Assembly: GCA_002687015.1 (NCBI GenBank)
Contig: NYZB01000239.1
Span: 2,657-66,656 of the forward strand
Reading direction: 5' to 3'
Length of the DNA stretch: 64,000 bases
Origin: Deltaproteobacteria bacterium
Lineage (GTDB): Bacteria > Myxococcota_A > UBA9160 > UBA6930
Notes under the pieces: model-generated
The model's input: only the letters and a program-made list of their open reading frames with translations
What the model was told of the DNA's origin: nothing
Databases searched by the model: none
Part shown: in pieces, positions 1 to 64,000 of the stretch
Position numbering within the stretch: position 1 is the stretch's first letter
Layout of the letters: every line of letters starts with the position of its first letter
Made by a program: the position numbers and the translations under genes

Positions 1-260
1 GCCGCCCAGGGCCACATCCACGCGCGCATCTGCCACAGGCCGACGGTGCCCGCCGCGTACACGAACCAGTGCGGGATCTCGAGGACCTTCGCCCAGGTGC
101 CGTGGAAGCGGACCCCGAACCAGACCTCCTCGTCGATGGCCGCGGGCTTCACGAAGAGATCCCAGGGCATGTAGACGAAGGCCATGAAGGCGGTGAAGAG
201 GAGCAGCAGGTTCATCCAGCCGGGGCGACGACCGAGCTGGTGGCGGATCCACTCTCCCAT
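1..260 (-). CDS. hypothetical membrane protein (N-terminal part; gene runs off the left edge)
   Basis: Not in the ORF track because it is edge-truncated. Reverse-strand ATG at 260-258 is preceded by GAGGAGG. Translation MGEWIRHQLGRRPGWMNLLLLFTAFMAFVYMPWDLFVKPAAIDEEVWFGVRF has a hydrophobic helix and strong GC3 bias. Confidence 0.4.
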   Translation of the reverse strand, partial: MGEWIRHQLGRRPGWMNLLLLFTAFMAFVYMPWDLFVKPAAIDEEVWFGVRFHGTWAKVLEIPHWFVYAAGTVGLWQMRAWMWPWA

Positions 261-300
261 GGCTGCCTCCTCACCCGGAAAGGTAGCCCGCCTGCGTGCC

Positions 301-750
301 TCAGGGTTGCGTCGGCAGTTGCTCGAGAAGGCGGGCGCGTAGGGCCTCCACCTCAGTCAATGGCGGCCGTCGCACGCGGGTGACCTCCGCAGTGGTGTAG
401 GGCGCGGCAGCGTGGGCGTGCTCCGCGGGCCCGAAGGTCTGCACCATCCAGTTGAGTACCGCGGCGAGCTCGGAGTCGGTGAGGTTCGAGCCAGACGCGC
501 CGGGCACGCGAACCAGGTACTCGCGACCGCCGGGCACCGAGAGGAAGCGGGCGACCGAGCCGACCAGGTTGGGAACGCCCGACCGGGGAGCACCGCTGCC
601 GTCTGCCTGATGACAGCCCTGGCATTGGAGCATCCAGTCGACGCGAGGCTCGTTGGACGGCCGAGCCCCGGCCTCGTCGGTGGCCCAGGCTGCCGAAGCC
701 GCGAACAGCACCAGCAGGATCGGCGCCAGGGAGTTGCAGGAAGCGCTCAT
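301..750 (-). CDS. monoheme c-type cytochrome, periplasmic
   Basis: ORF 301..825 trimmed to the ATG at 750. Signal peptide MSASCNSLAPILLVLFAASAAWA. Single CQGCH heme motif. The ATG overlaps the mauA stop (ATGA). Confidence 0.8.
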   Translation of the reverse strand: MSASCNSLAPILLVLFAASAAWATDEAGARPSNEPRVDWMLQCQGCHQADGSGAPRSGVPNLVGSVARFLSVPGGREYLVRVPGASGSNLTDSELAAVLNWMVQTFGPAEHAHAAAPYTTAEVTRVRRPPLTEVEALRARLLEQLPTQP

Positions 751-1274
751 CCCTTCTTCGTCGACGTCCCCACGACGATCGCGACCGTCGAGTTGTAGAT
801 GACGCTCGAGGTCCCCATGCACCAATCGATGTCGTTGTTCTTGTGGGTGTAGTAGATCGGCTTGTCACCTTCGGTGCGTCGACAGAAGCAGCGGCCACAG
901 ACCTCCTTGCCACAGCAATCGTTGTACGAGATCACGTACTCGGTGCCGTCCACGGGGTTGCGGCAGGTGCCGAGCCAGGTGATCGGGGACATCTCGGTGC
1001 CGGGGGGGCAAGCGGTATGGGTGCCTCCGCAGCAGCTGGCCAGGAAGCCGTCGATGGCGCAGTAGCGCCAGTAGTCGCAGCCCTCCGGGTCGCCCTCGGG
1101 CTTGTCGGGATGGGGCTCGCCCGGCGCCCCCTGGGCCGAGGCGCGAGAGATCGGCAGGAGCGGCGTCGCACCACCGCCGACCAGGACCGCGCCGATCCCC
1201 GCCAGGAAGCCCCGCCGCGACGTGCGTCGCGCGACGGCACGAGTGAGATCGCTGACCCAGTCATCCATGTTCAT
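747..1274 (-). CDS. mauA: methylamine/aromatic amine dehydrogenase light (TTQ-bearing) subunit
   Basis: ORF 747..1448 trimmed to MNMDDW. Tat-type signal RRTSRRGFLAGIG. Cys-rich core CDYWRYCAIDGFLASCCGG...ITWLGTC...DCCGK...IDWCMG matches MauA, including both TTQ Trp contexts. Confidence 0.9.
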   Translation of the reverse strand: MNMDDWVSDLTRAVARRTSRRGFLAGIGAVLVGGGATPLLPISRASAQGAPGEPHPDKPEGDPEGCDYWRYCAIDGFLASCCGGTHTACPPGTEMSPITWLGTCRNPVDGTEYVISYNDCCGKEVCGRCFCRRTEGDKPIYYTHKNNDIDWCMGTSSVIYNSTVAIVVGTSTKKG

Positions 1275-1335
1275 GGGGTCTTTGCCTTCCCGTTGTGGCG
1301 AAGAGAGCGCACCTCGCTTCTGGAGTCGCTTGCCA

Positions 1336-1944
1336 TCAGGCGACCTCGCGGCCGGGGTTGCTGGAGACGTATTCCTGGAGGGAGGCGACGCCGCGGTCGC
1401 GGGCCTCGAAGAGGCTCTCGAGGTGCTCGCGCTGGTTGACCAGGCCACGCGCCTTCACGACGCCGTCGGCACCAATGAGCACGGCGTAGGGCAACCGGCC
1501 GACCTGATAGGCCATGCCCAGCGGCGCCGACAAGACGTAGGTCTCGCTCTCCAGGTCGTGGGCCTCGACGAAGGGCTCGTGCTCCTCCCGTTCGCCGTCG
1601 CTGGCGACGACCAGACGGAGCTTCGGGCCCTCGGCATCGCGCACCGAGCGCACGGTCGGAAGCAGGGTCTTGCAGACCGGGCAGGTGGGAGACACGAAGA
1701 AGAGTAGGGTCTCCGCACCCTCGGGGTCGGGGCCGCCGATGCGCAGCGTCTCGCCGTGCCACGCGGTCGTCTCGAGGACCGGCGTCTCCTCACCGACCGC
1801 TGGCTTCTCGCCTCCCACGAGGGCCCCGGCGGGCGCGATGCGCTCGTGGAGGACGCCCACCTGGCGCAGCAGGGCCAGCACCACCCCGGCCAACAGGATG
1901 ACGACGGCCCAGAGCACGAGGTTCGAGACGACCAGCGGCTCCAT
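1336..1944 (-). CDS. mauD: methylamine utilization protein MauD (thioredoxin-like, CPVC)
   Basis: ORF 1336..2310 trimmed to MEPLVVSNLVLWAVVILLAG (TM anchor). Thioredoxin-fold motif FFVSPTCPVCK. The start overlaps the mauE stop. Confidence 0.85.
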   Translation of the reverse strand: MEPLVVSNLVLWAVVILLAGVVLALLRQVGVLHERIAPAGALVGGEKPAVGEETPVLETTAWHGETLRIGGPDPEGAETLLFFVSPTCPVCKTLLPTVRSVRDAEGPKLRLVVASDGEREEHEPFVEAHDLESETYVLSAPLGMAYQVGRLPYAVLIGADGVVKARGLVNQREHLESLFEARDRGVASLQEYVSSNPGREVA

Positions 1945-2477
1945 CACGCGCCTCCCCAGAGGAGGCGCTGCCGTGAGGCGTTGGCGAGGGCCACGTCGAT
2001 GGCCGTGTAGAGGAGGGCTGCGGCCAGCGTCGCCACCGCGAGATGGAAGGAGTCGAGGGCCGTCCAGCCTCGCGCGACGACGGGAGCCGTGCTCAGGAGG
2101 AGGAGTGCGGCGAGCACGAGGTTGCGCACCACCAGCGAGAGGCCGAGGGGCCGGCTGCCCCCCGGTCCCCCACAGCCGCAGTCGATCCCGGCGCGGCCGC
2201 GCAGGAGGTTGATCGCGATGGCCGCGGCGTAGGTGGCGAGAAGCGCTGCGCCCGCCCACGCGGCCGACGCCGAGTAGAGCAGCGCCGAGGCCAGCCCGAG
2301 CTCGAGCCACGGCATCGTCCGCGCGGCGGGGCGGGCCCAGCTCGCCGGAAGCAGACGATAGCCCGCCAGTGCGGATTGGAAGGATGCCCGACCGCGCAGC
2401 TTGTGCGCGGCCGCGGCGGCAAAGAGAAGGGCGCCCCCCACGCGCAGGAGGTGGTGGATCAGCGGATCGACACTCAC
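1944..2477 (-). CDS. mauE: methylamine utilization membrane protein MauE
   Basis: 177-aa polytopic membrane protein containing GIDCGCGG. It sits between the heavy subunit and mauD. GTGA overlap with the mauB stop. Confidence 0.8.
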   Translation of the reverse strand: MSVDPLIHHLLRVGGALLFAAAAAHKLRGRASFQSALAGYRLLPASWARPAARTMPWLELGLASALLYSASAAWAGAALLATYAAAIAINLLRGRAGIDCGCGGPGGSRPLGLSLVVRNLVLAALLLLSTAPVVARGWTALDSFHLAVATLAAALLYTAIDVALANASRQRLLWGGA

Positions 2478-3751
2478 GGCGCCTGGCCGCCGAAGGGCGC
2501 GATCAGGCCCACGTTCGTCATGTTGCCGCTGTAGATGCGCCGCAGGAAGTCGCCCGTGAGCGCGTCGTAGAGCGCGATTCCACCGCCGAAGTTCGAGGTG
2601 ACCGCCAGGAGGGGGGTCTCATCCTGGGTGGCGCGGATCTCGTCACCTCCCATGGCCGAGCCGATGGCGTTGACGATCCCCGAGGCGATCGAGCTGAGCG
2701 GCCAGATCCAATCCTCGGGCACCTCGATGGGGAAGCCCATGATCGTGAGGCCCGGGCTCTCCAGCTCGATGCGCTGCAGGAGCTTGCGGCCGGCGAGGTC
2801 GTAGACCCAGACCTCGCTTCCCGACTCCTTGTGGGTGTCGACGCCGCCCTGGTGCATCAGCGCGAAGAGCCGGCCGCTCTTGCGGTGAAGGGCCAGGTGC
2901 TGCGCGCCGCCGATCCTCCACTCGTCGCTTCGCTGGCCGTCGTCGAAGAGCGACCAGGGCTCGGCGAAGGCCGGAACCTCGCCGGAGAGGTCGACCTCGT
3001 GCAGGTATCCTTCGAACGAGGCAAAGAGCCAGCGATCGCCGATCCGGACGCCCTTCTCGGTGATCGGATCGACCTGGGGGTCGAAGAAGGGCGCGCTGCG
3101 CTTCCGCGAGGCCTCGCCACCCCCTTCGTCGAGTGCGATCACGAGCAGGGCGCCGTCCAGACAGAGCATGGCGATGCGGCGGCCGCTGACGGCATAGACC
3201 AGGCTGCAGCCGGGCGTGGCGATCTCGCCGGCCAGACGCCGCTCGGCGAGATCGACCACGCTGATCGAGGCGGCGGGCGTCAGGTTGAAGACGACGGCGA
3301 AGCGCTCGTCGTCGGTGAGCGTCGCGTGGTTCGAGGGCACCGCGCTGATGGCCCGCTTCGGCGGCAGCACGACCTCCGCCGTCGGCGCGAGTGTGCGCAT
3401 GTCGTAGAGGGTGAGCACGTCCGTTCGCTCGCCCCGGCTCCCGCGCGAGTAGTGGGTCTCCGCGACCATCACCTCGCCACGGCCGGCCGCGAGCATCGGC
3501 ATGATCGGCCCGAAGCCTGCGGAGACCATGCCCAGCGTCTTGCCGCGATCGAGATCCACGAGGGTCGAGCGGCGCAGGAGCGGATCGGCCACCCAGGCCC
3601 AATGGGGCGCCGGCGCGGGCAGGGTCACGACCTGGCCAGTGCTCTCGACGGGCAGCTCGGCTCGGGCCGGCACGGGGCCCAAGAGGCCGAGGAGGAGGAG
3701 CGAGGCCACCAGGATCGAGCCGAAGGGGCGATCTTGCACCGCTGTACTCAA
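2474..3751 (-). CDS. mauB: methylamine/aromatic amine dehydrogenase heavy subunit (beta-propeller)
   Basis: 425-aa ORF with a signal peptide and propeller-like repeats (AETHYSRGSRGERTDVLTLYD, HLALHRKSGRLFALMHQGG). Position is directly upstream of mauE-D-A. Start could be TTG 3751 or GTG 3739. Confidence 0.85.
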   Translation of the reverse strand: MSTAVQDRPFGSILVASLLLLGLLGPVPARAELPVESTGQVVTLPAPAPHWAWVADPLLRRSTLVDLDRGKTLGMVSAGFGPIMPMLAAGRGEVMVAETHYSRGSRGERTDVLTLYDMRTLAPTAEVVLPPKRAISAVPSNHATLTDDERFAVVFNLTPAASISVVDLAERRLAGEIATPGCSLVYAVSGRRIAMLCLDGALLVIALDEGGGEASRKRSAPFFDPQVDPITEKGVRIGDRWLFASFEGYLHEVDLSGEVPAFAEPWSLFDDGQRSDEWRIGGAQHLALHRKSGRLFALMHQGGVDTHKESGSEVWVYDLAGRKLLQRIELESPGLTIMGFPIEVPEDWIWPLSSIASGIVNAIGSAMGGDEIRATQDETPLLAVTSNFGGGIALYDALTGDFLRRIYSGNMTNVGLIAPFGGQAP

Positions 3752-3810
3752 TCACGGTGGCCTCGGCGGCGCAAGCACTTCGGGGCGACCGGCCGCGGGC
3801 TGCCGGCTGC

Positions 3811-4836
3811 CTACGGAGATCGCAGTGCCGCGACGACCTCGGCGAAGAGCTCGTCGTCAGCGGCATCCTTCGGCATGCGCAGGCTGATGGCCGTGGCGGC
3901 GCCCGCATACCGACTGCGAAGCAGGTCTGCGATGCCCGCGTAGGTCGCCTGGGGCACGAGCACATCGAGCATGTCGTCCGTCACGAGGCTCTTCATGCCC
4001 GCCCAGTCGCCGCTGCGCGTCTTCTCGAGCAAGGCGGGGCCCACATCGCCCCAGCCGTGGTGCTCGAGGGTCGCCCAGTAGGCGGGCGTCGAGTAGGTGA
4101 AGGTGAGCACCTCCCGGGCGGCCTCGCGCTCGGCCTGCGCGGCCGCCTCGCCGGGACCCGTGGCCGTCATGGGATTGGCAATGACCTCGATGGCCCTCGG
4201 ATCCCGGCCAGCCCGCCTGGCCCCCTCCTCGAGCTTCGGTGCCATGGCATCGCGCAGATAGGAGGGGCTGGAGTTCGTCGGGTGGGCCACGACCTTGTCG
4301 GCCACCTCGCCTGCGACCGCGGTCATCCTGGGGCCGATCGCTCCGAGCACGATCGGGATCTCCGGGTGCTCGATGGGCGCGGGGCTGAAGAAGGGCTGCA
4401 TGCGCGTCAGCGAATAGCTCTCGCTCTCGTAGCGGAGAGGCGTTCCATTCTGCCAGCAGTCGAAGATCGCGCGCAGCGCGCCCACGTAGTCGCGCATCCG
4501 GGCAGCTGGGGCCGACCAGGGCATGCCGAAGCGCTTCTCGACGTTGCCCTTCACCTGGGGCCCGACGCCGAGGCCGAAACGCCCGCCGGACATGCCGGCC
4601 AGGCCCCAGGCGTCCTGGGCAAGCAGCATCGGGCTGCGCGCGAAGGCCACGACGACGCCGGTCAGCACCTGCAGGCGCTCGGTGTGCTCCAGCGCCAGCA
4701 GGGAGCCGAGGATCCCATCGTTGACGGCCTCCGGCACGATCAGCCCATCGAAGCCGAGCCTCTCTGCCCGCTGCGCGTGCGCCGGGTAGGCGCCGAGCGG
4801 CAGATGGATGTCGTCGACCGAGGCGTAGACGCGCAA
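3811..4836 (-). CDS. luciferase-like monooxygenase (LLM) family flavin/F420-type oxidoreductase
   Basis: ORF 3811..5079 is LLM-like (GRFGLGVGPQVKGNVEKRFG, IVLGAIGPRM). The upstream part overlaps the SDR gene, so TTG 4836 (LRVYASVDD) or ATG 4866 is the likely start. Confidence 0.75.
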   Translation of the reverse strand: MRVYASVDDIHLPLGAYPAHAQRAERLGFDGLIVPEAVNDGILGSLLALEHTERLQVLTGVVVAFARSPMLLAQDAWGLAGMSGGRFGLGVGPQVKGNVEKRFGMPWSAPAARMRDYVGALRAIFDCWQNGTPLRYESESYSLTRMQPFFSPAPIEHPEIPIVLGAIGPRMTAVAGEVADKVVAHPTNSSPSYLRDAMAPKLEEGARRAGRDPRAIEVIANPMTATGPGEAAAQAEREAAREVLTFTYSTPAYWATLEHHGWGDVGPALLEKTRSGDWAGMKSLVTDDMLDVLVPQATYAGIADLLRSRYAGAATAISLRMPKDAADDELFAEVVAALRSP

Positions 4837-4840
4837 GGCG

Positions 4841-5761
4841 CTAGGCCATGGGCAGGGCGAAGCCATCCTCGACGGGCTTCTTCTCTTCGAAGAAGGCGCC
4901 CAACACCTTGTCGAGCTCGTCGACCGTCCACTCGCTCTCGTTCTCGTGGTCGAGAGCGGGCTGCGGACGCTCGTAGACGCGGATGTGCTTGCCCCAGAGC
5001 TGGAGCACCTGGCCCGACACGTGGGCGGCCTGGGGCGACGCGATCCACGCCACCAGGGGCCCGATGTGCTCGGGCGCAAAGGTGTCGAAGCCCTCGTCGG
5101 GCTTCTCGAAGATGCCGGCCCAGGGGCCGCTCATCGTCATGCGCGTACGAGCGCGGGGCAGCACCACGTTCGCGGTGGCGCCGAAGCGCTGGCACTCGCG
5201 GGCTGCCGACATGGTGAGGTAGGTGATGCCCGCCTTGGCCGCCGCGTAGTTCGGCTGGCCGACGTTGCCCATCAAGAACGAATCGGAGGCCGTGCTGATC
5301 AGCCGGCCGTAGAGCGGCTCGCCGCCCTGGGCCTTCGACCTCGCGCGCCAATGATCCATGGTGTGCTTGATCATGTTGAAGTGGCCCTTCATGTGGACGC
5401 GGATCACCGAGTCCCACATGTCCTCGCTCATCTTCACGATCATGCCGTCGCGGGAGAAGCCCGCGTTGTTCACCATGATGTTGAGATCGCCGAAGGTGTC
5501 GACGGCCGTCTGGACGATCCGCTGGGCGTCGTCCCAGTTGGCGACGTCGCCGAAGGCGGCGATGGCCTTGGCGCCGAGCGCTTCGATCTCTCCCACCACG
5601 CCCTGGGCGGGCTCTTCGCTCGAGCCCGTGCCGTCGGCCTGGGTGCCCAGGTCGTTGACGACCACGCTGGCACCGTGGCGCGCCAGCTCGAGGGCTTCGA
5701 TGCGGCCCAGGCCCTGCCCGGCACCGGTGACGACCGCGACCTTTCCGTCGAGGATTCCCAT
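4841..5761 (-). CDS. SDR oxidoreductase, MFE-2/Hsd4A-like (R)-3-hydroxyacyl-CoA dehydrogenase
   Basis: The 306-aa N-terminus GKVAVVTGAGQGLGRIEALELARHGASVVVNDLG is typical of the MFE-2 dehydrogenase domain. YAAAK catalytic motif present. Confidence 0.85.
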   Translation of the reverse strand: MGILDGKVAVVTGAGQGLGRIEALELARHGASVVVNDLGTQADGTGSSEEPAQGVVGEIEALGAKAIAAFGDVANWDDAQRIVQTAVDTFGDLNIMVNNAGFSRDGMIVKMSEDMWDSVIRVHMKGHFNMIKHTMDHWRARSKAQGGEPLYGRLISTASDSFLMGNVGQPNYAAAKAGITYLTMSAARECQRFGATANVVLPRARTRMTMSGPWAGIFEKPDEGFDTFAPEHIGPLVAWIASPQAAHVSGQVLQLWGKHIRVYERPQPALDHENESEWTVDELDKVLGAFFEEKKPVEDGFALPMA

Positions 5762-5785
5762 CTACTTCTCTCCTACGGAGCGCGG

Positions 5786-6967
5786 CTAGAGGCGCTCGAT
5801 GATGGTGGCCGTGCCCACGGCCGACCCGCAGCACATGGTGATGAAGGCCGTGCTCAGATCTCGTCGTTCGAGCTCGTGGAGGGCCGTGACGAGCAGGCGA
5901 GAGCCGGTGCAGCCGACCGGGTGACCCAGCGCGATGGCGCCGCCGTTCACGTTGACCTTGTCGATGTCGACCTGCGGGAAGCTCTTCAGCCAGGCCAGCA
6001 CGACGGCGGCGAAGGCCTCGTTGCACTCGAAGAGGTCGATGTCCGAGAGCGCCATGCCCGAGCGCTTCAGGATCCTGTGGGTCGCGTCGATCGGCCCCTC
6101 GAGGATCGTGCTCGGGTCGCAGCCCGTCACCACGTCGTGCAGGATGCGTGCGCGCGGACGCAGCCCGGCCTCCTTGGCGCGCTCGGCACTCATGTAGAGG
6201 AGCCCGGCCGACCCGTCGGAGACCTGGCTCGAGGTGCCGGCCGTGTGGATGCCGCCCTCCTGCACCGGTTTCAGGGCCTGGAGGCCCTCGAGGGTGGTAT
6301 CGCGCAGGCCCTGGTCGCGGCTCACCGTCCGGGTCTCGCCGGAGGGTGCGCCGTCGTCGCCGAGCACCGGCGCGTCGATGGGCAGGATCTCCCGGTCGAA
6401 GCGCCCTTCGTCCCAGGCCTGCTTGGCCAGGGTCTGGGAGCGCAGCCCCAGCGCATCGGTCTCGTCGCGGGTGATCCCGTACTTCTCCGCGATGCGCTCG
6501 ACGCCGATGAACTGGGACATCGGCGCGTCCCAGGGGAAGCCGTCCGGTATGAAGTAGCCCGGGCCGTTCATCACGTTCATGCCGAGGCCCACGTGGCTCA
6601 TCAGCTCGACGCCGCAAGCCAGGCCGACGTCGATCGAGCCGCCCTTGACGAGTGCGTTGACCAGGTTGTTGGCCTGCTGCCCGCTGCCGCACTGCACGTC
6701 GATGGTGGTGCCGGCCGTCGAGTAGTCGTCGGGCGTCACCGAGAGCCAGGCGTGGCGGGTGATGTTGTTCGACTGCTCGCCCGCCTGGGTGACGCAGCCG
6801 CCGAAGATCTGGTCGACCTCCTTGGGCTCGATGCCGGCCTTCTCGACCAGCCCCTTCTGCAGCTTCCCGAGCAGATGGGCGGCATGCAGACCCGAGAGGT
6901 CTCCCTTCCCCATCTTGCCCCGGGCGATCGGCGTCCGCAGCGCCTCGACGATGACGGCTTCCCGCAT
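5786..6967 (-). CDS. acetyl-CoA C-acyltransferase (thiolase)
   Basis: Starts MREAVIVEALRTPIARG. Contains IDVQCGSGQQA (active-site Cys), NVNGGAIALGHPVGCTG and ITMCCGSAVG. GAGGAG RBS upstream. Confidence 0.9.
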   Translation of the reverse strand: MREAVIVEALRTPIARGKMGKGDLSGLHAAHLLGKLQKGLVEKAGIEPKEVDQIFGGCVTQAGEQSNNITRHAWLSVTPDDYSTAGTTIDVQCGSGQQANNLVNALVKGGSIDVGLACGVELMSHVGLGMNVMNGPGYFIPDGFPWDAPMSQFIGVERIAEKYGITRDETDALGLRSQTLAKQAWDEGRFDREILPIDAPVLGDDGAPSGETRTVSRDQGLRDTTLEGLQALKPVQEGGIHTAGTSSQVSDGSAGLLYMSAERAKEAGLRPRARILHDVVTGCDPSTILEGPIDATHRILKRSGMALSDIDLFECNEAFAAVVLAWLKSFPQVDIDKVNVNGGAIALGHPVGCTGSRLLVTALHELERRDLSTAFITMCCGSAVGTATIIERL

Positions 6968-6984
6968 GGTGCTTCCTGTCTCCT

Positions 6985-8160
6985 CTAGTCGGCCTGGCCG
7001 AGGATCATGGCGCTCGTGGGAACGCCGACGCCGGAGGTGACGAGCACGTGGTCGTTCTTCTCCGGCTGGTTGGTGGAGGTGCCCCGGATCAGGCGCGTGC
7101 CCTCGAGGATGCCGTTGACGCCGTGGATGTAGGCCTCGGAGAGCTGACCACCGTGGGTGTTGGTGGGCAGCTGCCCGCCCTTGGCGCTGAGCGCTCCGTC
7201 CTTCACGAAGTCCTTGGCCTCGCCGGGCCCGCAGAAGCCGAAGCTCTCGAGCTGCATCAGCACGATCGAGGTGAAGGCGTCGTAGATGATCGCCGCGTCC
7301 ATGTCGGAAGCGCTGAGCCCGGACTGCTCCCAGATCTGCTTGCCCACCAGCTCCATCTCCGGAATGTTGGAGATCTGCGGCCGGTAGAAGCTGGTCATCT
7401 GCTCCTGGTCGTCGCCCGAGGCCTGGGCGATGCCGCGAATCACGGCGGCCTTCTGGGGCAGGTCCCTGGCGCGTTCGGGCGTGGTGACGACCACCGCGCA
7501 GCCACCGTCGGTCTCCTGGCAGCAATCGTAGAGGCGCAGCGGCTCGCAGATGAAGCGCGCGTTCATGTACTCGTCCATCGAGAGCGGGCGCTTGTGGAAG
7601 AAGGCCTTCGGGTTGTTCACGGCGTGGTCGCGCGTCGCGATTGCCACCTCGGCCAGATCCTCGGGCTTGGCGCCGAAGTCGTGCATGTAGCGCTGGGTGA
7701 ACATCGCCACCCAGCTGGCCGGCGTGAGCAGGCCCCAGGGCATGTACCAGCTCCAGTGGATCAGGTCGGAGGTGATGATGTCGCCCGACACGCCATCGCT
7801 GTAGCGCTGACCCGAGCGACCGTTGAGCGCCCGAAAGGCCACCACGTACTTCGAAGTGCCCGTCGCCACGGCCATGGCCGCCTGGTGGACGATGCTCGTC
7901 GCCGCGCCGCCGCCGTAGCCGATCTTGCTGAAGAAGGTGAGATCGCCGCAACCGACGCTGCGCGCCACCTCGATCTCGTCGTTGGAGTCGAGCTGGAAGC
8001 CCGTGATGCCGTCGACGTCGCTGGGCTCGATGCCCGCGTCGTCGATCGCCTTGCGCACGCACTCGGAGGCCAGAGCGAGCTCCGACACGCCGGAGTTCTT
8101 CGTGAAGTCCGTCTGGCCGATTCCGACGATCGCGGCTTCGTTGTTCAATGTGGTGCCCAT
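6985..8160 (-). CDS. thiolase-fold lipid-transfer protein (Ltp2/SCP-x-type, putative retro-aldolase)
   Basis: The 391-aa sequence MGTTLNNEAAIVGIGQTDF...DCCQETDGGCAVVV...NTHGGQLSEAYIHG is typical of nonspecific lipid-transfer/Ltp thiolase-like proteins. Confidence 0.85.
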   Translation of the reverse strand: MGTTLNNEAAIVGIGQTDFTKNSGVSELALASECVRKAIDDAGIEPSDVDGITGFQLDSNDEIEVARSVGCGDLTFFSKIGYGGGAATSIVHQAAMAVATGTSKYVVAFRALNGRSGQRYSDGVSGDIITSDLIHWSWYMPWGLLTPASWVAMFTQRYMHDFGAKPEDLAEVAIATRDHAVNNPKAFFHKRPLSMDEYMNARFICEPLRLYDCCQETDGGCAVVVTTPERARDLPQKAAVIRGIAQASGDDQEQMTSFYRPQISNIPEMELVGKQIWEQSGLSASDMDAAIIYDAFTSIVLMQLESFGFCGPGEAKDFVKDGALSAKGGQLPTNTHGGQLSEAYIHGVNGILEGTRLIRGTSTNQPEKNDHVLVTSGVGVPTSAMILGQAD

Positions 8161-8164
8161 GTCC

Positions 8165-8584
8165 TCAACCTCCCACCGGAAGCGCCACGGTGACCGTGCC
8201 TTCCACGTGGTTGCCCCACGAGTTCTTTCCCACGACCTCGACCACCACCGTGCCGTCGGCGCCGGCCTCGGTGACCTTGCCGCGCATCTTCATGGTGTCG
8301 CCGGGCAGGTTCGGGGTGCCGAGCTTGATCGCCAGACCCTTGATCTGCGCATCCGTGCCCGCCCAGTCCGTCACATAGCGACCCACGTAGCCGTTGGTGG
8401 TGAGGATGTTCATGAACACGTCGCCCATGCCCGCGGCGTTGGCCGCTGCGCGGTCGTGATGGACCGGCGTGTAGTCCCGAGAGGCCAGGGCGCCGCCGAC
8501 GATGATCGAGGCGGTGAGCGGCACGTCGAGCGGCGGAAGCTCGTCGCCGACACTCACGTCGGAGAAGGAGAGGGAAGTCGTCAC
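8165..8584 (-). CDS. MaoC-like (R)-specific enoyl-CoA hydratase small subunit (ChsH1-like hotdog)
   Basis: ORF 8165..8854 trimmed to GTG 8584 (VTTSLSFSDV), which makes a GTGA overlap with the upstream ACAD stop. Hotdog motif RDYTPVHHD. Confidence 0.8.
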   Translation of the reverse strand: MTTSLSFSDVSVGDELPPLDVPLTASIIVGGALASRDYTPVHHDRAAANAAGMGDVFMNILTTNGYVGRYVTDWAGTDAQIKGLAIKLGTPNLPGDTMKMRGKVTEAGADGTVVVEVVGKNSWGNHVEGTVTVALPVGG

Positions 8585-9720
8585 GATCGATCCTCCATGG
8601 GCCCGTGCTGGGCCAGGTCGCGGCCGAGCCAGGCGAGCTGCGGCGCGGCCGAGCCCAGGTTGTGCTCCAGCGCGCGCGCCCACAGGAAGTAGCGCTGGAT
8701 GGGGTAGTCGACGTCGGAGCCGATGCCGCCGTGCAGGTGCACGGTGCCGTTGGCGATGCGGGCGCCCGCTTCCGAGGCCCAGTACTTGGCCACCGCTGCG
8801 TCCCGGGCGGCCGGCTGGCCCTCTGCGAGCTTCCAGGCCGCCCGCCAGGTGCACCAGCGAAGCGCCTCCAGGTCGATGAAGCCGTCGGCAGCGCGGTGCT
8901 GCACCGCCTGGAAGCTGCCAATCGGCACGCCGAACTGCTCGCGCTCGGTCACGTAGCCCGCGGTGATCGCGAGGGCCTCGTCCGAAACGCCCATCTGCAA
9001 GGCGGCGATCCCGACGAGAGCGCGCTCGACCAGCCAGGAGAGCATCTGGTCGCCGCCCGCGTCGGCGCCGCCGAGCCGATCCTCCTCACTCACGAGGACG
9101 CCGGCGAGGCGGAGATCGGAGAGCTTCCCGCCCGACGACGTGCGGCTGGTCTCGAGGTTGACGCCGGTCGCACGGGGATCGACCAGGTAGACGGCGCAGC
9201 CGGCTCCCGTATCGGCCGGCACCAGGATGCGCTCGGCCCGGTCGGCCACGGGAACGAGACGCTTCAGGCCTTCGAGCACGAAGCCGTCGCCCTCGGGCTT
9301 CGCGAGCGTGGCCGGCGCCAGGGCATCGGCCGAGCCCGCGTCCACGAGAGCGGCGGTCAGCAGGGCCTGGCCGGAGGCCACCTTCGGAAGCCAGGTGGCC
9401 TGCTGCGCGGGCGTGCCGAACTCCGCGATCGGCAGCGCGCCGAGCACCAGAGTCTCCAGCACCGGGATCGGTGCGACCCTGCGGCCCACTTCCTCGAGCA
9501 GGCAGCACAGCTCGAGGAAGCCCATGCCCATCCCGCCCTGCGCCTCGGGGATCGCCAGCCCCACGAGGTTGGCCTCGGCCAGATGGGCCCAGAGCTCCTC
9601 GTCCAGACCGCTCGGGCTGGCTGCGGCCTCCTTCACGCGTTCGGTCGTGGCCTCGTTCTGCAGGATGTCCCGCGCGAGCTCGCGCACCGTCTCCTGCTCT
9701 TCGGTGAACTCGAAGTTCAT
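8581..9720 (-). CDS. acyl-CoA dehydrogenase family protein
   Basis: 379-aa protein starting MNFEFTEEQETVRELARD, with FGVPIGSFQAVQHRAAD and VHLHGGIGSDVDYPIQRYF. Confidence 0.9.
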   Translation of the reverse strand: MNFEFTEEQETVRELARDILQNEATTERVKEAAASPSGLDEELWAHLAEANLVGLAIPEAQGGMGMGFLELCCLLEEVGRRVAPIPVLETLVLGALPIAEFGTPAQQATWLPKVASGQALLTAALVDAGSADALAPATLAKPEGDGFVLEGLKRLVPVADRAERILVPADTGAGCAVYLVDPRATGVNLETSRTSSGGKLSDLRLAGVLVSEEDRLGGADAGGDQMLSWLVERALVGIAALQMGVSDEALAITAGYVTEREQFGVPIGSFQAVQHRAADGFIDLEALRWCTWRAAWKLAEGQPAARDAAVAKYWASEAGARIANGTVHLHGGIGSDVDYPIQRYFLWARALEHNLGSAAPQLAWLGRDLAQHGPMEDRS

Positions 9721-9730
9721 GCCCTGCCCT

Positions 9731-10708
9731 TCAGCCCGCGCGGCGGAAGACGGGCAGCTTCATGCCGTCTTCGCCCTCTTCGACGCTCCCCTGCACCGCC
9801 ATACCGACGTGCAGGTCCTCGGGCTTGCAGTCGACCATGTTGGACATCAGGCGCGTGCCTTCCTCCAGGTCGACGAGCACGGCGAGGATCGGGAAGTCGT
9901 AGCCCGGGAACTGCGGGTGGTGGATCACCGTGAAGGTGTGGATCGTCCCCTTGCCCGAAGACGTCACGTAGCCCATGTCCATGGCGCCGCACTTGCCGCA
10001 CATCGGCCGCGGCGGGTGGAAGAGCTCGCCGCACTGGTTGCAGGTCTGGATCGGGATCTTGCCGGCGTCCACCTCCGCCCACCAGGCGCTGTTGTCGTGG
10101 CCGCGCGGGGCCGCGATGCGCGCCGGTGCGGACGAAGCCGGCGTGTCGGATGCGTCGGCCTGCTGCGGCTGCTGTTGGGGGATGAACTTCAGCACGCGGA
10201 AGGTCAGCCAACCGACCTCTTCGCCGTCCTGGTCGGTGAACTTCGTGCGGGTGTTGATGAAGTACCCGATGCCCAGGGCCGTGGCCTTCTCCTCGGAGAT
10301 CTCGTCGATGAAGGTCTCCGCGGTGACGGTGTCTCCGGGCTTCAGGTAGCGCGTGTAGCCCTGCTCGGTGTTGGTCGCGACCACCGAGGTGTAGCCGTGC
10401 TCGGTGAGCAGCTTGTGGAGCCGGTGCTCGTTGTTGCGCGGCTCGTCGTAGCCCTCGTGCATCGAGAAGCCTTCCATGGTCCAGGCCTGGAGCATGGTCG
10501 GGGGCGCCACGAGGTCGCCGTGCACCGAGCTCTTCGCGGCGTCCGGGTCCAGGTAGGCGGGGTTGGTATCGCCCATCGCATCGCACCACTGCCGGATCAT
10601 CGGCTCGTTCACGACGTCGCGGCCGGGCGTGGGCTCGCTGATCGGCTTGCCCACGTACTCCTGCATCTGGGCTTCGAGCTCTTTCTTCTGGTCGGGGGTC
10701 AAGGGCAT
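9731..10708 (-). CDS. MaoC_N hotdog hydratase subunit fused to a DUF35 OB-fold/zinc-ribbon domain (ChsH2-like)
   Basis: ORF 9731..11392 trimmed to MPLTPDQKKELEAQ. The N-half is hotdog-like (NPAYLDPDAAKSSVHGDLVAPPTM). The C-half has the DUF35 ribbon CNQCGELFHPPRPMCGKCG followed by an OB-like segment. Confidence 0.8.
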   Translation of the reverse strand: MPLTPDQKKELEAQMQEYVGKPISEPTPGRDVVNEPMIRQWCDAMGDTNPAYLDPDAAKSSVHGDLVAPPTMLQAWTMEGFSMHEGYDEPRNNEHRLHKLLTEHGYTSVVATNTEQGYTRYLKPGDTVTAETFIDEISEEKATALGIGYFINTRTKFTDQDGEEVGWLTFRVLKFIPQQQPQQADASDTPASSAPARIAAPRGHDNSAWWAEVDAGKIPIQTCNQCGELFHPPRPMCGKCGAMDMGYVTSSGKGTIHTFTVIHHPQFPGYDFPILAVLVDLEEGTRLMSNMVDCKPEDLHVGMAVQGSVEEGEDGMKLPVFRRAG

Positions 10709-10716
10709 GGGGGCTC

Positions 10717-11898
10717 CTAGCGGCGGGCGCGCGGCAATCGCATGCCGGCGCCCGCAATGATGTCGCGCTGCACTTCGTTGACCCCGCCTCCGAAGGTGTT
10801 CACCATCGCAAGGCGGTAGGCGCTCTCGAGGAGGCCCCCGAAGAGCGCGCCGGGCTCGCCGCCGCGCACCAGGCCGGCCTGGCCGGTCATCTCCTGGAGC
10901 AGGCGGTAGCAATCGATCACGATCTCGGTGCCGAAGACCTTCACGGCCGAGGCCTCGGCCATGCCGGGCGTGCCCTGGTCGATCTGCCAGGCCGAGCGCC
11001 AGTTCAGCACCTTGAGCGCCTCGAGCCGCGCGTAGACCTTGGCCAGGTTGGCCTGGACCCAGGGCTCGTCGACCAGCCGGCCGCCACCGGGCCGCTCGAC
11101 CTTCTCCGCCCAGGCCCATACCTCGCCGAAGAGCCGGTCGAGGCTGGCCGGCATGGCCAGGGTGATGCGCTCGAGGTTGAGCTGGCCGGTGATCAACCCC
11201 CAGCCACCGTTCACGGGCCCGATCGTGTTCGAGACCGGCACCCGGATGTTCTCGTAGAAGGTGGTGTACGTGATCTCGCCACCGATGGTGGTGATCGGCA
11301 TCGCCGAGTAGCCGGGATCCGAGGTCGGCACCAGGATGATCGAGATGCCCGCGTGCTTCTTGGCATCCGGATCGGTGCGACAGGCCAGCCACACGTAGTC
11401 CGCGTCACCCGCGTGGGTGGTGTAGACCTTCTGGCCGTTGATCACCCAGTCGTCGCCATCGCGCACCGCGCGGGTCTGCAGCGAGGCGAGGTCGGTGCCC
11501 GCGCCCGGCTCGGTGTAGCCGATCGAGACGACCAGCTCGCCGTCCCGGATCCTGGGCAGCAGCAGCTCCTTCTGCTCGTCGGTGCCGTGCTGCATGACCA
11601 TCGGCCCGACCGTGTTCACCGTGATGAGCGGCAGGGGGGCGCGCGCGCGGTAGGTCTCGTCCCAGAAGATGAACTGCTCGATGTGGCCGCGGCCCCGGCC
11701 GCCGTACTCCTCGGGCCAGCCGATGACCAGCCAGCCGTCCTTGCCCATGCGCCCCATCGCCTCGCGGAAGGCCGGCCCACCCATCAGGTCCCATTCTTCA
11801 TCGAGCCTGCGGCGCAGGTCTCCCTGGAACAGCCCCTGGTAGTAGCCCCGCAGCTCCTGGCGCAGAGCCTTCTGCTCCGGAGTGAAATCGACGTGCAT
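10717..11898 (-). CDS. acyl-CoA dehydrogenase family protein
   Basis: ORF 10717..11928 trimmed to MHVDFTPEQKALRQELRGYY. Contains YTEPGAGTDLASL and NTFGGGVNEVQRDIIA. Confidence 0.9.
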   Translation of the reverse strand: MHVDFTPEQKALRQELRGYYQGLFQGDLRRRLDEEWDLMGGPAFREAMGRMGKDGWLVIGWPEEYGGRGRGHIEQFIFWDETYRARAPLPLITVNTVGPMVMQHGTDEQKELLLPRIRDGELVVSIGYTEPGAGTDLASLQTRAVRDGDDWVINGQKVYTTHAGDADYVWLACRTDPDAKKHAGISIILVPTSDPGYSAMPITTIGGEITYTTFYENIRVPVSNTIGPVNGGWGLITGQLNLERITLAMPASLDRLFGEVWAWAEKVERPGGGRLVDEPWVQANLAKVYARLEALKVLNWRSAWQIDQGTPGMAEASAVKVFGTEIVIDCYRLLQEMTGQAGLVRGGEPGALFGGLLESAYRLAMVNTFGGGVNEVQRDIIAGAGMRLPRARR

Positions 11899-11982
11899 GA
11901 AAGGCCTCGCGCAGAAGGCCCCACCCACGCCCGCCGGTCACGCAATCAACAGGGAGCGGGGGGAGCCGCGACGGGCCCGAAT

Positions 11983-11996
11983 TGAAACATGTTCTA
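11983..11996. promoter_or_regulatory. putative KstR-type (TetR family) operator
   Basis: TGAAACATGTTCTA fits the TnnAACnnGTTnnA pattern at all eight specified positions. It lies in a local AT-rich patch about 85 bp upstream of the ACAD start at 11898. Confidence 0.45.
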
Positions 11997-12074
11997 GTTT
12001 TGCGGTCAAGGGGCTCCCCGCGGGGCATTCTCAGCCAGCCCACTTGCCGTCAACCCAGGGATCTGGCCCCTGTG

Positions 12075-12623
12075 TCAGCCCCGGGTCTCCCGGATCCGGA
12101 AGACGTCGTGGCCCGTCGGGCCTCCGCGGGGCTCGTGCTCGATCTCGATCGTGGTTCCGAAGCGCGTGGCCAGGCCGTGGAAGAGGCCTGCGACCATGGG
12201 GGCCAGGCCGAGGCGCTCCGAGCTGTAGTGGACCTCGTAGAGGCCCTCTCTCTCGACCTTGCAGACGAAGCTCGGCGGGCGCAGCTCGGGGAAGATGCCG
12301 CCCAGGCGGGTGTGCAGCGCATCGAGCTGCTGGAGGAACTCGGCGAGGGTGGCACCGGTGAGCTCGAGCAGGTCGCCGTAGCCCTCGCGGGTGGCGAAAT
12401 CGACCCACGACTCGCCGAGCTGGAAGAGCAGCTCGTCGGCCGGGACGCCTGTCTGGTTGGACGCAGTGCCGATCAGGTCGAAGCTGAGCTGGTCGGGATA
12501 GGGCTCCATCGTCACGAAGTCCTGCAGGTCGGGATCGACCTCGTCGCGCACGCGGCGCCAGAGGGGCTCGCCGAAGCGGTCGACGAGCAGCCGCTCGATC
12601 GCGCGGTTCACGAGCCCGTACAT
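12075..12623 (-). CDS. H-NOX (heme nitric oxide/oxygen-binding) sensor protein
   Basis: Starts MYGLVNRAIERLL, the canonical H-NOX N-terminus. Proximal-His context QLDALHTRLGGIFPELRPPSF. YxSxR heme-propionate motif present (HYSSER). Confidence 0.9.
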   Translation of the reverse strand: MYGLVNRAIERLLVDRFGEPLWRRVRDEVDPDLQDFVTMEPYPDQLSFDLIGTASNQTGVPADELLFQLGESWVDFATREGYGDLLELTGATLAEFLQQLDALHTRLGGIFPELRPPSFVCKVEREGLYEVHYSSERLGLAPMVAGLFHGLATRFGTTIEIEHEPRGGPTGHDVFRIRETRG

Positions 12624-13816
12624 TCGACCTCCGCGCTGGCGCGGCCGATCGCGCCGAGCAGCGCCTCGCTGCCGAAGGGCTTGTGGAGGAAGAGCGCACG
12701 CGGGTCGCCCTGCAGGAGCTCGGCCACGCGCTCCCCCGTGTAGCCGCTCATCAGGACGATGGGCAGGAAGGGGAGCTTCTCGCGCAGGGCGCGGTAGACG
12801 TGGTCGCCGGTCATGCCGGGCATCGAGAGATCGAGCAGGACGCAGGTGAGCTCGTGGCCGATCTCGCGGCACAGCGCCAGGGCACCCTTGCCGTCGGCGA
12901 CCGCGACCACCTCGAAGCCCTTGCGCTCGAGCATGCGCCCCGTGGTGGCGCGCACGCGGGGGTCGTCGTCGACGAGGAGCACGCGGCCGCGGACCGCCGG
13001 CAGGGCTGCACGCGGTGCCACAGGCTCTCGTGCCTCGGCCTCCTGGGGCGCCAGCGGGAAGAGCACCCGGATCTTCGTGCCCCGGCCGGGCTCGCTGGTG
13101 ACGCACACCACCCCCTCGTGCCGGCGCACGATGCCGAAGACCACCGCCATGCCCAGGCCGCGGCCCAGCAGCTTGGTCGAGAAGAAGGGATCGAAGACCC
13201 GCTCGAGGACCTCGGCCTCCATGCCCGGTCCGTTGTCCTCGACCTCCAGGTAGGCGTAGGAGGCCGTTGCATCGAGCTCACCGATCACGAGCGCCTCGGC
13301 CCTGGTCTCACCCGGCCGCTGCTCCCCCGTGCGCAGCACCACGCGGCCGCCCTCGGCCCCGCAGGCCTCGCTGGCGTTGAGCACCAGGTTCAGGAGCACC
13401 TGCCGTACCTGCGTGGGGTCGGCCCGCAGCCCCCCGGGCGTGGGCCCCAGCTCGAAGCGCACGGCCATGCCCTGGGTGCTGGCCCGCACGAGCTCGCGCA
13501 TGTCATCGATCAGCGAGTCGAGGGCCAGCGCCTCGAGCCGCACCGGCGTGCGCCCCGCGTAGGAGAGCATCTGCTGGCACAGGTCGGTGGCGATGCCCGC
13601 GGCCTGGAGGATGTCGTCGGCGGTGCGCTGCGTGTCCTCGTCGGGGCAATCCTCGCGCAGGAGCTCCGCACCCGCGACGATGGGCACCAGCAGGTTGTTG
13701 AAGTCGTGCGCCACGCCGCCGGCCAGGACGCCCAGGCTCTCGAGCCGCTCGGCCTCCTTGACCCGCTGCTCGAGGTGGGCGCGCTCGTCCCGCCCGCGGC
13801 GCACCTCTTCCATTTC
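12608..13816 (-). CDS. hybrid histidine kinase, 3' fragment (DHp-HATPase-receiver) of an IS-split gene
   Basis: Sequence MEEVRRGRDERAHLEQRVKEAERLESLGVLAGGVAHDFNNLL carries the H-box. Also has the N/G boxes (LNLVLNASEA, DNGPGM, GRGLGM) and a C-terminal REC domain (VLLVDDD...LDLSMPGMTG). The ATG lies inside the IS target duplication. Confidence 0.85.
   Translation of the reverse strand, partial: EMEEVRRGRDERAHLEQRVKEAERLESLGVLAGGVAHDFNNLLVPIVAGAELLREDCPDEDTQRTADDILQAAGIATDLCQQMLSYAGRTPVRLEALALDSLIDDMRELVRASTQGMAVRFELGPTPGGLRADPTQVRQVLLNLVLNASEACGAEGGRVVLRTGEQRPGETRAEALVIGELDATASYAYLEVEDNGPGMEAEVLERVFDPFFSTKLLGRGLGMAVVFGIVRRHEGVVCVTSEPGRGTKIRVLFPLAPQEAEAREPVAPRAALPAVRGRVLLVDDDPRVRATTGRMLERKGFEVVAVADGKGALALCREIGHELTCVLLDLSMPGMTGDHVYRALREKLPFLPIVLMSGYTGERVAELLQGDPRALFLHKPFGSEALLGAIGRASAEVECTGS
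13808..13816. repeat. target-site duplication, left copy (TTCCATTTC)
   Basis: Identical 9-mer at 15033-15041, directly abutting the IS inverted repeats. Confidence 0.8.
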
Positions 13817-15032
13817 GGTTGTGTTCCGAAGATTGTGGCCCGTGGGCGAGAAGGGATGAGCCCGCGGTAGGTTGCAGCGGTTTCACCCGACGAAGCGCCG
13901 TTGCGGCGGCTGGGCGCAGCGGCGCGCGCGGGTCGGGACCTTCCCTTCGTAGTAGGGGCGCCATCGCGCGGGGAGGGCGACGCGGGTCGGAAAGCGCCGC
14001 TTCGCCAGGATCTCCGGGGTCGTCAGCCGGTGGTCCGTGAGGCCCAGGACCTGGGCCGGGGTCTCGTCGCGCCGCTTCTCGCTGCGTGACTTCTGGTAGT
14101 TCACCCACACCGCGAAGATCGCCACCCGCTCCATCGCGCTCTGGCGGCGCTTCGAGAACGCGATCGTCTCGCGCTTGTGGTTCGCTCCCCCGTGGCGAAG
14201 GAGAAGATCCATCCGGTTGACCGGGAAGAGTGGGTTGGCGGTGGTCCGGGCTCGCTTCGAGGAGGTCACGCGGTGGCGCACCCGCACGCCGTCGACCCGG
14301 GAGAAGCCTCGCGGATAGGCCGGATGCTCATCCGTCCGCAGCTCCACGTAGGCCCCGGGAGCCGCTACGAGGCCGAGGAGGGCGGCCATCTCCCGCTCGA
14401 GGGCCTTGGGGTCGGGCCGGCCATGGCGACGCTCGAGCTCTGCGCGTCGCTCCTTCTGGCCTCGGGTCATGCGGCCCTTGCGCCGCAGCTCGGCATCGGT
14501 GAAGGCGTAGAGGAAGTGGCTCTCGGCACCCACGGCCAGGTTGGCGTGGAAGGGGTAGTACTGGGAGTGCTCGAAGGTCTCGAAGCCGTCGAGGGCCAGG
14601 GGCTCAGAGGGGGGCCCCGGGGGCCGATGGTCCTGCAGGAAGAGCAGAGCCTGGCGTCCCAGCCGGGTCGTGTGGGTCTGGACGGTCGAGGGCGAGACGC
14701 CCTGGGCGCGGGCGATCTGCCGGAAGCCCGAGCAGGCGACCAGGCCCTCGTAGACGGCCGAGAGCAGCGCGGGCCGACGCAGCCAGTAGGTGACCGAGAA
14801 GGTCTGTGAACTGAAGGTGCGACGGCAATGGGAACAGCGGTACCGCTGGATCCGGCGGGGGACCGCGTGTCGCCGGTAGAAGCCGTGGCGCAGGGCGCGC
14901 CAACCCCGCGGATCCCCATGGAAAGGGCAGCTCGGGTTGGGACAGTGGGGAGGTTCGAAGCCAGCGCGGCGGCCCGTCATGCCCTCCCAGCACCGCAAGC
15001 CCCGTGCCATCCACATTCGTCGGGACACAACC
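13817..15032 (-). mobile_element. IS1-family-like insertion sequence (single-ORF type), 1216 bp
   Basis: Terminal inverted repeats GGTTGTGTTCCGAAGATTG (13817-13835) and rc GGTTGTGTCCCGACGAATG (15014-15032) match at 16 of 19 positions. Ends fit GGnnnTG. 9-bp TSD. One transposase ORF nearly fills the element. Confidence 0.8.
13883..15028 (-). CDS. IS1/IS1595-like DDE transposase with N-terminal zinc ribbon and HTH
   Basis: Zinc-ribbon motif CPNPSCPFHG...YRCSHCRRTFS. HTH-like FRQIARAQGVSPSTVQ. Candidate DDE residues in LALDGFETF, ELRTDEHPAY and HKRETIAF. The true start may be an internal Met. Confidence 0.7.
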   Translation of the reverse strand: MSRRMWMARGLRCWEGMTGRRAGFEPPHCPNPSCPFHGDPRGWRALRHGFYRRHAVPRRIQRYRCSHCRRTFSSQTFSVTYWLRRPALLSAVYEGLVACSGFRQIARAQGVSPSTVQTHTTRLGRQALLFLQDHRPPGPPSEPLALDGFETFEHSQYYPFHANLAVGAESHFLYAFTDAELRRKGRMTRGQKERRAELERRHGRPDPKALEREMAALLGLVAAPGAYVELRTDEHPAYPRGFSRVDGVRVRHRVTSSKRARTTANPLFPVNRMDLLLRHGGANHKRETIAFSKRRQSAMERVAIFAVWVNYQKSRSEKRRDETPAQVLGLTDHRLTTPEILAKRRFPTRVALPARWRPYYEGKVPTRARRCAQPPQRRFVG

Positions 15033-15041
15033 TTCCATTTC
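15033..15041. repeat. target-site duplication, right copy (TTCCATTTC)
   Basis: Identical to 13808-13816. Confidence 0.8.
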
Positions 15042-15575
15042 TTCTTGCAGCCGCTCGTTGACCACGCGCAGCTCGCGCTTCTGGTCCGCCAGCTGCTTGG
15101 AGAAGCGCCGCGCCTCGGCCAGCGAGGTGCTCTGGCCCTGCATCGCGAACAGGTGGTCGGGCACGGATTCGTAGGGCGGAAAGTCCGCCAGCCCGAGCCC
15201 CATGCGCCGCAGCTCGTCCAGGCTGTGGACGAGGATCGTGGTGAGCAGGAAGACGACCCCGCGCGAGGGGACCGCCTGGGCCCGCAGCCGCACCGGCCGG
15301 GCGCGGCACTCGATCAAGAGCGGCCGGTTCTCGAGCCCGGCCGGGTCGAAGCGCGAGAGCAGGGGCCGCAGGAACCGGAAGTGGTCGTCGAAGGCCGCGC
15401 CGACGCGCAGCTCCGGGTCCAGCCGCTCCCAGGCCCGCCCGAGCTGGAGGATCTCCCCATCGGGCGAGACCCCCACATGAAAGGGAATCACCGCGCACAG
15501 CACTTCCGGGTCGAGCGTGAAACCGCTCTCCCCTGCGTTCCGCTCGAACTCTGCGGACACGATCCCCCCGAACAC
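15033..15575 (-). pseudogene. 5' fragment of the IS-split kinase: HNOBA/PAS-like domain plus coiled coil
   Basis: The first 181 codons of ORF 14604..15575 (GTG start) resemble sGC beta1 (FPFHIIFD...[23 protein letters not shown]): IPFHVGVSPDGEILQLG...LDELRRMGLGLADFPPYESVPDHLFAMQGQ...KRELRVVNERLQEEME. After EEME the frame reads into IS sequence. Confidence 0.75.
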
Positions 15576-15627
15576 CTGGCGCGACCGACCGGAAAGTAAC
15601 CAGCGTTTGGGGGATCTGGGATCGGGG

Positions 15628-15654
15628 AAGACCTGATGCCGGGCATCGGGTCTT
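15628..15654 (-). terminator. near-perfect 27-nt palindrome/hairpin (terminator of the upstream operon, or an operator)
   Basis: AAGACCTGATGCC-G-GGCATCGGGTCTT lies 32 nt downstream of the 15686 stop and 53-79 nt upstream of the 15575 start. No U-tract. Confidence 0.3.
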
Positions 15655-15685
15655 ACCCTGACTTCTCAACGAGGTCCGAAGAGCG

Positions 15686-16594
15686 TCACGACCCGCGTCG
15701 GAGGGCGATGCCGTGCTTCTCGACCAGGCGGTAGATGGAGGCGCGGCTCCGGCCCATCCGGGCGGCCGTCTCGGCGACGTTGCCGCCGGTGGCATCGAGA
15801 AGCTCCAGCAGCTCGCGACGCTCGGCGAGCTGCTGCCTCTCCCGCAGGTCGGCCACCGAAGGCCGCAGCTCTTCGAGCACGGCCTCCACTTCCCTAAGAC
15901 CGATCCGGGGAGCCGGCGTGAAGGCGATCAACCGCTCGACGACGCGACGAAGCTCGTGAAGATTGCCGGGCCAACGCTCGCGACCCAGGCGACGAAGGGC
16001 ACCGTCGGTGAAGCTCGCTTCGGTTCGGCCGAGCTCGGCTCCGACCTCGCGGGCCAGATGGGAGACGAGCTCCGGCAGGTCTTCCATGCGCTCTCGCAAG
16101 GAAGGCAGGCGGACCTCGAAGCGGGTCAGGAGGCGCGCGAGGGTCGCATCGAAGGAGCCCGACGTGATCGCATCGAAGAGGGTGGGGCTTGCGGAGGCGA
16201 GGATCCGGGCCTCGCTGCGGGTGCCTTCGATCAGCGGCAGCCACCGGGCCTGGGCCTCGTCGGAGAGGCTCTCCAGGCCCATGAGGAAGAGGGTGCCGCG
16301 AAGCGGGATCGCCTCGAGAGCGCGCCCTTCCCGGGCATCCACCTGGACGAAGGGTGCTCCGGGGTGGAGGCCCTGCTCGTGGAGGAAGTGCGCGGCCCTC
16401 CATCGACCCGTCCCGGGCTCGCCCGCCAGAAGGACGGGAGCGCAGAGTGGCGCCAGACCCCAGAGCCACTCCCGAACCCGATGGATGACGGCGCTGCTCC
16501 CGACCAGGGGGGCGCCCGGCCCGGGTGCGTCGCGTCGAAGCGCCCCCTCAGCGACCGGTTCCACTCGAGCTGCGTGTGCGCTGCGGGAATCCAA
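15686..16594 (-). CDS. degenerate sigma-54-activator-like (AAA+ remnant) regulator with Fis-type HTH
   Basis: Has LLAGEPGTGRWRAA (Walker A Lys replaced), TLFLMGLESL (Walker B DE lost), no GAFTGA loop, WPGNLHEL, and the C-terminal HTH GGNVAETAARMGRSRASIYRLVEK. Confidence 0.8.
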   Translation of the reverse strand: MDSRSAHAARVEPVAEGALRRDAPGPGAPLVGSSAVIHRVREWLWGLAPLCAPVLLAGEPGTGRWRAAHFLHEQGLHPGAPFVQVDAREGRALEAIPLRGTLFLMGLESLSDEAQARWLPLIEGTRSEARILASASPTLFDAITSGSFDATLARLLTRFEVRLPSLRERMEDLPELVSHLAREVGAELGRTEASFTDGALRRLGRERWPGNLHELRRVVERLIAFTPAPRIGLREVEAVLEELRPSVADLRERQQLAERRELLELLDATGGNVAETAARMGRSRASIYRLVEKHGIALRRGS

Positions 16595-16699
16595 GGGCTA
16601 CGCCTCCATTCAGGGGTCGGGTCTACGGCGACAGACTACGGCGCAGCCCTGGGCCTCGAAGCCGGAGAAAGAGCGGGAAAGCGTCAAAGATCGCCAAGA

Positions 16700-17917
16700 T
16701 CAGGTCGAGAGGCCGTGCTTCTTGAGCCGGTAGGCGACGGCACCGCGTGTCACCCCCATCCGACGACTCATCTCCGCCACGTTGCCACCGCACTCCGCCA
16801 GTAGCGCCACCAGCTCCTCGCGTTCGGCGTGGTACCGGGCGAGCCGGCGTTTCACGAGGCCGTCGTTTCGCTCGGCGACCATCAGGCCGATCGACTCCTC
16901 GACACGAGCGCGTGTCAGGAAGCCCCCTCCCGAGAGCGCCACCGCCTTTTCCATGACATCGGCGAGATCGGTCACGTTCCCGGGCCACGAATGGGACGCA
17001 AGGGCGTCCAGAGCATCGTCGGAGACCCGCACGGGGTGGCATCCGAGCTCTCGCGCGGCCTCCTGGGCCAGGCTCGCGGCCAGGGCGCCCAGATCCCCGA
17101 GGCGGTCGCGGAGAGCAGGGAGCGCCACGACGCAGCTCGTGAGCTCCTTCCAGAATCGCGGAGGAATGGAGCCCTGCGATCCACCGCAGGTCGCGAAGAT
17201 GCGCTGGACCGGGGAGCTACCTCCACGGACTCGATGCAGCTCGGTGTGCCACATTCTCTGATCACGAGCCGAGAAGCGATCGAGCTCTCGCAGCACCACC
17301 TCGCAGCGGATCGTCGGAATCGATGCGTCGTCGCCGTCGGTCACCTGCAGAGGCAGCTCCGGCGCGCTCAGCTCGTGCAGGACGCGGGCCGCGCGGCAGC
17401 GCCCGCTTCCGCGCTCGCCTTCGATCACGACGGGGGAGCGCAGCCGTGCGAACATGCGAAGGCGCCGCTGCGCCTCCACCACCAGCTCGGAGCTTCCATC
17501 GAGCAGTGCATCCGCGGCGTCGGCGGTCGCGATCCCCCGCCGGCCGAGCAGCTCGAGGACCACGTCTGGGAGCCTCTCGAGATCGTCGGGAAAACGCAGG
17601 TAGTCGTCGGCCCCGCTGCGCATGGCCGAGACGGCGGCAGGGATCTCCGCGTGAGCCGTGAGCAGCACGACCGGGACGCTCGACACGCCTCGAATGCGTC
17701 GCAGGAGGTCGAATCCGTCGGTCGAAGGCATGCGGACGTCCGAAACGACGAGGTCGGGCTCCTCGTCCTGGAAGACGAGCCATGCTTCGGCGCCGTCGGT
17801 TGCGGTCAAGACCCTGCATTCGGGGCCGACCAGCTCGTCGGCAATGACGGAGAGCGCGTCCTCGCAATCGTCGACCACGAGGAGCGTCGCGACGGCCTCT
17901 TGCGCCTCAACCGCCAT
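16700..17917 (-). CDS. response regulator: receiver + degenerate sigma-54-activator-like AAA+ remnant + Fis-type HTH
   Basis: REC domain (LLVVDDCED...DLVVSDVRMP...LLTAH). Central region IEGERGSGRCRAAR, VVLRELD, no GAFTGA, WPGNVTDL. HTH GGNVAEMSRRMGVTRGAVAYRLKK. Confidence 0.85.
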   Translation of the reverse strand: MAVEAQEAVATLLVVDDCEDALSVIADELVGPECRVLTATDGAEAWLVFQDEEPDLVVSDVRMPSTDGFDLLRRIRGVSSVPVVLLTAHAEIPAAVSAMRSGADDYLRFPDDLERLPDVVLELLGRRGIATADAADALLDGSSELVVEAQRRLRMFARLRSPVVIEGERGSGRCRAARVLHELSAPELPLQVTDGDDASIPTIRCEVVLRELDRFSARDQRMWHTELHRVRGGSSPVQRIFATCGGSQGSIPPRFWKELTSCVVALPALRDRLGDLGALAASLAQEAARELGCHPVRVSDDALDALASHSWPGNVTDLADVMEKAVALSGGGFLTRARVEESIGLMVAERNDGLVKRRLARYHAEREELVALLAECGGNVAEMSRRMGVTRGAVAYRLKKHGLST

Positions 17918-20213
17918 CGTTCGCTCGGGGTCGGGGGCGCGAGATCCACCCCAGCCCGCTGACCATCGCGGGGAGAAGGATTAGATCGGCCACCAACGCC
18001 CCGGCCACCGCGAGCGCACTGAGCAGACCGATGTTCGCGACGCTTTGAAAGGACGAAACCAGCATCGTCGAGAAGCCCAGCGAGAGCGCCAGCGAGGTCG
18101 TGACCAGGGCACGCCCCACGGACTCGACCGCCTTCCGGATGGCCGCCTCCCCCGGATCTCCGTCGCGCCGATGGCGCAGGTACCGGGACATGACGTGGAT
18201 CGTGTCGTCCACGGCGATGCCCAGGGCGAGGGGAGCGACCATCGAGGTGCCAACGTCCAGTGCGATGCCCAGCGAACCCATGGCACCCAGCAGGATGGCG
18301 ACGGGAAGCAGGTTCGGGACCAGCGCGAAGAGGCCCCATCCGATGGAGCGGAGGAACACGACGAGAAGCAGGAACACCAGGAGAGCCGCGATCGAGAAGG
18401 AGCGAAGCTGGGTGCGCCGAATCGACTCGACGGAGGCCTGGCTCAGCATCAGGGGACCGGTCAGAACCACCTCCCAGTCGGCGGGGATGTGGGTCGCGAT
18501 CAGACCCTGGAGCGCGGAGAAGACCCGAATCCGATCCGCCTGCAGCAGGCGACCTGCCTCCAGGGAGATGCGAGCCTGCCGCCCATCGATCGAGAGCCAG
18601 GGGTCGAGCACCTCTCCACCTCCCACCGAGGCCAGCATGAGGAGCTCTCCAACTTCCTGGGGAGAGGTCGGTAGCTCACCGGGCCCCGTGTCTGCTCCCG
18701 TCGCCTCCCTGAGCACCAGCAGGTTGTCGACGACCGAGCGGGCCCTTCCCAACCCGGGCACCCGCTCGGCCCGTCGGGAGAAGTCGTGGATGGAACGCAC
18801 TGTGGCCGGCTGGTAGATCGAGTCCTGCGAGGGAAGCCGCAGCTCGAGCTCCAGCGAATCGGGCTTCCGGAGCTTGCGCTCGAAGAAACGAAGGGCCTGG
18901 GGAACCGCTTCTCCCGGCTCCCAGTACGAGTAGATGTCGACCTCGGTCCTGATCTTTCCGAGACCCATAGAAGCCATGAGGCCGAGGGGCAGGGCGAGTG
19001 CAATCACGAGCTTCCACTTCCCGATCGCCAGGTCTCCGATTCCCCGTACGATCGGCCGCCACGATGACGAATGGGCAATCGAAGTCGAGCTCTCGACGGG
19101 GAGCAGAACCAGGACGGCAGGCAACAACGAGAAGCAGAAGAGGAACGCGAACCCCACACCCGCTGCGGCCAGCACCCCGAAGCGGGCCAGGCCGAGGACA
19201 TCGCTGCTCCACAGGGAGACGAAGGCGCTCGCCGTCGTGAGGGTCGTCATCAGACAAGGCGCCGCCAGGCTTCGGGCGGCGCTGGCCAGGGCCCTGCGCG
19301 GATCGGAGTCGTCGATCCGGAAGTGGGCGTAGGCCGAGAGCAGGTGGATCGCATCGGCTGCGGCGACGACGAGAACCATGCTCGAGACGGCCGTGGTCAC
19401 GGGGTCCAGCGGCCAGCCCGCCACGCCCATCAAACCGAACACCGCCGCGGTGGCGCACCCGACGTTCAGCATGACGGCCAGGACGGCCTGCCAGGATCGC
19501 GTGAGCCCGAGGATGACCACGAAGATCACCACCGATGCACAGAGGCCGACGAGTATCCCATCCGTCGCCGCCGTCTCCAGGATGGCCGTTTCGACCACGG
19601 GTTGACCCAGGAGGAAGAACTCGAAGCCCAGGGCCCGAAAGGAAGCGAGCTCCGCGTCGATCGCATCGACGGCCAGGAAGATCTCCTCGCTGTCGGCGGA
19701 GTTCATCTCGACGACCAGCGCACCGACGAGGCCATCGGCGGAGACCACGTTTCCCAGCCAGGTCGGGTCCTGGAGCGCCAGGAGGGCGAGCCCTTCCCGA
19801 TCCGGAACGACGGAACCGTCTTCGACCAGGTGTCGGACGGCGAGCCCACCCCCGGGCTCCGCAACGAGCAGGGGGCTCGTCGCCGGGCTCGCCACAGCGC
19901 GTACGTAGGGGAGCCGATCGAGGCCGGAGGCCACCCGAGCGGCCATGAGCAGAGAGCCGTCGTCGAGTGCAGAATCACAGGCGCCGGACGGGCCGCATGC
20001 CCAGCCGATCAGGACGGGATACCCGCCCCCGAACTGGTCGATGAAGCGGTCGAAGTCCTTCACCGCGGGATGCTCACGTCCGAGCTGGGCGCGCGGACCG
20101 ACCAGGGTCTTCTGATCGGTGAGGGTGCCCAGCGAGGCCGCCAGCAGGAACAGGACCAGGGCGACGATCGTCCGCGGATACCGCATCGACGCTTCGGCCA
20201 TCCGGACGATCAC
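17907..20213 (-). CDS. MMPL/RND-superfamily exporter (COG1033-like, two 6-TM bundles)
   Basis: 768 aa with a duplicated architecture of periplasmic loop plus 5-6 TM clusters. GTGA overlap with the kinase stop. 11-nt overlap with the downstream regulator. Confidence 0.8.
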   Translation of the reverse strand: MIVRMAEASMRYPRTIVALVLFLLAASLGTLTDQKTLVGPRAQLGREHPAVKDFDRFIDQFGGGYPVLIGWACGPSGACDSALDDGSLLMAARVASGLDRLPYVRAVASPATSPLLVAEPGGGLAVRHLVEDGSVVPDREGLALLALQDPTWLGNVVSADGLVGALVVEMNSADSEEIFLAVDAIDAELASFRALGFEFFLLGQPVVETAILETAATDGILVGLCASVVIFVVILGLTRSWQAVLAVMLNVGCATAAVFGLMGVAGWPLDPVTTAVSSMVLVVAAADAIHLLSAYAHFRIDDSDPRRALASAARSLAAPCLMTTLTTASAFVSLWSSDVLGLARFGVLAAAGVGFAFLFCFSLLPAVLVLLPVESSTSIAHSSSWRPIVRGIGDLAIGKWKLVIALALPLGLMASMGLGKIRTEVDIYSYWEPGEAVPQALRFFERKLRKPDSLELELRLPSQDSIYQPATVRSIHDFSRRAERVPGLGRARSVVDNLLVLREATGADTGPGELPTSPQEVGELLMLASVGGGEVLDPWLSIDGRQARISLEAGRLLQADRIRVFSALQGLIATHIPADWEVVLTGPLMLSQASVESIRRTQLRSFSIAALLVFLLLVVFLRSIGWGLFALVPNLLPVAILLGAMGSLGIALDVGTSMVAPLALGIAVDDTIHVMSRYLRHRRDGDPGEAAIRKAVESVGRALVTTSLALSLGFSTMLVSSFQSVANIGLLSALAVAGALVADLILLPAMVSGLGWISRPRPRANDGG

Positions 20214-22594
20214 CGGCAGGCCTCCCCCTCGCTCGTCAGGGCCGAGGCCGCGTAGGGGATCCGGATCCTGACCGTCGTGCCCAGGCCCACTTCCGACGAC
20301 AGCTCCAGCACCCCGCCCAGGCGGGCGATGATGTCGCGCGAAATGGAGAGGCCCAGGCCCGACCCGCCCTCCCGGATCCGCACGAAGGGCTCCTGGATCC
20401 GCCGCAGCTCACCGTTCGCGATGCCGCAGCCCTCGTCCCGCACCGTGATCTCCACCCCACTCCCCATCTCGGTGATGGCAAGGTCGACGACGCTGCCGTC
20501 TTCGGAGGCGCGGAGCCCGTTGTCGATCACGTTCACGAGAACGCGACTCAGGCGCTGCACTTCCGGCGGGAAGCCGCGCGTCGCGGGGAAGGGGTGAACG
20601 ACCACCCTCCCCGGGCCATGGATCTGATCGACCTCGGCCAGTGCGACCGCCACGACATCCGGAAGCTCGACGGTCGGCTGCTCGAGTGCACCGGAGAGGG
20701 GATCGAGGATGCCGCGGACGATCTTCCGCAGGTCGCTCGCCAACCGGGAGATCGTCCGGAGGGCGCCCGTCAGATCCCCGTCGTCCGGCCACCTGCGGGC
20801 GAGCCGCGCGGCCATCACCTCGAGGGTCCCGAGCGGCTTTCCGATCTCGTGGGCCAGCTCTGCATGGATCCTTCCTCTGGCGGCAAAGCGATCGGCCACG
20901 ACCAGGGCCTCGGTCAGCACGGCGTTCTCGAAGGACACGGCGAGCTGCGAGGCAATCGACGTGAGAAAGGCCAGCTGTCCGACGGGGAAGAGCACACCGG
21001 GCCGGCGGGGGCTCACCAGGATCCAGCCGAAGACCCCCCTGCGGCCTCGAATCGGACAGCTCACCTGGACACCGAGGTCGTAGAGCCGTTGCCCCTCGAG
21101 GTCGAGATCGCACCGGTTGAGATCGACCGGAGCTTCGACGGAGAGCCGCTCGGCGATCGATACGGCATCGGGATCGGTGCAGGCTCGAGGGCCGGAGGCC
21201 GTGGCGAGGCGAAAGCCGCCTCCCTGAGGTACGAAGATCGCGTTCTCGGCGTCTCGCAGCCCCTTGGCCAGCACCGCCGACGCACGACGCGCGACCCAGT
21301 CGATGTCCCCGGGATCGCCGTTGGTGGGGAAGTCCGCGTCCAGGCGAAGGTGATCCCAGCGAGCCGGTCGGAAGGCCGCCGTCGTGAAGCTCTTGATCCA
21401 GGCGCGAAGGAGATCGAGTGGCGAGACGAGACAGAAGATGGTCGCGAAGAGCACGGGGGGTGCGCGAATGACGTCGGGGACCTGGATCGAATCCCGGAAC
21501 AGGAGCACCGGGACGAAGACCAGCGCCGAAACCGACATCAGATACGCGAGGTGCGCGGCCACGGCCCGCACCCACACATCGAGATCGAAGAGCTGATAGC
21601 GCGCAATCGCGTATCCCAGGGGAAGCGGAGAGAGGGCAGCTCCGACCGTCACGGCGGGAATCCCGCCGCCCGGGGGATCGAGGGCGTGCGCGGCGATCGT
21701 CAGAGCGCCGAGACTGGAGACTCCGAGGAGGAAGGCCCGGCATTGCCGCCGCCGAAGCAGAGAGGGCGACTCCCGGGCAGCCAGGTAGCTGGCCAGGCAG
21801 AGCAGGACGAAGGCTCCCACGGCCGCGGCAAGGAGAACCTGCTGGACCACGATCATCGTCGAGTCCGAGGACCGGTAGGCGGAGTCGACTTCGACGAGCC
21901 ACAGGACGAGAGCGATCCCGTAGAGGACGAAGCGGAGGGCCGGCACTCGCACGATCGACTCCCGCCGGGTGGGGAATACCAGGGCGAGATCGGCGAGGGC
22001 GGCAGGAAGCAGCGCCCTGGCCGCGGCGGTGATGGGGTAGCTCTCCACGGTGGATCCGCCGAGGATCGACTCGACCATCAACGCGCCAACCGCAGCGTAG
22101 AAGATGGCGAAGGGCACCGATGCAGCGACGTCGGCGCGAACTGCCGTGAGACAGGCGATGAGAAGCAGCATCGCGCCCAGGACCAGGGAAGAGATCAGGC
22201 GCGCCCATCCCTGTGCCCGACTCTCCTCGTGGAGTCGCACTTCGACCTCGGAGAAGGGAGGCCCAGCGAGGCCCACGCGAAGGCTTCGGGACTTCTCTTC
22301 CCCGATGAGGTGCAGGATCTCGGCGGCCGAGTTCACGAACTGCGCTCGTTCGCCGACCTCGAGCGTGACGATTCGCGATCCGTAGGAGAGCGGGCATCCG
22401 TCATCCGGGCTTGCCGAGAGGGCGACGACCGCGTTCGGATAGAGGGGACAGGGGAAGTGGTCCCGCGCCGAAACGACCAGGGCCTGAAGGGAAAGGAGGA
22501 GGACGGCCGCCAGGGGGATCGCAGAGACGGTGCCGAGCAGCACGGCCCTGCCGGCCCTTCTCTTGGAGCCCCGAGTGTCCACCGGTTGGCGCAT
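20210..22594 (-). CDS. multi-TM sensor histidine kinase
   Basis: 794 aa. N-terminal extracytoplasmic segment, then about 8 hydrophobic helices and a cytoplasmic linker. H-box AELAHEIGKPL. HATPase motifs (NVIDNGLRAS, DEGCGI, GSGLGL). Confidence 0.85.
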   Translation of the reverse strand: MRQPVDTRGSKRRAGRAVLLGTVSAIPLAAVLLLSLQALVVSARDHFPCPLYPNAVVALSASPDDGCPLSYGSRIVTLEVGERAQFVNSAAEILHLIGEEKSRSLRVGLAGPPFSEVEVRLHEESRAQGWARLISSLVLGAMLLLIACLTAVRADVAASVPFAIFYAAVGALMVESILGGSTVESYPITAAARALLPAALADLALVFPTRRESIVRVPALRFVLYGIALVLWLVEVDSAYRSSDSTMIVVQQVLLAAAVGAFVLLCLASYLAARESPSLLRRRQCRAFLLGVSSLGALTIAAHALDPPGGGIPAVTVGAALSPLPLGYAIARYQLFDLDVWVRAVAAHLAYLMSVSALVFVPVLLFRDSIQVPDVIRAPPVLFATIFCLVSPLDLLRAWIKSFTTAAFRPARWDHLRLDADFPTNGDPGDIDWVARRASAVLAKGLRDAENAIFVPQGGGFRLATASGPRACTDPDAVSIAERLSVEAPVDLNRCDLDLEGQRLYDLGVQVSCPIRGRRGVFGWILVSPRRPGVLFPVGQLAFLTSIASQLAVSFENAVLTEALVVADRFAARGRIHAELAHEIGKPLGTLEVMAARLARRWPDDGDLTGALRTISRLASDLRKIVRGILDPLSGALEQPTVELPDVVAVALAEVDQIHGPGRVVVHPFPATRGFPPEVQRLSRVLVNVIDNGLRASEDGSVVDLAITEMGSGVEITVRDEGCGIANGELRRIQEPFVRIREGGSGLGLSISRDIIARLGGVLELSSEVGLGTTVRIRIPYAASALTSEGEACR

Positions 22595-22602
22595 GGCGCT
22601 CC

Positions 22603-23478
22603 CTAGTCACCATCGGGGGGAAGTGAAGGGACCTCGCGGGAGGTCTCCAGCGCAGCCATCGAGAAGAGCGAGTCGTCGAACTGCCGGTCGAGCTGGATCT
22701 CGGTCACGACGAGCTCGGTGGAGGTCCGACGTTGGGGTTCGCTCACCCTGATGAAGCTTGGGATCCTGCAGTGCCCGCTCTCCAGCATTCCGGAGCGAGG
22801 CATCTCCATGATCTTGTAGGGCTTCGACGCGGCTCGCTTGAAGTACCTCGTTCGGAGGATCGCGTGATCACGCTGGGCGATCAGGTAGTGAACGCGGGCG
22901 AAGGTGGTTGCGGCGGCCGGGCGCGCGAGGAGCTCCCACGAGGGCTCGCCGGCCATCACCGAACCGGCACTCCCCTCGACCTCAAAGTCCCCGACCTGCT
23001 GCCGTTCGAAGTCGTGGTAGCTGAGATCCGTGCCGAGGAAGGCGTCTCCGGATTGACCTCCACTGACTCGACGAATTCGGCGCAAGCTCGGGAGGAAGAC
23101 AAAGCGTTCGGCATCGCCCCCGCTCTGCCGGGCCTCGATGCCGAGGAACGCCACCCCCCGGATGTACTGCGGCTCACGAAAGCGTACGTAGGTGTGGAGG
23201 CGGTCCCCGATGATCTTGCTCGCCACTTCGAGTCGGCGATGGAGGGCGCGAGCCGCGCCCCGCCGCGCCTCGATCTCGACCACGCCCGAGAGAGCGCAGT
23301 CGTAGCGCGCCGCGAAGGCCCGCATGAGGTGCTGGGCGGGCGGGGAAAGCACCTTGTCCTCTGCAGCGCCGCTCGGGCTCGCGACCAGCGAGCACAGGTG
23401 GAGGAAGGCGGGAAGGAGAACGAAGCGCCGGATGCGGGAGGTGGACGTGGTGGAAGGGCGCGGCATCGGGAGCTCCAT
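22603..23478 (-). CDS. LolA-like outer-membrane lipoprotein-sorting family protein
   Basis: Signal peptide RRFVLLPAFLHLCSLVASPSGA. FREPQYIRGVAFL...FLPSLRRIRRVSGGQSGDAFLGTDLSYHDF matches the LolA_like family pattern. Start could be 23478, 23466 or 23514. Confidence 0.7.
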   Translation of the reverse strand: MELPMPRPSTTSTSRIRRFVLLPAFLHLCSLVASPSGAAEDKVLSPPAQHLMRAFAARYDCALSGVVEIEARRGAARALHRRLEVASKIIGDRLHTYVRFREPQYIRGVAFLGIEARQSGGDAERFVFLPSLRRIRRVSGGQSGDAFLGTDLSYHDFERQQVGDFEVEGSAGSVMAGEPSWELLARPAAATTFARVHYLIAQRDHAILRTRYFKRAASKPYKIMEMPRSGMLESGHCRIPSFIRVSEPQRRTSTELVVTEIQLDRQFDDSLFSMAALETSREVPSLPPDGD

Positions 23479-23640
23479 CCGCAGCGCGGAAGGGGATGGG
23501 CTCCATTTCCTCACAGGACGAGTGCGCCAAAGGTCAGGAGATCTTCAATTCCCCATCGATCTCGACGTGACGGTCCCCCTGGGGTCAAACCGGCTTCGGC
23601 GGGCCGGACGCGAAGTCCCCTCTTCCCGGCCACGAGGCCG

Positions 23641-24342
23641 TCAGCCGGATGGCTCCACACTCCCCAGAACGAAGTAGCGCTCCGTCTCCACGAGCTCCGG
23701 CCGCCAGCCGAGCGCGGCGAGCTCGGCCGCCAGGGCTGCCGCCGTGTAGTAGACCTTCACGATCCGGAAGCGGCGGCCGTCGTTCAGGGTCCGTTCGACG
23801 GTCGGGTCCTCGGCCGTGGGGTTCTCGGGGTGGCGGATGGAGCTCGACCGGAGGTTGTCGACCAGGAAGACCCGGCCGCCGGGAGCCAGTGCGGCGCCCA
23901 CGCGCTGCCAGAAGCGGGCCATGCGCGGGGCGGGCACGTGGGAGACCCAGAAGGCGAAGAAGACGAAGTCGTAGCGCTCCGCGGGCTGCCAGGAGAAGAC
24001 GTCTCCGATCTCGTAGCGCACCCGCGGGTCGCCGACGCGCGTGCGGTTGCGCGCCAGCGCCTCGGGCGAGCTGTCGAGAGCCGTCAGGGTCTCGGCCCGG
24101 CTCGCCAGGATGCGCGTCCAGTAGCCGGTGCCGGCCGCGATCTCCAGGACGCGCCCGCCCGGGCGGCTTGCCAGCAGGGCCCCTTGCACCTGGTCGAGCT
24201 CGTCCGCCCAACGCCGGTTGCCCTCCGCGCCCAGGTCGTAGCGGCCGCGGCGGGCGTACCACTCGTCGTACTCGGGGGCGCGCTCGCGGTAGTAGCGGAT
24301 CTGCTCCTCGAGCAGCCGCTCGTGGGGGTCGACCTTGGCCAT
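23641..24342 (-). CDS. class I SAM-dependent methyltransferase
   Basis: Motif I VLEIAAGTGYWT, plus the post-I acidic residue LTALDSS and GGRVFLVD. Confidence 0.85.
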   Translation of the reverse strand: MAKVDPHERLLEEQIRYYRERAPEYDEWYARRGRYDLGAEGNRRWADELDQVQGALLASRPGGRVLEIAAGTGYWTRILASRAETLTALDSSPEALARNRTRVGDPRVRYEIGDVFSWQPAERYDFVFFAFWVSHVPAPRMARFWQRVGAALAPGGRVFLVDNLRSSSIRHPENPTAEDPTVERTLNDGRRFRIVKVYYTAAALAAELAALGWRPELVETERYFVLGSVEPSG

Positions 24343-24382
24343 GGCGAGTGCGGGGGCCGGGCCGCTTGCGGCCCGGCGCTCC

Positions 24383-24820
24383 TCAATCGCGCATGCGTCG
24401 GGCCAGCCGCTCGTTCATGTAGGCGGTGGCGGCCTGCCAGGTCTCGTCGCCGACCGCGCTGCCGACCTCCTGGTGCATGGTGCCGATGCTCTCCAGGCTC
24501 GCCACGTGGGCCGTGCGCAGCGGCTCCTCCAGGGCGAGGAGGGCGGCCGCGTCGCCGCCACTCGCGAGGCCCAGGACCATCTCCCGGTGCTGCTTCAGCA
24601 GGGTGGTCAGGGCCGCGGTCACATCGGCCTGGTGCTGCTCGATCACGGCTTCGGCGGCCGCGATCTGCTCGTCGGTGGCGTCCTGCTCCTCGAGCGCATC
24701 GACGAGCCAGTCGGTGCCGTGCTCGAAGATCCAGCCGGCGCCGTCTTCGGCGGTGTGCCGCCGCCCACAGGCCGAGAGGCCCATGGCCAGGACCAGCAAG
24801 AGAACCGTGGCGAATCGCAT
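24383..24820 (-). CDS. periplasmic lipoprotein, possibly Spy/CpxP-like helical protein
   Basis: ORF 24383..24952 trimmed to MRFATVLLLVLAMGLSAC (lipobox). Helical and acidic, with an xTxxQ-like ATDEQ element. Confidence 0.5.
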   Translation of the reverse strand: MRFATVLLLVLAMGLSACGRRHTAEDGAGWIFEHGTDWLVDALEEQDATDEQIAAAEAVIEQHQADVTAALTTLLKQHREMVLGLASGGDAAALLALEEPLRTAHVASLESIGTMHQEVGSAVGDETWQAATAYMNERLARRMRD

Positions 24821-24935
24821 GACGATCTCCTCCGGGCGCTGGGCAGAGGGTAGCCCCTGGCCGGAGGGCGATCGAACGCCGTCGCTGCCGTGCGGGGCTT
24901 CACGTCCCCTCGTGGGCTCGCTGGAATCTCGGCTC

Positions 24936-27900
24936 TCAGGGCACGGCCGCACTGCAGGAGGGTTGGAGCGCCGGCGGGAGCCCCAGGGACGCCCGCTTCA
25001 TGAAGGTGCCGTCCAGGCCGGTGCAGAGGCTGTCGCCGCTCACGTCGCACTTCTGCGGGGCCGCCAGATCGACGGGGCCGTTCGGGAAGGGCGCGAGGTT
25101 CAGGCTCGCCCGGGTCGCGAGGGTGCCGTCGAGACCCGTCACGAAGCCGTCGTCGTTGACGTCGCCGCACTGGCAGGCGTCCCCGATGCCGTCCGGAATC
25201 GACCCGGAACCGACGCCCCCCACATCGGCCTGGCCCGCGTTCGCGGTGTAGGGGCAGTTGTCGGATCCATCGGGGATCCCGTCCATGTCGGCGTCGCCCG
25301 GCAGCGGAGGCAGCGTGTTGGGCGGTGCGGTGGTGAAGGAGAGCACGTCTGCGGTGAGCTGACCCACGACGCGATCTCCCAGGTTGGAGCCGAACATGGT
25401 GAGGGCGAGCTGGCCGCCAGTCAGGAAGCCCAGCAGGGTGATGTTCGAGGGGTCGAAGAAATCGACCTCGGCGACGATGCCGTTGCCGAGGCCGTCGACG
25501 ATCGGCACCACTCCGGGCAGCACGGCCGGCACCAGCGTGTGGTCGACCGCGACCAGCGCCGCCGTCGAGGGGGCGGGGGGAGCGAGGATCAGGCTCAGGA
25601 GCCCGAACTCGTCGTTGCCGATCGGGTTCTGGTTCTTGTCGAAGGCCTGGAGCAGTGGGAAGCCGCCGGGAACCAGGGCCCGGGTGACACCGCCGATCGT
25701 GACCTCCGCCGTGGCGCAGGTGAGGCAGGCCGGGGGGTTGCCGCCGGTATCCGTCACCACGGTGTCGACGTCGATCGTAAGCGTGTCGCTGGGGTCGGCC
25801 TGGGCGATGCAGAAGCGCCCGGGCAGCGTGTGGGTGCTCGGCAGCGCAGCGAGCTCCGCCGCCACGTGGTTGTAGCGGTCGATCAGCCACTGCCGCACCA
25901 CGGCGATGGCCGCCGTCCGCGCCGGGTCGAACCACGGGTCGCCGGGGTCGTTGACCTGGGTCTCCATGCGGTCCAGCTCGGCGATCATCGCCGCGCTGCC
26001 CCCCGACGGGAAGAGCAGGGTGCGGAGCGCCTGGATCTTGGCCAGGTATTGCGCCTGGAAGGTGGGGATCTGGTAGAGGCGCTTCGAGATCTGGGAATTC
26101 AGGAGGATGACGGGAGCGACCGCGGCCGTGAGCCCGAACCCACCCCGCTCGCCGAAGGTGTCGTCGGCGCCCCACGGGATGAAGCGCAGCCCGGTGGCCG
26201 GGTCGTTGTAGAGGAAGAAGTTGTTGTTGCCGAGGTTGTAGCCGTCCCAGTGGCCGATCAGGCCCTCCATGGCCCAGAAGGTCATGAATGCGTCGATGTC
26301 CAGATGGTTGGCGAGATCGGCCGTGATCTCGGCGTCGCTTCCCTCGAGCAGATGCGCCAGGGCCAACAGGTCGAGGGTGTCGCCGCCGTTCTTGACCTCC
26401 ATCCGGCCGAAGTAGCCGGCCCGCAGGTCGGCGATGGTGCCCTCGTAGAGGTTCCCTCCGGCGCTGCCGAAGTTCCGGATCAGGAAAGGGTTCTTGATGC
26501 TCTCGACGTTCGCGAAGATGCCCATCTGCACGCCGTTGACGGTGACCTTGGCGTAGTTGCAGCGCGGCGCGGGCACCCCGGCCTGGCGCATCGCGTAGTA
26601 GGACATGCAGGTGTTCAGGTCCGTCGCATCCTGCCGCATGTTGTTCAAGGTCAGGCGATCCACGCCCTTGTAGTTCTGCCCCGAAACGAACTCGGTGAAG
26701 TCGATCTTGAGCGAGGGCCGCAAGGAGCTCAGCGAGCCCTGGAAGCCCTTCTTGCGCACGCCGACGTTGGAGAGCACCTGCCCGTCGACGGTGACGGTCG
26801 CGGGGAAGTAGGTGAAGGGGCTCGGGGGATGCGACTCGGCGCAGCCCAGCGCCGTCCCCAGGTCGCGGGTCTGGACGCGGAGGGCGTCCCAGTCCGCGGC
26901 CGCCATTGCGATGTCGACGTCGAGCACGATCGCCGGGTCGAACACGGCGTCGGTGGGATCGCTGACGTCGCAGAGCGGGTCGGCGACGGCACCGGGCCCG
27001 GGCGGGCCACCCAGGTAGCCGTTCAGGACGCTGACGTCCGCCGCATCGATCGTCAGGTCGTCGTTGAGATCGAAGAGCTCGTCGAAGCCGGGGTCACCGG
27101 AGGAGAGCCCGAGCTTCGCGTTGAGTGCGTTGGCATCGGCGGTGGCCACGGTTCCGTCGTTGTCGAAGTCGGGATCGCAGGCGTTGCCCACACCGTCGCC
27201 GTCCGAGTTCGTCTGGGCGAGGTTGTAGACGTCCTTGCAGTTGTCCCGGCAGTCGGCGATGCCGTCGAAGTCGCTATCGAGAACCGGCGTTCCGCCCTGC
27301 AGCGCGGAGAAGTCCTGCACCTGGGTGCCCGCGTTGAACACATTCGGGGCGCCGAAGGTGCTCGACGTGCCGTCGTTGTAGCCGAGGTCGGCTTCGGTCA
27401 CGAGGGCGCTCGGGTCGACCTCCAGCTTGAAGACCTCGTCGCTGCCGATGCCCCCGCCGATGATCACCTCACCGGTCGGGCCGAAGATGGCGCGGCCGCG
27501 ATCGTCCAGGATCGTGACCTCGAAGTCCCTGTTCGAGATGTCGACGTCCGCCTGGGGCGTCAGGTAGGTCGCAGCCGTCGAGCCGTTGCCGTTGACCCGG
27601 AGGGCGAGGCGGAAGTCCGAGGCGTCGGTGTCCTCGGGGATGTCGTCGGCCTCGAAGAGCACGATGATCGTGCCGGCGGCCAGGTTCGCCCAGAGCGCGT
27701 CGCCCGTGAAGCTGACCGTCTGGGCGGCGTTGCCGTCGTCGATGAGCTGGAGGCTCCAGCCACGGATGTCGAGGCCGTCGGCCACCACGACGAGCTCGAG
27801 CCAGTCGTTCTGCTCGCCGACGGGCGCTCCGAGGGAGCCGTTGCCGTTGACCGGCGTGCCGGGGGGTGTGCCGAGAAAGGGGTCGCTGCCTCCATTCTTC

Positions 27901-28025
27901 AGGGGCTTGTCTTCACGAACTCCGTTGTATTCGTTGACGATCAGGGGCGCCGCGAAAGCGGGGCCCGAGAGGACGAAGAACAACACGACCAGCAGCAAGC
28001 GCACGGAGCACCTCCATCGACACAC
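24936..28025 (-). CDS. large secreted CotH-kinase-family protein with lamin-tail domain and thrombospondin type-3/dockerin-like Ca-binding repeats
   Basis: Signal peptide. LTD (LIVNEYNG...NDWLELVV). TSP3 repeats (DSDFDGIADCRDNC, NSDGDGVGNACDPDFDNDG, DADMDGIPDGSDNCP). CotH core (SLKIDF...LTLNNMRQD...VNGVQMGIFANVESI...WAMEGLIGHWDGY...NNFFLYND). Confidence 0.85.
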   Translation of the reverse strand: MCRWRCSVRLLLVVLFFVLSGPAFAAPLIVNEYNGVREDKPLKNGGSDPFLGTPPGTPVNGNGSLGAPVGEQNDWLELVVVADGLDIRGWSLQLIDDGNAAQTVSFTGDALWANLAAGTIIVLFEADDIPEDTDASDFRLALRVNGNGSTAATYLTPQADVDISNRDFEVTILDDRGRAIFGPTGEVIIGGGIGSDEVFKLEVDPSALVTEADLGYNDGTSSTFGAPNVFNAGTQVQDFSALQGGTPVLDSDFDGIADCRDNCKDVYNLAQTNSDGDGVGNACDPDFDNDGTVATADANALNAKLGLSSGDPGFDELFDLNDDLTIDAADVSVLNGYLGGPPGPGAVADPLCDVSDPTDAVFDPAIVLDVDIAMAAADWDALRVQTRDLGTALGCAESHPPSPFTYFPATVTVDGQVLSNVGVRKKGFQGSLSSLRPSLKIDFTEFVSGQNYKGVDRLTLNNMRQDATDLNTCMSYYAMRQAGVPAPRCNYAKVTVNGVQMGIFANVESIKNPFLIRNFGSAGGNLYEGTIADLRAGYFGRMEVKNGGDTLDLLALAHLLEGSDAEITADLANHLDIDAFMTFWAMEGLIGHWDGYNLGNNNFFLYNDPATGLRFIPWGADDTFGERGGFGLTAAVAPVILLNSQISKRLYQIPTFQAQYLAKIQALRTLLFPSGGSAAMIAELDRMETQVNDPGDPWFDPARTAAIAVVRQWLIDRYNHVAAELAALPSTHTLPGRFCIAQADPSDTLTIDVDTVVTDTGGNPPACLTCATAEVTIGGVTRALVPGGFPLLQAFDKNQNPIGNDEFGLLSLILAPPAPSTAALVAVDHTLVPAVLPGVVPIVDGLGNGIVAEVDFFDPSNITLLGFLTGGQLALTMFGSNLGDRVVGQLTADVLSFTTAPPNTLPPLPGDADMDGIPDGSDNCPYTANAGQADVGGVGSGSIPDGIGDACQCGDVNDDGFVTGLDGTLATRASLNLAPFPNGPVDLAAPQKCDVSGDSLCTGLDGTFMKRASLGLPPALQPSCSAAVP

Positions 28026-28265
28026 CTGGGAGTTGTGGTTCGGCCCCAGTCATTGTGTCAGCGTGGTCGCGCTTTGTCCCCAGGGGGCGCCGATGGCCGG
28101 GCCTCAGCCGAGAGGGATCTCTCGCACCTCGCGGGAGGCGGGGACCTTGTTTCCGGATTTCTGCCTGGGCGCCGCGCTCCGGCCCCAGTTCAGGGGCGAG
28201 TCCCTCCCCCCATGGCATCGCGGCCCCTCTCCCGGAGATCCTCCGCGTCCGGCGCACCCGGTTGC

Positions 28266-28682
28266 TCACTGGGAGGGCGCATGCGGTCCCGGGTGTCGCG
28301 TCCCTCGTTCGTGCGTGGATCCCTGGTGTCTGGCCCACCGTATCCGGGCTGGCGACGGGGTGAACCCGAAGCCCGCTGTGGCGTTCGTCTCGTAATGGTA
28401 GTCGATGTGCGACCAGCTCACGTCCCCCTCGTGGTCTCCGTACTGGTCGGCCTTGGCTTTCGCAGCAGCGCGCACGGCCGACCCGATCGTGCCGTAGGGG
28501 ATGGTCGCGTTGAAGTCGAGCAGGGTCTGCGTATGACTGTCCGCATCGGCCAGGGAGGGGCCGGTGGGGGCTCGCAGGGTGACGAGGATCTTGGGACCCG
28601 CCGCGGCCAACGCAGCGCTCGGCATCGAGAGCATGATCAGGATGAGTGAAGAGAGTCCGGTCCGGCGCCATTGCTTTGACAT
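28266..28682 (-). CDS. hypothetical small secreted protein
   Basis: Signal peptide MSKQWRRTGLSSLILIMLSMPSAALA. No recognisable family. The C-terminal 30 residues look low-complexity. Confidence 0.45.
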   Translation of the reverse strand: MSKQWRRTGLSSLILIMLSMPSAALAAAGPKILVTLRAPTGPSLADADSHTQTLLDFNATIPYGTIGSAVRAAAKAKADQYGDHEGDVSWSHIDYHYETNATAGFGFTPSPARIRWARHQGSTHERGTRHPGPHAPSQ

Positions 28683-28830
28683 CGTCAACCTCGGCAGTCG
28701 TAGGAGGGTCGCAGTCGTTCGCGGGTTGGGCTTCGCCGGAAGCCTACATCGAATGGCGACACCACCGACTCTCCAAGATGGTCACGGGTGGACCGGGAGC
28801 AGGAAGAGGCTGGACTCGGCGCGGCTTCCT

Positions 28831-30099
28831 TCAACCCAGAGGGATCTCTCTGACCTGCCCATCCCGCTGCGTGTATCGAAGGGGAGCGCCCGCCTCGGAG
28901 GTCCCCTCCGCCCGATCCCAGGGCCGCGACCCGTAGATCGCCTCGCCGTTCGCCGCCAGGTACTCGCCCAGCCAGTGCAGTCGCTCGAGCTGCGGCTCGG
29001 GGATCTGGGCGTCCACCCCGCGCGGCCCGACGTTGAGGAGCAGGTTGCCGTTCTTGCTCACGATGTCGGCGAACGAGTGCAGCAGGTCCTCTCGGGTGAT
29101 GAAGTCCTCGGGCAGCGAGGTGTGGTTGTACCCGAAGCTCTTGTCCATGCCGCGCACGCACTCCCATTTCTTCTCCTGGATCTCCGGAAAGCTCGCGTAC
29201 TCGGGGGTGCGGTAGTCGTACACGGGCGGAGCCGGGGGAGCGATCATGCCGCCGGCCTTGGCGAGCTGGCGCTTCAGCAGCGCCTCGACCAGCCAGTTGA
29301 CGGGGCCCAGGCGGATCAAGGGGATCAGCCAGCTTCGCGCCAGCCAGCGGTCGTTGATCACGCCCTCGGGCACGGCGTTGTAGTAGTGGGCGACGAGCTC
29401 GTAGAGCTGGGCGTTCGGCTGGGGCCAGCTGATGTCGTTCCACAGCACGTCGGGCTCGTAGCGCTCGATCAGCTCGCGCACCTGGGCGGCAGCGTAGGCC
29501 GGGTAGGCGCCGCCGGGCATGCCAGCCAGCACGTCGACCAGGCCGCGCACGGGCCGGTCGTCGAAGGTCCAGTCGAGACCACCCGAGTAGTAGACCCCGA
29601 AGCGCAGGCCCTCCCCTCGCACGGCCGCGGCCAGCTCGCCCACGACGTCGCGGCCGGTGTTCCAGCCCTCGTACCTGGGGTTCGGATGGGGCACGGCGCT
29701 GGGCCACAGGCAGAAGCCGTCGTGGTGCTTGGTGACGAGCACGACGTAGCGCGCGCCCGCCTCCTTGAAGGCGCGCGCCCACGCCGCGGGCTGCCACTGG
29801 TCGAGGCCCTTTCGATAGGTGTCCGCGAAGGCCTCGTAGGGCTGGTCGCCGTACCTCTCCTGGTGGTGCCGCTGCACGGCGCTGCCCTCGAGCTTGAGGG
29901 AGTTCCAGTACCACTCGCTGTACGGCGAGTCGGTCTGCTCGCTCTCCCCGGCGAAGATGGCCTCGATCCCGGCCTCGCGTGGAGCAAAGGCGGGAACGGA
30001 GGAGACGCTCCAGTGGATGAAGATCCCGAGCTTGGCATCGTGATACCACTCGGGCACCGGGTGGCTGCGAAGGCTCTCGAGCGTGGGGGCATAGGACAT
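28831..30099 (-). CDS. alpha-L-fucosidase (GH29)
   Basis: ORF trimmed to MSYAPTLESL. Contains WYHDAKLGIFIHW, YVVLVTKHHDGFCLWPS, RFGVYYS, LWND and LLLNVGP. Confidence 0.9.
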   Translation of the reverse strand: MSYAPTLESLRSHPVPEWYHDAKLGIFIHWSVSSVPAFAPREAGIEAIFAGESEQTDSPYSEWYWNSLKLEGSAVQRHHQERYGDQPYEAFADTYRKGLDQWQPAAWARAFKEAGARYVVLVTKHHDGFCLWPSAVPHPNPRYEGWNTGRDVVGELAAAVRGEGLRFGVYYSGGLDWTFDDRPVRGLVDVLAGMPGGAYPAYAAAQVRELIERYEPDVLWNDISWPQPNAQLYELVAHYYNAVPEGVINDRWLARSWLIPLIRLGPVNWLVEALLKRQLAKAGGMIAPPAPPVYDYRTPEYASFPEIQEKKWECVRGMDKSFGYNHTSLPEDFITREDLLHSFADIVSKNGNLLLNVGPRGVDAQIPEPQLERLHWLGEYLAANGEAIYGSRPWDRAEGTSEAGAPLRYTQRDGQVREIPLG

Positions 30100-30235
30100 G
30101 CCCGCATGCTCGCTCAGTTGCCCGGCGGAGGCGAGGCGGCACCTCGTCGATTCGTCGGGGCCGGCCAACGCTCAGAGCGACGCCGAGATGAACGACCGGG
30201 AGGACGAGCCGGGCCAGCCGTAGCCGGGGAGCGGG

Positions 30236-31468
30236 CTACCTCCTCCGCTTCTTCTTCTTTTTCTTCTTCTTTTTCTTTTTCTTCTTCTTCTTCTTCTTGC
30301 GCTTCTTCTTCTTTTTCTTCTTCTTCTTCTTGTCGACCTTGGGCGGCTTCGCGGCCTGCTTGACGGCTGCCACGGCGCTGAGGTCGGAGACCAGGGTCAC
30401 TCCGTTCGTGTCGAGGCCGTCGGCCAGGACCCGGATCGATTGACCGGCAAGGGTGGCGGGGATCGTCCACGTGTACTTGTTGCTGGTCACGCCCTGGGCG
30501 ATGGGCAGGAAGACCGAGTCGCCTTCCACACGATAAGAGAGATCCACGCTGCTGAGGCCGGTCTGATTCCACGAGATCGGGTAGGTCCCGCCCGGGTCGA
30601 GCAGCGAGTTCTGGTTCGGCCCCAGGACGTCTAGCGTGGCGGCTCGGGTATCGGGCACGACCGTGGGGCGATAGGCCGCCACCTGGGAGGCCACGGCGCG
30701 CAGGCTGTCCGCGGCATCGGCTCCGTTCGCGGCATTGCCCTTGCTGATGCCGCAGGGTGCGCCGCCCGCGCAGGTGAGACTGGGGGTCGAGAAGACGTGC
30801 ACCTTGGGTGCGCGGGCGAAGGCCGAGCCGTAGGCCATCATCGTCACGAAGCTGCCGTTCACGCCATAGCCGAGGGACCAGGGGTAGGTGCCACCCTGGC
30901 CGTTCTGGCGACGCGAGTGGGTCAGGCCGAGATTGTGTCCGAGCTCGTGACCGAGGACGTAGTCCGAGCAGTCGACGGAGACGTGGCTGTAGCCGTAGCG
31001 GCGCGAGCCTGCGAGGTTTCCGCCGGAGTGGTAGCCGCCGACCCATGCGATGCCGCAGATCCCGTCTCCGACGTAGGGCCGGAGAAGGACGACCAGGTCG
31101 GCTCCGACCTGGTCGCGGAGCACCTCGGTGCCGGCGAAGACGCCACGGTTGAAGGTCAGATCGTTGAGTGCCGTCGGCGAGTCCGGGCCGTTGCCGTAGG
31201 CGACCTCCAGGCTGTGCACCGCACGCAGCCGCATGCCCGCTTCGGAGCGGCGGAAGGCATCGTTGCTGACAGCGACGATCTGGTCGATTCGCGGATCGAC
31301 TCCGCTGCCGTAGCGTGCCGTCACCGCCGGGTTGTAGAGGAAGAGGACATCCAGGGTGACGGGTGTCGGCTCGACGGCTCGGGCAGGCTCCGGAGTCGCG
31401 AGACCCAGGGCCATGCCGAGCACAGCCACAAGGGTGCACACCTGCTTCATCCATCGGGTGAGAATCAT
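30236..31468 (-). CDS. secreted metzincin (reprolysin/M12B-like) zinc metalloprotease with C-terminal poly-lysine tail
   Basis: Signal peptide MKQVCTLVAVLGMALGLA. HELGHNLGLTH zinc motif with a downstream TMMAYG Met-turn. Beta-sandwich-like C-domain. Ends in K10-R-K17-RRR. Start is 31468 or 31450. Confidence 0.85.
   Translation of the reverse strand: MILTRWMKQVCTLVAVLGMALGLATPEPARAVEPTPVTLDVLFLYNPAVTARYGSGVDPRIDQIVAVSNDAFRRSEAGMRLRAVHSLEVAYGNGPDSPTALNDLTFNRGVFAGTEVLRDQVGADLVVLLRPYVGDGICGIAWVGGYHSGGNLAGSRRYGYSHVSVDCSDYVLGHELGHNLGLTHSRRQNGQGGTYPWSLGYGVNGSFVTMMAYGSAFARAPKVHVFSTPSLTCAGGAPCGISKGNAANGADAADSLRAVASQVAAYRPTVVPDTRAATLDVLGPNQNSLLDPGGTYPISWNQTGLSSVDLSYRVEGDSVFLPIAQGVTSNKYTWTIPATLAGQSIRVLADGLDTNGVTLVSDLSAVAAVKQAAKPPKVDKKKKKKKKKKRKKKKKKKKKKKKKKKKKRRR
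30239..30332 (-). repeat. imperfect (AAG/AAA)n trinucleotide tract encoding 31 consecutive Lys/Arg
   Basis: About 94 nt of nearly pure pyrimidine on the plus strand (CTT/TTT units, with one GCG and CCTCCTCCG). Codons are 23 AAG, 4 AAA, 1 CGC, 2 AGG and 1 CGG. Confidence 0.95.
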
Positions 31469-31478
31469 CGGGCGCCTC

Positions 31479-32180
31479 CTACGCCGGCTCTTCGCCGGGC
31501 TCGGGGGGAAGGAGTTCGTCGCTCTGGTCGGGGTCGATCAGCTGGTCCAGATCGTCGGCGTAGATGGACGCGGCGCCGCCGGTGCCCTCGAGCAGGTAGT
31601 TGCCGTAGGGCGTGGTGATGCGGCCGAAGAGCGCGGTGTGCCCCTGGGTCAGGGTCACCGCGTAGGCGGAGTCGAAGCCGTCGAGGGAGCCGCTGAGGCC
31701 GAGGCTGCCGAGGGGCGTGGTCTCGACGTGCTCGATCGTCGCCACGAGGGTGCCGAGTCCGGGGATGGGCAACGAGATCTGGTCGCCCACGCCCAGTGTG
31801 CCCACCTGCCCGGGGTCGAGGCGGAGCGCGTGGCGTTCGGGCCGATAGTCGCCGATCGGGTGATCGAAGGCGTGCACCGAGTCCTCGGTGATCTCCCAGA
31901 GGCCAACGGGTGCGCGCTCGAGCGAAGCCCCCAGGAGCGAACCGGAAGCCGCGGCGGCCCCGCGAGAGGCGGGCTCGTCCTCGCGGCGGTCCCGCGAGTC
32001 CGAGGCCTGGAGCGGGCCGGCGTGCCCGCCCGGCGCCGGGGGAGCCCAGGCGGAGCCCTGCCAGGGAAGCGAGCCGGCCGGGACCAGGGTTGCCGCAGCC
32101 GCCAGGGCACCCAGGCCTGCGAGGGCGGGTAGCCAGCGTCTGGCGCGTGATCGATCTCTGGACGGACGGGTGGACCCCAT
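31479..32180 (-). CDS. hypothetical secreted protein encoded immediately upstream of the metalloprotease
   Basis: 233 aa. Arg-rich N-region plus hydrophobic stretch (RARRWLPALAGLGALAAAATLV, possibly Tat-type). 10-nt gap to the protease gene. Acidic C-terminus. Confidence 0.55.
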   Translation of the reverse strand: MGSTRPSRDRSRARRWLPALAGLGALAAAATLVPAGSLPWQGSAWAPPAPGGHAGPLQASDSRDRREDEPASRGAAAASGSLLGASLERAPVGLWEITEDSVHAFDHPIGDYRPERHALRLDPGQVGTLGVGDQISLPIPGLGTLVATIEHVETTPLGSLGLSGSLDGFDSAYAVTLTQGHTALFGRITTPYGNYLLEGTGGAASIYADDLDQLIDPDQSDELLPPEPGEEPA

Positions 32181-32412
32181 TGGGTCCTTTTCGACACGCC
32201 TTGCGCTCCTGCTTCAACTTTCTGGCGGAAATCTCCACTTGCGAGCCGCCGCGAGCAGCGGACCTGCAGCCAGGCGGCAGGACACCCACCCCGGCCGGCA
32301 GCTCCGCCCGGGGGGCCGGTGGGGCGCGACCCCGCGCGGGGAGGCACGCCAGCCCGGTGCTGCGGCATGCTCGCGCAGGGACTCCCCCTACCGTGGCCGT
32401 TCGAGATTGCCC

Positions 32413-33189
32413 ATGACCGTCGCCGTGGACGAAGGCGCCCTGCTCGCCGAGCTCGCGCCCCTCCTCGAGACCGAGGCCTGCCAGCTGGGGCTGCGCAACC
32501 TCTCGAGCGACCCCTTCTTCGTGGCCTTCTTCCTGGCGAGCGTGTCCCAGGGCGAGGGCCTGGGCGCGGCCGCCGTCGGCATGATCGGCCAGGATGAGCT
32601 GGCCGCCCGGATCCGGAACCTCGACGTGCAGGAGCGGGAGGAGCGCGAGCACGAGGAGCGCACGATCGATGCCGCGCGTTCGCTCTTTCCGGAGTGGTTC
32701 GACGACGCCGGCTATCGCTACCCCGAGGCCTTGCAGGGCAAGGCCTACTACGTCGAGGTGCTGGAGCGGAATCGCGAGCGACTCAAAGAAGGAGGACGCT
32801 ACTCGCGGCTCAACCTCTACCTCACGACGACCTTCGCCTACGAGATCATGGTGCTGCTGCTCTACCGCGCCGTCGCAGACGCCGTGCGCTCCTCGCCGCT
32901 GCCGCCGGAGGTTCGCGAGCGCGTCGCTTGCATGATCGACGCGATCCTCGAGGAGGAGCAGGGCCACGTGGGCATCGTCCGGCAGCACCAGGCCCTCCTG
33001 GAGACACCCCGGGAGGGGCTATCGGACGAGGCCTTGGGCCTCCTCGACACGCTGGCGAAGATGAGCGCGGACGACTACCGGCAGCCGGCAGAGCTGGCCG
33101 TACGCCACGTCGTGTCGATGATGGAATGCTATGCGGATGCGGAGCGCTACCGCGAGAGGATCCAGAGCACCCCCGGAGCCAGGAGCTAG
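32413..33189 (+). CDS. hypothetical helical protein
   Basis: ATG at 32413 within ORF 31888..33189. Good GC3. No family recognised. 3-nt gap to the downstream ACAD. Confidence 0.55.
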   Translation: MTVAVDEGALLAELAPLLETEACQLGLRNLSSDPFFVAFFLASVSQGEGLGAAAVGMIGQDELAARIRNLDVQEREEREHEERTIDAARSLFPEWFDDAGYRYPEALQGKAYYVEVLERNRERLKEGGRYSRLNLYLTTTFAYEIMVLLLYRAVADAVRSSPLPPEVRERVACMIDAILEEEQGHVGIVRQHQALLETPREGLSDEALGLLDTLAKMSADDYRQPAELAVRHVVSMMECYADAERYRERIQSTPGARS

Positions 33190-33192
33190 CCC

Positions 33193-34326
33193 ATGCTCGA
33201 CTTCAGCTTCACACCCAGCCAGGAGGAGTACCGGCAGGCCCTTCGGGAGCTCGCGCGGGAGGAGCTCCTGCCCCGCTACGCCGAGGGCGACGCGGGCACC
33301 TACCCGACCGAGCAGATCCTGCGCATCAACGCCTTCGCCGAGGAGTTCTGGCGCGGCCGGGAAGACGAATGGGACCTGATCGCCTGCGGCATCACGGCCG
33401 AGGAGATCGCGCGGGGCGATTTCAACTGCGTCCTGCCCTCACTCGGACGCCCCTACCAGAGCCAGCTCTTCTCGGACTTCAGCGAGGCCCAGCACGCACG
33501 CTGGACCGAGGAGCTGGCCAGCGGGCGCGAGATGATCGCGCTCGCCATCACCGAGCCCCAGGCAGGCTCCGACATGGCCCAGCTGGCCGCGCGCGCCGAG
33601 CGTAGCGGGGACGGCTGGGTGATCGACGGTGTGAAGAGCTCGGTGAGCTTTCTCGACGCCGGCGTCTTCTACGTGTTCGCACGAAGCGACCCCGCCTCTT
33701 CGGGCTGGCAGGGCATCTCGGGCTTCCTGGTCCCCCGAGACACGCCGGGGCTCTCCTCGGAGCCCTTCGAAGACCTCGGCTGCCGGGCCATCCGGCGCGG
33801 CGTACTGCGGCTGGAGGGTGTACGGGTACCGGAAGACGCGATGGTCGGTCCGCCGGGCACGGCCTTCCAGCGCATCAGCCGCTTCTTCGACGTGAACCGC
33901 GCCATCATCGGCCTCAAGTGCACCGGCGCCGCCCTGCAGAGCGTGGCCGAGACCATCGAGTACACCCGCAAGCGCGAGGCCTTCGGGCAGCCCCTCACGG
34001 CGAACCAGGGCATCACCTTCCCCCTGGCCGAGGGTGTGACCTACCTCGACCATGCGCGGCTCGGCTGCTACCGCGTGCTGTGGATGCGCCAGAACGGAAT
34101 CCCCTGTCGGCACGAGGGCGCCATGGTCAAGTGGTGGGCGCCGAAGACCGCGGCCGACGTGATCCACAAGTGCCTCACGCTGCACGGCCACGTCGGCTAT
34201 TCGAACCAGCTCCCCATCGAGCAGCGCCTGCGCGATGTGATCGGCTGGCAGATCGGCGATGGCGCGGAGGAGGTGATGAAGCTGCTCGTGGCCCGCGAGC
34301 TGATGACGGGGGTGGCGACGAGCTAG
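33193..34326 (+). CDS. acyl-CoA dehydrogenase family protein
   Basis: 377-aa protein starting MLDFSFTPSQEEYRQALRE, with AITEPQAGSDMAQL, EAFGQPLTANQGITFPLAE and IGDGAEEVMK. Confidence 0.9.
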   Translation: MLDFSFTPSQEEYRQALRELAREELLPRYAEGDAGTYPTEQILRINAFAEEFWRGREDEWDLIACGITAEEIARGDFNCVLPSLGRPYQSQLFSDFSEAQHARWTEELASGREMIALAITEPQAGSDMAQLAARAERSGDGWVIDGVKSSVSFLDAGVFYVFARSDPASSGWQGISGFLVPRDTPGLSSEPFEDLGCRAIRRGVLRLEGVRVPEDAMVGPPGTAFQRISRFFDVNRAIIGLKCTGAALQSVAETIEYTRKREAFGQPLTANQGITFPLAEGVTYLDHARLGCYRVLWMRQNGIPCRHEGAMVKWWAPKTAADVIHKCLTLHGHVGYSNQLPIEQRLRDVIGWQIGDGAEEVMKLLVARELMTGVATS

Positions 34327-34335
34327 CCACGCCGC

Positions 34336-37163
34336 CTAGAAGCTCCAGTGCAGCCCGCCGCGCACCGCGTGGCTGCGCACCTGATCTCGCCCCTCCTGGT
34401 AGTCGTAGAGGAGCTCCAGGCGCAGCCGCTCGTCGAGAATGGCGACCACTCCCAGACCGACCGACCACTCGTCCCTGGCCCGGTGGTCTCCGAGCACGGT
34501 GAAGGAGGCGTCTCCCAGGCCCGCGAAGGAGGCGTCGATGTCGCGGTCCGGGGACAGGGTTTCGCGAGACCATTCGCCGTGCAGGTCGGGGACGATCTGG
34601 AGACGCTCCTCCCAGACGACGAAGGGATGCGCCAGGCGCAGCGCGACGAAGCTCTCCAGGCCGTCGCTCGAGCGATCCTCGATGGCCAGGTTCAGGTCGC
34701 CGGCGCCCTCTTCCTCGAAGTCTTCCTGATGCAGGCTCGCGTAGCGCACGCCCACGCGGGGCTCGAGCTCGAAGCCCTTCCAGGCAGCCCGCAGGCCCAC
34801 GCTGCCCTGGGCGGCGAAGACCCGGCCCTCGTGGTCGGAGGTGGCGTGACGGGTGACGCCGGCGAAGTCGATCTGGCGCTCGGTGTCGTAGCGGTTCCAG
34901 AGCTGCTGGAGAGCGAGGTCGGCGAAGAGCAGACCACCGGACTCGTAGCTTCCGTAGACGGCGAGCCCGGTGTTGCGGATGCGCCCCTTGCTGCCGGGAC
35001 GATCGAAGTCGACGTCCGTGTCCTGCCAGGTACCCGCGAGGCCCAGGCGGAAGCGCTCGAAGAGGGGGAGGTCGAAGCCGAGCATGGCGCCGGAGCCCTG
35101 GAAGCTGTAGCCGGTCACGTCGGTGTCGCTGCCCTTGTCGCCGAAGAGGCCCATGCCGTAGGCCCAGAGCTCGAGCTCCTCGCCCCCCACACCGCCGGGC
35201 GGGGCGGGAGCCGGGCTCGAGACCGCGGGCAGGACCTCGACGGAAGCGAGGGCGTCTTCGAGGCTGGGCTGGATCGGATCGAGGATCCGGACCCCGACGC
35301 TGGGCCGGCCAAAGGCCGCGTCGCGCATGCGGCGCGTGAGGAGGTCGAAGCGGGCCTCGGTCCAGTGCTCGGCCAGCTGCGGGTAGACGTCCAGGGGCTC
35401 CGGGTCGAGGGCGGTCATCGCGCGGGCGATCTCGTCGCTGGGCAGGAAGTCGAGCTTGCCGGCGACGGAGCTCGCCGCGCTGCCCCCATCCGCGACGACC
35501 CCGTCGAGGGCCGCGGCGACCGACGTCTGGTTTCGCGTCAGCGCCGGCAGCGAGACGTAGGGGAGCCGCTCGACGATCGCGCGAACCCGGTCGCGCAGGT
35601 AGCGCACCACGAGCTCGAGAACCGGAGAGCCGCTGTCGTCCACGCGATCGAAGCGGCCCCTTCGCCCCCCGTCCGCCACCAGCACGTCGTAGCTGGCACC
35701 GTCGCGGAACAGGCCGGAGCCTGGATGTGCCTGGAGGGTGCCACCCCCGATCCTCGCCGCACCCTGGACGTGGAGCCGATCGGCGCGTCGCGGATCGAGA
35801 TCGATGGCGAGGCGGCTCCCGCGGCGGAAGCTCACGTCGCCCTGGAGGGTGAGAGTGCCGATCCCGCCCACGGTCCCCGGGGCGAGGGTTCCGCGCAGGT
35901 CCACGTCCGGAACGACCTGGCCGCGGCCGGCGACGGTGCCGCGCGCGCCCACCTGGAAAGTGGTGGAGCCCAGGCTTCCGTCCACCTGGAGAACGCCGCC
36001 CGAGATGAGGACCGGGCCGGCGATCGTCGACGTACCGCCGAGTGTCCAGGTTCCGTGGCCCCGCCGCTCCAGGGACTCGAAGAGCAGGACGTTTCCGCCA
36101 TAGCGACCGCTCCCCTGCAGGAAGAGGTTGTCCTGGTGGATGCCACCGCGGATGTTGCCGCTGATCTGGGAGCCGGTCTGCAGGGTGAGGTGGTTGGTGC
36201 CGCGGTGAAGCGGATCGCGGTGCCGCCCGTTCCGACGATGCGTCCCGAGTTGATCAGGGTGTTGTGACCGCGGCTGAAGTCGATGCCAATGGTCCCACGC
36301 ACGCCGCCCCGGTTGATGACGGTGTTGCGCCAGCGGCCGTAGATGCCCTGCTGGGTGCTCGACACGACGTCGCCCCTGTTGACGACGACGTTGTCGTCCC
36401 GCATTTCGAGGCCGCGCCAGGTCGAGCGAATGGTGCCCTCGTTGGTGAGGGTTCCGTCGTCGCGCAGGTAGATCCCGCGGCGGCCGGAGGTGACCCTCGC
36501 TGTGTTCCAGAGCGTGGCGCCGTCACGAGCGCGAATGCCGTCCCAACCGGAGCTGATGCTCCCGGAGGAGGTGAGCTGGCCCTGGTTTCGCAGGTAGATG
36601 CCGTAGCGGCCCGCGTTGATGGAGCCGCGGCTGTTCACGACGCCGCGATCCAGGACGCGGATGCCGTGGAAGCCGGCGCTGAGGCTCCCCGTGTTCGTCA
36701 CGGCGGCATCCTGGTTCGCGAGGATGCCATGACGGGCGGCGTTGATCACGCCGCTGTTCCAGATGGTCGCGTCATTGCGCGCCCGGATCGCGTGGCGCGT
36801 GGTGGTGATCGAGCCGCTGTTGGTGACCGAGGAACGATTCCGCACATCCACGCCGAAGCGGGTCGTGATGGTGCCCCGGTTCAGGACGGTGGTGTCGTGG
36901 GTGGTGTCGAGCACGCCGTAGTTGCTGGCGTTCGAGATCGAGCCGTCGTTCGTCACCGTGTAGGTGCCAGCGCTGCGGACGCGACCGCTCACCGCGCCGG
37001 TCGGCGAGACGTACACGCAGGAGCCACCGCTCACGGTCACGCTGCCGCTCGCGCCCGTGATGTTCGGGTCCGACGGGCCGCCGGAGCAGGCCTGGCCTGC
37101 GGCCGGCCCGGGAGCGAGGAGCCATGTGAGCGGGACCAGGAAGAGAGCCGAGGCGACACGCAT
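34336..37163 (-). pseudogene. autotransporter (beta-helix passenger + C-terminal beta-barrel) interrupted by a 1-nt frameshift near 36200
   Basis: ORF 35832..37163 has a signal peptide and repeats up to GTGGTAIRFT. Another frame continues without a stop as GTNHLTLQTGSQISGN...VDGSLGSTTFQVGARG into ORF 34336..35985, which ends in a barrel with the terminal HWSF. Confidence 0.8.
36200..36959 (-). repeat. about 12 tandem 21-residue (63-nt) beta-helix repeats in the autotransporter passenger
   Basis: Periodic units such as VTNSGSITTTRHAIRARNDAT / IWNSGVINAARHGILANQDAA / VTNTGSLSAGFHGIRVLDRGV. Confidence 0.8.
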
Positions 37164-37358
37164 AGGTGATTGGCCTTATCGCGCTCTCGGGTGTTCACCT
37201 GATCACCAAATGGAGGAATCCCGAGCGTCTCGATCCAGCGATGACGTCGAGCCCGAAGATCCAAGAGGAACGATGTGTTTTCCACCCGCTCCTTGAGAAC
37301 GCGAGTCGATCGGAATCCCTGGTTCCGGTTCGCCGCGGGAGCGCCGAAGAGCGGGAGC

Positions 37359-37835
37359 ATGCCGTGGCGCCTACCGGCCCTTCCCACTGCCCTGCTTCTC
37401 TCGGTCGCCCTCGTCGCCGGGGCCTGCGGATCGGAGCCCGACACACCCGAGGCCCGCATCCGGCGGGCTCTCGGCGCGCTCGAGGCGGCCGCCGAGGCGG
37501 GAGACGTCGCAGCTTTCAAGCAGCAGGTGTCCGAGCGATACAGCGACGAGCACGGCCACGACAAGCAGACGCTCGGCACCTACGTCAGCTTCCACGTGCT
37601 GCGCAACTCGAACCGCCACGTGGTGCTGCGCGTGCGCGACGTGCTGATGGTGGATCCCGGACGAGCGGAGGTCGTCGTGATCGCCGGAATCGCCGGCAGC
37701 CGCCCGGTGGCTGGCGAGCTCGCCGCCTTTCGCGGCAACGTCTACCAGGTCGACGCCGACCTCGAAGAAGAGGACGGCCAGTGGCGGCTCGTCTGGGCCC
37801 AATGGAAGCCAACGCCAGCGAGCGACCTGTTGTGA
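37359..37835 (+). CDS. hypothetical lipoprotein
   Basis: ORF 37275..37835 trimmed to MPWRLPALPTALLLSVALVAGAC (lipobox). Confidence 0.6.
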   Translation: MPWRLPALPTALLLSVALVAGACGSEPDTPEARIRRALGALEAAAEAGDVAAFKQQVSERYSDEHGHDKQTLGTYVSFHVLRNSNRHVVLRVRDVLMVDPGRAEVVVIAGIAGSRPVAGELAAFRGNVYQVDADLEEEDGQWRLVWAQWKPTPASDLL

Positions 37836-37847
37836 GCTCGCCTGGTG

Positions 37848-38327
37848 TCAGGCCTGATCGGCCACGGCCCCCACGATGTCGAGGGAGCTCAACAGGCCCA
37901 CCAGGGCGCCGTCTTCGATGACCAGCACGCGGTGGATGCGTCGGCTTCGCATGACCTCGGCCGCGTGGGTGATGGCGTCGTCCGGCGAGACCGAGATGAC
38001 CTCTCGGGTCATGATGTCCTGGACCGCCAGCTCCCGGACGCGCTCGAGTGCGGCCCCGGTCGGATCGGGAGTCTTCGGGTCGAAGGCCTCCGGATCGGTC
38101 TCGACGTAGTAGCTGGCGATCGCCGCGGCCCTGCTCCGCTCCCGGGTCAGCGCCTTGTCCAAGTCGGAACGGGACACGATGCCGACCACCTTCCCCGCCC
38201 GATCCAGGACCGGGGCGCCACTGATCCGCTGGGCGGCCAGCTCCTGCTCGAGGTCCAGGACACCGAGCCTCGGCGACACATGGTGCACGCCCGTCGCCAT
38301 GACCTCGGAGACCTTCACATCCCGCAT
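37848..38327 (-). CDS. CBS domain-pair protein
   Basis: ORF 37848..38624 trimmed to MRDVKVSEVM. Two CBS repeats (VMATGVHHVSP...GAPVLD..GKVVGIVSRSDL and IMTREVISVSP...HRVLVIEDGALVGLLSSLDI). Confidence 0.85.
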   Translation of the reverse strand: MRDVKVSEVMATGVHHVSPRLGVLDLEQELAAQRISGAPVLDRAGKVVGIVSRSDLDKALTRERSRAAAIASYYVETDPEAFDPKTPDPTGAALERVRELAVQDIMTREVISVSPDDAITHAAEVMRSRRIHRVLVIEDGALVGLLSSLDIVGAVADQA

Positions 38328-38647
38328 TCGCTCCCCTCGCGCGATCGCGCACCCCCGGACCCGCCCTTCGCGGTCTCGCAATTCCCGTTCCGGGGCTGCG
38401 CCTGCCGTCGCGGACGGGGCGCGCCAGGCGCCTCCCTCGCTGGACCTCCGGGGAACGGAGGTCGAACGCGATGTAGCGTCCTGTCCCAGACCCATCGCCG
38501 CAACCCTGGGCGAGCGGACAGCGAGGGGCTCGAGGGACCCCCCAGCCGAGGGGCGCGCGTGTGCGCACGAGCTGCCATCTTGTGAGAAGATCCCCCACGC
38601 CGATCCATCGACCGGGTAGGCCATCGACCCGCCCCGGAGGCTCCATC

Positions 38648-40207
38648 GTGCACCGATCCCGATCGCTCCTCGGCTTCGTCATCGTCGTCTCCCTGGTCGC
38701 GCCTTCGTGGGCAGCCCCGCCGAAGAAGCCCTCGGCACCGTCGTCGGCCCTGCCGAGCCAGATCGAGGCGCCGACCGGCGACATGGCCAGCCCGGCGGAG
38801 GCCGAGAAGGCCACGCCCAAGCTCGCGCCCGGCACTCGGCCCGAGGACTTCGAGAAGCCGGCAGGGAAGCTGCCGCGGGATCTCGAAGCCCCGACACCCC
38901 GCCGGCCGACCGAGCCGGTGCGGCGCCCGAAGAGCCTGGATCCACCGATGCTCCCCAAAGGCGCGCGGGATGGCATGACGCCGGGTGGCGGGAGCAAGGT
39001 CGAGCCTGCCACGCCCATTCGCGAGCTCGTCGCCGCGGATGTGCGGATCGTCGAGATCGCACGGGCCGGCCGCAAGGTCGCCATCACGGGGCGCGCCGAT
39101 CGGGCGATCCCGTCGGACCAGTGCTGTGACCTCGTGTTGCTGGAGGGTCCGTCGGGATCGAGGGCCTTGTGGCGCGGACACGCGACGGTCGTGAGGGTCG
39201 GCAGCGGGTACGGCTTCGTGGCCATGGCCACTCACTCGATCCCCGGCGGCAGCCGCCAGCAGCTGATCGCCGAGCTGCAGAACGAGGATCGACGACCGGA
39301 GAACAACCGCTTGATGAAATGGGTCGGCTCCGAGGGCGGTGCCGAGGTCACGGAGAGCGATCGGGGAGGACGGGCTGTCGGGGGCTTCGTCTCGGAGCGG
39401 CGGCGCAATGAGATTCGAGAGGTCAGCATCGGGCGCAGCGGCCTGGATTGGGCCGAGGTGGACGTCTCGGTGTCGATGGACCAGCGCCAGCAATCCTGGC
39501 TTCGCGTGGATGCCGAGGGCATTCCGGCGGCCGGCTGCCAGAACGGACGTGGAGAGACCCAGTTCGTCGTCTCTGAGTACACTGATGGACCGGGATCCGG
39601 CTTCACCGAGACCTTCCGCGTGGTCTGTCGATCCCCGAGCCAGGATGCGAGCGGTCGCATCAAGGCCACTTTCCTCGACGCCAACGGAAGCACCCCGATG
39701 GCCGAACGCAGCGCGCCCTGGACCGTGCGCGCCAGCGAGGGCACGATCGACCGGCGCGCCGCCCGCGGCGACGCCCAGGCGCGCGAGATCGCCGGCACCG
39801 ACGCGGCGCCGGCCGACTTGTCGGTAGGGATCAGCTTCTCTCCGCTCGACGGCAGGCCTCACTTCGCCCCGGTTACGGTGCGCAACAGAGGCGGTTCCCC
39901 GTCTCCACCCGTCCAGCTCCGGATTCGTTTCGTGCGCGGGACCCTCGCCATGACCTCCGCAGATCTCCTCCGAAACGTGCCCTCATTGGACCCGAACGAG
40001 TCGTGGAGCGAGCGCGTCGTGCTCGGCACGCCGTCGAACCTGCGCTGGGAGGAGATCGGCGCGGGGGAGGCCGCGAGCACCCTCGTGGCCACCGTGGACT
40101 CGAGCGGAATCCTCTACGAGTCCAACGAGGCCAACAACGAGGCCAGCACGGCGACGCAGTCGAGTGGAATGCGCTGGCGGCTGCGCTTCGTCCGACCTAG
40201 CCGTTGA
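38648..40207 (+). CDS. secreted protein with Pro/Lys-rich linker and C-terminal CARDB-like domain
   Basis: GTG 38648 gives the signal peptide HRSRSLLGFVIVVSLVAPSWA. The C-terminus DLSVGISFSP...VTVRNRGGSPSPP...YESNEANNEAS resembles CARDB. Confidence 0.65.
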   Translation: MHRSRSLLGFVIVVSLVAPSWAAPPKKPSAPSSALPSQIEAPTGDMASPAEAEKATPKLAPGTRPEDFEKPAGKLPRDLEAPTPRRPTEPVRRPKSLDPPMLPKGARDGMTPGGGSKVEPATPIRELVAADVRIVEIARAGRKVAITGRADRAIPSDQCCDLVLLEGPSGSRALWRGHATVVRVGSGYGFVAMATHSIPGGSRQQLIAELQNEDRRPENNRLMKWVGSEGGAEVTESDRGGRAVGGFVSERRRNEIREVSIGRSGLDWAEVDVSVSMDQRQQSWLRVDAEGIPAAGCQNGRGETQFVVSEYTDGPGSGFTETFRVVCRSPSQDASGRIKATFLDANGSTPMAERSAPWTVRASEGTIDRRAARGDAQAREIAGTDAAPADLSVGISFSPLDGRPHFAPVTVRNRGGSPSPPVQLRIRFVRGTLAMTSADLLRNVPSLDPNESWSERVVLGTPSNLRWEEIGAGEAASTLVATVDSSGILYESNEANNEASTATQSSGMRWRLRFVRPSR

Positions 40208-40760
40208 GCTGTGTGCAGGCCTCCGTCAGGAACTCGAGGGTCGAGCGTTCGTCCTGGGCGATGCTGCGCAGCAGGCTCTGGGTCTCGGGATCGTCGTCGA
40301 GGGCGTCGGCCAGGTCGTAGATGGGCTTCAGCGCCTTCTCGGCATCGCCGAACTGCTTGACGAAGGCGAGCAGCTTCTCGGCGTCGGGCTTGGCCGCGTC
40401 GCCGGCATCCGCCATGGCCGCCTCGTGAGCGGCGTCGGGGATCTCGAAGCTGCACGATCCCCCGAGCTCCTTGATGCGCTCCGCCAACAGCCGGGCGTGC
40501 ATCCCCTCGCGCTGCTGGATCACGCGCAGGCCACCGCGCACGCAATCGACGTCGGACACCGCGATCCAGGCGCCCAGCGAGGCCTCGCCGAGGGCCTCAC
40601 CGGCGCGGAACTGGTCGAGGAATGCGATCACCTCCTCCGTACTCTTGACGGGCGTCGGGCTGGCTGCGGCCAGCGCGTCGACGCGCTCGCTCAGGGTGGC
40701 CACCTGGCTGCAGATCTTCTCGAGCCGCTTCTCGATGCGGGACAGGGCCTTGTCGGACAT
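40197..40760 (-). CDS. hypothetical helical-bundle protein
   Basis: ORF 40197..41507 trimmed to MSDKALSRIEKRLEK. Good GC3. No family recognised. Confidence 0.55.
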   Translation of the reverse strand: MSDKALSRIEKRLEKICSQVATLSERVDALAAASPTPVKSTEEVIAFLDQFRAGEALGEASLGAWIAVSDVDCVRGGLRVIQQREGMHARLLAERIKELGGSCSFEIPDAAHEAAMADAGDAAKPDAEKLLAFVKQFGDAEKALKPIYDLADALDDDPETQSLLRSIAQDERSTLEFLTEACTQLNG

Positions 40761-40847
40761 GGGGCCTCCTCGCTGGGATGGGGTCCGGGCAGGGTATGAC
40801 GTCCGGGGGGCACGGCCACGGACCGGGACAGGGTACCATGGGCCGCC

Positions 40848-41378
40848 ATGCCCTCGCCCCGACCTCCCGACCCGGACGGACGCCCCGACGGCACCCGCGG
40901 CGAGGCGGCGACGGGCGACGCCCGGGCCCAGCGCTGGATCCTGATCCGCGACCTGCTGATCTTCGTGTCCAAGGCCGGCCTGGAGGCCGTGCGCGACATC
41001 GCGCTGATCCCGGCCGCGCTCATCGCCGGCATCGCGGGGCTCCTCCTCTCGCCCTCGAAGCCGGATCGCTACTTCCTGCGCGTGCTCGAGGTGGGCGACG
41101 AGTTCGACGACTTCGTCGATCTCTTCGGCAAGGAGAAGCGCCTGGCGCGGGGCTCGCGTTTCGACCGACCCGAAGAGGAGGAAGAGCTGCTGCGCGCGGA
41201 CGACATCTTCAATCGCATCGAGAAGGCGGTGGTCGACGAGTACAAGCGCGGCGGTGTCACGGCACAGGCCAAACAGGCCATCGACCGGGGGCTCGACGCG
41301 GTCCAGGACGCACTGGCCAGCCCGCCGGCCCTCCCTCCCCCCGACAAGCCGACACGAGGAGACCCCGATGCCCAGTGA
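40848..41378 (+). CDS. hypothetical membrane protein
   Basis: 176 aa with two hydrophobic segments (WILIRDLLIFVSKAGL, IALIPAALIAGIAGLLL) and an acidic tail. Confidence 0.5.
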   Translation: MPSPRPPDPDGRPDGTRGEAATGDARAQRWILIRDLLIFVSKAGLEAVRDIALIPAALIAGIAGLLLSPSKPDRYFLRVLEVGDEFDDFVDLFGKEKRLARGSRFDRPEEEEELLRADDIFNRIEKAVVDEYKRGGVTAQAKQAIDRGLDAVQDALASPPALPPPDKPTRGDPDAQ

Positions 41379-42258
41379 GGCCTTGAAGACGATCATCGAC
41401 ATGATGCGCGCCCAGCCGATCATCCAGGGCGACGACATCGCCGCCATGCGGGAGGGCATGGAGCAGACCGGTGCCGTGCTGCCCGCCGTCGAAGGCGCCG
41501 TGTACACGGAGGTCGACGCCGCCGGCGTGCCCTGCGAGTGGATCGAGATCGAGGGGACCGTTCCGGAGCGCCACCTTCTCTATCTGCACGGCGGTGGCTA
41601 CGTGCTCGGCTCGCCGAAGAGCCACCGCAACCTCACGGGTCGCCTGGCTGCGAGGACGCGAGCCAGGGTGTTGGCCGTCGACTACCGGCTGGCCCCCGAG
41701 CATCCGCACCCGGCCGCCGTCGAGGACGCGACGGCGGCCTACCGGTGGCTGCTCGGTGAAGGCGCCGAGGCGGCGCGCACCGCGATCGGTGGAGACTCGG
41801 CAGGGGGTGGCCTCACCGTCGCCACCCTGGTCGCGCTCCGCGACGCCGGGGCTCCCCTGCCCGCCGCGGCCCTGTGCCTCTCTCCCTGGATCGACCTCGA
41901 GGGGCGCGGCGAGTCGATGACCGCGCGTGCAGGCCAGGACCCGATCGTGCAGAAGGACAGCCTGCTGCAGATGGCCGAGGCCTACCTGGCCGGCCAGGAC
42001 CCGCGAACCCCCCTGGCCGCGCCGCTCTACGCCGACCTGCACGGCCTCCCGCCCATTCTCATCCAGGTGGGCTCCGCCGAGACCCTGCTCGACGACGCCA
42101 CCCGCCTGGGAGAGCGGGCGAGGGCCGCGGGGGTCGACGTCACGGTCGACGCCTGGGACGAGATGATCCACGTCTGGCAGATCTTCGGCGGCATTCTCCC
42201 CGAGGCCGATGAGGCCATCGACCACATGGCGGACTTCGTGGCCAAGTACACCGCCTAG
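41368..42258 (+). CDS. alpha/beta hydrolase, hormone-sensitive-lipase-family esterase
   Basis: ATG 41368. HGGGY oxyanion motif, GDSAGG nucleophile elbow, and a C-terminal H in DEMIHVW. Confidence 0.9.
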   Translation: MPSEALKTIIDMMRAQPIIQGDDIAAMREGMEQTGAVLPAVEGAVYTEVDAAGVPCEWIEIEGTVPERHLLYLHGGGYVLGSPKSHRNLTGRLAARTRARVLAVDYRLAPEHPHPAAVEDATAAYRWLLGEGAEAARTAIGGDSAGGGLTVATLVALRDAGAPLPAAALCLSPWIDLEGRGESMTARAGQDPIVQKDSLLQMAEAYLAGQDPRTPLAAPLYADLHGLPPILIQVGSAETLLDDATRLGERARAAGVDVTVDAWDEMIHVWQIFGGILPEADEAIDHMADFVAKYTA

Positions 42259-42328
42259 GAAGTACCTTCGGCCGTGCCCACCGGAGAGCTCCACCGGCAC
42301 GATCGAGATCGATCGAGGTAGCGAAGCG

Positions 42329-43567
42329 ATGAGCCAGCTCCAGGGATCCCTCCACCCCGATTTTGCCGGCGTCGCCCGGACCTTGCGCAAGATCGTGCCC
42401 AAGAAGGGGCCCGGCGGCGCGGCCGTCTGCGTCTATCACCGCGGCGAGAAGGTCGTCGACATCTGGGGTGGCACGAAGGACGACCGGGGCACACCGTGGG
42501 CCGAGGACACGGTCAGCATCTCCTTCTCGACCACCAAGGGCGTGGCGTCGACGCTCCTGCACATCTACGCGGACCGCGGGCTCATCGATCTGGAGGCGCC
42601 GGTCTCGACCTATTGGCCGGAGTTCGCCGCCGCGGGAAAGGAGGAGGTGAAGGTCCGCCACCTGCTCTGCCACGAAGCGGGCATGTACTCGATCGAGGAC
42701 GTCGTCGAGGACGCCCACGACATGCAGGACTGGGACAAGATGATCGAACGGCTGGGCGCCGCGCCGGCCCGGCACGCGCCCGGCGCGGCCCACGGCTACC
42801 ACGCCATGACCTACGGCTGGCTGGTGGGCGAGATCGTTCGGCGGGTGGCCGGGGGCAAGTCCTTCGCCGACCTGGTCGCGGCCGAGATCGCCGGCCCCCT
42901 CGACCTGGACGGTCTCTACTGCGGCGTGCCCGAGGACCAACAGCACCGCTGTGCCCAGCTGATGGCCGCGGGCATGGATGCACCGCCGGAGGAGGCCCGG
43001 CGCCGCACCGAGCGGATGAGGGTCGGCGCGGAGCGCTGGCGGGATCGGCTCCGAAGGCTCGGCTTCCGCTACGACCCCACCGAGAGCCTCGCGGCTCTCC
43101 TGGCCCCCGGGATGGAGAGCCTCGACATGAACAGCGCGGCCTGGCGAAGCGCCTCCGTGCCCGCCGCAAACGGCATGTTCACGGCGCGCTCCCTCGCCCG
43201 CATGTACGCCTGTCTGGCGGCGGGCGGCGAGCTCGACGGCGTCCGCCTCCTCTCCGACCAGCACCTTCGAAAGGCCGCCCGGCAGCAGAACGACGGCGCG
43301 GGCAAGGTGATCCCGGTCTCGATGCGTTGGCGCCTGGGCTACCATCGCGTCTTCGCGGTGCCACACCGCATGCCCGGCGCCTTCGGTCACTTCGGCTTCG
43401 GCGGCTCGGGCGGCTGGGCCGACCCCGCCCGGGAGCTCGCCGTCGCACTCACGGTGAACAGCGGTGTCGGCACCCCCTTCGGCGACTCCCGCATCGTGCG
43501 AATCGGCAGCGCCGCCGTACGCTGCGCCAACGCCCGCCGCATCGCCCTCCCCGCCCAGGCAAGCTGA
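42329..43567 (+). CDS. serine hydrolase, beta-lactamase/esterase (class C-like) family
   Basis: ATG 42329 (MSQLQGSLHP). SxxK motif (FSTTKG). YHAMTYGWLVGE. Confidence 0.85.
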   Translation: MSQLQGSLHPDFAGVARTLRKIVPKKGPGGAAVCVYHRGEKVVDIWGGTKDDRGTPWAEDTVSISFSTTKGVASTLLHIYADRGLIDLEAPVSTYWPEFAAAGKEEVKVRHLLCHEAGMYSIEDVVEDAHDMQDWDKMIERLGAAPARHAPGAAHGYHAMTYGWLVGEIVRRVAGGKSFADLVAAEIAGPLDLDGLYCGVPEDQQHRCAQLMAAGMDAPPEEARRRTERMRVGAERWRDRLRRLGFRYDPTESLAALLAPGMESLDMNSAAWRSASVPAANGMFTARSLARMYACLAAGGELDGVRLLSDQHLRKAARQQNDGAGKVIPVSMRWRLGYHRVFAVPHRMPGAFGHFGFGGSGGWADPARELAVALTVNSGVGTPFGDSRIVRIGSAAVRCANARRIALPAQAS

Positions 43568-43569
43568 CG

Positions 43570-43586
43570 AAGGGGTCGGACCCCTT
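43570..43586. terminator. candidate bidirectional hairpin between convergent genes
   Basis: AAGGGG-TCGGA-CCCCTT lies between the 43567 stop (+) and the 43621 stop (-). No U-tract. Confidence 0.3.
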
Positions 43587-43620
43587 GGGAGCTTCGCGAG
43601 CGCTCTCGTGGGCGCGGGGG

Positions 43621-44673
43621 CTAGCTGGGGCGGAAGACGACCTCGTAGCCGGCATCCACCAGGGCCGCGACGGCCGCTTCGGGGCTCACCACGCGGTGGA
43701 GGCCGCGCAGCCCGGGCGCCGCCAGCCATCCATCGCGAACCAGGGCCTGGGCGAGCCAGGCGGCCGGGAGCGCGGGGATGTCCAGACCGTGGCTCGCTGC
43801 GACCACCTCGATGCGACCCCGTTCCCGCCCTTCGCCGTCCTCGGCGACGATCGAGAGCACACCCCGCTCGGTTCCGAGGGGGCGCGCAAGGCCGGCCAAG
43901 GGGAAGAGCAGCGCGGCGAGCCACTTCGCGCCGCGAGTGCCGAGCCGTCCGCGCACGCGGCCAGCCCAGACCAGCCCCCGGTTGATCCAACCTCGATCGA
44001 AGCCCATGTGGAAGCGGACGGGTACCGAGCGGCTGCCGACCGGCAACCGCGAGCCGGAGAATGCGATCGGGTAGCTGCCGAAGACGAGCCGGCGCCCATC
44101 GTCGGTCTGGTGGCTGACGAGGCGCGAGAACCAACGGCCGCCAGGGCCCGTGCGCCCGATCGGATCCATCATGCCCGCAAAGAGGCCGCGGCTCACGGGG
44201 TTCCGGGAGCCCATCGAAAGGAAGACGGCGAGCTTCGCGACACCGGGATCGCTCTTCCAGCGCTGGGCCAGCGCCGCGACCAGGCCGGGCACGGTCGAAC
44301 AACCGGGCACGAGCACCACTCCGGCCTTGGCTGCGGCACGCGCCTCGGCCAGGGCTGCCACCTGCTCGATGAAGTCGAGACGCTCGGCCAGATCGGCGTA
44401 GTGGCAGTGGGTGGAGATCGCGGCATGGATGATGGGAGAGGGATCGTAGTCGTAGGGCCCGACGGCATTGATCACGAGGTCGGCGTTCTCGAGGAGCTCG
44501 GCCAGCCCTTCCCGATCGGCCACGTCCACCTTGCGGATCGGGAACTCCGCGTGCCCGGTGCCGCTGCGGTTCGCTCCGACCAGGAGAGCCGTCGGTGCGA
44601 GACGTCGGATCAACCGGCACACCCGCGCACCCATCTCGCCGGTGGCACCAAGGACCACGATGGTCCGGCTCAC
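43621..44673 (-). CDS. saccharopine dehydrogenase-like NAD(P)-binding protein
   Basis: Rossmann motif IVVLGATGEMG, DLVINAVGPY, VPGCSTVPG. Confidence 0.75.
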   Translation of the reverse strand: MSRTIVVLGATGEMGARVCRLIRRLAPTALLVGANRSGTGHAEFPIRKVDVADREGLAELLENADLVINAVGPYDYDPSPIIHAAISTHCHYADLAERLDFIEQVAALAEARAAAKAGVVLVPGCSTVPGLVAALAQRWKSDPGVAKLAVFLSMGSRNPVSRGLFAGMMDPIGRTGPGGRWFSRLVSHQTDDGRRLVFGSYPIAFSGSRLPVGSRSVPVRFHMGFDRGWINRGLVWAGRVRGRLGTRGAKWLAALLFPLAGLARPLGTERGVLSIVAEDGEGRERGRIEVVAASHGLDIPALPAAWLAQALVRDGWLAAPGLRGLHRVVSPEAAVAALVDAGYEVVFRPS

Positions 44674-44704
44674 GGGGCGAGACCGGCAGCCGCGAGGGTC
44701 CGGC

Positions 44705-45499
44705 TCACGGGGCGTCGGGGGGGCAGTCGGCCAGGGCGCGACAGCCGATCTGCGCGTGCGCGCTGTGATAGGCGAGGTAGTGCTCGAGCACCCGCTCCTG
44801 GGTGGAACCGAAGGGCCTCGCGTGGAAGAGCCCTTCGAGCACCGCCTTGACCGTGGTCGCCCAGGGCGAGGGCGGAATGGTCTCGTAGGTCAGGCCGGCG
44901 GCGAGCAGCACGACACGCTGGTTCGGCAGGTACCCGGAGGCCCTGAGGGCGGGGAGGTAGGGATTCGACCGACCGGATTCCATGGGCGGGATCGGCGCCT
45001 CGACCGAGATCACCCGGTCCGGGAGCAGGGTGAGATCGCTCAGCTGGTTGAAGGAGACCGCCGCCGCCACGAGGAAGGCGGGCAGGACGGCCGGACGCAG
45101 CCAGCGGCGTGGCGGGTGCACGAGGAGCCCCGCCGCTGCAGCGGCGGCCGCGTGGATCGCGGCGACGGATACCAGGAAGCTCGGGTACACGAAGACGGGG
45201 AGCCCAGACACCAGCAGCAGCCATTCGCCAATGCTCGCGACGTGCCCCGAGAACACCATGATCGGGAAGTAGGCGAGTCGCCACCCGAGGGCGACTGCCA
45301 ACACGAGCCGCCACAGGGGCGCGGACGGGCCGTCGATCCATCGAAAGGCCCAGGCTCCGAGCAGGGCCCCGCCGATCGACGCCGCCTGCAGGCCGAAGAA
45401 GAGGGGCCCTTGCCGAAGTGGGAGGGTTCCGTCGATGCGAAGACCCAGGATCGCGAGCCCCGCCACCGCGAGCCCAGCCGCAACCGGGAGGGATCTCAC
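44705..45499 (-). CDS. hypothetical polytopic membrane protein
   Basis: ORF 44705..45760 trimmed to GTG 45499, which makes a GTGA overlap with the desaturase stop. About 6 hydrophobic helices followed by a soluble C-terminal domain. Confidence 0.55.
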   Translation of the reverse strand: MRSLPVAAGLAVAGLAILGLRIDGTLPLRQGPLFFGLQAASIGGALLGAWAFRWIDGPSAPLWRLVLAVALGWRLAYFPIMVFSGHVASIGEWLLLVSGLPVFVYPSFLVSVAAIHAAAAAAAGLLVHPPRRWLRPAVLPAFLVAAAVSFNQLSDLTLLPDRVISVEAPIPPMESGRSNPYLPALRASGYLPNQRVVLLAAGLTYETIPPSPWATTVKAVLEGLFHARPFGSTQERVLEHYLAYHSAHAQIGCRALADCPPDAP

Positions 45500-46311
45500 C
45501 AGACGATCTTGCTTCGCAGCTCCGGCGCGACGACGTCGAGACGCTTGGAGAGCTCGGGCAGGTGGCAGGTGGGCACGGCGGGGAAGAGGTGATGCTCGAG
45601 GTGGTAGAACATGTTGTAGGAGACGAAGGACTTGACGTCGTTGCGCAAGGTGCGGGCGATGAAGTGGGTCCGGTCGCAGTCGTGATGCACCGTCCACACG
45701 GCGAAGAAGGCCGAGAAACACTGGCCGATCACCATCGCGATGACGTGATACTGGAGCCACGCCAGGTCGAAGACCCCGAAGGCCAGCACGAACATGCTGC
45801 CGACGGCCGCCAGCTCGGCCCAGATGAAGCGGCGCACGCGCGGCTTGCCCATGGTGAGGGCGGCGTGGTGCAGGTGGATGGGAAAGCGGGGACCGGTGGC
45901 CAGCGCCTTCCAGCCGGGCATGCGCGCGGCCATCGCCTCGACGTCGTTGTCATCCATGCAGTGGCGATGGTGGCGAAGGTGATTCCACTGCACCGCGTGC
46001 ATCGAGCTCATCATGAGCGGCGAGAGGATGAACATCAGCACTTCGTGGCCCCGGGGGCTCACGCCCACTGCGTAGTGGAAGGCGTTGTGCACCTGGCGCA
46101 GGCCGCACAGGAAGAAGATGAAGGAAGAGGCCAGTGCAGGGAGGAACCAGGCGGCGTGCCAGGTGGCGCCCCAATGGGCGAACACGAACGAGGCCAGCAG
46201 CCACGGGACGTAGATCACCACCTCGTAGGCCACCTCGACGGGCCCCAGATTGCAGAGGTCCCGCCACTCGATCTTCTGCATCCGCGGGTCCCGCAGGATT
46301 TCCAGCGCCAT
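45496..46311 (-). CDS. membrane fatty-acid desaturase family protein
   Basis: Three His boxes: HNAFH, HLRHHRH and HLEHH. Confidence 0.85.
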   Translation of the reverse strand: MALEILRDPRMQKIEWRDLCNLGPVEVAYEVVIYVPWLLASFVFAHWGATWHAAWFLPALASSFIFFLCGLRQVHNAFHYAVGVSPRGHEVLMFILSPLMMSSMHAVQWNHLRHHRHCMDDNDVEAMAARMPGWKALATGPRFPIHLHHAALTMGKPRVRRFIWAELAAVGSMFVLAFGVFDLAWLQYHVIAMVIGQCFSAFFAVWTVHHDCDRTHFIARTLRNDVKSFVSYNMFYHLEHHLFPAVPTCHLPELSKRLDVVAPELRSKIVW

Positions 46312-46483
46312 CGGTCCAACTCCTCCCAGATTGCGGGGCCTGATTCAAGCACTCGGACCCGACGAACGCCAGGGGGCACAAGCCCCTGGAATGATTACGT
46401 TTTGCTCACTCAGGTGGAAGCCGCGAGCGGTCGATGAAGGGGCACCCCCCAAGAGGCCCCAGGGCCGCCAGGACTCCCCCTCC

Positions 46484-47536
46484 GTGCAATGCCCGCGCTG
46501 CAACCACGTCCAGGAACCGACCCCCGAATGCCGGGCCTGCGGAATCGTGGTCGCCAAGTACGAGGCGCGCGTCCGCGCCGAGCCGGATCCGCAGGAGGGG
46601 GCAGAGACGCCGCCCTCGTCAGGTGCATGGAAGAGCTCCCTGGCTGGAGCCGCGATCGTGCTCGGCGTGGTCCTGATCGGCGCCCTGCTGCTGCGCGGTC
46701 CCCAGGCCGATGCCGACCGGTCCACAGAAGCCGCAGCCGGGGTAGCCCGCGCGGAGCCGACCAATCCCGTCGAGGTCGCGCGCCGGGCCACGGTGCGGAT
46801 CGAGAGCGGCTGGGGCAAGGGCGCGGGCTTCTTCATCAACGACGCCTGTCAGATCGTCACCACCCGCAGCCTGGTCGATCCGGAGCTGCAGCGAGACGAG
46901 CTGGACGGCAAGGCAAGCAGCGCCGAGAAGAAGCTGCGTCGCCAACGCGAGCGCGTGGACGAGCTCGCCGAGCAGGTCCAACACGGCCCGGCCTCGGGAC
47001 GCGCCCGCGCAGCGAGGCGGCTCGAGGAGGAGCGGACCAGCCTCGAGCGGGCGAAGCGCCGCTTCGACGAACGCAACGGCGCCAGCCGCAGCCTGTGGTT
47101 CAGCCGAAACGAGCTGCGCGTCACCGACGTGGATGGGGAGGAGCTGCAGGTCTCCCAGCAGTACGTCTCCCAGCGCCGCGATCTCGCCCTGCTCTGGGTC
47201 GGCCGTCAGGGCTGCCCCTACCTGGAGGGCAGGCCGGCCGAGGGGACACCGAAGAAGCTCCGGGTCTTCGCACTCGGCTTCCAGGGTGTGCGCTCGCCCC
47301 TCACCTACCGCGCCCACACCATCGGCCTGGAGGACGACCGCAAGCCCTTCCTCATGGTGGACAAACACTTCGGAAGGAGCGTGAAGGGCGGGCCGCTGGT
47401 CAGCTACGGCGGCAAGGTGCTGGGCGTCACCGCCTTCCCGCGCCACAGGTCCCACCGCCGAGGGCACGCGATCCCGATCGAAGAGGTGTGGAACGAGCTC
47501 GGTGCCCACCTCGAGTCGCCGCTGGCACGGCGCTAG
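46484..47536 (+). CDS. zinc-ribbon / TM / trypsin-fold protein lacking catalytic His and Ser (pseudoprotease), with coiled-coil insert
   Basis: GTG 46484 gives (M)QCPRCNHVQEPTPECRACGIVVAKYE. TM segment LAGAAIVLGVVLIGALLL. Trypsin-like blocks GAGFFINDACQIVTTRSLV, DLALLWV and SVKGGPLVSYGGKVLGV. Alternative ATG at 46391. Confidence 0.65.
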   Translation: MQCPRCNHVQEPTPECRACGIVVAKYEARVRAEPDPQEGAETPPSSGAWKSSLAGAAIVLGVVLIGALLLRGPQADADRSTEAAAGVARAEPTNPVEVARRATVRIESGWGKGAGFFINDACQIVTTRSLVDPELQRDELDGKASSAEKKLRRQRERVDELAEQVQHGPASGRARAARRLEEERTSLERAKRRFDERNGASRSLWFSRNELRVTDVDGEELQVSQQYVSQRRDLALLWVGRQGCPYLEGRPAEGTPKKLRVFALGFQGVRSPLTYRAHTIGLEDDRKPFLMVDKHFGRSVKGGPLVSYGGKVLGVTAFPRHRSHRRGHAIPIEEVWNELGAHLESPLARR

Positions 47537-47550
47537 GGGAGGGGTCGGGC

Positions 47551-48999
47551 TCAGCCCTCCGGAGGCGGGTACAGCCCCGTCTGGGGGTGGAAGGCCTGCC
47601 ACGCGAACCAGTAGGCCAGGGTTCCCGGGACCCGGGGCGCGCGCTTTCCATCGGGGCCGAGCAGGGCTTCCTCACCGATCTTCCAGCGCGCGCCGTCGGC
47701 GTCGAGCAGGGTCTCTTCGTCGGGCCCGAGCCGGAAGGTGGCGCCGGGGCTCGCGTAGGCCCGTACGGCGCCGCCCGCGTCGTAGCGCACGGGACCGGAG
47801 CGCCGGGTGTAGCCCTCGACCTCGATGCGACCGTCGGCCGCGACGAGGACCAGGGCCAGCTCTCCCAGCTGGTCGTTCACCACCTTCTCCTCGACGAGCG
47901 AGGACAGGGTCCAGGCCTTCGCCACGCCCCCTCGCGACAGGCCGAAGATGCGCTCCTTGCTCGCCTGCTCCTTGCGGCTCTCGGCCACGGGGAAGAGCTT
48001 CTGCTCCGAGGCGAAGTAGCTGCCGTAGGGCTCGCCGAGCTGGTACGGGCGATCGTGGCCGGTGTTCAGGGTGAGGACGGTGGTATCCGGGTGGCGCGTC
48101 TTCCATTCGCCCCAGGTCGTGACCACGGCGGGCAGGAGCCGCAGCTCCAGGTCATCGGCGGCCAGGCTCCCGAACACCGGCCGCCCCGTGAGCTGGTTCC
48201 ACAGGGTCCGGGTCGCACGGTCGTACATCAGCTTGTTGCTGCGGTACAGGAAGCCCGAGGTGCCGAAGTCGAGGGGCTCCTCGCGCCCGGGAAGGCGCCC
48301 GTCGTAGGCGATGCCCGAGCCGCACAAGGTGCAGTAGGCCAGCGAGAGCGGCACGCCGCCCAGCCGGTCATTCGCGAGCTCGTGCCAGTCCAGGACGCGC
48401 AGGGGGTAGGCGCGGCGCGCGCCGCCGGCGGCCACGCCGAAGACGGGCTCGCCGTCTTCCATGTGCGCGGCTTCGGAAGCCGGTACGTGCTCGGGGTGTT
48501 CGAGGGGCGGAATGCCGTCGACGGGGACACCGCCCCAGTCGATCTCCTCGACCCGGATGCGGCTCGGCGCCTCGTCGGTCAAGAAGCTCGCATAGGCGGG
48601 ATCGAGCTCGGAGAGCAGGCGCCCCTTCCAGCTCGCGAACCCCGGCGGCGCGCTCAGCTCCGTGGCGCCGTACCACTCCGCCCAACCGAACCAATCACCG
48701 CCCAGGTTCTGGCCGCTCAGGCGCTCCAGGGTGACGATGCGTTGGTTGTAGCCGTTGCGGCCTGCGATCCCGAGCTGGCCCGCGCGCACCAGCTCGATGA
48801 GGGGTGCGATGAAGCGCTCGTCGCCGGCGGTCTCGATCTCCCGGAGCGCCGCCTCCTGGGAGGGGACCTCCTCGTCGAGCAACGCGGCGAGCAACGCCGC
48901 CTCCCGGCCGGCGGCGACCGTCGACGCGGTGGGCTCCTCGGCGCAGGCGCCGAGGAGCAGCAGGACCGTGCACAGGAGCGCGGCGCGCCCGCGGCCCAC
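47551..48999 (-). CDS. DUF3179 domain-containing lipoprotein
   Basis: GTG 48999 gives GRGRAALLCTVLLLLGAC (lipobox). Contains RRAYPLRVLDWHELANDRLGGVPLSLAYCTLCGSG...FGTSGFLYRSNKLMYDRATRTLWNQ. Confidence 0.8.
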   Translation of the reverse strand: MGRGRAALLCTVLLLLGACAEEPTASTVAAGREAALLAALLDEEVPSQEAALREIETAGDERFIAPLIELVRAGQLGIAGRNGYNQRIVTLERLSGQNLGGDWFGWAEWYGATELSAPPGFASWKGRLLSELDPAYASFLTDEAPSRIRVEEIDWGGVPVDGIPPLEHPEHVPASEAAHMEDGEPVFGVAAGGARRAYPLRVLDWHELANDRLGGVPLSLAYCTLCGSGIAYDGRLPGREEPLDFGTSGFLYRSNKLMYDRATRTLWNQLTGRPVFGSLAADDLELRLLPAVVTTWGEWKTRHPDTTVLTLNTGHDRPYQLGEPYGSYFASEQKLFPVAESRKEQASKERIFGLSRGGVAKAWTLSSLVEEKVVNDQLGELALVLVAADGRIEVEGYTRRSGPVRYDAGGAVRAYASPGATFRLGPDEETLLDADGARWKIGEEALLGPDGKRAPRVPGTLAYWFAWQAFHPQTGLYPPPEG

Positions 49000-49001
49000 C
49001 C

Positions 49002-49484
49002 TCAGCTCGCGGCGGCGATCGTCGCAAAGGCCTCCACGACCTCCGGCGGCGCCTGCACCAGCTCGATGAGCACGCCGCAGCCGCCGATCGGCGCCGCGTC
49101 GTTGCCCTTGGGATGCACGAAGCACACGTCGTGACCGGTGGCCCCCTTCCGGATGCCACCGGGCGCGAAGCGCATCCCCTTCGCCTCGAGCCAGGCCACG
49201 GCCGCTTGCAGGTCGTCGATCCACAGGCCCACGTGATTGAGGGCCGGTTCGTGGACCTTGGGGCGCTTGCCCGGGTCGAGGGGCTGCATCAGGTCCACCT
49301 CGACCTTGAGGGGGCCTCGGCCGCAGGTCGCGATGTCCTCGTCCACGTTCTCGCTCTCGCTCTGGAATTCGTGGCTCAGCTCGAGCCCCAGCGTGTCGAT
49401 CCAGAGCTTGCGCAGCTCCATCTTGTCGAGGCCGCCCACGGCGATCTGCTGGACGCCGAGGACCTTGAAGGGACGATCGGACAC
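49002..49484 (-). CDS. VOC (glyoxalase/epimerase-like) family protein
   Basis: 160 aa. Paired beta-alpha-beta-beta-beta modules with HVGLWIDD and CFVHPKG. Confidence 0.75.
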
Positions 49485-49567
49485 GGGAACCTCCGGGGAA
49501 GGGGACTTCGGGGGGAAGGGCGAGGAGCATAGGCCAAGCGGGGATTCCGTTCCCCTCCCCCTCCGCC

Positions 49568-50950
49568 ATGAGCGCTGATGGCCCCAAGGCCTCCGTCTAC
49601 TTCCACTCCCTGGGATGCCCGAAGAACCTCCTGGACACGGAGGTCATGCTGGGCACCCTGGCGACGCGGGGCTACGCCCTGGCCGAATCCCTGGACGATG
49701 CGGACGTGGCGGTCATCAACACCTGCTCGTTCATCGAGAGCGCCCGGGAGGAGTCGATCCAGGCGATCCTGGACGTGGCCGACCTCCGGCAGAGCGGCCG
49801 TCTGCGTTCGCTGGTGGTCGCGGGCTGCCTGCCCCAACGCTACGGGGCGGAGCTCGCCAAGGAGCTGCCCGAGGTCGACGTCTTCGTCGGAACCTCGCAC
49901 TACCAGGCCATCGACGGGATCCTCGACGACGCCCTGGCCGGGCGGGGCCGCGGGCTCTACGTCGAGCCCGGCCATACCCATCTCTACGACCACGAGGCGC
50001 CCCGCGTGCTCTCGGGCCACGGCGCGTCGGCCTACCTGAAGATCGCCGAGGGCTGCGACCGCGTCTGCGCGTTCTGCGCCATCCCGGAGATCCGGGGCCG
50101 CTTCCAGAGCCGGGAGCTCCACTCCGTGCTCGCGGAGGCCGAGCAGCTCGCCAGCATGGGCGTGCGGGAGATCAACCTGGTGGCCCAGGACTCGACGGCC
50201 TGGGGCAAGGACCTGCACCCGATCGCGGAGGGAGCGGGCAGACCTCGCATCGCCGAGCTGCTGCGCGGCCTCGACGACGTGGAGGGCCTGGAATGGGTGC
50301 GGCTGCTCTACATCTATCCGACCAGCGTCGACGATGCGCTGCTCGAGGTCCTGGCGAACGGCAAGCGCGTGCTGCCCTACGTCGACATCCCCCTCCAGCA
50401 CGCTGCCGAGAACCTGTTGAAGCGGATGCGACGGGGGACCACGGCCGATCGCCAGCGCGCGCTCGTCGAGAGGATTCGCTCGGCGATCCCGCACGCGACG
50501 CTGCGCACGACCTACATCGTCGGGTTTCCGGGCGAGACCGACGAGGACTTCGAGACCCTGCTGCAGTTCGCGCGGGACACGCCCTTCGATCGGGTCGGCG
50601 TGTTCCGCTACTCGGATGAAGAGGGAACGGCCGGCTTCGAGCTGGGCGAGAAGGTCCCGCGGGAGCTGGCGCGCGAGCGCTACCAGCGCCTCACGGCCCT
50701 GCTCGCCGAGCAGCTGGCGGCGCGGCTCGAAGGGCAGGTGGGCAAGATCGCCGACGCCCTGGTCGAGGGCCCGGTCGGCGGGGGATGGCTCCAGGCCCGT
50801 CTCGCGAGCCAGGCGCCGGAGATCGACGGAGTGACCTTCCTGCGCCCCTGGGAGGGGTTCGGGGCGGGGGACCTGGTGCCGGTCAGGATCACGGGCGTTC
50901 GCGGCGGGGTCGACCTGGAAGCCGAGAGGTTCGATCCGGCTTCTTTGTGA
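49568..50950 (+). CDS. rimO: ribosomal protein S12 methylthiotransferase RimO
   Basis: N-terminal [15 protein letters not shown]...VINTCSFI. Radical-SAM motif CDRVCAFC. C-terminal TRAM-like domain. Confidence 0.9.
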
Positions 50951-50961
50951 TCTCTGTCACA
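50946..50961. promoter_or_regulatory. perfect CRP-family palindrome TGTGA-N6-TCACA
   Basis: TTTGTGAtctctgTCACAAA has 7-nt arms. It overlaps the rimO stop codon. Its centre is about 61 nt upstream of the ATG at 51015. Confidence 0.5.
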
Positions 50962-51014
50962 AATGGGGTGATTTCCACTCAAGTCTCCCATCGAGGTCCC
51001 CGATACAGCCTTCG

Positions 51015-51494
51015 ATGGACCCCGTCCCCCGAGCCCTGGTGCTTCTGGCCACCGCCGTGTGGCTGATCGGGGTGCCCTCGAGCGCCACCGGGGCCCGGAT
51101 TGGCAAGAGCGAGGCGCGGGACGGTGCGAGCATCGCCTTCAACGAGGTCGGGGGTCGACTGACGCTCCCGTCCCTCCGAACCGGGGCGAAGCTCGAGACC
51201 CACGAGCTGACTCCGGCCGTCGGCGCCGCCGTGCTCGGCGAGCCCCCGGCTCCGGTCGCATGGGGCGGGAGCAGCCCCGCCCGGGAGTTCCCGGGCTGGC
51301 GGGCTCTCGCACCGGTCGGGTCGGGTCGCCGGCTGGCCACCCTCATCCCGGAGCCGCTCCCGGCGCTGGTCCTCGACGCCTGGCTCCTGGCGATCGGTGG
51401 GCACCTGGCAATCGGAGAGCTCCGGAGCCGATCCTCGAGGCGCCGGCGAAGCTGGTGGCGGCGGCGGCGGCACCGCCGGCGTCGGACCGACTAG
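51015..51494 (+). CDS. small secreted protein with PEP-CTERM-like C-terminal sorting signal
   Basis: Signal peptide MDPVPRALVLLATAVWLIGVPSSA. C-terminus IPEP-LPALVLDAWLLAIGGHLAIG-ELRSRSSRRRR. Good GC3. Confidence 0.4.
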   Translation: MDPVPRALVLLATAVWLIGVPSSATGARIGKSEARDGASIAFNEVGGRLTLPSLRTGAKLETHELTPAVGAAVLGEPPAPVAWGGSSPAREFPGWRALAPVGSGRRLATLIPEPLPALVLDAWLLAIGGHLAIGELRSRSSRRRRSWWRRRRHRRRRTD

Positions 51495-52090
51495 CCTTTC
51501 CATCCGCGGCCGAGGAGGTAGCGCTCGGTCGTGCCCTTGCGGCTGGCCCGGGGCTTCAACACGCGCACGCTGGCGACCCTTCCACGCACCCGCTCCTGGA
51601 AGGCCTGGGCCTCGGGACAATCGAGAAGCTTGACGAGAAGGCTCCCACCGGTGGCGAGGAGTGCGGGTGCCGCGGTCTCGATCGCCTCGAGCAGCGCCTC
51701 CTCGCGCGCGCGATCGGTCGCGCGAACCCCGGTGAGCTTGGGCGCGGCGTCGCTCAGGAGCACATCCGCCGGACCGCCCAGCCGCTCGAGAATCTCTTTC
51801 TGGACGGGACCTTCGGTGAGATCGCCCACCAAAGCGAACACGTTCGCAAGCTCTAGGGGCGGGTCGACCTTCGCGAGGTCGACGCCCACCACGCGGCCTG
51901 CCGAGCCCACCTCCGCCGCTGCGACCTGGAGCCAGCCACCCGGCCAGCAGCCCAGGTCCACGACCCGTTGGCCGGCGCGGAGGACCCGGTGGGCGCCCTG
52001 CATCTCCTGCAGCTTGTACGCCGCCCGCGAGCGGAAGCCCTCGCGCTTCGCCCGCTGGTGGAACGCATCCTTCCGCTCGTACCGCGCCAT
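51491..52090 (-). CDS. rlmE: 23S rRNA (uridine2552-2'-O)-methyltransferase RlmE/FtsJ
   Basis: ORF trimmed to MARYERKDAFHQRAKREGFRSRAAYKLQE. Contains VVDLGCWPGGWLQV and LLSDAAPKLTG. Confidence 0.9.
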   Translation of the reverse strand: MARYERKDAFHQRAKREGFRSRAAYKLQEMQGAHRVLRAGQRVVDLGCWPGGWLQVAAAEVGSAGRVVGVDLAKVDPPLELANVFALVGDLTEGPVQKEILERLGGPADVLLSDAAPKLTGVRATDRAREEALLEAIETAAPALLATGGSLLVKLLDCPEAQAFQERVRGRVASVRVLKPRASRKGTTERYLLGRGWKG

Positions 52091-52138
52091 GACCAGACAG
52101 GTAACAAAGGGGGCCGACCCCTTCGCCAACGACCCGGG

Positions 52139-52780
52139 CTACTTGGGGGCGGAGGCGGGGCGGAGGCGGACGATGCCGTTCGCGTGGCCGGGGACGCCAC
52201 CGCGAACCAGGAGGAGGTTCTTCTCGGCGTCCACCTGGACGACCTCGAGGTTGCGGGTCGTCACCTTCTCCGAGCCCATGTGGCCGAACATGCCCTGGCC
52301 CTTGATGACCTTGCCGGGGTAGGCGCCCGCGCCGATCGAGCCCGGTCGGCGGTAGCCCTCGTGGGTGCCGTGGGTCTTGCGCTTGACCTTGTAGCCATGG
52401 CGGCGGACGGTGCCCTGGGTGCCCTTGCCCTTGCTGGTCCCGATCACATCGACCTTCTGGCCGGCCTCGAAGACGGAGGCCGTGATCTCGGCGCCCACCT
52501 CGAACTGGTCGAGCTCCTCGGCGGAGACGCGGCACTCCTTCAGGACCCGCTTGGGGCCGACGCCGGCCTTCTCGTAGTGGCCGATCCGGGGCTTCTGGAG
52601 GGTCTTGCGGCGCCGGTCGGAGAAGCCGAGCTGGAGGGCCGAATAGCCGTCCCGCTCGGGGGTCTTCTTCTGGACCACGGTGTTCGGGCCGGCCTCGAGG
52701 ACCGTGACCGGGATGCAGGCCCCTGCCTCATTGAAGACACGCGTCATGCCGATCTTGCGGCACAGAAGCTCGATAGCCAC
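52139..52780 (-). CDS. rplC: 50S ribosomal protein L3
   Basis: GTG start. Contains LLCRKIGMTRVFNEAGACIPVTVLE, GTSKGKGTQGTVRRHG, PGSIGAGAYPGKV and LLLVRGGVPG. Confidence 0.9.
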   Translation of the reverse strand: MAIELLCRKIGMTRVFNEAGACIPVTVLEAGPNTVVQKKTPERDGYSALQLGFSDRRRKTLQKPRIGHYEKAGVGPKRVLKECRVSAEELDQFEVGAEITASVFEAGQKVDVIGTSKGKGTQGTVRRHGYKVKRKTHGTHEGYRRPGSIGAGAYPGKVIKGQGMFGHMGSEKVTTRNLEVVQVDAEKNLLLVRGGVPGHANGIVRLRPASAPK

Positions 52781-52873
52781 GTTCAGACTCCCGGGAGACG
52801 AGGGGCGGGCCGCGGGCGCGCCTACGCGCGCACAGGCGGGAAAGACGGCGGATCATAGGAGGAAGGCCAAGTC

Positions 52874-53896
52874 GTGTCGACTGCACCCAGCGGGCCCGAA
52901 ACCCACCAGGTGGCGCTGATCCCGGGCGACGGGATCGGCCCCGAGGTGACGGGTGCGGCCCTCCAGGTCCTCGAGGCCGCCGGAGTCTCGATCCGGTGGG
53001 AGGAGGTCGAGGCGGGGGCCGAGGTGGTCCAGAAGCACGGCTCACCGGTCCCGGATCGAGCCCTCACCGCCATTCGCGGCTCCGGAGTCGCCCTGAAGGG
53101 CCCCATCGGGACGCCCATCGGCGAGGGCTTCCGCAGCGCCAACGTCACCCTCCGGCAGAGCCTCGATCTCTACGCCTCCGTCCGGCCGGTCAAGAACATC
53201 CCCGGGGTGCCGTGCCGCTACCAGGACGTGGATCTGGTCGTCGTCCGCGAGAACACCGAGGGCCTCTACTCGGGGCTCGAGCACCGGGTGGCCCCGGGAA
53301 TCGTCGAGAGCCTGAAGATCGTCACCGAGAGGGCTTCCCTGCGCATCGCCGCATGTGCGTTCGAGCTGGCCGAGCGAGAGGGTCGGCCCGAGGTCTGCAC
53401 CGTCCACAAGGCCAACATCATGAAGCTCTCGGACGGCCTCTTCCTCGAGTGCGCGCGGCGCGTGGCGAGGGAGCACCCGGACATCGTCCATCGCGAGATC
53501 ATCATCGACAACTGCGCCATGCAGCTCGTTCGCGATCCCTCGCGCTTCTCGGTGCTGCTGCTCGAGAACCTCTACGGCGACATCCTCTCCGACCTGTGTG
53601 CCGGATTGGTCGGCGGTCTCGGCGTGGTGCCGGGCGCCAACCTCGGCGACGACTGCGCGGTCTTCGAAGCCGTTCACGGCAGCGCACCCGATATCGCGGG
53701 CAAGCGCGTCGCGAACCCCACCGCCCTCATCCTGTCGTCGGTGATGATGCTGCGCCACCTCGGCGAGAGCGCGGCCGCCGACGCGATCGAGAACGCCGTC
53801 CACTCCGTCCTCGCCGACGAGAAGAACCACACCGCCGACATCGGCGGCACCGCGACCCTCGACGGGGTCACGGCGGCGATCACCGAGCGGCTCTAG
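52874..53896 (+). CDS. NAD-dependent isocitrate dehydrogenase (IDH3-like, isopropylmalate DH superfamily)
   Basis: GTG start with a GGAGGA RBS. Contains IPGDGIGPEV, LVVVRENTEGLYSG, NLYGDILSDL and VHGSAPDIAGK. Confidence 0.85.
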   Translation: MSTAPSGPETHQVALIPGDGIGPEVTGAALQVLEAAGVSIRWEEVEAGAEVVQKHGSPVPDRALTAIRGSGVALKGPIGTPIGEGFRSANVTLRQSLDLYASVRPVKNIPGVPCRYQDVDLVVVRENTEGLYSGLEHRVAPGIVESLKIVTERASLRIAACAFELAEREGRPEVCTVHKANIMKLSDGLFLECARRVAREHPDIVHREIIIDNCAMQLVRDPSRFSVLLLENLYGDILSDLCAGLVGGLGVVPGANLGDDCAVFEAVHGSAPDIAGKRVANPTALILSSVMMLRHLGESAAADAIENAVHSVLADEKNHTADIGGTATLDGVTAAITERL

Positions 53897-53901
53897 CCAC
53901 C

Positions 53902-55527
53902 GTGGTCTCTACCCTTCGCCCGGTCCTGGTGCTCGGCCTCGACGGCGCCTCCCTCGACGTGATCCGGCCGCTGGCCGAGCGGGGACGGCTGCCGAACCTC
54001 TCCCGCTGGATGCAGGCAGGCCAGGCCGCGCCCCTGCCCAGCACCGTGCCGCCCATGACCTTCCCCTCGTGGAGCAGCTTCCTGACCGGATTGACGCCGG
54101 GCGAGCATGGGGTCTTCGACTTCACCCAGAAGCTGCCGGGCCGCTACCGGATCCGCTTCAACAACGCCTCCCATCGCCGCGGCGCGAGCCTGTACCGCCA
54201 GGTGAGTGACGCGGGCGGCAGCGTGCTGGCGCTGGGGATGCCCGCCACCTTCCCTCCCGAGCCGATCGACGGCCTGCTGGTGTGCGGCTTCGACGCGCCG
54301 GTCTCGGCGGGCAGCGACGCCTCGTCGGCGAGCGACCCCCATCTGTACCGCGAGATCGCCGAGCGCGCGGGCCCCTGGATGCAGCCCGACCTCGACGAGG
54401 CCGCTGAAGACGAAGCGTGGCACGAGCAGGCCATCGACGTGCTCCTGGCCCGCATCCGGCGCAAGACCGGATTCGCCCTGGAGGCCCTGACCGCCCTGCG
54501 CCGGGCGGGGCGGGATCCCTCCCTCGTGAACCTGGTCTTCTCGGAGAGCGATACCGTGGCGCACCACTTCTGGCGCGACCACGACCCGGCCTCTCCCCGC
54601 CACGATCCCGGTGCCAGCGCGAGACGCCGCGGGGCGATCGAGGCCGTCTACGAGGCCCTCGATGCCTCTTGCGGCGAGCTGCTCCACGCCTTCGGAGACG
54701 AGGCCACCTGCCTGGTCGTGTCCGACCACGGCACGGGGGGCGCCGCCGGGCGGGTGGTCCACCTGAACAAGCACCTGGAGACCTGTGGTCTGCTCTCCCG
54801 CAAGGGCGGTGCGAGCGATCTCGGACGAGCCGCGCGCGCGGCCCGCGACGGGGCACTGCGCCTGCTCCCGCCCCGCGCCGCACAGGCCGTGTTCCGCAAA
54901 CTGCGTCCGGCCGCCGCTCGGCTAGAGAGCGCGGCGCGCTTCGGCGGCTTCGATTGGAGAGGCACCGCGGCCTTCTCGGAAGAGGCCAACACCCAACCGG
55001 GCGTCTGGCTGAACCTGCAGGGCCGCGAAGAAGCCGGCTGCATCGCGCCCGCCGATCTCGAACGGGTGCGCCGCGACGTGATCGACGCCCTGCTGGATTG
55101 GAAGCTGCCGAGCGGCGACCCGGTGGTCGCGCGGGCGCGGCCGCGAGAGGAGGTCTACCGCGGGCCCTTCGTCGACCGGGCACCCGACATCGTCGTCGAG
55201 CTGGCTCTCGACCACGGCTACAGCCTCTCCCTGGTCCAGACGCCCTGGGCCCGCCAACCCTCTTCCGTGCAGGAGCTCGGCGCCGACGAGCTGGCGGGCG
55301 GGCGCGGGCGCGGCATGAACGGCACTCACCGGCCCGACGGCACCTGGATCGGCCCGCGGGAGATCACGCCACCGGCGTCGATCGTCGAGGTCGCCGGCGC
55401 CATCCGGTGCGCCCTCGGACTGGCCGTCGATGGGGACCACGGGACGGATGACCTGCCGCGGGCCTACAGCAACGAGGAGGCCGCCGTGCTCGCGGAGCGA
55501 CTCCGCAAGCTCGGGTATCTGGAATGA
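53902..55527 (+). CDS. alkaline-phosphatase-superfamily protein (type I phosphodiesterase/nucleotide pyrophosphatase family)
   Basis: GTG 53902 within ORF 52996..55527. Contains VLVLGLDGASLDVI, PPMTFPSWSSFLTG, VVSDHG and GTHRPDG. Confidence 0.75.
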   Translation: MVSTLRPVLVLGLDGASLDVIRPLAERGRLPNLSRWMQAGQAAPLPSTVPPMTFPSWSSFLTGLTPGEHGVFDFTQKLPGRYRIRFNNASHRRGASLYRQVSDAGGSVLALGMPATFPPEPIDGLLVCGFDAPVSAGSDASSASDPHLYREIAERAGPWMQPDLDEAAEDEAWHEQAIDVLLARIRRKTGFALEALTALRRAGRDPSLVNLVFSESDTVAHHFWRDHDPASPRHDPGASARRRGAIEAVYEALDASCGELLHAFGDEATCLVVSDHGTGGAAGRVVHLNKHLETCGLLSRKGGASDLGRAARAARDGALRLLPPRAAQAVFRKLRPAAARLESAARFGGFDWRGTAAFSEEANTQPGVWLNLQGREEAGCIAPADLERVRRDVIDALLDWKLPSGDPVVARARPREEVYRGPFVDRAPDIVVELALDHGYSLSLVQTPWARQPSSVQELGADELAGGRGRGMNGTHRPDGTWIGPREITPPASIVEVAGAIRCALGLAVDGDHGTDDLPRAYSNEEAAVLAERLRKLGYLE

Positions 55528-56531
55528 GCCTGAAGCACCGACTCCGCGACGTGGGCGCACAGCTGCTATGGAGCAGCGGCCTCACGCGTCCGTCGCGCGC
55601 GGGCCGCGACCGGCTCAACATCGTCACCTTCCACCGGGTGCTGCCGGATCCCGCGGCTTCGCCGCTACCCCACCTCGCCGTCACGCCTGACTTCCTGCGC
55701 AACGCGCTGCGCTTCTTCGCACAGCACTACACCTGCCTCACGCTCAGCGAGGCCGCGAAGCGCTTCTTCGACGGTGACCAGCCGGCCCGGCCGCTCCTGG
55801 CCGTCACCTTCGACGACGGCCGCAAGGACAACTTCCTGCACGGCGTGCCCGCGCTGCGCGCGGCCGGCATCCGCGCCACCTTCTTCGTCCCGGCCGGGCG
55901 GGTCGATGACACGACTCCTCTGTGGCACGACGAGCTGGGCTGGCTCGCCCGCCACCTGCTCGAGGAGGGGCAGGGCGACCTGCTGGGCTCCCTGGCGGGC
56001 CGGGCCGAGCTCGCGGACCGCGGCGTCCACGCGGTGGTCCAGCACGCCAAGGGTCTGCCCGGGCCGGAGAGGGAGTCCCTTCTCACCTTCCTTCGGCAGC
56101 GCACCGGTGGCATCTCCCTACCACAGTGGGAGGGCCCGATGCCCTGGAGTGAGCTCCGCCAGCTCATGCACGAGGGCTACGAGATCGGCTCCCATTCGCT
56201 GAGCCACGACGTGCTGCTCGACCGGCTGGGCGCCGACCAGCGCGCCGAGGTCTTCGAGTCGAAACGTCTGCTGGAGGAGAACCTGAACACCGAGGTGAAG
56301 AGCTTCTGCTTCCCCACCGGTGAGTACGACGCCACGACACTCGGCGAGATTCGCGAAGCCGGCTACCAGTGCGCGGTGACCACGCGGCCGGGGAGCAACT
56401 CGCGGGATTCCGACCCCTACGAGCTGCTGCGCCACGACATCCAGGGCGAGCGGAACCGCGTGGCCGCAGGCGCCGTCCATGTCCCGGTGCTGGCCTGGCG
56501 TCTCTCCGACTTCCCGGGCACGGCCCGATGA
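55524..56531 (+). CDS. polysaccharide deacetylase (CE4/NodB homology)
   Basis: Contains LAVTFDDGRKDN, IRATFFV and GYEIGSHSLSH. 4-nt overlaps with both neighbouring genes. Confidence 0.85.
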   Translation: MSLKHRLRDVGAQLLWSSGLTRPSRAGRDRLNIVTFHRVLPDPAASPLPHLAVTPDFLRNALRFFAQHYTCLTLSEAAKRFFDGDQPARPLLAVTFDDGRKDNFLHGVPALRAAGIRATFFVPAGRVDDTTPLWHDELGWLARHLLEEGQGDLLGSLAGRAELADRGVHAVVQHAKGLPGPERESLLTFLRQRTGGISLPQWEGPMPWSELRQLMHEGYEIGSHSLSHDVLLDRLGADQRAEVFESKRLLEENLNTEVKSFCFPTGEYDATTLGEIREAGYQCAVTTRPGSNSRDSDPYELLRHDIQGERNRVAAGAVHVPVLAWRLSDFPGTAR

Positions 56532-57766
56532 GCGGGGAGCTGCGCGTCGCCTATCTCGTGAGTCGCTATCCGGCGCTCTCCCACGTGTTCATCCGGCGCG
56601 AGATCGAGGCCCTGCGGCGCCTCGGCGTCGTCGTGGAGACGGCCAGCTTGCGAACACCCTCGGAGGCCGAGCTCCTCACCGAGGCCGACCGCCTCGAGCG
56701 GGCCAGCACCTACTACATCCAGCCCGTACGACCGCTCGCGCTGCTCCGAGAGCATCTCCTGATCGGTCTCGGCTCACCGCTCCGATACCTGCAGACCCTG
56801 CACAAGGCACTGCTGCATCGCCGGGCGGGAGCCAGGGGGCTGCTCTGGGCCTTGTTCCATTTCGCCGAGGCGATCCAGCTGGCCGCCGAGCTGGGCCGAC
56901 GCGGCGTCGAGCACATCCACTCCCACTTCGCGAACGCGGGCGGCACCGTCGGCCTGCTCGCGAGCGAGGTGCTGGGCGTGGGATGGAGCGTCACCCTGCA
57001 CGGGCTCTCGGACTTCGGGGATCCGGAGGGACAGCGGCTGGCCGAGAAGATCGGGGAAGCCCGCTTCGTCGCCTGCGTCTCGGAGCATGGCCGCGCGCAG
57101 GCACTTCGGTTCGGTGGCCCCGCCGCGGCGGGACACACCCACGTCGTGCGCTGCGGGCTCCCGGCGAACGCGTTTCGGGATCGCGCCAGGGGAGACGAAG
57201 CGGGAGAGGGCACCGACCCCCTGCGCATCATCTGCGTCGGTCGCCTGGCGCCGGAGAAGGGGCACCTGGGTCTGCTGGAGGCCCTCGCATCGGCACGCAG
57301 CGATGGACTGGAAGCACGGCTGACTCTCGTGGGCGAGGGCCCGGAGAGGCCGGAGATCGAGGCGAGGATCGCTGCCCTCGGGATCGGCGAGCACGTCGAC
57401 CTTCCGGGTGCGCTGGCGGGACCTGCCCTGCGGGATCGGCTCGCGGATTCCGACCTCTTCGTTCTCTCGAGCTTCATGGAAGGCCTGCCCGTCACCCTCA
57501 TGGAGGCCCTGGCCGTGGGAACGCCGGCCGTGGTCCCGGGGCTGTCGGGAATCCCCGAGCTCGTGCGCCAGGATGAAGAGGGCTGGCTCTACACGGCGGG
57601 GCGCTTCGACAGCCTGGCCGACGCCCTGCTGCGCGCGGGCAAGGAGCGGGGTGTCCTCGCTGCCATGGGGGAACGCGGCCGCGAACGCGTGCGCCAGCTC
57701 CACGACATCGACGAGCAGGCGGCCACGCTCCGTGGCCTGCTCGCCGCCGCCGCCGGCCGCGGGTAG
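56528..57766 (+). CDS. glycosyltransferase family 4
   Basis: ATG 56528 (ATGA overlap). Contains RIICVGRLAPEKG and FVLSSFMEGLPVTLMEALAVGTPAV (E-x7-E region). Confidence 0.85.
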   Translation: MSGELRVAYLVSRYPALSHVFIRREIEALRRLGVVVETASLRTPSEAELLTEADRLERASTYYIQPVRPLALLREHLLIGLGSPLRYLQTLHKALLHRRAGARGLLWALFHFAEAIQLAAELGRRGVEHIHSHFANAGGTVGLLASEVLGVGWSVTLHGLSDFGDPEGQRLAEKIGEARFVACVSEHGRAQALRFGGPAAAGHTHVVRCGLPANAFRDRARGDEAGEGTDPLRIICVGRLAPEKGHLGLLEALASARSDGLEARLTLVGEGPERPEIEARIAALGIGEHVDLPGALAGPALRDRLADSDLFVLSSFMEGLPVTLMEALAVGTPAVVPGLSGIPELVRQDEEGWLYTAGRFDSLADALLRAGKERGVLAAMGERGRERVRQLHDIDEQAATLRGLLAAAAGRG

Positions 57767-57775
57767 GCTCGCAGC

Positions 57776-58537
57776 ATGACCCCTGCGTTGTCCCTGGTGT
57801 TCCCGGTGTGGAACGAGCAGGAGAACGTCGAGTCCCTGCTGGAGACGGCGCTCGCCACCGGCCGGCGCCTCGGCCGGCCCTTCGAGATCGTCGTGGTCGA
57901 CGACGGGAGCAGCGACCGCAGCGCTTCGCTGGTGGCCTCCAAGGGACGCAGTCATCCGGAGATCCGGGTCGTCACCCACCCCTCCAACCGCGGCTACGGG
58001 GCCGCCCTGCGCTCGGGCTTGCGCGCCGCGCGCGGCGACTGGGTCTTCTTCAGCGACGCAGACCTGCAGTTCGATCTCAACGAGATCGATCGCCTGCTCA
58101 CCCATGCCGAGGACTTCGACATCATCGCCGGCGTCCGAACACCCCGACGCGACCCCTGGGGCCGCCAGCTGCTCGCCTGGGGTTGGGGTGTCCTGGTGCG
58201 GCTCCTCTTCGACCTGCGCGTGCGCGACATCGACTGCGCCTTCAAGCTGTTCCGGCGCGAGGTCATCGAGGCGATCCCGATCGCCTCGATCGGCGCCTTC
58301 GTCAACACGGAGATCCTCGTCCGCGCAGAGCACGCGGGCTTCCGGGTGCACCAGGTGGCCGTCAGTCACCGGCCACGGCTCCGCGGCCGGCAGTCCGGCG
58401 CCCGGCCGCGGGTGCTGCTGCGCGCCGCCGTCGAGCTGGCCACGCTCTCGCGGGAGCTGCGCGCGGGCACAGCCGCGGCGGGCTCGGTGGGCCATGCCCC
58501 GGCGGGCTCGGCGCGCACCGAAGTCCGGGGACGGTGA
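57776..58537 (+). CDS. glycosyltransferase family 2 (polyprenol-phosphate sugar transferase-like)
   Basis: Contains LSLVFPVWNEQENV, VVVDDGSSD, FFSDADLQ and DCAFKLF. Confidence 0.85.
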   Translation: MTPALSLVFPVWNEQENVESLLETALATGRRLGRPFEIVVVDDGSSDRSASLVASKGRSHPEIRVVTHPSNRGYGAALRSGLRAARGDWVFFSDADLQFDLNEIDRLLTHAEDFDIIAGVRTPRRDPWGRQLLAWGWGVLVRLLFDLRVRDIDCAFKLFRREVIEAIPIASIGAFVNTEILVRAEHAGFRVHQVAVSHRPRLRGRQSGARPRVLLRAAVELATLSRELRAGTAAAGSVGHAPAGSARTEVRGR

Positions 58538-59685
58538 CCGGGCCGACACATTCCGGGCTACGCCTGGCCATCCTGTTGGCGGCTCCCTTCCCGGCGCCCC
58601 AGGGCTCCCAGCGCTTCGTCGCTGAACAGGCCCGCGCCCTCGAGGCCGCCGGCTGCCAGGTGACCCTGCTGACCTATGCGAGTGGCGATGGCCGGACCGC
58701 GAGCGATCTCACGCGTGTGACCGCTCCCCGCGTCCTCTCCCCCGCACGGCTGCGCTCCGGCTTCCACATCGGCCAGCCGGTTGCCGACCTGGGTCTCTTG
58801 ACCGCCTTGACCGCGACACAGCGTCGCCAGCCCTTCGACGCCGTTCTCGCCCACAACGCCGAGGCCGCCCTGGTGGCCCTCGGGGCGCGCGCCCTGACCG
58901 GCGTGCCGGTGGTGTACGTCGCACACACCTTGTGGGAAGAGGAGCTCGCGAGCTACCTGTCGCCCCGCTTCGAGGCACCGGCTCGCCGGGCCGGTGCCGC
59001 GCTCGACCGCTGGCTGGGAGTGCGGGCCGACGCGGTGCTCGCGCTCTCGGAGGCGGCGCGCCTTCGGCTCGGCCAGGGTCGGCACGACGAAATCGCCTGC
59101 ATCGCGCCGGGTCTCGCCTCGGAACCCATTCCAGAGGACGAGGAGATCCGCGAGGTGTGCGCCCGACACGAGCTCGGCCGCGACGCGTTCGTCCTCTACC
59201 CGGGGAACCTCGACGGCTACCAGAACCTGCCGCTGCTCGACCGTGCGGCGCAGCACTTCCGGGCGGGGCCGGTGGTCGCGGTCACCCACGATCGGCGCGG
59301 GCCGAGGCTGCCACACCTTCGCGTCGTGGAAGCGGGGCTCGCGGAGGCCCGCGCGCTGCTCTTCGCCGCCCGGATCGTGGTCGTTCCCCGACGCGCCCGG
59401 GGCGGCTTCCCGATCAAGATCCTCCAGGCGATGGAGGCCGAGCGGCCCATCGTCGCCCTCCGCGGCATCGCCGATACGCTCCAGCACGACGAATCCGCCT
59501 GGCTTCTTCCGGCTGCCGTGGACGGCCGTTCCCTGGCCCAGGTGTTGGAGGCGCTCTGGCGCGACCCGGCGCGGCGCGCGCGGCTGGGTGCTGGCGCCGC
59601 GCAGGTGCTCGCCAAGCAGCACCGCTGGCAAGACGTGGCGGCAGCGACCCTGGAGCTGACACGCAGGGCGCGCGCGCGCCGCTAA
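58534..59685 (+). CDS. glycosyltransferase family 4/1
   Basis: GTG 58534 (GTGA overlap) within ORF 57808..59685. Contains LRLAILLAAPFPAPQGSQ and VVPRRARGGFPIKILQAMEAERPIV. Confidence 0.75.
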   Translation: MTGPTHSGLRLAILLAAPFPAPQGSQRFVAEQARALEAAGCQVTLLTYASGDGRTASDLTRVTAPRVLSPARLRSGFHIGQPVADLGLLTALTATQRRQPFDAVLAHNAEAALVALGARALTGVPVVYVAHTLWEEELASYLSPRFEAPARRAGAALDRWLGVRADAVLALSEAARLRLGQGRHDEIACIAPGLASEPIPEDEEIREVCARHELGRDAFVLYPGNLDGYQNLPLLDRAAQHFRAGPVVAVTHDRRGPRLPHLRVVEAGLAEARALLFAARIVVVPRRARGGFPIKILQAMEAERPIVALRGIADTLQHDESAWLLPAAVDGRSLAQVLEALWRDPARRARLGAGAAQVLAKQHRWQDVAAATLELTRRARARR

Positions 59686-59727
59686 GCTCGGGCGGATCCC
59701 ACGAAGTACCCGCCCCCACCCCTCCGG

Positions 59728-62700
59728 GTGGGGAGCGGGCATTCGTGCGTGCGGAGGACGATCCGGAAGGTGGCGAGCAGCGCTCTCCGAGACCTGGCGC
59801 GGCGGCTCGCCGCGGGTGAGGGGCCGCGCCGCCTGGTCGGCCTGCGCGGCAGCGCCCACGCCGCGGTCATCGCCCGTCTCGTCCAGGCGGCCGGGAAGCG
59901 CACGACCCTGCTCCTGACCGCGGGTGCCAAGGAGGCCGACGCCCTGGCCGCCGACGTCGAGGCCGCGCTCGGCCAGCCCCCGCCGGAGGAGGGCGGCCGC
60001 GTGCGCTCCTTCCCCCATCCGGACACACCGCCCTACGACCGCTTCTCTCCCCAGCCCTTCGTCGTGGCCGAGCGCATGGACGTGCTGTTCCGCCTGGCGT
60101 CACCGCCCGAAGACGAGGCGGCTCCGGTGATCGTGGCCCCGTGGGCCGCCCTGGCGCTTCGGGTGCCTTCGCGCGAGACCGTGCGCGAGCGCTCGGTCCG
60201 CCTGCGCGTGGGCGACTGGATCGATCGCGACGAGCTGGTCGCCACCCTCGTCCGAGCGGGCTATTCGCGACAGCCGGTCGTCGAGGAGCGCGGCGAGGTG
60301 GCCGTGCGCGGCGGTCTCCTCGACGTCTTCCCGCCGCAGCGGACCCGGCCGGTGCGCGTCGAGCTGCTCGGCGACGAGGTCGAATCGCTGCGCGAGTTCG
60401 ACCCGGCCAGTCAACGCAGCCAGAGCCCGCTCGAGAGCTTCGTCGCCGCGCCCGCTCGAGAGCTGCTCGGCGACCGCGAGCTGATCGTCGAGCGCAGCGC
60501 CGCGATCCGCAGCCTCGGCCTCGCCCAGGCGGTCGCCGTCCGCAAGCTGGACGAGCTGATCGACACCCTGCTGCGCGGCAGCGTGCCGCCGGGCAGCGAG
60601 GCCATGGCGCCGCTCCTGCAGCCCGCCATGGAGAGCTTCCTCGACCTCGTGCCCGAGGATGCGCTGGTCGTCGTCGACGAGCCGGAGGCCGGCCGCGAGC
60701 GCCTGCTGCGCTTCGGCAGCGAGCTGCTCGAGAATTGGAATGGCGCGCGCTCGGGCGAACGCGTCGTGTGTCCGCCGGACGAGCTGGCCACCCCGGTCGA
60801 CGAGATCCTGGCCGAGGTGGAGCGGCGCGGGCCGGTCGAGCTGGAGCGGCTCGAGGTGGAGTCGAGCCGCGCCCGGACGCTTCGGACCGAGGCTCACGAC
60901 CCCCTCGTCGCGCGTCTGCGGGCCCGGCGCGCCGAGGGGTCCGGCGCGGCCCTCGAGCCCCTGATCGAGGCTCTGCGCGGCTGGTGCGATGCGGAGCTTC
61001 GCGTCGTGCTCAGCGCTTCCGCGCTGTCGGGGGCGGATCGACTGCACGCCCTCCTCGGCGAGTACGGGGTCGAGGCCGAGCTCACCCGCGAGACGAAGCC
61101 GCTCTGGGCGTGGGGGGCCCCGGGCCAGGTGGAGGTCCGGATCGGCGCCGCCGAGCAGGGCTACCTGCTGCGCGACGAGGGCCTGGTCGTCGTCACCGAA
61201 GAGGAGATCTTCGGCCCGCGCGAGAAGCGCAGGCGCAGCGGCACCTGGCGCGAAGGCGCCGCCATCGAAGCCCTCGGCCAGCTCTCGCCGGGCGACCATC
61301 TGGTGCACGCCGAGCACGGCATCGGCGTGTACCGCGGGCTCATCATGCTCGAGCTCGGGCGCTTCTCCGACGAGTTCCTGCGCATCGAGTACGAGGCGGG
61401 CGACCGGCTCTTCGTGCCGGTCCACCGGCTCAACCTCGTGCAGCGCTACGTGGGCGCCGAGGGTGCGGCGCCGAAGATCGACAAGCTCGGCGGGGCCACC
61501 TGGGAGAAGACGAAGCGCTCCGTCAAGCGGGCCATGCGCGACATGGCGAAGGAGCTGCTCGAGGTCCATGCCGCGCGGGAGCTGGCACCGGGCACGGGCT
61601 TCCCGCCGCGCGACCGCGCCCTGGAGGAGTTCGAAGCCGCCTTCCCCTACGAGGAGACGCCGGACCAGGCCTCCGCCATCGAAGACGTGCTCGCCGATCT
61701 GGCCCTGCCGCGCCCGATGGATCGATTGGTCTGTGGTGACGTGGGCTACGGCAAGACGGAGGTGGCCTGTCGCGCCGCGCACCAGGTGGTGATGGCGGGG
61801 AGGCAGGTTGCCGTGCTGGTCCCCACCACGGTGCTCTGCCAGCAGCATGCAGACACCTTCGAAGAGCGATTCCGGGGCAGCGGTGTGCGCATCGAGAGCC
61901 TCTCCCGCTTCCGCGGCCCGAAGGAGGCCCGTGAGGTCCTGGAAGGGCTGGCCGCGGGCCAGGTCGACATCGTGGTCGGGACCCATCGCCTGCTCCAGAA
62001 GAGCGTCGCCTTCCGGAACCTCGGGCTGCTGGTGGTCGACGAGGAGCATCGCTTCGGAGTCGCCCACAAGGAGCGGATCAAGAAGCTCAAGCAGACGGTC
62101 GACGTGCTCACTCTCACCGCGACCCCCATCCCGCGCACCCTGCAGATGGCCTTCACGGGCCTCCGCGATCTCTCGGTCATCCAGACGCCGCCGGCGGATC
62201 GCCTGGCCATCCGCACCCAGGTCTGTCGCTTCGAGGAATCGCTGATCCGCGAGTCGATCCTTCGCGAGGTCCAGCGGGGCGGACAGGTCTTCTTCGTGCA
62301 CAACCGGGTCAAGACGATCGGCGCCATCGCGGAGCTGCTCGAGGGAATCACACCCGAGATCAAGACCCTGGTGGCCCACGGGCAGATGCCCGAACGCGAG
62401 CTCGAAGACCGGATGCTCTCCTTCATGCGGGGCGAGCACGACCTGCTGCTCTGCACCACGATCATCGAGAGCGGCCTCGACATCCCGCGCGCGAACACGA
62501 TCCTGATCGATCGCGCCGACGCGCTGGGTCTGGCGCAGCTCTACCAGCTGCGCGGACGCGTCGGACGCAGCAAGCAGCGCGCCTATGCCTACCTGTTGAT
62601 CCCCGGCGAGGCGGGGCTCACGCCAGACGCGACGCGGCGCCTCGAAGCGATCCAGGATCTGGCGGAGCTGGGCAGCGGCTTCCGGCTCGCGAACATGGAC

Positions 62701-63276
62701 CTCGAGATCCGCGGTGCGGGGAACCTGTTGGGCGGAGAGCAGTCGGGAAACCTCGGAGCCGTCGGCTACGAGACCTACATGGAGCTCCTCGAGGAGGCCG
62801 TTGCGGAGCTGCGGGGAAGCGGGCGCCCCCTCGGCATCGACCCGGAGATCCGGCTTCCGGTCGCCGCACGCCTGCCCGACGACTACGTGCCGGACGTCAG
62901 CCAGCGGCTCGTCCTCTACAAGCGGCTCGCGGGTGCACCGGATGCGGAGGAGGCCCGCCGCCTGCGCGACGAGCTCCTGGATCGCTTCGGGCCGCTTCCG
63001 CCCGAGGCGGAGCACCTGGTCGCCGTGATCGGGTTGAAGATCCGGGCCCGCGAGCTGGGCATCACGAAGGTCGAGCTCGAGCGCGGCGCGCTGGTATTGA
63101 CTGCGGGCCAGGGCAGCCAGGCCGATCCAGCTCGTCTCGTCGAGTGGATGAGCCGGCCGGACGCGGAGGTCGAGGTCCTGCCCGACCACCGCCTGCGAAC
63201 GGCCGCGCCACCGGCGACTCCGCCCGAGCCCCTGTTCGCCCGCGCACATTGGCTGCTCGACCTGCTCGCTTCGTGA
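59728..63276 (+). CDS. mfd: transcription-repair coupling factor Mfd
   Basis: 1182-aa ORF. Contains GDHLVHAEHGIGVY, LVCGDVGYGKTEVA, LVVDEEHRFGV, superfamily-2 helicase motifs and a TRCF C-terminal domain. The exact start (59728, 59749 or 59770) is uncertain. Confidence 0.9.
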   Translation: MGSGHSCVRRTIRKVASSALRDLARRLAAGEGPRRLVGLRGSAHAAVIARLVQAAGKRTTLLLTAGAKEADALAADVEAALGQPPPEEGGRVRSFPHPDTPPYDRFSPQPFVVAERMDVLFRLASPPEDEAAPVIVAPWAALALRVPSRETVRERSVRLRVGDWIDRDELVATLVRAGYSRQPVVEERGEVAVRGGLLDVFPPQRTRPVRVELLGDEVESLREFDPASQRSQSPLESFVAAPARELLGDRELIVERSAAIRSLGLAQAVAVRKLDELIDTLLRGSVPPGSEAMAPLLQPAMESFLDLVPEDALVVVDEPEAGRERLLRFGSELLENWNGARSGERVVCPPDELATPVDEILAEVERRGPVELERLEVESSRARTLRTEAHDPLVARLRARRAEGSGAALEPLIEALRGWCDAELRVVLSASALSGADRLHALLGEYGVEAELTRETKPLWAWGAPGQVEVRIGAAEQGYLLRDEGLVVVTEEEIFGPREKRRRSGTWREGAAIEALGQLSPGDHLVHAEHGIGVYRGLIMLELGRFSDEFLRIEYEAGDRLFVPVHRLNLVQRYVGAEGAAPKIDKLGGATWEKTKRSVKRAMRDMAKELLEVHAARELAPGTGFPPRDRALEEFEAAFPYEETPDQASAIEDVLADLALPRPMDRLVCGDVGYGKTEVACRAAHQVVMAGRQVAVLVPTTVLCQQHADTFEERFRGSGVRIESLSRFRGPKEAREVLEGLAAGQVDIVVGTHRLLQKSVAFRNLGLLVVDEEHRFGVAHKERIKKLKQTVDVLTLTATPIPRTLQMAFTGLRDLSVIQTPPADRLAIRTQVCRFEESLIRESILREVQRGGQVFFVHNRVKTIGAIAELLEGITPEIKTLVAHGQMPERELEDRMLSFMRGEHDLLLCTTIIESGLDIPRANTILIDRADALGLAQLYQLRGRVGRSKQRAYAYLLIPGEAGLTPDATRRLEAIQDLAELGSGFRLANMDLEIRGAGNLLGGEQSGNLGAVGYETYMELLEEAVAELRGSGRPLGIDPEIRLPVAARLPDDYVPDVSQRLVLYKRLAGAPDAEEARRLRDELLDRFGPLPPEAEHLVAVIGLKIRARELGITKVELERGALVLTAGQGSQADPARLVEWMSRPDAEVEVLPDHRLRTAAPPATPPEPLFARAHWLLDLLAS

Positions 63277-63344
63277 AGCGGCGCCGCCGCAGAGGCCGCG
63301 CCAGCCGGGTGGCGACCCCCGATCGGGGCTAGGGTCTCGCCGCG

Positions 63345-64000
63345 ATGATCCGCCGCGATCCCGACGCGCCGCAATCCCGGCGAGTGCTTCTCGGGCTCTT
63401 CGCTCTTTCCCTCGCGATCCGACTCGTTCTCTGGGCATTCGTCGCCGTTCACGACATGCCGGCCCGCGGCGACGAGAGGGGCTACCTCGGCCGGGCACGG
63501 GCGGCCCACTGGGGCATGAAGAGGGTCCTCAAGGGCAAGTCGCTCGGTCTCCAGGACGTGGAGCGCTGGTACGGCGGCGGCCGGTGGGGCCCCCTCTATC
63601 CGGGTGTGCTGGGCGCCGGCTTCTTCTTCTCCGACGAGCAGACCGCGACGGCGCGACTGATCGTGAGCCTGGTCGGCGCGTTGACCACGCCGCTCGTGTT
63701 CGTCCTCACCCGTCGCATCGCGGGCCGTCGCGCGGCCTGCATCGCCGCGCTCTTCCACGCGGGCTACAGCGGCTTCGTGGTCTTCTCGCACCTCTTGTGG
63801 TCCGAGACCTTCTTCATCTTCCTGGTCCTGCTGACCCTGTTCCTGGCCCACGGCGTGCAACCGGGCGCGCCGCCCGGCCGCAACCTGCGGGCCGCCATCG
63901 GAAGCGGCGTCGCCCTCGGTCTGGCCGGCCTGGTCCGTGCGACCATCCTGCCCTTCGTCGTACTGCTCCCTCTCTGGCTCGCCCTTCGCCAGCGAACCGC
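63345..64000 (+). CDS. GT39/ArnT-PMT-like membrane glycosyltransferase (N-terminal part; runs off the right edge)
   Basis: Not in the track because it is edge-truncated. ATG 63345 gives MIRRDPDAPQSRRVLLGLFALSLAIRLVLWAF...ARGDERGYLG (first-loop DE motif), followed by several TM helices. Confidence 0.55.
   Translation, partial: MIRRDPDAPQSRRVLLGLFALSLAIRLVLWAFVAVHDMPARGDERGYLGRARAAHWGMKRVLKGKSLGLQDVERWYGGGRWGPLYPGVLGAGFFFSDEQTATARLIVSLVGALTTPLVFVLTRRIAGRRAACIAALFHAGYSGFVVFSHLLWSETFFIFLVLLTLFLAHGVQPGAPPGRNLRAAIGSGVALGLAGLVRATILPFVVLLPLWLALRQRT

Follow-up and report, generated by a model that had tools for sequence, protein, structure and literature searches.

The 64,000-nucleotide stretch of DNA analysed here (the window) comes from an uncultured marine Myxococcota/"Deltaproteobacteria" MAG. 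It carries, adjoining on the minus strand, genes for an H-NOX protein and a hybrid histidine kinase, an arrangement of small heme protein gene and PAS-module histidine kinase gene that has been on record since 2003. The two genes overlap by 16 nt, the kinase stop (TGA, 12610..12608) lying within the start of the H-NOX frame. The kinase coding sequence is not continuous in the window; an insertion sequence (IS) separates codon 181 from codon 182, inside the signalling helix. The features of the locus are as follows.

12075..12623, minus strand: stand-alone H-NOX (HNOB) protein, 182 aa (Pfam HNOB, PDB matches, column counts)
12608..13807, minus strand: kinase 3' fragment, residues 182–580 (end of the signalling helix, DHp, HATPase, receiver)
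13808..13816, no strand assigned: first copy of the target-site duplication, plus-strand sequence TTCCATTTC (direct-repeat search)
13817..15032, minus strand: insertion sequence, 1,216 bp (inverted repeats, target duplication, transposase ORF)
14980 (or 15028)..13883, minus strand: transposase ORF, 365–381 aa, co-oriented with the kinase (N-terminal zinc finger and HTH)
15033..15041, no strand assigned: target-site duplication, copy 2, TTCCATTTC (direct-repeat search)
15033..15575, minus strand: kinase 5' fragment, residues 1–181 (HNOBA PAS-like domain at ~18–125, then signalling helix from ~137–181 onward)
15686..16594, minus strand: upstream neighbour, 302 aa (Sigma54_activ_2, AAA lid and HTH, without a receiver; Pfam, NCBIfam)
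16700..17917, minus strand: response regulator, 405 aa (receiver, shortened or degenerate AAA+ and HTH_8; Pfam, NCBIfam)

The H-NOX protein and its heme pocket

The H-NOX gene begins with an ATG that has a GGAGG ribosome-binding site 4 nt 5' of it, and its product shows 100% identity to an NCBI MAG entry annotated as 'heme NO-binding protein [Deltaproteobacteria bacterium]'. The match to Pfam HNOB (PF07700) scores 148 bits (cutoff 25.5) and spans profile positions 1–163 of 163. The best PDB match is Nostoc Alr2278 (E 4.5e-47, 47–48% identity); matches to Shewanella-type structures are far weaker, at E 3e-5 or worse. In the Alr2278 alignment, His104 of the LDALH sequence pairs with His105, residues Y133/S135/R137 pair with Y134/S136/R138 of the YxSxR motif, and W73 and M143 are the counterparts of Trp74 and Met144. 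The original prediction had placed the proximal His in LDALH and had recognized the YxSxR motif, and the profile score, this alignment and the column counts bear it out; it had also proposed examining the heme pocket in a proper alignment, where all of the canonical residues (His104, Pro117, Tyr133-Ser135-Arg137, Trp73 and Met143) are present. The motif columns are nearly invariant among relatives (H in 121/122, Y in 122/122, S in 117/122, R in 122/122), and W73 and P117, together with the His and YxSxR residues of the window protein, are identical in 117–122 of the 122 aligned relatives. Because the protein is 47–48% identical to the NO/CO-binding Alr2278 and has pocket residues W73 and M143 in common with it, we infer from sequence that it would bind heme with NO-selective ligand chemistry, forming a five-coordinate Fe-NO complex and not binding O2.

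The reconstructed kinase and its N-terminal module

The 5' kinase fragment (15033..15575), which would start at GTG 15575 or GTG 15560, has no gene call in public annotations, and gene callers report the 3' fragment (seven loci, L001–L007) as a 401-aa ORF whose ATG, at 13813, falls within the target-site duplication. When the IS is removed, joining 15575..15033 to 13807..12608 gives an in-frame protein of 580 aa, in agreement with the ~580 aa expected from the original reconstruction across the IS, and the uninterrupted junction reads ...CTGCAAGAAGAAATGGAAGAGGTGCGC.... This reconstruction is validated by its colinearity with an intact ortholog, P0121 (571 aa), with which it shares 60% identity over residues 18–573 and aligns gap-free at the junction. 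The P0121 locus (L011, in a 5.8-Mb Myxococcota genome) has the order HK, RR, MMPL, Sigma54-like, HNOBA kinase, H-NOX, acyl-CoA dehydrogenase and is syntenic with the window.

Pfam searches with the 580-aa join recover HNOBA (PF07701, 43.2 bits, cutoff 23.4, E 4e-11), HATPase_c (74.7 bits) and Response_reg (63.9 bits); HisKA, at 26.1 bits, is slightly below its 26.9 cutoff, and the ortholog P0121 scores 28.3. The phosphorelay motifs comprise the H-box AHDFNNLL (His215), the N box NLVLNASEA, and the G1 and G2 boxes DNGPG and GRGLG, and the receiver has an acidic pocket (DD461-462), the phospho-acceptor Asp507 and the conserved Lys557. The original domain calls (HNOBA, coiled coil, DHp, HATPase and receiver) hold. 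Whether the N-terminal domain might be a generic PAS domain had been set as a check from the start; the HNOBA score is well above its cutoff and no generic PAS family is reported by Pfam for the join. The domain deviates at three highly conserved positions (Pro114 to Ile, His135 to Tyr, Phe110 to Leu), and its total number of deviations lies inside the family's range.

The fold was examined with an AlphaFold (AF2) model of the N-terminal region (pLDDT 91.5), in which a PAS sheet is followed by a helix at model residues 120–162. Among PDB entries, the kinase N-terminus is most similar to the H-NOXA/PAS domain from a signal transduction histidine kinase (STHK) of Nostoc punctiforme (2P04/2P08; phmmer, E 6e-11 to 2P04), and Foldseek superimposes the model on 2p04_A with an rmsd of 1.6 Å over 103 columns and a TM score of 0.82 normalised to the target. 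All of the 23 highest-ranking Foldseek matches in the PDB are to sGC alpha/beta PAS-CC or to the PAS domain of the Nostoc kinase; matches to generic PAS domains are weaker by 5–6 orders of magnitude. The module is homologous to the PAS and coiled coil of animal sGC (phmmer, 9e-5; Foldseek, E 6e-10, TM ~0.7 over ~165 columns), and phmmer recovers the alignments to sGC beta1 that had been made by eye. The resemblance of the kinase N-terminus to the sGC PAS and coiled-coil module is real, both in sequence and in predicted fold.

Comparison with known H-NOX–kinase systems

The closest described system is the Nostoc pair (Alr2278 of PCC 7120; the N. punctiforme STHK of 2P04/2P08), in which, as in the window, a stand-alone H-NOX gene lies beside that of a cytoplasmic HNOBA kinase with a signalling helix. 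It provides the best solved-structure match for both window proteins and shares the heme residues. The window differs from it in phylum (Myxococcota MAG), in the sequence of the PAS domain (~30% identity), in having the kinase gene before the H-NOX gene with a 16-nt overlap, in its HDFNN-type H-box and in the IS interruption. The comparison with animal sGC extends to the H-NOX protein, which is homologous to that of beta1 (E ~1e-27); however, the window H-NOX is a separate polypeptide, its output domains are DHp, HATPase and receiver in place of the class III cyclase, and the assembly is presumably a homodimer, unlike the sGC alpha/beta heterodimer.

Other NO-sensing H-NOX genes are likewise found beside histidine kinase genes, namely HnoX/HnoK (Shewanella, Vibrio cholerae), HqsK (Vibrio harveyi and V. 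parahaemolyticus) and SiliH-NOX/SiliHK (Silicibacter), although the H-NOX proteins of these systems stand much further from that of the window (Shewanella-type PDB matches, E 3e-5 or worse). Kinases of the HnoK/HqsK type, which are without HNOBA, form a separate and better studied subclass, and we know of no HNOBA domain described for HnoK, HqsK or SiliHK. SiliHK is, like the window kinase, a hybrid, and it requires Hpt (PMC4436077). A further set of systems, in which H-NOX lies beside an HNOBA-GGDEF-EAL protein (e.g., locus L012), has the same H-NOX clade and HNOBA docking module as the window, with c-di-GMP turnover as its output where the window has a phosphorelay.

These comparisons bear on the claim of the original prediction that the architecture was undescribed, with an sGC transduction module wired to a phosphorelay that would shed new light on sGC evolution. 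In its favor, the module does resemble that of sGC in both sequence and predicted fold, HNOBA is not known from the well-studied HnoK/HqsK kinases, the HDFNN-type H-box is in the minority (15/150 HNOBA relatives, vs. HEIRTP in 92/150), and the gene order, kinase then H-NOX, is unlike that of the four other sampled loci. On the other hand, Nostoc has the same architecture beside H-NOX, and the PAS structure of its kinase dates from 2007–08 and was determined expressly as a model for sGC (PMC2576301; PMC8196705). A survey of relatives of the kinase N-terminal HNOBA region points the same way. Among the best 150 of 940 clusters, HNOBA is N-terminal in 149; among the closest 72 bacterial HNOBA proteins, PF07701 is matched in all 72, HisKA in 51, HATPase_c in 52, GGDEF in 7 and EAL in 4, and HNOBA-HisKA-HATPase is the majority architecture among the bacterial HNOBA proteins sampled. 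Among sampled relatives of the H-NOX protein, 4/4 are encoded immediately beside an HNOBA gene, and the two genes adjoin in L011 as well. The claim of novelty therefore fails, and we regard a new architecture as very improbable; the Nostoc-type assignment is the one we retain.

The insertion sequence and the fate of the pathway

The inserted element has terminal inverted repeats of 22 nt (13817-13838 and 15011-15032, 86%, ends GGTTGTG...) and is flanked by a perfect direct repeat of 10 nt (13807-13816, 15032-15041), 9 nt of which are likely the target duplication. Terminal inverted repeats with an 8–9 bp target duplication are an IS1-like combination, seen here as 22-nt repeats and 9 bp, and such values are typical of IS1. 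NCBIfam searches with the transposase give weak matches, all below cutoff, to the IS1/IS1595 zinc-finger domain and to the N-terminal regions of the ISL3 and IS1 models, and the ORF has no Pfam transposase domain. Assignment by transposase to IS1 (NF033558, 29.7 bits vs. a cutoff of 100, covering only the N-terminal zinc finger/HTH) or to ISL3 (32.9 bits vs. a cutoff of 180) was rejected. Its homologs number more than 3,300, are mostly 365 aa, lie on 1–2 kb contigs and carry the JGI label 'transposase-like protein'. One copy of the IS is present in the window, and the element has no plasmid match.

The IS occupies the identical site in independent assemblies and is carried by all contigs, drawn from several samples, that extend to this position; a shallow search found no uninterrupted kinase allele, the intact form being found only in another genome (L011). 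Several contigs end 55–127 nt inside the IS, which indicates that assemblers had trouble there and could suggest an assembly or binning artefact, the gene being intact in the organism. However, two independent assemblies from different samples cross both junctions, as does the window, at ≥99.98% identity; moreover, the matched inverted repeats and perfect duplication, whose excision restores the frame exactly, are a signature that chimeric joins do not have. We give an artefact practically no credence and treat the insertion as genuine. It looks recent on an evolutionary scale, since both kinase halves are without stops or frameshifts and all catalytic motifs are kept. The 16-nt overlap of the two genes, which had been taken to imply co-expression, stands; co-expression of a working pair in this organism is doubtful, because all contigs that extend to the site have the disrupted kinase.

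In the intact system, H-NOX would dock onto the HNOBA dimer and signalling helix, as sGC structures and other H-NOX/kinase pairs suggest. Work on Nostoc and Shewanella H-NOX suggests that NO binding to the ferrous heme would break or strain the Fe-His104 bond; the resulting shift may run along the helix and alter autophosphorylation at His215. From there the phosphoryl group would move to Asp507 in the fused receiver (the acceptor residues are seen in the sequence), then to an Hpt protein and on to a response regulator. NO-bound H-NOX inhibits autophosphorylation of all characterised associated kinases, and the hybrid ones relay through Hpt (PMC4436077). By analogy, we infer NO-controlled activity of the window kinase, the sign of that regulation and the docking site. 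Within the window no Hpt partner was found, which is a weak test. The 405-aa regulator, also syntenic in L011, is a candidate for the downstream regulator of the module, or for the partner of a 794-aa kinase at 20210-22594. The 302-aa Sigma54-like protein, in which the Walker A Lys is replaced by Arg (GEPGTGR), is a possible transcriptional partner; its L011 counterpart (58% identity) has the equivalent place next to the uninterrupted kinase.

In the window genome, the 1.2-kb IS has cut the kinase in the signalling helix, leaving the 9-bp duplication, and the pathway is most likely inactive there because sensor docking and catalysis no longer reside in one polypeptide. A sensor-less kinase could still be made, since the 401-aa ORF has its ATG in the duplication, downstream of the co-oriented transposase gene. 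The split might then be harmless, the fragment being translated through transposase read-through and the translationally coupled H-NOX acting directly on DHp/CA as in HnoK-type kinases. The 401-aa frame opened by ATG 13813 does contain every catalytic motif, the stretch from the transposase stop to this ATG is free of terminator-like sites, the H-NOX gene retains its strong GGAGG and every heme residue, the insertion appears fixed (all contigs, several samples), and regulation of HnoK-type kinases does not require HNOBA. Against this, neither a recognisable ribosome-binding site nor a promoter-like site precedes ATG 13813, and the cut shortens the helix, which normally sets the DHp dimer register, by ~45 residues. 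In addition, the HNOBA domain is arguably needed, because the partner of H-NOX always carries it in the sampled loci (L011 and four others). We consider a harmless split improbable and favor an inactive pathway.

The two Myxococcota loci differ in which partner is altered. The window genome has an IS-cut kinase and a canonical H-NOX; L011 has an intact kinase and an H-NOX in which Tyr replaces the heme-ligating His, the sole such case among 122. These could be two independent changes in the NO-sensing pair of a marine Myxococcota lineage, neither of them simple decay, if the 401-aa kinase core of the window were expressed and controlled directly by the coupled H-NOX and the L011 Tyr variant were a redox sensor lacking heme or ligating it differently; we see a slim chance of this. 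Very probably, the locus represents a nitric-oxide two-component module of the Nostoc type, an H-NOX and a hybrid HNOBA kinase split by an IS, whose pathway has most likely lost its activity in this genome. The kinase/H-NOX pair is thus a known arrangement, represented in this marine genome by an uncharacterised and apparently inactivated member.

H-NOX gene and reconstructed kinase

The locus, in a part of the window with ~70% G+C and with all relevant features on the minus strand, consists of an H-NOX gene and, directly upstream of it, a kinase gene in two pieces:

12623..12075, minus strand: H-NOX ORF, 182 aa, starting MYGLVNRAIE; ATG with GGAGG upstream
15575..15033 and 13807..12608, minus strand: kinase, two pieces separated by a 1,216-bp element
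13817-15032: insertion sequence (IS), 1,216 bp, with 22-nt terminal inverted repeats (86% complementary)

The H-NOX matches Pfam HNOB (PF07700) at 148 bits and covers the entire profile. Its nearest solved structure is Nostoc sp. Alr2278 (E = 4.5e-47), with soluble guanylate cyclase (sGC) beta1 second at about 1e-27; far weaker matches are the H-NOX types of Thermoanaerobacter and Shewanella. In the alignment, His104 pairs with Alr2278 His105 and Tyr133/Ser135/Arg137 pair with the YxSxR motif, while Trp73, Pro117, and Met143 are common to both proteins; across 122 aligned relatives, the heme-pocket columns are essentially invariant. Judged by sequence, the window H-NOX appears heme-competent, as the original prediction had proposed from the same two motifs.

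The kinase stop (TGA, 12610..12608) overlaps the H-NOX ATG by 16 nt, which bears out the predicted overlap. Removal of the element and one repeat copy restores an open 580-aa frame, so the join proposed across the IS is in frame. Pfam assigns to this reconstruction HNOBA (PF07701; 43.2 bits, cutoff 23.4), HATPase_c (74.7 bits), and Response_reg (63.9 bits), whereas HisKA scores 26.1 bits against a cutoff of 26.9. None of the H, N, G1, and G2 boxes is missing, nor are the Asp/Lys residues of the receiver, so that by sequence the catalytic core is complete and has a receiver fused to it. The N-terminal kinase fragment, used as query in an exhaustive HMMER scan, led to an intact 571-aa ortholog, P0121. 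The reconstruction is 60% identical to it over residues 18-573, and the alignment is gapless across the IS junction, where NERLQEEME/EVRRGRDERA in the window (slash at the junction) faces NERLAAEMEAVQQARDERA in P0121.

Kinase N-terminus and its relatives

Of the solved structures, 2P04/2P08 comes nearest to the kinase N-terminus (E = 6e-11); it is the H-NOXA, or PAS, domain from a "signal transduction histidine kinase" in Nostoc punctiforme. Next in rank are sGC beta1 and alpha1. In an AlphaFold2 model (pLDDT 91.5), a helix of >40 residues follows a PAS-like sheet. Foldseek gives 23 PDB matches at E ≤1e-3, and every one is either an sGC PAS-coiled-coil chain or the PAS domain from the Nostoc kinase (2p04_A, rmsd 1.6 Å); generic PAS domains surface only beyond E 1e-3. 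Since the structure and Foldseek matches at these thresholds all lead to sGC or the Nostoc kinase PAS, the HNOBA assignment is correct at the level of both sequence and fold; by sequence or model, the PAS-like docking domain runs on into the signalling helix and DHp. Every detail of the original observation thus holds, down to the two alignments to sGC beta1 made by eye, which phmmer recovered.

The domain calls of the original prediction therefore stand, but its claim that the architecture was undescribed does not. HnoK/HqsK kinases are a different subclass from the HNOBA kinases. An exhaustive scan over 1.8 billion representative proteins related the N-terminal fragment to 940 clusters (50% identity) at E ≤1e-3 and 229 at ≤1e-10, and HNOBA is N-terminal, starting no later than about residue 50, in 149 of the 150 best relatives. 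Among the best 72, Pfam finds HNOBA in 72, HATPase_c in 52, HisKA in 51, and Response_reg and PAS in 30 and about 30, with GAF (18), Hpt (10), GGDEF (7), EAL (4), and SpoIIE (4) rarer. Neighbourhoods were inspected for four H-NOX relatives on long contigs, including a Kofleriaceae and a Planctomycetes MAG, and in 4/4 an HNOBA gene lies immediately downstream of H-NOX; three encode HNOBA-HisKA-HATPase-REC proteins (one with an extra Hpt) and one HNOBA-GGDEF-EAL. In Nostoc, the H-NOX has been described as "from a histidine kinase operon," and the kinase PAS structure was solved as a model of sGC dimerisation (PMC2576301; PMC2828450; PMC8196705). Based on the survey counts, these neighbourhoods, and the published Nostoc pair, an H-NOX with an HNOBA kinase is the norm in this H-NOX clade. 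As cited in later papers, HNOB and HNOBA were defined in 2003 from bacterial signalling proteins together with sGC (via PMC1592074, PMC8196705); bacterial H-NOX/HNOBA modules were proposed as sGC precursors in that year (Iyer et al. 2003), and a structure of the kinase PAS domain, serving as a model of sGC, followed in 2007-08 (Ma et al. 2008).

The window differs from the four other inspected loci in gene order, with the kinase before H-NOX rather than after it, and its HDFNN-type H-box occurs in 15/150 relatives, as against 92/150 for HEIRTP. The window HNOBA also reads LLTTIL for FLGSPW, with Leu at residue 110 for an 87%-conserved Phe and Ile at residue 114 for a 98%-conserved Pro, and YE for HD, with Tyr at residue 135 for an 89%-conserved His; P0121 and P0122, another close HNOBA relative, retain the consensus at positions 110, 114, and 135. 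Decay of HNOBA since the insertion was considered and rejected. The window departs from 6/28 strongly conserved columns, as does P0122, inside the family range (median 3, 90th percentile 6) and not significant, so the deviations were dropped as evidence.

Insertion sequence and gene neighbourhood

The IS carries one ORF (365-381 aa) encoding an N-terminal zinc finger and HTH. On either side of it stands a direct repeat of 10 nt without mismatch, and the likely target duplication is 9 nt of this repeat, TTCCATTTC. The identical H-NOX recurs on ten public contigs, assembled from Tara Oceans and other marine metagenomes, that run colinear with the window at an identity of ≥99.95%; two span the whole IS, five begin 55-127 nt inside it, and none has an empty site. 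The insertion is no artefact and, within the sampled contigs, it is fixed, because P0121 is gapless at the junction, two contigs cross the IS, and none is empty. It is probably recent, since both kinase halves are still open with their motifs kept. Neither an exact 29-mer of the empty site nor a 30-mer of the IS end occurs in the JGI metagenome collection, which probably lacks the organism, so these absences carry little weight. None of the public assemblies above has a gene call for the N-terminal kinase half, which explains why a word-indexed homolog search with the reconstructed N-terminal 205 aa returned no match; relatives are ≤49% identical.

The contigs that break off 55-127 nt within the IS hint at a repeat, but only three contigs are on record with the exact transposase. 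Pfam recognises no domain in the transposase, every NCBIfam match falls below cutoff, and the plasmid collection contains no homolog. Resemblance to IS1/ISL3/IS1595 is sub-threshold and confined to the N-terminal zinc finger/HTH; the family is therefore left unassigned, with "IS1-like" as a lead only. Relatives of the transposase form >3,300 environmental clusters, typically of 365 aa and mostly on 1-2 kb contigs, and seem to represent a poorly catalogued IS family.

The kinase and H-NOX lie between these genes:

6075-11928, minus strand: fatty-acid beta-oxidation-like cluster (acyl-CoA dehydrogenases, ChsH2-like hydratase, MaoC dehydratase, thiolases), downstream of H-NOX
15686-16594, minus strand: Sigma54_activ_2 + lid + HTH, no receiver, 302 aa, upstream of the kinase; Walker A Lys to Arg (GEPGTGR)
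16700-17917, minus strand: REC + shortened AAA+ + HTH_8, 405 aa, upstream of the kinase; Walker A Lys to Arg (GERGSGR)
17907-23514, minus strand: upstream cluster of LolA-like lipoprotein-sorting protein (303 aa), 794-aa histidine kinase, and 768-aa MMPL/HAE3-type RND transporter

A genome-collection scan with a three-sequence alignment returned one syntenic locus, L011, in which P0121 is encoded on a 5.8-Mb Myxococcota MAG chromosome (OZ245002.1). Both loci contain the 794-aa kinase, the REC-AAA-HTH regulator, the MMPL transporter, the 302-aa Sigma54_activ_2 protein, the HNOBA kinase, H-NOX, and an acyl-CoA dehydrogenase, and the sole difference in order is a swap of the 405-aa regulator and the transporter. 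The first gene of the beta-oxidation-like cluster is 86% identical to its L011 copy, compared with 50-60% for the signalling genes, so divergence is far quicker in the signalling genes than in the metabolic genes beside them. No GAFTGA loop was seen in the 302-aa or 405-aa NtrC-like protein; by sequence, both look ATPase-dead and are probably sigma54-independent, and both are kept beside the intact kinase in L011.

The L011 H-NOX (L011:7700-8248) has Tyr at the heme-ligating His position (LDALYARV vs LDALHTRL), alone among the 122 aligned relatives. It departs also at Pro116, Met143, Val144, and Leu147 and still scores 130 bits against Pfam HNOB; this protein may be heme-free, Tyr-ligated, or decaying.

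Probable signalling mechanism and significance

In an intact system, NO on ferrous heme would perturb the Fe-His104 link and the H-NOX conformation. The H-NOX would be expected to dock against the dimeric HNOBA domain and its helix, in the manner of the beta H-NOX of sGC (PMC8196705), and this change would alter autophosphorylation at His215. The NO-bound form inhibits all characterised H-NOX kinases, and hybrid kinases relay via Hpt to a response regulator (PMC4436077); an ad hoc HMM on six-frame ORFs, a weak test, gave no match to an Hpt partner in the window.

The IS interrupts the signalling helix and so separates sensor docking from catalysis, which most likely leaves the pathway dead in this genome. 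A minority alternative is that a 401-aa kinase fragment is still made and controlled directly by H-NOX: its ATG lies within the duplicated target, with the transposase upstream in matching orientation, and a promoter/terminator scan of 11900-16800 gave no site above chance and none terminator-like between the two. We favor a dead pathway.

The window locus is an uncharacterised, IS-disrupted copy of an already known H-NOX/HNOBA-kinase type. Complexes of an H-NOX with its HNOBA partner "would provide more insight" (PMC8196705), and for work on their structure and biochemistry an intact ortholog, either P0121 or the 537-547 aa kinases of two other loci (L014, L015), is better suited than the broken window copy. 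The locus leaves the evolutionary picture of sGC origin unchanged; it adds a Myxococcota example of the pair, and, as the scan confirms, bacteria commonly carry the sGC-like PAS-plus-helix module, mostly on histidine kinases.

Follow-up and report, generated by a model that had tools for sequence, protein, structure and literature searches.

The window, the whole stretch of 64,000 nucleotides that was analysed, carries on its minus strand a histidine-kinase gene interrupted by an insertion sequence and, downstream of the insertion in the operon of the kinase, a gene for an H-NOX protein. The transposase gene of the element is oriented like the gene that the element interrupts. The features discussed below are as follows.

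12075 to 12623, minus strand: H-NOX (HNOB) gene, 182 aa (Pfam HNOB, 3e-43)
12608 to 13807, minus strand: C-terminal kinase fragment, with the rest of the signalling helix and the DHp (HisKA), HATPase_c and receiver domains, by Pfam
13808 to 13816, unstranded: target-site duplication, copy adjoining the C-terminal kinase fragment, TTCCATTTC; GAA-ATG-GAA on the coding strand
13817 to 13841, plus strand: IRR, the terminal inverted repeat past the transposase stop, reading GGTTGTGTTCCGAAGATTGTGGCCC
13817 to 15032, minus strand: complete insertion sequence of 1216 bp, bounded from its inverted repeats and the duplication, with which a second copy agrees
13883 to 14980, minus strand: transposase, 365 aa (P0001, MAE96764.1); homologs are about 365 aa long
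15008 to 15032, minus strand: IRL, the terminal inverted repeat beside the transposase start, reading GGTTGTGTCCCGACGAATGTGGATG
15033 to 15041, unstranded: target-site duplication, copy ending the N-terminal kinase fragment, the same 9-mer TTCCATTTC
15033 to 15575, minus strand: N-terminal kinase fragment, 181 codons, with an H-NOBA/H-NOXA PAS-like domain and the first part of the signalling helix

The insertion and the gene that it interrupts

An earlier note on this DNA had described a 1216-bp element with GGnnnTG ends, inverted repeats matching at 16 of 19 positions and a perfect 9-bp flanking repeat, and all of this was confirmed on the sequence. The repeats GGTTGTGTTCCGAAGATTG and GGTTGTGTCCCGACGAATG agree at 16/19 positions, or 21/25 if the following TGTGG is included, and GGTTGTG stands at both termini. 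A degenerate form of the inverted-repeat pattern occurs at just two sites in the window, which are the ends of the element, where 0.05 sites would be expected by chance; the probability of an exact 9-mer falling by chance at both exact flanks is about 4^-9. The insertion of a transposable element at this locus is real, and so is its 9-bp target duplication. The G+C content of the element (70%) is like that of the host. A third copy of TTCCATTTC, at 56855, has no inverted repeat nearby and is unrelated to the insertion. Likewise confirmed were the full-length transposase frame within the element and the continuation of the upstream kinase frame into it, such that an ORF of 323 aa (14604-15575) comprises 181 kinase codons and 142 element codons, and then stops. 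A fusion of kinase and transposase was considered and rejected, the N-terminal kinase fragment and the transposase being in different frames.

Deletion of the element together with one copy of the repeat yields, as had been proposed, a single frame of 580 codons (...NERLQEEMEEVRRGRDERAHLEQRVKEAERLESLG...), and the restored protein aligns across the junction without a gap to three orthologs (P0122, P0123 and P0124; 59-60% identity), one of them syntenic, so that the colinearity on which the earlier reading depended is borne out. In the intact syntenic locus (L085) a sigma54-like gene, an HNOBA-HK-REC gene (571 aa), an HNOB gene and an acyl-CoA dehydrogenase gene follow one another, and the architecture of the intact orthologs, HNOBA-HisKA-HATPase-REC with the H-NOX gene next, is that of the gene restored here, in which an H-NOBA/H-NOXA domain, a signalling helix, HisKA-HATPase and REC domains and an H-NOX neighbour were all found. 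It is from these orthologs, rather than from a conspecific allele, that we infer the probable ancestral, uninterrupted state.

The N-terminal fragment matches Pfam HNOBA (2.6e-12) and PDB entry 2P04 (4e-11), the H-NOXA domain of a Nostoc histidine kinase. The likeness to the Nostoc punctiforme H-NOXA kinase (PDB 2P04/2P08) comprises the H-NOXA/H-NOBA PAS-like domain, the signalling helix, histidine-kinase core and receiver that follow it here, and an adjacent gene for the partner H-NOX. In contrast to the Nostoc case, the gene here is interrupted, the host is an uncultured marine organism represented by a 'Deltaproteobacteria'/Myxococcota-like MAG, and two sigma54-type activator genes belong to the operon as well. 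The H-NOX gene, which has a GGAGG Shine-Dalgarno sequence of its own, overlaps the kinase stop by 16 nt, and the two genes are probably co-transcribed.

Within the kinase, about 35 residues separate the insertion from the phospho-acceptor His that follows it. The earlier note had placed it exactly at the junction of coiled coil and DHp, a placement which does not hold, since in the structure model of an ortholog residues 127-223 (97 residues) form one continuous predicted helix and the insertion site falls mid-way along it. Such signalling helices correspond to the S-helix concept described in PMC2828450, which cites Anantharaman et al. 2006.

Copies of the element and the age of the insertion

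A second copy of the element, at another site, is 100% identical to the first and has the same termini, with a different 9-bp duplication, TATCCCTTC, and the flanks of the two copies diverge at exactly the two end bases of the element (13817 and 15032). Because the termini are shared and the 9-mers differ, the 9-mer must be a target duplication and not a part of the element, an alternative that the earlier note had left open and that the second copy rules out. The population thus contains at least two identical copies. The perfect duplication, the identity of the two copies and the intact transposase together mark the insertion as evolutionarily recent, as had been suggested.

Apart from the window, three public assemblies contain the junction of kinase and element, one of them (L004) on its left side only, and these bear on the possibility that mis-assembly at a repeat spliced the element into a gene that is intact in the real genome. 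L004 is a hybrid contig, with the kinase site on its left and the second, selB-side site on its right, and it demonstrates that these data are not free of repeat-induced chimeras or IS-IS recombinants. Both junctions with the perfect 9-bp duplication are nevertheless present not only in the window but also in an independent assembly of 44.8 kb (L001), and the same kinase site recurs in a third (L003), which breaks off at the far end of the element, 66 nt beyond the transposase gene. Moreover, 9 bp of unique target cannot be duplicated by mis-assembly. Consistent with a real insertion, the protein database search returned no intact conspecific kinase allele, and JGI metagenome contigs, scanned twice for exact matches to the empty site, contained none. 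We therefore consider an assembly artefact highly improbable.

The transposase and its relation to IS1

The transposase is encoded in a single uninterrupted frame with no frameshift, and a separate InsA repressor product is not evident. Its start is probably the ATG at 14980 rather than the GTG at 15028, since the former gives 365 aa, as in the relatives. The protein begins with a four-cysteine zinc finger (C13, C18, C49 and C52, all invariant in the clade of related transposases), which is followed by an HTH at about residues 72-117 and by a predicted catalytic core of RNase H fold with D131, D217 and N255 or D258, R262 standing seven residues after N255. The AF2 model (pLDDT 88) has an RNase H/integrase-like predicted fold, and its best Foldseek matches are retroviral integrases and DDE transposases; a sequence search of the PDB with the transposase gave noise only. 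All of a sample of 85 diverse clade members have D131 and D217. At position 255, which aligns to the catalytic Glu of IS1, 72 of them have N, 12 have D and one has T; at position 258, 59 have D and 26 have H, such that 14 members have no acid at either position. E271, present in 75 of the 85, sits in a low-confidence loop of the model.

By homology with IS1 and from the RNase H fold, the transposase would bind the GGTTGTG... ends through its zinc finger and HTH, and would cut and join DNA by means of D131, D217 and a third residue on the helix 252-263, either N255 or D258. At the kinase gene it left a 9-bp duplication from a staggered cut, as is typical of its clade, and the gene is split into a sensor-side fragment of 181 codons, which runs into the element, and a catalytic fragment of 399 codons.

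The assignment of the element to the IS1 family, made in the earlier note, is only partly supported, and IS1 is better described as the nearest known family. In its favour are the ends, GGTGATG in IS1 (verified on the IS1A sequence) and GGTTGTG here; the zinc finger and subsequent HTH at the N-terminus, where near-identical motifs read QRYLCSHCRKTW in IS1 and QRYRCSHCRRTF here; and the order of motifs in the catalytic core, the second Asp lying in 'TD..P.Y', then a helix with Arg at +7, then 'FSK' (hhalign 96%). The N-terminal region also matches, below the cut-off, the NCBIfam IS1/IS1595 zinc domain and residues 16-83 of the NCBIfam IS1 model, and Pfam HTH_Tnp_IS1 is matched by 6 of the 85 clade members. 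GGnnnTG ends are the signature of IS1 in ISfinder. The target duplication of IS1 is 8 or 9 bp (PMC12428005), and the 9 bp found here agrees with it. Alignment of a clade profile to E. coli InsAB' by hhalign gave 94.8-96.3% over 185-188 columns, from the zinc finger to the catalytic core, and the best of these (96.3%, E = 1.5e-9, 188 columns) reached the FSK motif; the IS26 transposase, as a control, gave 6.4%. On the other side, IS1 is 768 bp long and the element here 1216 bp; insA and insB of IS1 are joined by a -1 frameshift into 232 aa, as against one ORF of 365 aa; the catalytic spacing is D-56-D-24-E in IS1 and D-85-D-37-N here; the Glu of IS1 is replaced in the clade by Asn (72/85) or Asp (12/85); the transposase here carries about 85 additional aa at its C-terminus; and it fails the IS1 models of both Pfam and NCBIfam. 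The NCBIfam IS1 model (NF033558) reaches 29.7 bits against a cut-off of 100, in the N-terminal part only.

The absence of a frameshift does not alone exclude membership, since ISfinder admits single-ORF members to IS1. Its single-ORF subgroups, including ISMhu11, exceed classical IS1 in size and have one long transposase ORF, ends of the IS1 type and target duplications that can reach 9-10 bp, and in these respects the element here would resemble them; a full-text literature search for 'ISMhu11' returned nothing.

Could the element then belong to a neighbouring zinc-finger DDE family (ISL3 or IS1595), or form a family apart that has just the N-terminal DNA-binding module in common with IS1? 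The best NCBIfam match of the transposase is indeed to ISL3 (3.5e-8), although it covers no more than the N-terminal 107 residues and is just a little better than the match to IS1 (5.6e-7); the length of the protein far exceeds that of InsAB'. In a search of 48 plus 85 members no Pfam DDE family was matched above noise, DDE_Tnp_IS1 being matched by none. The Asn at the third catalytic position, with Arg at +7, recalls the 'DDNK' motif of the IS1595 family. Against this, the alignment to InsAB' does not stop at the N-terminus but extends through the catalytic core to the FSK motif, and among the 85 members the NCBIfam IS1 model is weakly matched by 75 (best 1.5e-11), ISL3 by 56 (best 3.4e-8) and the full IS1595 model by none. 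In addition, ISL3 and IS1595 have 8-bp duplications and GGCTCTT-type ends, whereas the 9-bp duplication and GGnnnTG ends here are like those of IS1. An origin outside IS1 thus appears rather unlikely, and we conclude that the element is very probably a distant, uncurated, single-ORF relative of IS1 that inserted into the signalling-helix codons of an H-NOBA-kinase-receiver gene, 'uncurated' being judged from Pfam, the NCBIfam naming models and public protein labels.

The clade to which this transposase belongs is very abundant, comprising 2,373 clusters at 50% identity, with at least 531 loci in species-representative genomes. It is common in uncultured Myxococcota, Eisenbacteria and Gemmatimonadota, and the best 80 genome loci listed are all from MAGs or uncultured-bacterium assemblies; blastn and tblastn searches of 72,556 plasmids with the element and its transposase gave no match. 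The ends of related elements read GGTTGTG, GGACGTG or AGACGTG, and of 55 related loci in other genomes, 20 are flanked by exact 9-bp repeats and have GGTTGTG or RGACGTG at their ends. Missed by Pfam and by the NCBI naming models, the clade proteins bear the public names 'hypothetical' or 'transposase-like protein'. Ends, duplication length and profile homology now make it possible to link the clade to IS1, and IS annotation tools could then flag thousands of such genes, as well as assembly breaks in MAGs. The Asn at the third catalytic position of these transposases raises a small mechanistic question.

Consequences for the kinase and H-NOX genes

The most likely meaning of the insertion is a simple knock-out of the kinase gene, a routine event. 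We infer that the allele is null, because the dimeric signalling helix, which links the sensor domain to DHp, is broken and the catalytic half is without translation signals of its own. The H-NOX gene would now depend for its expression on read-through across the element, as no terminator-like site was seen on the coding (minus) strand in 13500-15700. At most, the population is probably defective in one H-NOX/NO-responsive two-component pathway.

The earlier note had gone further, proposing that the duplication created a start codon from which a sensor-less kinase, uncoupled from H-NOX, would be made on transcripts initiated within the element or reading through it. The ATG of the 9-mer is certainly present and in frame, and gene callers chose it as the start of an annotated protein of 401 aa (P0121), which retains about 35 helix residues before the His and has its DHp, HATPase and REC domains whole; the transposase gene points the same way as the fragment, with no terminator-like site between the two. 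However, this ATG was not created by the insertion, being a copy of a native internal Met codon that is conserved in the orthologs, so that nothing in the arrangement need be thought 'designed'. Upstream of it the Shine-Dalgarno pairing is -3.5 kcal/mol, as compared with about -10 for the H-NOX gene, the sigma54-like gene and the MMPL gene, and a sigma-70 consensus scan of 13500-15700 found no promoter-like site, which is weak evidence in an uncultured organism of 70% G+C. Furthermore, since the ATG lies 3 nt from the end of the element, an mRNA from an outward promoter would have almost no leader, and the sequence there is unlike a -10 box. Half of the signalling helix that drives signalling by the DHp dimer is also gone. 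A functional sensor-less kinase is thus not supported, and we hold it to be quite improbable. Several apparently real genes of the window likewise have no Shine-Dalgarno match; on this account, and with the sigma-70 scan being weak evidence, the catalytic fragment may have some expression, which would come only from upstream read-through and for which nothing in the sequence argues. The stop codon of the transposase is in frame with the ATG, and stop-codon readthrough into the fragment was considered on this account, but rejected, as the coincidence has a 1-in-3 chance and no other pointer accompanies it. Improbable, too, is the combined proposal of a large, database-unrecognised IS1-superfamily clade using a D-D-N (Arg +7) or D-D-D site together with an H-NOX-independent catalytic kinase fragment whose production would continue through read-through, or through readthrough of the in-frame TGA.

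Interruption of the kinase by an element of this kind explains the odd look of the annotated 401-aa 'kinase' (CL910_19110) and of the neighbouring 'hypothetical protein' (CL910_19115).

The insertion and the interrupted kinase

The H-NOBA histidine kinase-receiver gene directly upstream of the H-NOX gene is split by a 1216-bp insertion sequence, the coordinates, duplication, inverted repeats and restored frame of which were confirmed, as first claimed in the earlier note, by reading of the sequence and by script. The features are as follows.

13808-13816 and 15033-15041: 9-bp direct repeat TTCCATTTC (sequence reading of 13700-15150 and script)
13883-15028, minus strand: long transposase ORF (ORF listing)
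14604-15575: upstream-fragment ORF, 181 kinase codons followed by 142 element codons and a stop
15686-17917, minus strand: two sigma54-activator-type genes, directly upstream of the kinase

The two copies of TTCCATTTC are separated by 1216 bp of DNA, and the ends of the element, GGTTGTGTTCCGAAGATTG and the reverse-complemented GGTTGTGTCCCGACGAATG, match at 16 of 19 positions, or at 21 of 25 with the next TGTGG included. The degenerate repeat pattern has only two sites in 64 kb, both at the element ends, against 0.05 expected. A third copy of TTCCATTTC (56855-56863), with no inverted repeat near it, was set aside as a chance occurrence. Since the relatives of the transposase are nearly all 365 aa long, its predicted true start is ATG 14980, which is preceded by GGGAGGG.

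Deletion of the element together with one repeat copy yields, by script, a single 580-codon frame, and the restored protein has full-length relatives of 571 aa with 59-60% identity and the same four domains. Pfam places HNOBA on one fragment and HisKA, HATPase_c and Response_reg on the other, the next gene being H-NOX, while the N-terminal fragment matches 2P04, the crystallised H-NOXA domain of a Nostoc punctiforme histidine kinase, at 4e-11. The alignment is gap-free over the junction (NERLQEEME-EVRRGRDE against NERLRHEMA-EVQRARDE, NERLAAEME-AVQQARDE and NLRLEAEMA-EVHRARSE), and one intact ortholog, P0123, lies on a 5.83-Mb contig in a gene order closely matching that of the window: MMPL transporter, sigma54-type activator-like gene (302 aa), intact kinase, H-NOX (182 aa) and acyl-CoA dehydrogenase. 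The colinear alignment, the domains split over the fragments and the intact gene in similar gene order thus show that the interruption is real. Of the sigma54-activator-type pair, one is 405 aa long with a receiver and the other 302 aa, without a receiver or recognised HTH. Because the pairing of such genes with the H-NOBA kinase and H-NOX is kept in the ortholog locus (L085), they may be output regulators of this pathway.

In the AlphaFold model of another intact ortholog, P0122 (pLDDT 77), one continuous helix spans residues 127-223, with the phospho-acceptor His at 204, and the insertion point falls at about residues 168-170, mid-helix, some 40 residues past the helix start and some 35 before the His. 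On this model the cut helix is the signalling helix joining the sensor domains to the DHp, as that concept is presented in a passage of PMC2828450 citing Anantharaman et al. 2006. Since the model has no discrete junction at the site, the placement of the cut exactly at the coiled-coil/DHp junction was over-precise.

A second copy and the target duplication

A transposase identical to that of the window is encoded on other public contigs. Two of these (L001 and L003), from independent assemblies, represent the same kinase locus, and L002 is a separate locus adjoining selB, where the element is 100% identical and the flank, ending ...TATCCCTTC, directly abuts the GGTTGTG of the element. In L004 (1-3078 of an ENA ERZ17293550 contig, set against window 15031-15826 and L002), the left junction is that of the kinase side and the right flank starts ACACAACC, then TATCCCTTC...; the 9-bp duplication at the selB-side site is TATCCCTTC, distinct from that in the kinase. 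An identical copy with different flanks (L002, L004) sets the termini exactly as proposed, and the same termini beside a different 9-mer, the check for which the earlier note had asked, identify TTCCATTTC as a target duplication and not as part of the element. The element has inserted with a 9-bp staggered-cut duplication, is present in at least two identical copies and retains an intact transposase.

L004 joins the kinase-side left flank and the element to the right flank of the selB-side site. This arrangement reflects either chimeric assembly over the 1.2-kb repeat or genuine recombination between the two identical element copies; in the latter case that population would carry a deletion or an inversion.

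Apart from the window, three public assemblies carry the interrupted allele, and over 798 positions the L004 flank shows 3 differences from the window. A protein search found no conspecific uninterrupted kinase allele, and no empty-site DNA was found in JGI metagenome contigs. The insertion is young yet not one-off.

With ends set at GGTTGTG or RGACGTG, exact 9-bp flanking repeats, all different in sequence, occur in 20 of 55 related elements with recognisable repeats in other genomes. The mean G+C content of the duplicated 9-mers is about 50%, in host genomes of roughly 65-70% G+C, which suggests a mild preference of the clade for AT-richer targets.

The transposase and its relation to IS1

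Pfam gives no catalytic-domain match for the transposase and only a weak match to HTH_38, and the NCBIfam matches, N-terminal and sub-threshold, are to ISL3 (33 bits, cut-off 180), IS1 (30 bits, cut-off 100) and the IS1/IS1595 zinc domain. The confident AlphaFold model (pLDDT 88, pTM 0.88) has an RNase H-type core (strands 128-135, 144-151, 157-164, 211-216 and 233-238; helix 252-263), with retroviral integrases and the ISCth4 and Mu transposases as the best PDB matches by Foldseek. Among 85 diverse members (27-54% identity; alignment A4), C13, C18, C49, C52, D131, D217, R262 and N294 are invariant. Where IS1 has its catalytic Glu, the clade has Asn (72/85) or Asp (12/85), with an invariant Arg seven residues later (residues 255-262, ~14195-14218, minus strand); three positions after N255 stands Asp (59/85) or His (26/85), and 14/85 members have neither acid. 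The Asn/Asp with Arg at +7 recalls the 'DDNK' variants of the related IS1595 family.

Against E. coli InsAB', rebuilt from an IS1A sequence itself confirmed as 100% identical to RefSeq copies, the clade profile aligns with a probability of 94.8-96.3% (E = 5e-8 to 1.5e-9), and the 185-188 aligned columns start at the zinc finger and reach the FSK motif common to both; the control, IS26 transposase, gave 6.4%. Over the 85 members NCBIfam most often matched IS1 (75, best 1.5e-11), with ISL3 at 56 (best 3.4e-8), and the full IS1595 model was never matched. The GGnnnTG ends of the element are also an IS1 trait. Its 9-bp duplication likewise resembles that of IS1 (8-9 bp; PMC12428005, also for IS1 architecture). 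Profile homology, NCBIfam counts, ends and duplication make IS1 the nearest known family, and to that extent the original family assignment stands; however, the element lies outside the curated models, is 1216 bp long against 768 bp, and has a single longer ORF without frameshift, longer catalytic-residue spacing, a C-terminal extension of about 85 aa and Asn for Glu. It may be filed as an IS1-superfamily member of a clade uncurated in Pfam and NCBIfam; ISfinder also has single-ORF IS1 subgroups, to which it may belong.

Clustered at 90%, the relatives of the transposase number more than 3,300 and are named 'hypothetical' or 'transposase-like'; the clade forms 2,373 clusters at 50% identity (exhaustive profile search), with at least 531 loci in species-representative genomes. 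The best 80 of these all come from assemblies of uncultured bacteria or from MAGs. Most carry the labels Myxococcota/'Deltaproteobacteria' or Eisenbacteria, and some are assigned to Gemmatimonadota, Spirochaetaceae or unclassified bins; 13 of the 80 come from one Myxococcota MAG, BC2.74 (JAWKRX01). Plasmids of cultured bacteria gave no match to element or transposase. Several MAGs of Myxococcota, Eisenbacteria and Gemmatimonadota hold more than one copy of such elements, and the clade often breaks assemblies, since the ends of many contigs coincide exactly with the element (L005-L084). This very large IS1-like clade, unrecognised by current protein-family resources, is the only mildly novel point.

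Consequences for the kinase

As a whole the structural observation was correct and careful, and the biology is for the most part unremarkable: a signalling gene in a MAG recently knocked out by an insertion sequence. Like its IS1 counterpart, the transposase would recognise the element ends via its zinc finger and HTH; cleavage and strand transfer would be Mg-dependent reactions of its RNase H fold. The kinase allele would be null and H-NOX, which retains its own GGAGG Shine-Dalgarno sequence, would be expressed by read-through.

The earlier note had further envisaged that the duplication creates a start codon for a sensor-less kinase. The duplicated 9-mer reads GAA-ATG-GAA, and gene callers begin the annotated 401-aa C-terminal fragment (P0121) at this in-frame ATG, but orthologs carry E-M-[AE] at the same position, so that the Met is native and its codon was copied, not created. 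The element end ...CTTCGGAACACAACCGAA lies upstream of this ATG, whose anti-Shine-Dalgarno pairing (-3.5 kcal/mol) is at background against -9 to -11 for H-NOX, the sigma54-like gene and MMPL, some real genes in the window also having no match. Within 13500-15700 there is no terminator-like site on the coding strand and no sigma-70-like promoter by a consensus scan, which is weak evidence in an uncultured organism of 70% G+C. Given these results, transcripts from the kinase or transposase promoter may read through into the catalytic fragment, efficient translation of this fragment is not indicated, and the proposed gain of function is unsupported.

The fragment ATG (13813) shares its reading frame with the TGA that ends the transposase gene (13883-13885), and 23 sense codons separate the two (minus strand, 13811-13885). 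Readthrough of this stop, if it occurs, would give a transposase-kinase fusion; the shared frame, a 1-in-3 chance, is probably a coincidence.

Follow-up and report, generated by a model that had tools for sequence, protein, structure and literature searches.

A clade-conserved polybasic tail on a predicted secreted metzincin from a marine bacterium probably related to the Myxococcota

Protease Gene and Domain Architecture

The window analyzed here is a 64-kb stretch of DNA whose source is a marine bacterium, probably related to the Myxococcota. One of its genes is an ORF of 410 codons that closes with a TAG stop at 30236..30238, and the same 410-aa product is predicted by gene callers in six other assemblies. 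The encoded protein is arranged as a signal peptide, a metzincin domain, an Ig/FN3-like beta-sandwich, a PPKVD linker, and a terminal K10-R-K17-RRR run (Table 1). The translation agrees with the sequence-only reading that the ORF ends in 31 consecutive Lys/Arg residues followed directly by the stop.

Table 1. Positions of the protease, its predicted parts, and the adjacent partner gene within the window.
Feature	Position	Strand	Basis
Mep72/CpaA-like metzincin CDS with polybasic tail, 410 aa	30236..31468, stop included	-	ORF list
Predicted Sec signal peptide, residues 1-31	31376..31468	-	Read from sequence
Metzincin catalytic domain, residues about 38-279	30632..31357	-	NCBIfam Mep72, Pfam Reprolysin_4/3/5
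Zinc-binding motif HELGHNLGLTH, residues 174-184	30917..30949	-	Translation
Domain 2, Ig/FN3-like (Kre9_KNH-like) beta-sandwich, residues 278-370	30359..30637	-	AlphaFold, Foldseek
Linker QAAKPPKVD	30332..30358	-	Alignment, translations
Polybasic tail K10-R-K17-RRR, 31 residues, net +31	30239..30331	-	Imperfect (AAG)n tract
CpaB/BamI-like putative chaperone/inhibitor, 233 aa	31479..32180	-	NCBIfam, synteny

The predicted signal peptide consists of MILTRWMKQ, the segment VCTLVAVLGMALGLA, and TPEPARA, with a hydrophobic core of Kyte-Doolittle hydropathy 2.41, no lipobox, and a putative cleavage site before VEPTP. It is consistent with the original description of the enzyme as secreted. An E33-P34-x-P36 motif that is invariant across the family directly follows the AxA site.

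The catalytic domain aligns to positions 1-244 of the NCBIfam Mep72 profile (E 5e-66) and scores above the cutoffs of Pfam Reprolysin_4 (64.1 bits, cutoff 22), Reprolysin_3 (49.1, cutoff 22.4), and Reprolysin_5 (46.7, cutoff 27). Its Foldseek and PDB sequence matches are CpaA (6o38) and the snake-venom/ADAM metalloproteinases. The motif HELGHNLGLTH has the HEXXHXXGXXH form of the metzincins, and residues H174, E175, H178, H184, and M211 are invariant in an alignment of 12 family members. M211, downstream of the zinc motif, is a candidate Met-turn residue assigned from sequence conservation rather than from geometry. Judged by these sequence features, the protease is a metzincin or reprolysin-like zinc metallopeptidase (clan MA(M)). 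Together with a confidently modeled second domain, they uphold the earlier assignment of a metzincin fused in frame to a beta-sandwich.

Domain 2 is modeled by AlphaFold with pLDDT values of 81-94, and its Foldseek matches are FN3-like modules; a weak match to Pfam Kre9_KNH (E 0.0045) falls below the cutoff. Repeats of this domain are present 40-50 times in giant proteins. The full-length AlphaFold model was built from 12 sequences, and its catalytic domain is unreliable (mean pLDDT 61.8), with residues 179-275 poorly modeled. A high-confidence helix modeled for the poly-Lys tail was discounted as a low-complexity artifact. Between domain 2 and the tail lies a di-proline PPxV(D) motif that is kept throughout the clade of long-tailed relatives described below. 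The catalytic domain has a net charge of 0 and domain 2 of -3. The folded body is thus neutral to acidic, so that the +31 charge is concentrated in the terminal appendage.

Partner Gene and Genomic Context

A smaller gene ends 10 nt before the protease start codon. It matches the NCBIfam models CpaB (30.8 bits, cutoff 90, E 2.6e-7) and BamI (22.9 bits, cutoff 180, E 6.4e-5). Its orthologs carry precomputed Pfam BamI_lipocalin matches; our own Pfam hmmscan of the partner itself gave none. In the PDB, the single sequence found no match and a family profile found only CpaB (E 0.91). The arrangement of partner and protease is maintained in at least eight related loci (L007, L008, L019, L022, L024, L025, L027, and L028). 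The partner has a conserved acidic C-terminal motif, DDLxxLxDxxxxD, and is strongly acidic (net charge -7 to -19 in the last 150 residues). No coevolution of tail length with partner acidity was found: the L027 and L028 partners are just as acidic, and the proteases of these loci have only 2-3 basic residues at the C terminus.

By analogy, the two proteins probably form a Mep72/BamI-type pair with a type-II-secreted protease. Both Mep72 (PMC4334185) and CpaA (PMC7542363) are type II secreted and depend on their partners. We infer the secretion route here, since neither the partner score nor the Mep72 HMM score reaches its curated cutoff. The 64-kb window contains no type II secretion genes. 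The downstream neighbor of the protease gene is an alpha-L-fucosidase gene in the window and a convergent FKBP gene in L007, L022, and L024. A functional link to the fucosidase through binding of sulfated fucans was considered, and synteny does not support it.

The Tail and Its Coding Tract

The last 31 residues (KKKKKKKKKKRKKKKKKKKKKKKKKKKKRRR) comprise 27 Lys and 4 Arg, and they hold 27 of the 33 lysines of the mature protein. K and R make up about 11.6% of codons in the window's genes, and the chance of 31 consecutive basic residues is ~1e-29. These genes use Arg about five times more than Lys; the tail has 27 K to 4 R. Its codons are 23 AAG, 4 AAA, 1 CGC, 1 CGG, and 2 AGG, which exactly reproduces the initial count of lysine codons, and the longest perfect (AAG) run is six units. 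The description of a nearly pure-purine coding tract in high-GC DNA is equally accurate: the 93 nt that encode the tail are 96.8% purine on the coding strand in a window of 70% GC. The proposal that AAG is preferred to avoid slippery A-runs does not hold, because 290 of the 299 Lys codons (97%) in the remaining genes of the window are AAG, and the tail is instead about 5-fold richer in AAA (Fisher p = 0.016).

On the plus strand, the tract appears as pyrimidine runs of 51 nt (30248..30298) and 30 nt (30302..30331), which are the only homopurine/homopyrimidine runs of at least 20 nt in the window. As (GAA)n-type sequences, both have the long homopurine run and mirror symmetry expected of potential H-DNA/triplex DNA. 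The tract was originally called triplex-prone, and this part of the claim stands for the lineage of the window. It does not extend to the relatives P0001 and P0002, where the longest purine runs are 12 and 21 nt.

Six contigs that were retrieved by exact protein identity and come from separate assemblies (MEGAHIT k119/k127, SPAdes, and Tara scaffolds) match the gene at 100% over its entire length. This recurrence across different assemblers rules out an assembly artifact, a concern that had been raised for the tract. All six show 0-1 mismatch to the window over 7-21 kb and are thus clonal with it; they consequently exclude assembly error and do not address the stability of tract length between strains.

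Conservation of the Tail in Related Proteases

The clustered collection has no entry for the exact window protein, and a re-search with the tail removed returned the same small protease family. Within it, the window protein and its four closest relatives (63-78% identity) form a clade with tails of 25-32 residues, and no lineage across this range of identity has a truncated tail. The relative in L007 (78% identity) ends in K15-R-K6-R-KK and that in L025 (63%) in K13-R-K9-N-RR. P0001 (70%) has a tail of 15 K, 14 R, 2 H, and 1 G, and P0002 (68%) has one of 17 K, 9 R, and 6 other residues. The sequence-only reading would have been undermined if close homologs ended at PPKVD, and all four continue past this point into their tails. 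Proteases of about 50% identity have tails of 6-16 K/R residues together with basic loops in domain 2, and these medium-length tails end in R5-R8 runs. Elsewhere in the family, the C terminus of P0049 is RIKKAKKKK and P0173 carries a 40-residue K-x-K tail. The family as a whole can do without the tail, since several members end with only 2-3 basic residues or have no domain 2.

Codon usage distinguishes selection on the protein from selection on the DNA. The P0001 and P0002 tails are encoded by mixed K/R codons, and the presence of equivalent tails without long purine runs indicates that it is the charge that is conserved and not the DNA tract. Only two of the nine single-base neighbors of AAG keep a positive charge, and Arg nonetheless occupies 14 of the 17 non-Lys tail positions in P0001 and 9 of 15 in P0002. 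AGR codons lie a single step from AAG/AAA and account for 8 of the 38 Arg codons in the tails versus 118 of 1448 in the background (p = 0.012). Across these alignments, the tail is a genuine, translated C-terminal module under selection for charge rather than for DNA sequence, as had been suggested when it was called a selected feature and not junk. Basic tails have evolved repeatedly in separate branches of the family, including from CGN codons.

Near-pure (AAG)n persists in three lineages, where the interruptions differ and the tails are 25, 26, and 31 residues long. These differences in multiples of three fit the in-frame slippage that was proposed from the tract itself. The comparison thus supports a model in which tail length would evolve by in-frame (AAG)n slippage and K-to-R point changes while selection holds the charge.

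A Polycationic Tether and Its Alternatives

We estimate a probability of about one half that the tail is a disordered polycationic tether that holds the secreted metzincin on polyanionic surfaces. In this model, the protease would cross the inner membrane by means of its Sec signal peptide, and the CpaB/BamI-like partner, by homology, would hold and inhibit it in the periplasm before export, probably through a type II secretion system. Once outside, the +31 tail, carried on a PP-containing linker beyond the Ig-like spacer, could bind polyanions multivalently. Candidate targets are LPS phosphates on the outer membrane or vesicles of the producer, exopolysaccharide (acidic or sulfated), eDNA, and similar surfaces on particles or other cells. 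The enzyme would then be concentrated on a surface and not diffuse into seawater. Self, matrix, particles, and prey are indistinguishable computationally as the surface in question.

Position within the protein is part of the support for a tether. The tail occupies the place of the two C-terminal carbohydrate-binding modules of Mep72, whose autodegradation is slowed by the polyanion alginate (PMC4334185). At the same position, the relatives P0138 and P0165 carry GlyGly-CTERM (18 bits, cutoff 15.5) and JDVT-CTERM (28.2, cutoff 27) domains, respectively; tags of the GlyGly-CTERM type, like those of the related MYXO-CTERM type, keep proteins at the cell surface (PMC6219818, PMC11980579). Polycations with comparable roles are also known: the polybasic C terminus of GBP1 binds LPS (PMC7327485), polycationic peptide tags direct Artilysins to the LPS layer (PMC4161244), and the Lys-rich C terminus of HBHA binds sulfated glycans (PMC8467707). 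Of the three roles suggested at the outset (tether, autoinhibitor, and secretion element), the context favors the tether, and no evidence for autoinhibition by the tail was found.

Some observations weigh against a tether. They include the lack of type II secretion genes in the window and the existence of family members with only 2-3 basic terminal residues. A 31-residue polycation must also cross SecYEG against the membrane potential, and positive charges are rate-limiting for this translocon, with Arg particularly slow and Lys easier (PMC9110029). The high ionic strength of seawater weakens electrostatic binding. According to polyelectrolyte theory, a valence near 30 should still bind under these conditions. 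Finally, no polybasic C-terminal run occurs in any other ORF of the window and related loci (381 kb), and within this DNA a role as a general sorting tag of the organism is not supported.

The same charge could serve attack rather than attachment, which we consider unlikely. The tail would act as an outer-membrane disorganizer like an Artilysin or poly-L-lysine, or as a cell-penetrating or nuclear-targeting tag for eukaryotic hosts. By displacing divalent cations from LPS on other Gram-negative cells, whether prey or competitors, it could allow the protease, or a freed K31 peptide, to breach the envelope. Engineered polycationic nonapeptide tags do this for endolysins (PMC4161244), and the nearest relatives are Myxococcota/'Deltaproteobacteria' MAGs, from a phylum rich in predators. 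Processing of Mep72 cuts its C-terminal modules from the metzincin domain (PMC4334185), and similar processing here could free the polycation. The tails of the long-tail clade all have at least 25 residues. Vaara and Vaara are said to have found in 1983 that lysine polymers of about 20 residues permeabilize outer membranes. However, relatives have progressively shorter tails, down to 2-6 residues, a gradation that suits tunable adhesion better than a threshold-dependent weapon; there is no evident immunity gene beyond the chaperone/inhibitor; and the first target would be the producer's own LPS. We regard as rather unlikely the more specific proposal of a natural 'Artilysin', in which an alpha-poly-lysine warhead of slippage-tuned length is encoded on a type-II-secreted metzincin or released from it by Mep72-style autoprocessing as a K31 antimicrobial or cell-penetrating peptide. 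It is improbable, too, that the tail works inside the producer as an element of biogenesis or regulation. Possible actions are docking on the acidic partner or on anionic lipids of the inner membrane, a delay at the final stage of Sec translocation or of ribosome release, and latency of the enzyme until the tail is removed. The 31 residues would roughly fill the ribosomal exit tunnel and are preceded by the conserved PP motif, the partner has its acidic C-terminal region, and the excess of Lys over Arg in an Arg-rich genome favors the residue that passes SecYEG more easily (PMC9110029). Against this, partner acidity does not covary with tail length, charge pairing is not a known role of the CpaB C-terminal tail, which blocks the active site (PMC7542363), and a poly-Lys peptide is no obvious inhibitor of a zinc site. 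The R5-R8 endings of the medium-tail relatives also speak against Sec compatibility as the driver.

The remaining explanations place the cause in the DNA. An (AAG)n repeat might have expanded by slippage at an unconstrained 3' end, with the resulting poly-Lys neutral or nearly so. Near-pure repeats of varied length and interruption in three lineages, the AAA enrichment relative to codon bias that is expected of a drifting repeat, and the many relatives without a long tail are all compatible with such a tolerated microsatellite. In a 70% GC genome, however, a neutral AT-rich repeat should decay to mixed residues and stops, whereas in this clade the charge is kept despite codon diversification in P0001 and P0002 and without truncation. 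The basic tails of other clades, moreover, arose independently from CGN codons and not from (AAG)n, and we give this explanation little credence. Least probable by far is that the GAA/TTC-type tract forms H-DNA or a triplex that acts as a site of regulation, recombination, or phase variation (for the fucosidase gene, for instance). The two homopurine runs are unique in the window and lie ~70-135 nt upstream of the fucosidase start codon, and the tract creates a terminator-like hairpin and T-run on the plus strand. A scan around it nevertheless found no promoter-like site, and the sole terminator-like matches are formed by its T-rich complement on the strand opposite to the local genes. The tract also lacks the frame or spacing switch of a contingency locus, because slippage of a triplet unit stays in frame. 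Neither the purine run nor the downstream neighbor is conserved in relatives.

Implications

Prokaryotic Lys-rich low-complexity regions are known mainly from cytoplasmic nucleic-acid-binding proteins (PMC6821194), which makes 27 Lys and 4 Arg with clade-conserved charge unusual on a signal-peptide-bearing protease. If the tether forms, then it would add to lipid anchors and the GlyGly-CTERM/MYXO-CTERM sorting tags a minimal, enzyme-independent means of keeping secreted enzymes on a cell surface or matrix, and it could explain how marine exoenzymes are kept from diffusing at high ionic strength. If the tail is instead a natural 'Artilysin', then it would represent a previously undescribed class of polycation-armed secreted enzymes and a natural substrate that demonstrates SecYEG export of a 27-lysine run. 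The tail also offers a natural test case for the passage of extreme positive charge through the Sec machinery, and with it for the lysine 'proton ratchet' idea, as well as a natural template for polycation-tagged enzymes in biotechnology. The locus would extend the Mep72/BamI-CpaA/CpaB pairing of protease and chaperone to uncultured Myxococcota-like lineages.

Comparison with Known Systems

The protease pair most resembles two characterized systems. Mep72 and BamI of Pseudomonas aeruginosa (PA2783/PA2782; PMC4334185) share with it the best NCBIfam match of the metzincin domain, an N-terminal Sec signal, a small partner gene immediately upstream as in the bamI-mep72 operon, and a C-terminal noncatalytic region, which has a putative targeting role here. 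Similarity to the full Mep72 model (NF052434) is limited, with 223 bits against an equivalog cutoff of 645 and 244 of 573 profile positions matched, and the partner matches BamI weakly. One Ig/FN3-like domain and a 31-residue polycation replace the two tandem carbohydrate-binding modules. Among solved structures, sequence search detects only CpaA of Acinetobacter (PDB 6O38; PMC7542363, PMC4713064), with E 2.3e-4, and CpaA is also the top Foldseek match of the protease. CpaB is the best NCBIfam match of the partner, which resembles it in having a hydrophobic anchor at the N terminus and a conserved tail at the C terminus; in CpaB, this is the tail that blocks the protease active site. CpaA differs in having no basic tail and in carrying four glycan-binding repeats ahead of its catalytic domain. 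The similarity is confined to about 180 residues, and all scores are below the family cutoffs.

C-terminal sorting tags (GlyGly-CTERM/rhombosortase as in VesB, MYXO-CTERM/myxosortase, JDVT-CTERM, and PEP-CTERM) also lie at the extreme C terminus of secreted enzymes, end in a basic cluster, retain the enzyme on the surface, and occur in this same protease family (P0138 and P0165). The window protein has neither a signature motif nor a hydrophobic helix (maximum 17-residue Kyte-Doolittle hydropathy of 1.19 in the last 80 residues), and sorting-domain HMMs found no match at its C terminus. Its basic cluster spans 31 residues rather than 3-6, and any retention would be noncovalent and electrostatic instead of lipid-anchored.

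Lys-rich C-terminal low-complexity regions are shared with mycobacterial HBHA, the lysine repeats of Streptomyces TopA, and histone-like proteins. Such tails are disordered and bind heparan sulfate or DNA by multivalent electrostatics, and the P0173 tail has exactly their K-A-P-T-rich style. In contrast, they consist of interrupted repeats (KKAAPA and similar) in proteins that are mostly cytoplasmic and nucleic-acid-binding or are adhesins (PMC6821194), and a near-homopolymeric K27 run on a protease with a signal peptide does not occur among them. Artilysins (PCNP tag KRKKRKKRK; PMC4161244) and human GBP1 (PMC7327485) similarly place a short, LPS-targeting polycation on an enzyme or effector. 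Those tags have at most nine residues and are artificial or eukaryotic, whereas the tail described here is natural, three times longer, and attached to a protease rather than to a muramidase.

Anatomy and Reproducibility of the Polybasic Tail

The C-terminal tail of the Mep72/CpaA-like protease is encoded by 23 AAG, four AAA, two AGG, one CGC, and one CGG codons, and the coding strand of this tract is 96.8% purine. On the + strand it appears as pyrimidine runs of 51 and 30 nt, which are the only runs of at least 20 nt in the 70%-GC window. Given how often K and R occur locally, an unbroken stretch of 31 K/R residues has a chance probability of ~1e-29. Only six Lys residues fall in the folded body of the mature protease, whose charge is zero to slightly negative; nearly the entire net +28 charge of the mature protein is therefore carried by the tail.

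The exact 410-residue product is called on nine contigs of marine metagenome assemblies. All six contigs that were read (MEGAHIT, SPAdes, Tara scaffolding) are 100% identical over the protease gene and downstream spacer, which excludes mis-assembly and leaves a negligible chance that the tract is an artefact. With just 0-1 mismatch to the window across 7-21 kb, they represent a single clonal population and are uninformative on tract-length polymorphism.

Features of the protease locus and its surroundings
Feature	Position	Strand	Description
Protease ORF	30236..31468	-	translation of 410 residues
Signal-peptide-like N-terminus	residues 1-31		AxA site ahead of family-invariant EPxP
Metzincin catalytic domain	about residues 38-279		HELGHNLGLTH at 174-184
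Domain 2	residues 278-370; 30359..30637	-	second domain
Linker			QAAKPPKVD, between domain 2 and tail
Polybasic tail	30239..30331	-	K10-R-K17-RRR; TAG stop immediately after
AGG AGG codons	30239..30244	-	final two tail codons; perfect Shine-Dalgarno-like AGGAGG right ahead of TAG
Terminator-like hairpin	30226..30253	+	followed by T-rich run
Partner gene	31479..32180	-	233 aa; ends 10 nt upstream of protease
Alpha-L-fucosidase gene	28831..30168	-	Pfam E 8e-82; about 70-136 nt downstream of protease
140-aa protein	28266..28688	-	signal-peptide-like N-terminus; between fucosidase and CotH genes
CotH gene	24936..28025	-	1029 aa, secreted-looking; CotH kinase domain, thrombospondin type-3 repeats, dockerin domain
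Autotransporter ORF	34336..36522	-	stop-to-stop, 728 codons; C-terminal autotransporter beta-domain (E 9e-51)
Class I SAM methyltransferase gene	23641..24414	-	6 kb from protease

Conservation of Charge in Related Proteases

In a check set beforehand, close homologs were found not to stop at ...PPKVD. The tail is VD-K15-R-K6-R-KK at locus L007 (78% identity to the query; MAG 'Deltaproteobacteria bacterium OFTM245') and VD-K13-R-K9-N-RR at L025 (63%; metagenome contig). Two metagenome proteins, P0001 (70%) and P0002 (68%), each end in 32-residue tails composed of 15 K, 14 R, 2 H, and 1 G in the former and 17 K, 9 R, and 6 others in the latter. With tails removed, neighbour-joining places these four and the window protease in one clade, and these five are the only long-tail lineages known. 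In its sister group, at about 50% identity, to which the complete Myxococcota MAG chromosome OZ245002 belongs, the tails comprise 6-16 K/R residues (KKKRRRRR, KTKKRRRRRRR, KKKGKRRKRRRR, KTKKKRKKRRRRRRRR) and domain 2 contains extra basic loops (e.g., EKKKRRRRW, PAKKKKKKTRV). Other relatives have just 2-3 basic residues at the C-terminal end. Independent basic tails occur on more distant branches in P0049, which ends RIKKAKKKK, and in P0173, which has a 40-residue, HBHA/H1-like K-x-K tail.

The window, L007, and L025 tails are imperfect (AAG)n repeats, each interrupted differently. In P0001 and P0002 the codons are a mixture of AAG, CGN, and AGR, and the longest purine runs reach only 12 and 21 nt, respectively, which indicates that positive charge is conserved and that the purine tract, with the triplex potential stressed in the sequence-only reading, is not. 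Of the nine codons one base away from AAG, just two encode a positively charged residue, and Arg occupies 14 of 17 non-Lys tail positions in P0001 and 9 of 15 in P0002. Among the Arg codons of the tails, AGR, one transition away from AAG or AAA, is over-represented (8 of 38 versus 118 of 1448; p = 0.012). If the ancestral tail was Lys-rich, this pattern resembles replacement of Lys by Arg under GC pressure, with charge kept by purifying selection.

The AAG preference had been taken as avoidance of slippery A-runs. This explanation fails because the other genes of the window have AAG at 290 of 299 Lys codons, a higher share than the 85% in the tail, where AAA is enriched (p = 0.016). Judged from these counts, the codon pattern is one of genome bias plus repeat drift. 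The central proposal, a selected polycationic tail on a metzincin that is presumably exported by Sec, is upheld by the charge that homologous tails retain: the tail is real, conserved, and unusual.

A Probable Protease-Partner Pair with a New C-Terminus

The catalytic domain matches reprolysin-like M12B families with scores over Pfam thresholds. In NCBIfam it is closest to Mep72 (E 5e-66, over the catalytic part alone), a biofilm-associated metzincin of P. aeruginosa (PMC4334185), and CpaA is next; the protease falls under the curated equivalog thresholds for both. CpaA (6O38) is the sole PDB relative by sequence (E 2.3e-4) and also ranks first in Foldseek, ahead of snake-venom and ADAM proteinases. 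The predicted model of the catalytic domain is poor. Domain 2 is confidently predicted to be a beta-sandwich (pLDDT 81-94) that resembles FN3-like modules and, weakly, Kre9_KNH. Giant proteins (P0033-P0045), which are 4-7 thousand residues long and have T9SS-type C-termini, contain 40-50 tandem copies of this Ig-like unit (about 90 aa; LTSPNGGE...W...Y.W.VP...IRV).

The partner gene sits beside the protease gene in eight or more related loci. In NCBIfam its product matches two families, that of the T2SS chaperone CpaB (E 2.6e-7) and that of the inhibitor BamI (E 6.4e-5); precomputed annotation adds BamI_lipocalin matches, and its family profile finds CpaB alone in the PDB, marginally (E 0.91). 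The product has a hydrophobic segment at its N-terminal end and, at its C-terminus, an invariant acidic motif, DDLxxLxDxxxxD, that recalls the tail of CpaB. That chaperone is anchored in the membrane, and its C-terminal tail occludes the active site of CpaA, a T2SS substrate (PMC7542363). The bamI and mep72 genes form an operon; BamI binds Mep72 and neutralises its toxicity. Mep72 leaves the cell by type II secretion and degrades itself more slowly in the presence of alginate (PMC4334185). From sequence relationships, the locus is best described as a Mep72/BamI-CpaA/CpaB-type pair, in which the partner may inhibit the protease and export may proceed through a T2SS. The C-terminal architecture differs from those of Mep72 and CpaA, and the Ig-like domain with a 25-32-residue polycation is a new C-terminal variant of this known protease-chaperone system. 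The 64-kb window contains no T2SS genes and no other polybasic-tailed protein.

Possible Functions of the Tail

Where the query has its polybasic tail, Mep72 instead has two carbohydrate-binding modules that are cut off by processing (PMC4334185), and other family members have GlyGly-CTERM (P0138) or JDVT-CTERM (P0165) sorting domains or long helical, coiled-coil-like extensions (P0072/P0095). The C-terminus of this family thus appears to be a swappable slot for localisation modules. The T2SS protease VesB stays on the surface of Vibrio through GlyGly-CTERM, and in Myxococcota MYXO-CTERM likewise retains proteins at the surface (PMC6219818, PMC11980579). Together with the polybasic C-terminus of GBP1, which binds LPS (PMC7327485), the polycationic tags of Artilysins (PMC4161244), and the Lys-rich C-terminus of HBHA, which binds heparan sulfate (PMC8467707), this slot suggests that the tail may be an electrostatic tether, to which we assign a probability of about 0.5. 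A disordered +31 tail, on a linker past a spacer domain, would bind polyanions multivalently and hold the enzyme, once exported, on the outer membrane or vesicles of the producer, an acidic exopolymer matrix, or anionic target surfaces. In counter-ion-release theory, oligolysine binds polyanions far more tightly as valence increases and less tightly as salt increases. Useful binding at the ionic strength of seawater would then require a long tail, which would make sense of tails of at least 25 residues in a marine lineage.

An offensive polycation that disorganises the outer membrane of other Gram-negatives, or is released as a K31 peptide, is physically plausible and in keeping with a Myxococcota affiliation, but we consider it unlikely. 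A role in intracellular biogenesis or regulation is somewhat less probable still. The acidic partner favours it and Lys dominance would suit SecYEG (PMC9110029), yet the partner is strongly acidic whatever the tail length, equally so where protease tails have 2-3 residues, and medium-tail relatives finish in R5-R8. Just as improbable is a merely tolerated microsatellite, since charge is kept after codon diversification and basic tails have independent origins from CGN codons. A DNA-level element is very improbable: neither the purine run nor the downstream neighbour is conserved, triplet units cannot switch frame, and a scan found no promoter-like site.

Other Observations on the Locus

No start codon lies at suitable spacing after the terminal AGGAGG; AGG is a rare codon in this genome, and this pair probably derives from AAG. 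The terminator-like hairpin arises from the complement of the tail tract, lies on the opposite strand to local genes, and is probably incidental. The fucosidase gene is on the protease strand, but in L007 and two other related loci (L022, L024) a convergent FKBP-type gene takes its place. In relatives the methyltransferase gene does not adjoin the protease gene. The Lys-rich tail of HBHA is protected by methylation of its lysines. The 140-aa protein has no family match and is conserved in clonal contigs only. The passenger region of the autotransporter ORF has no Pfam match, and in other assemblies gene callers break this ORF up into products of 443 and 511 aa that overlap. The CotH/thrombospondin/dockerin combination is unusual, and the chromosomal surroundings are rich in exported proteins.
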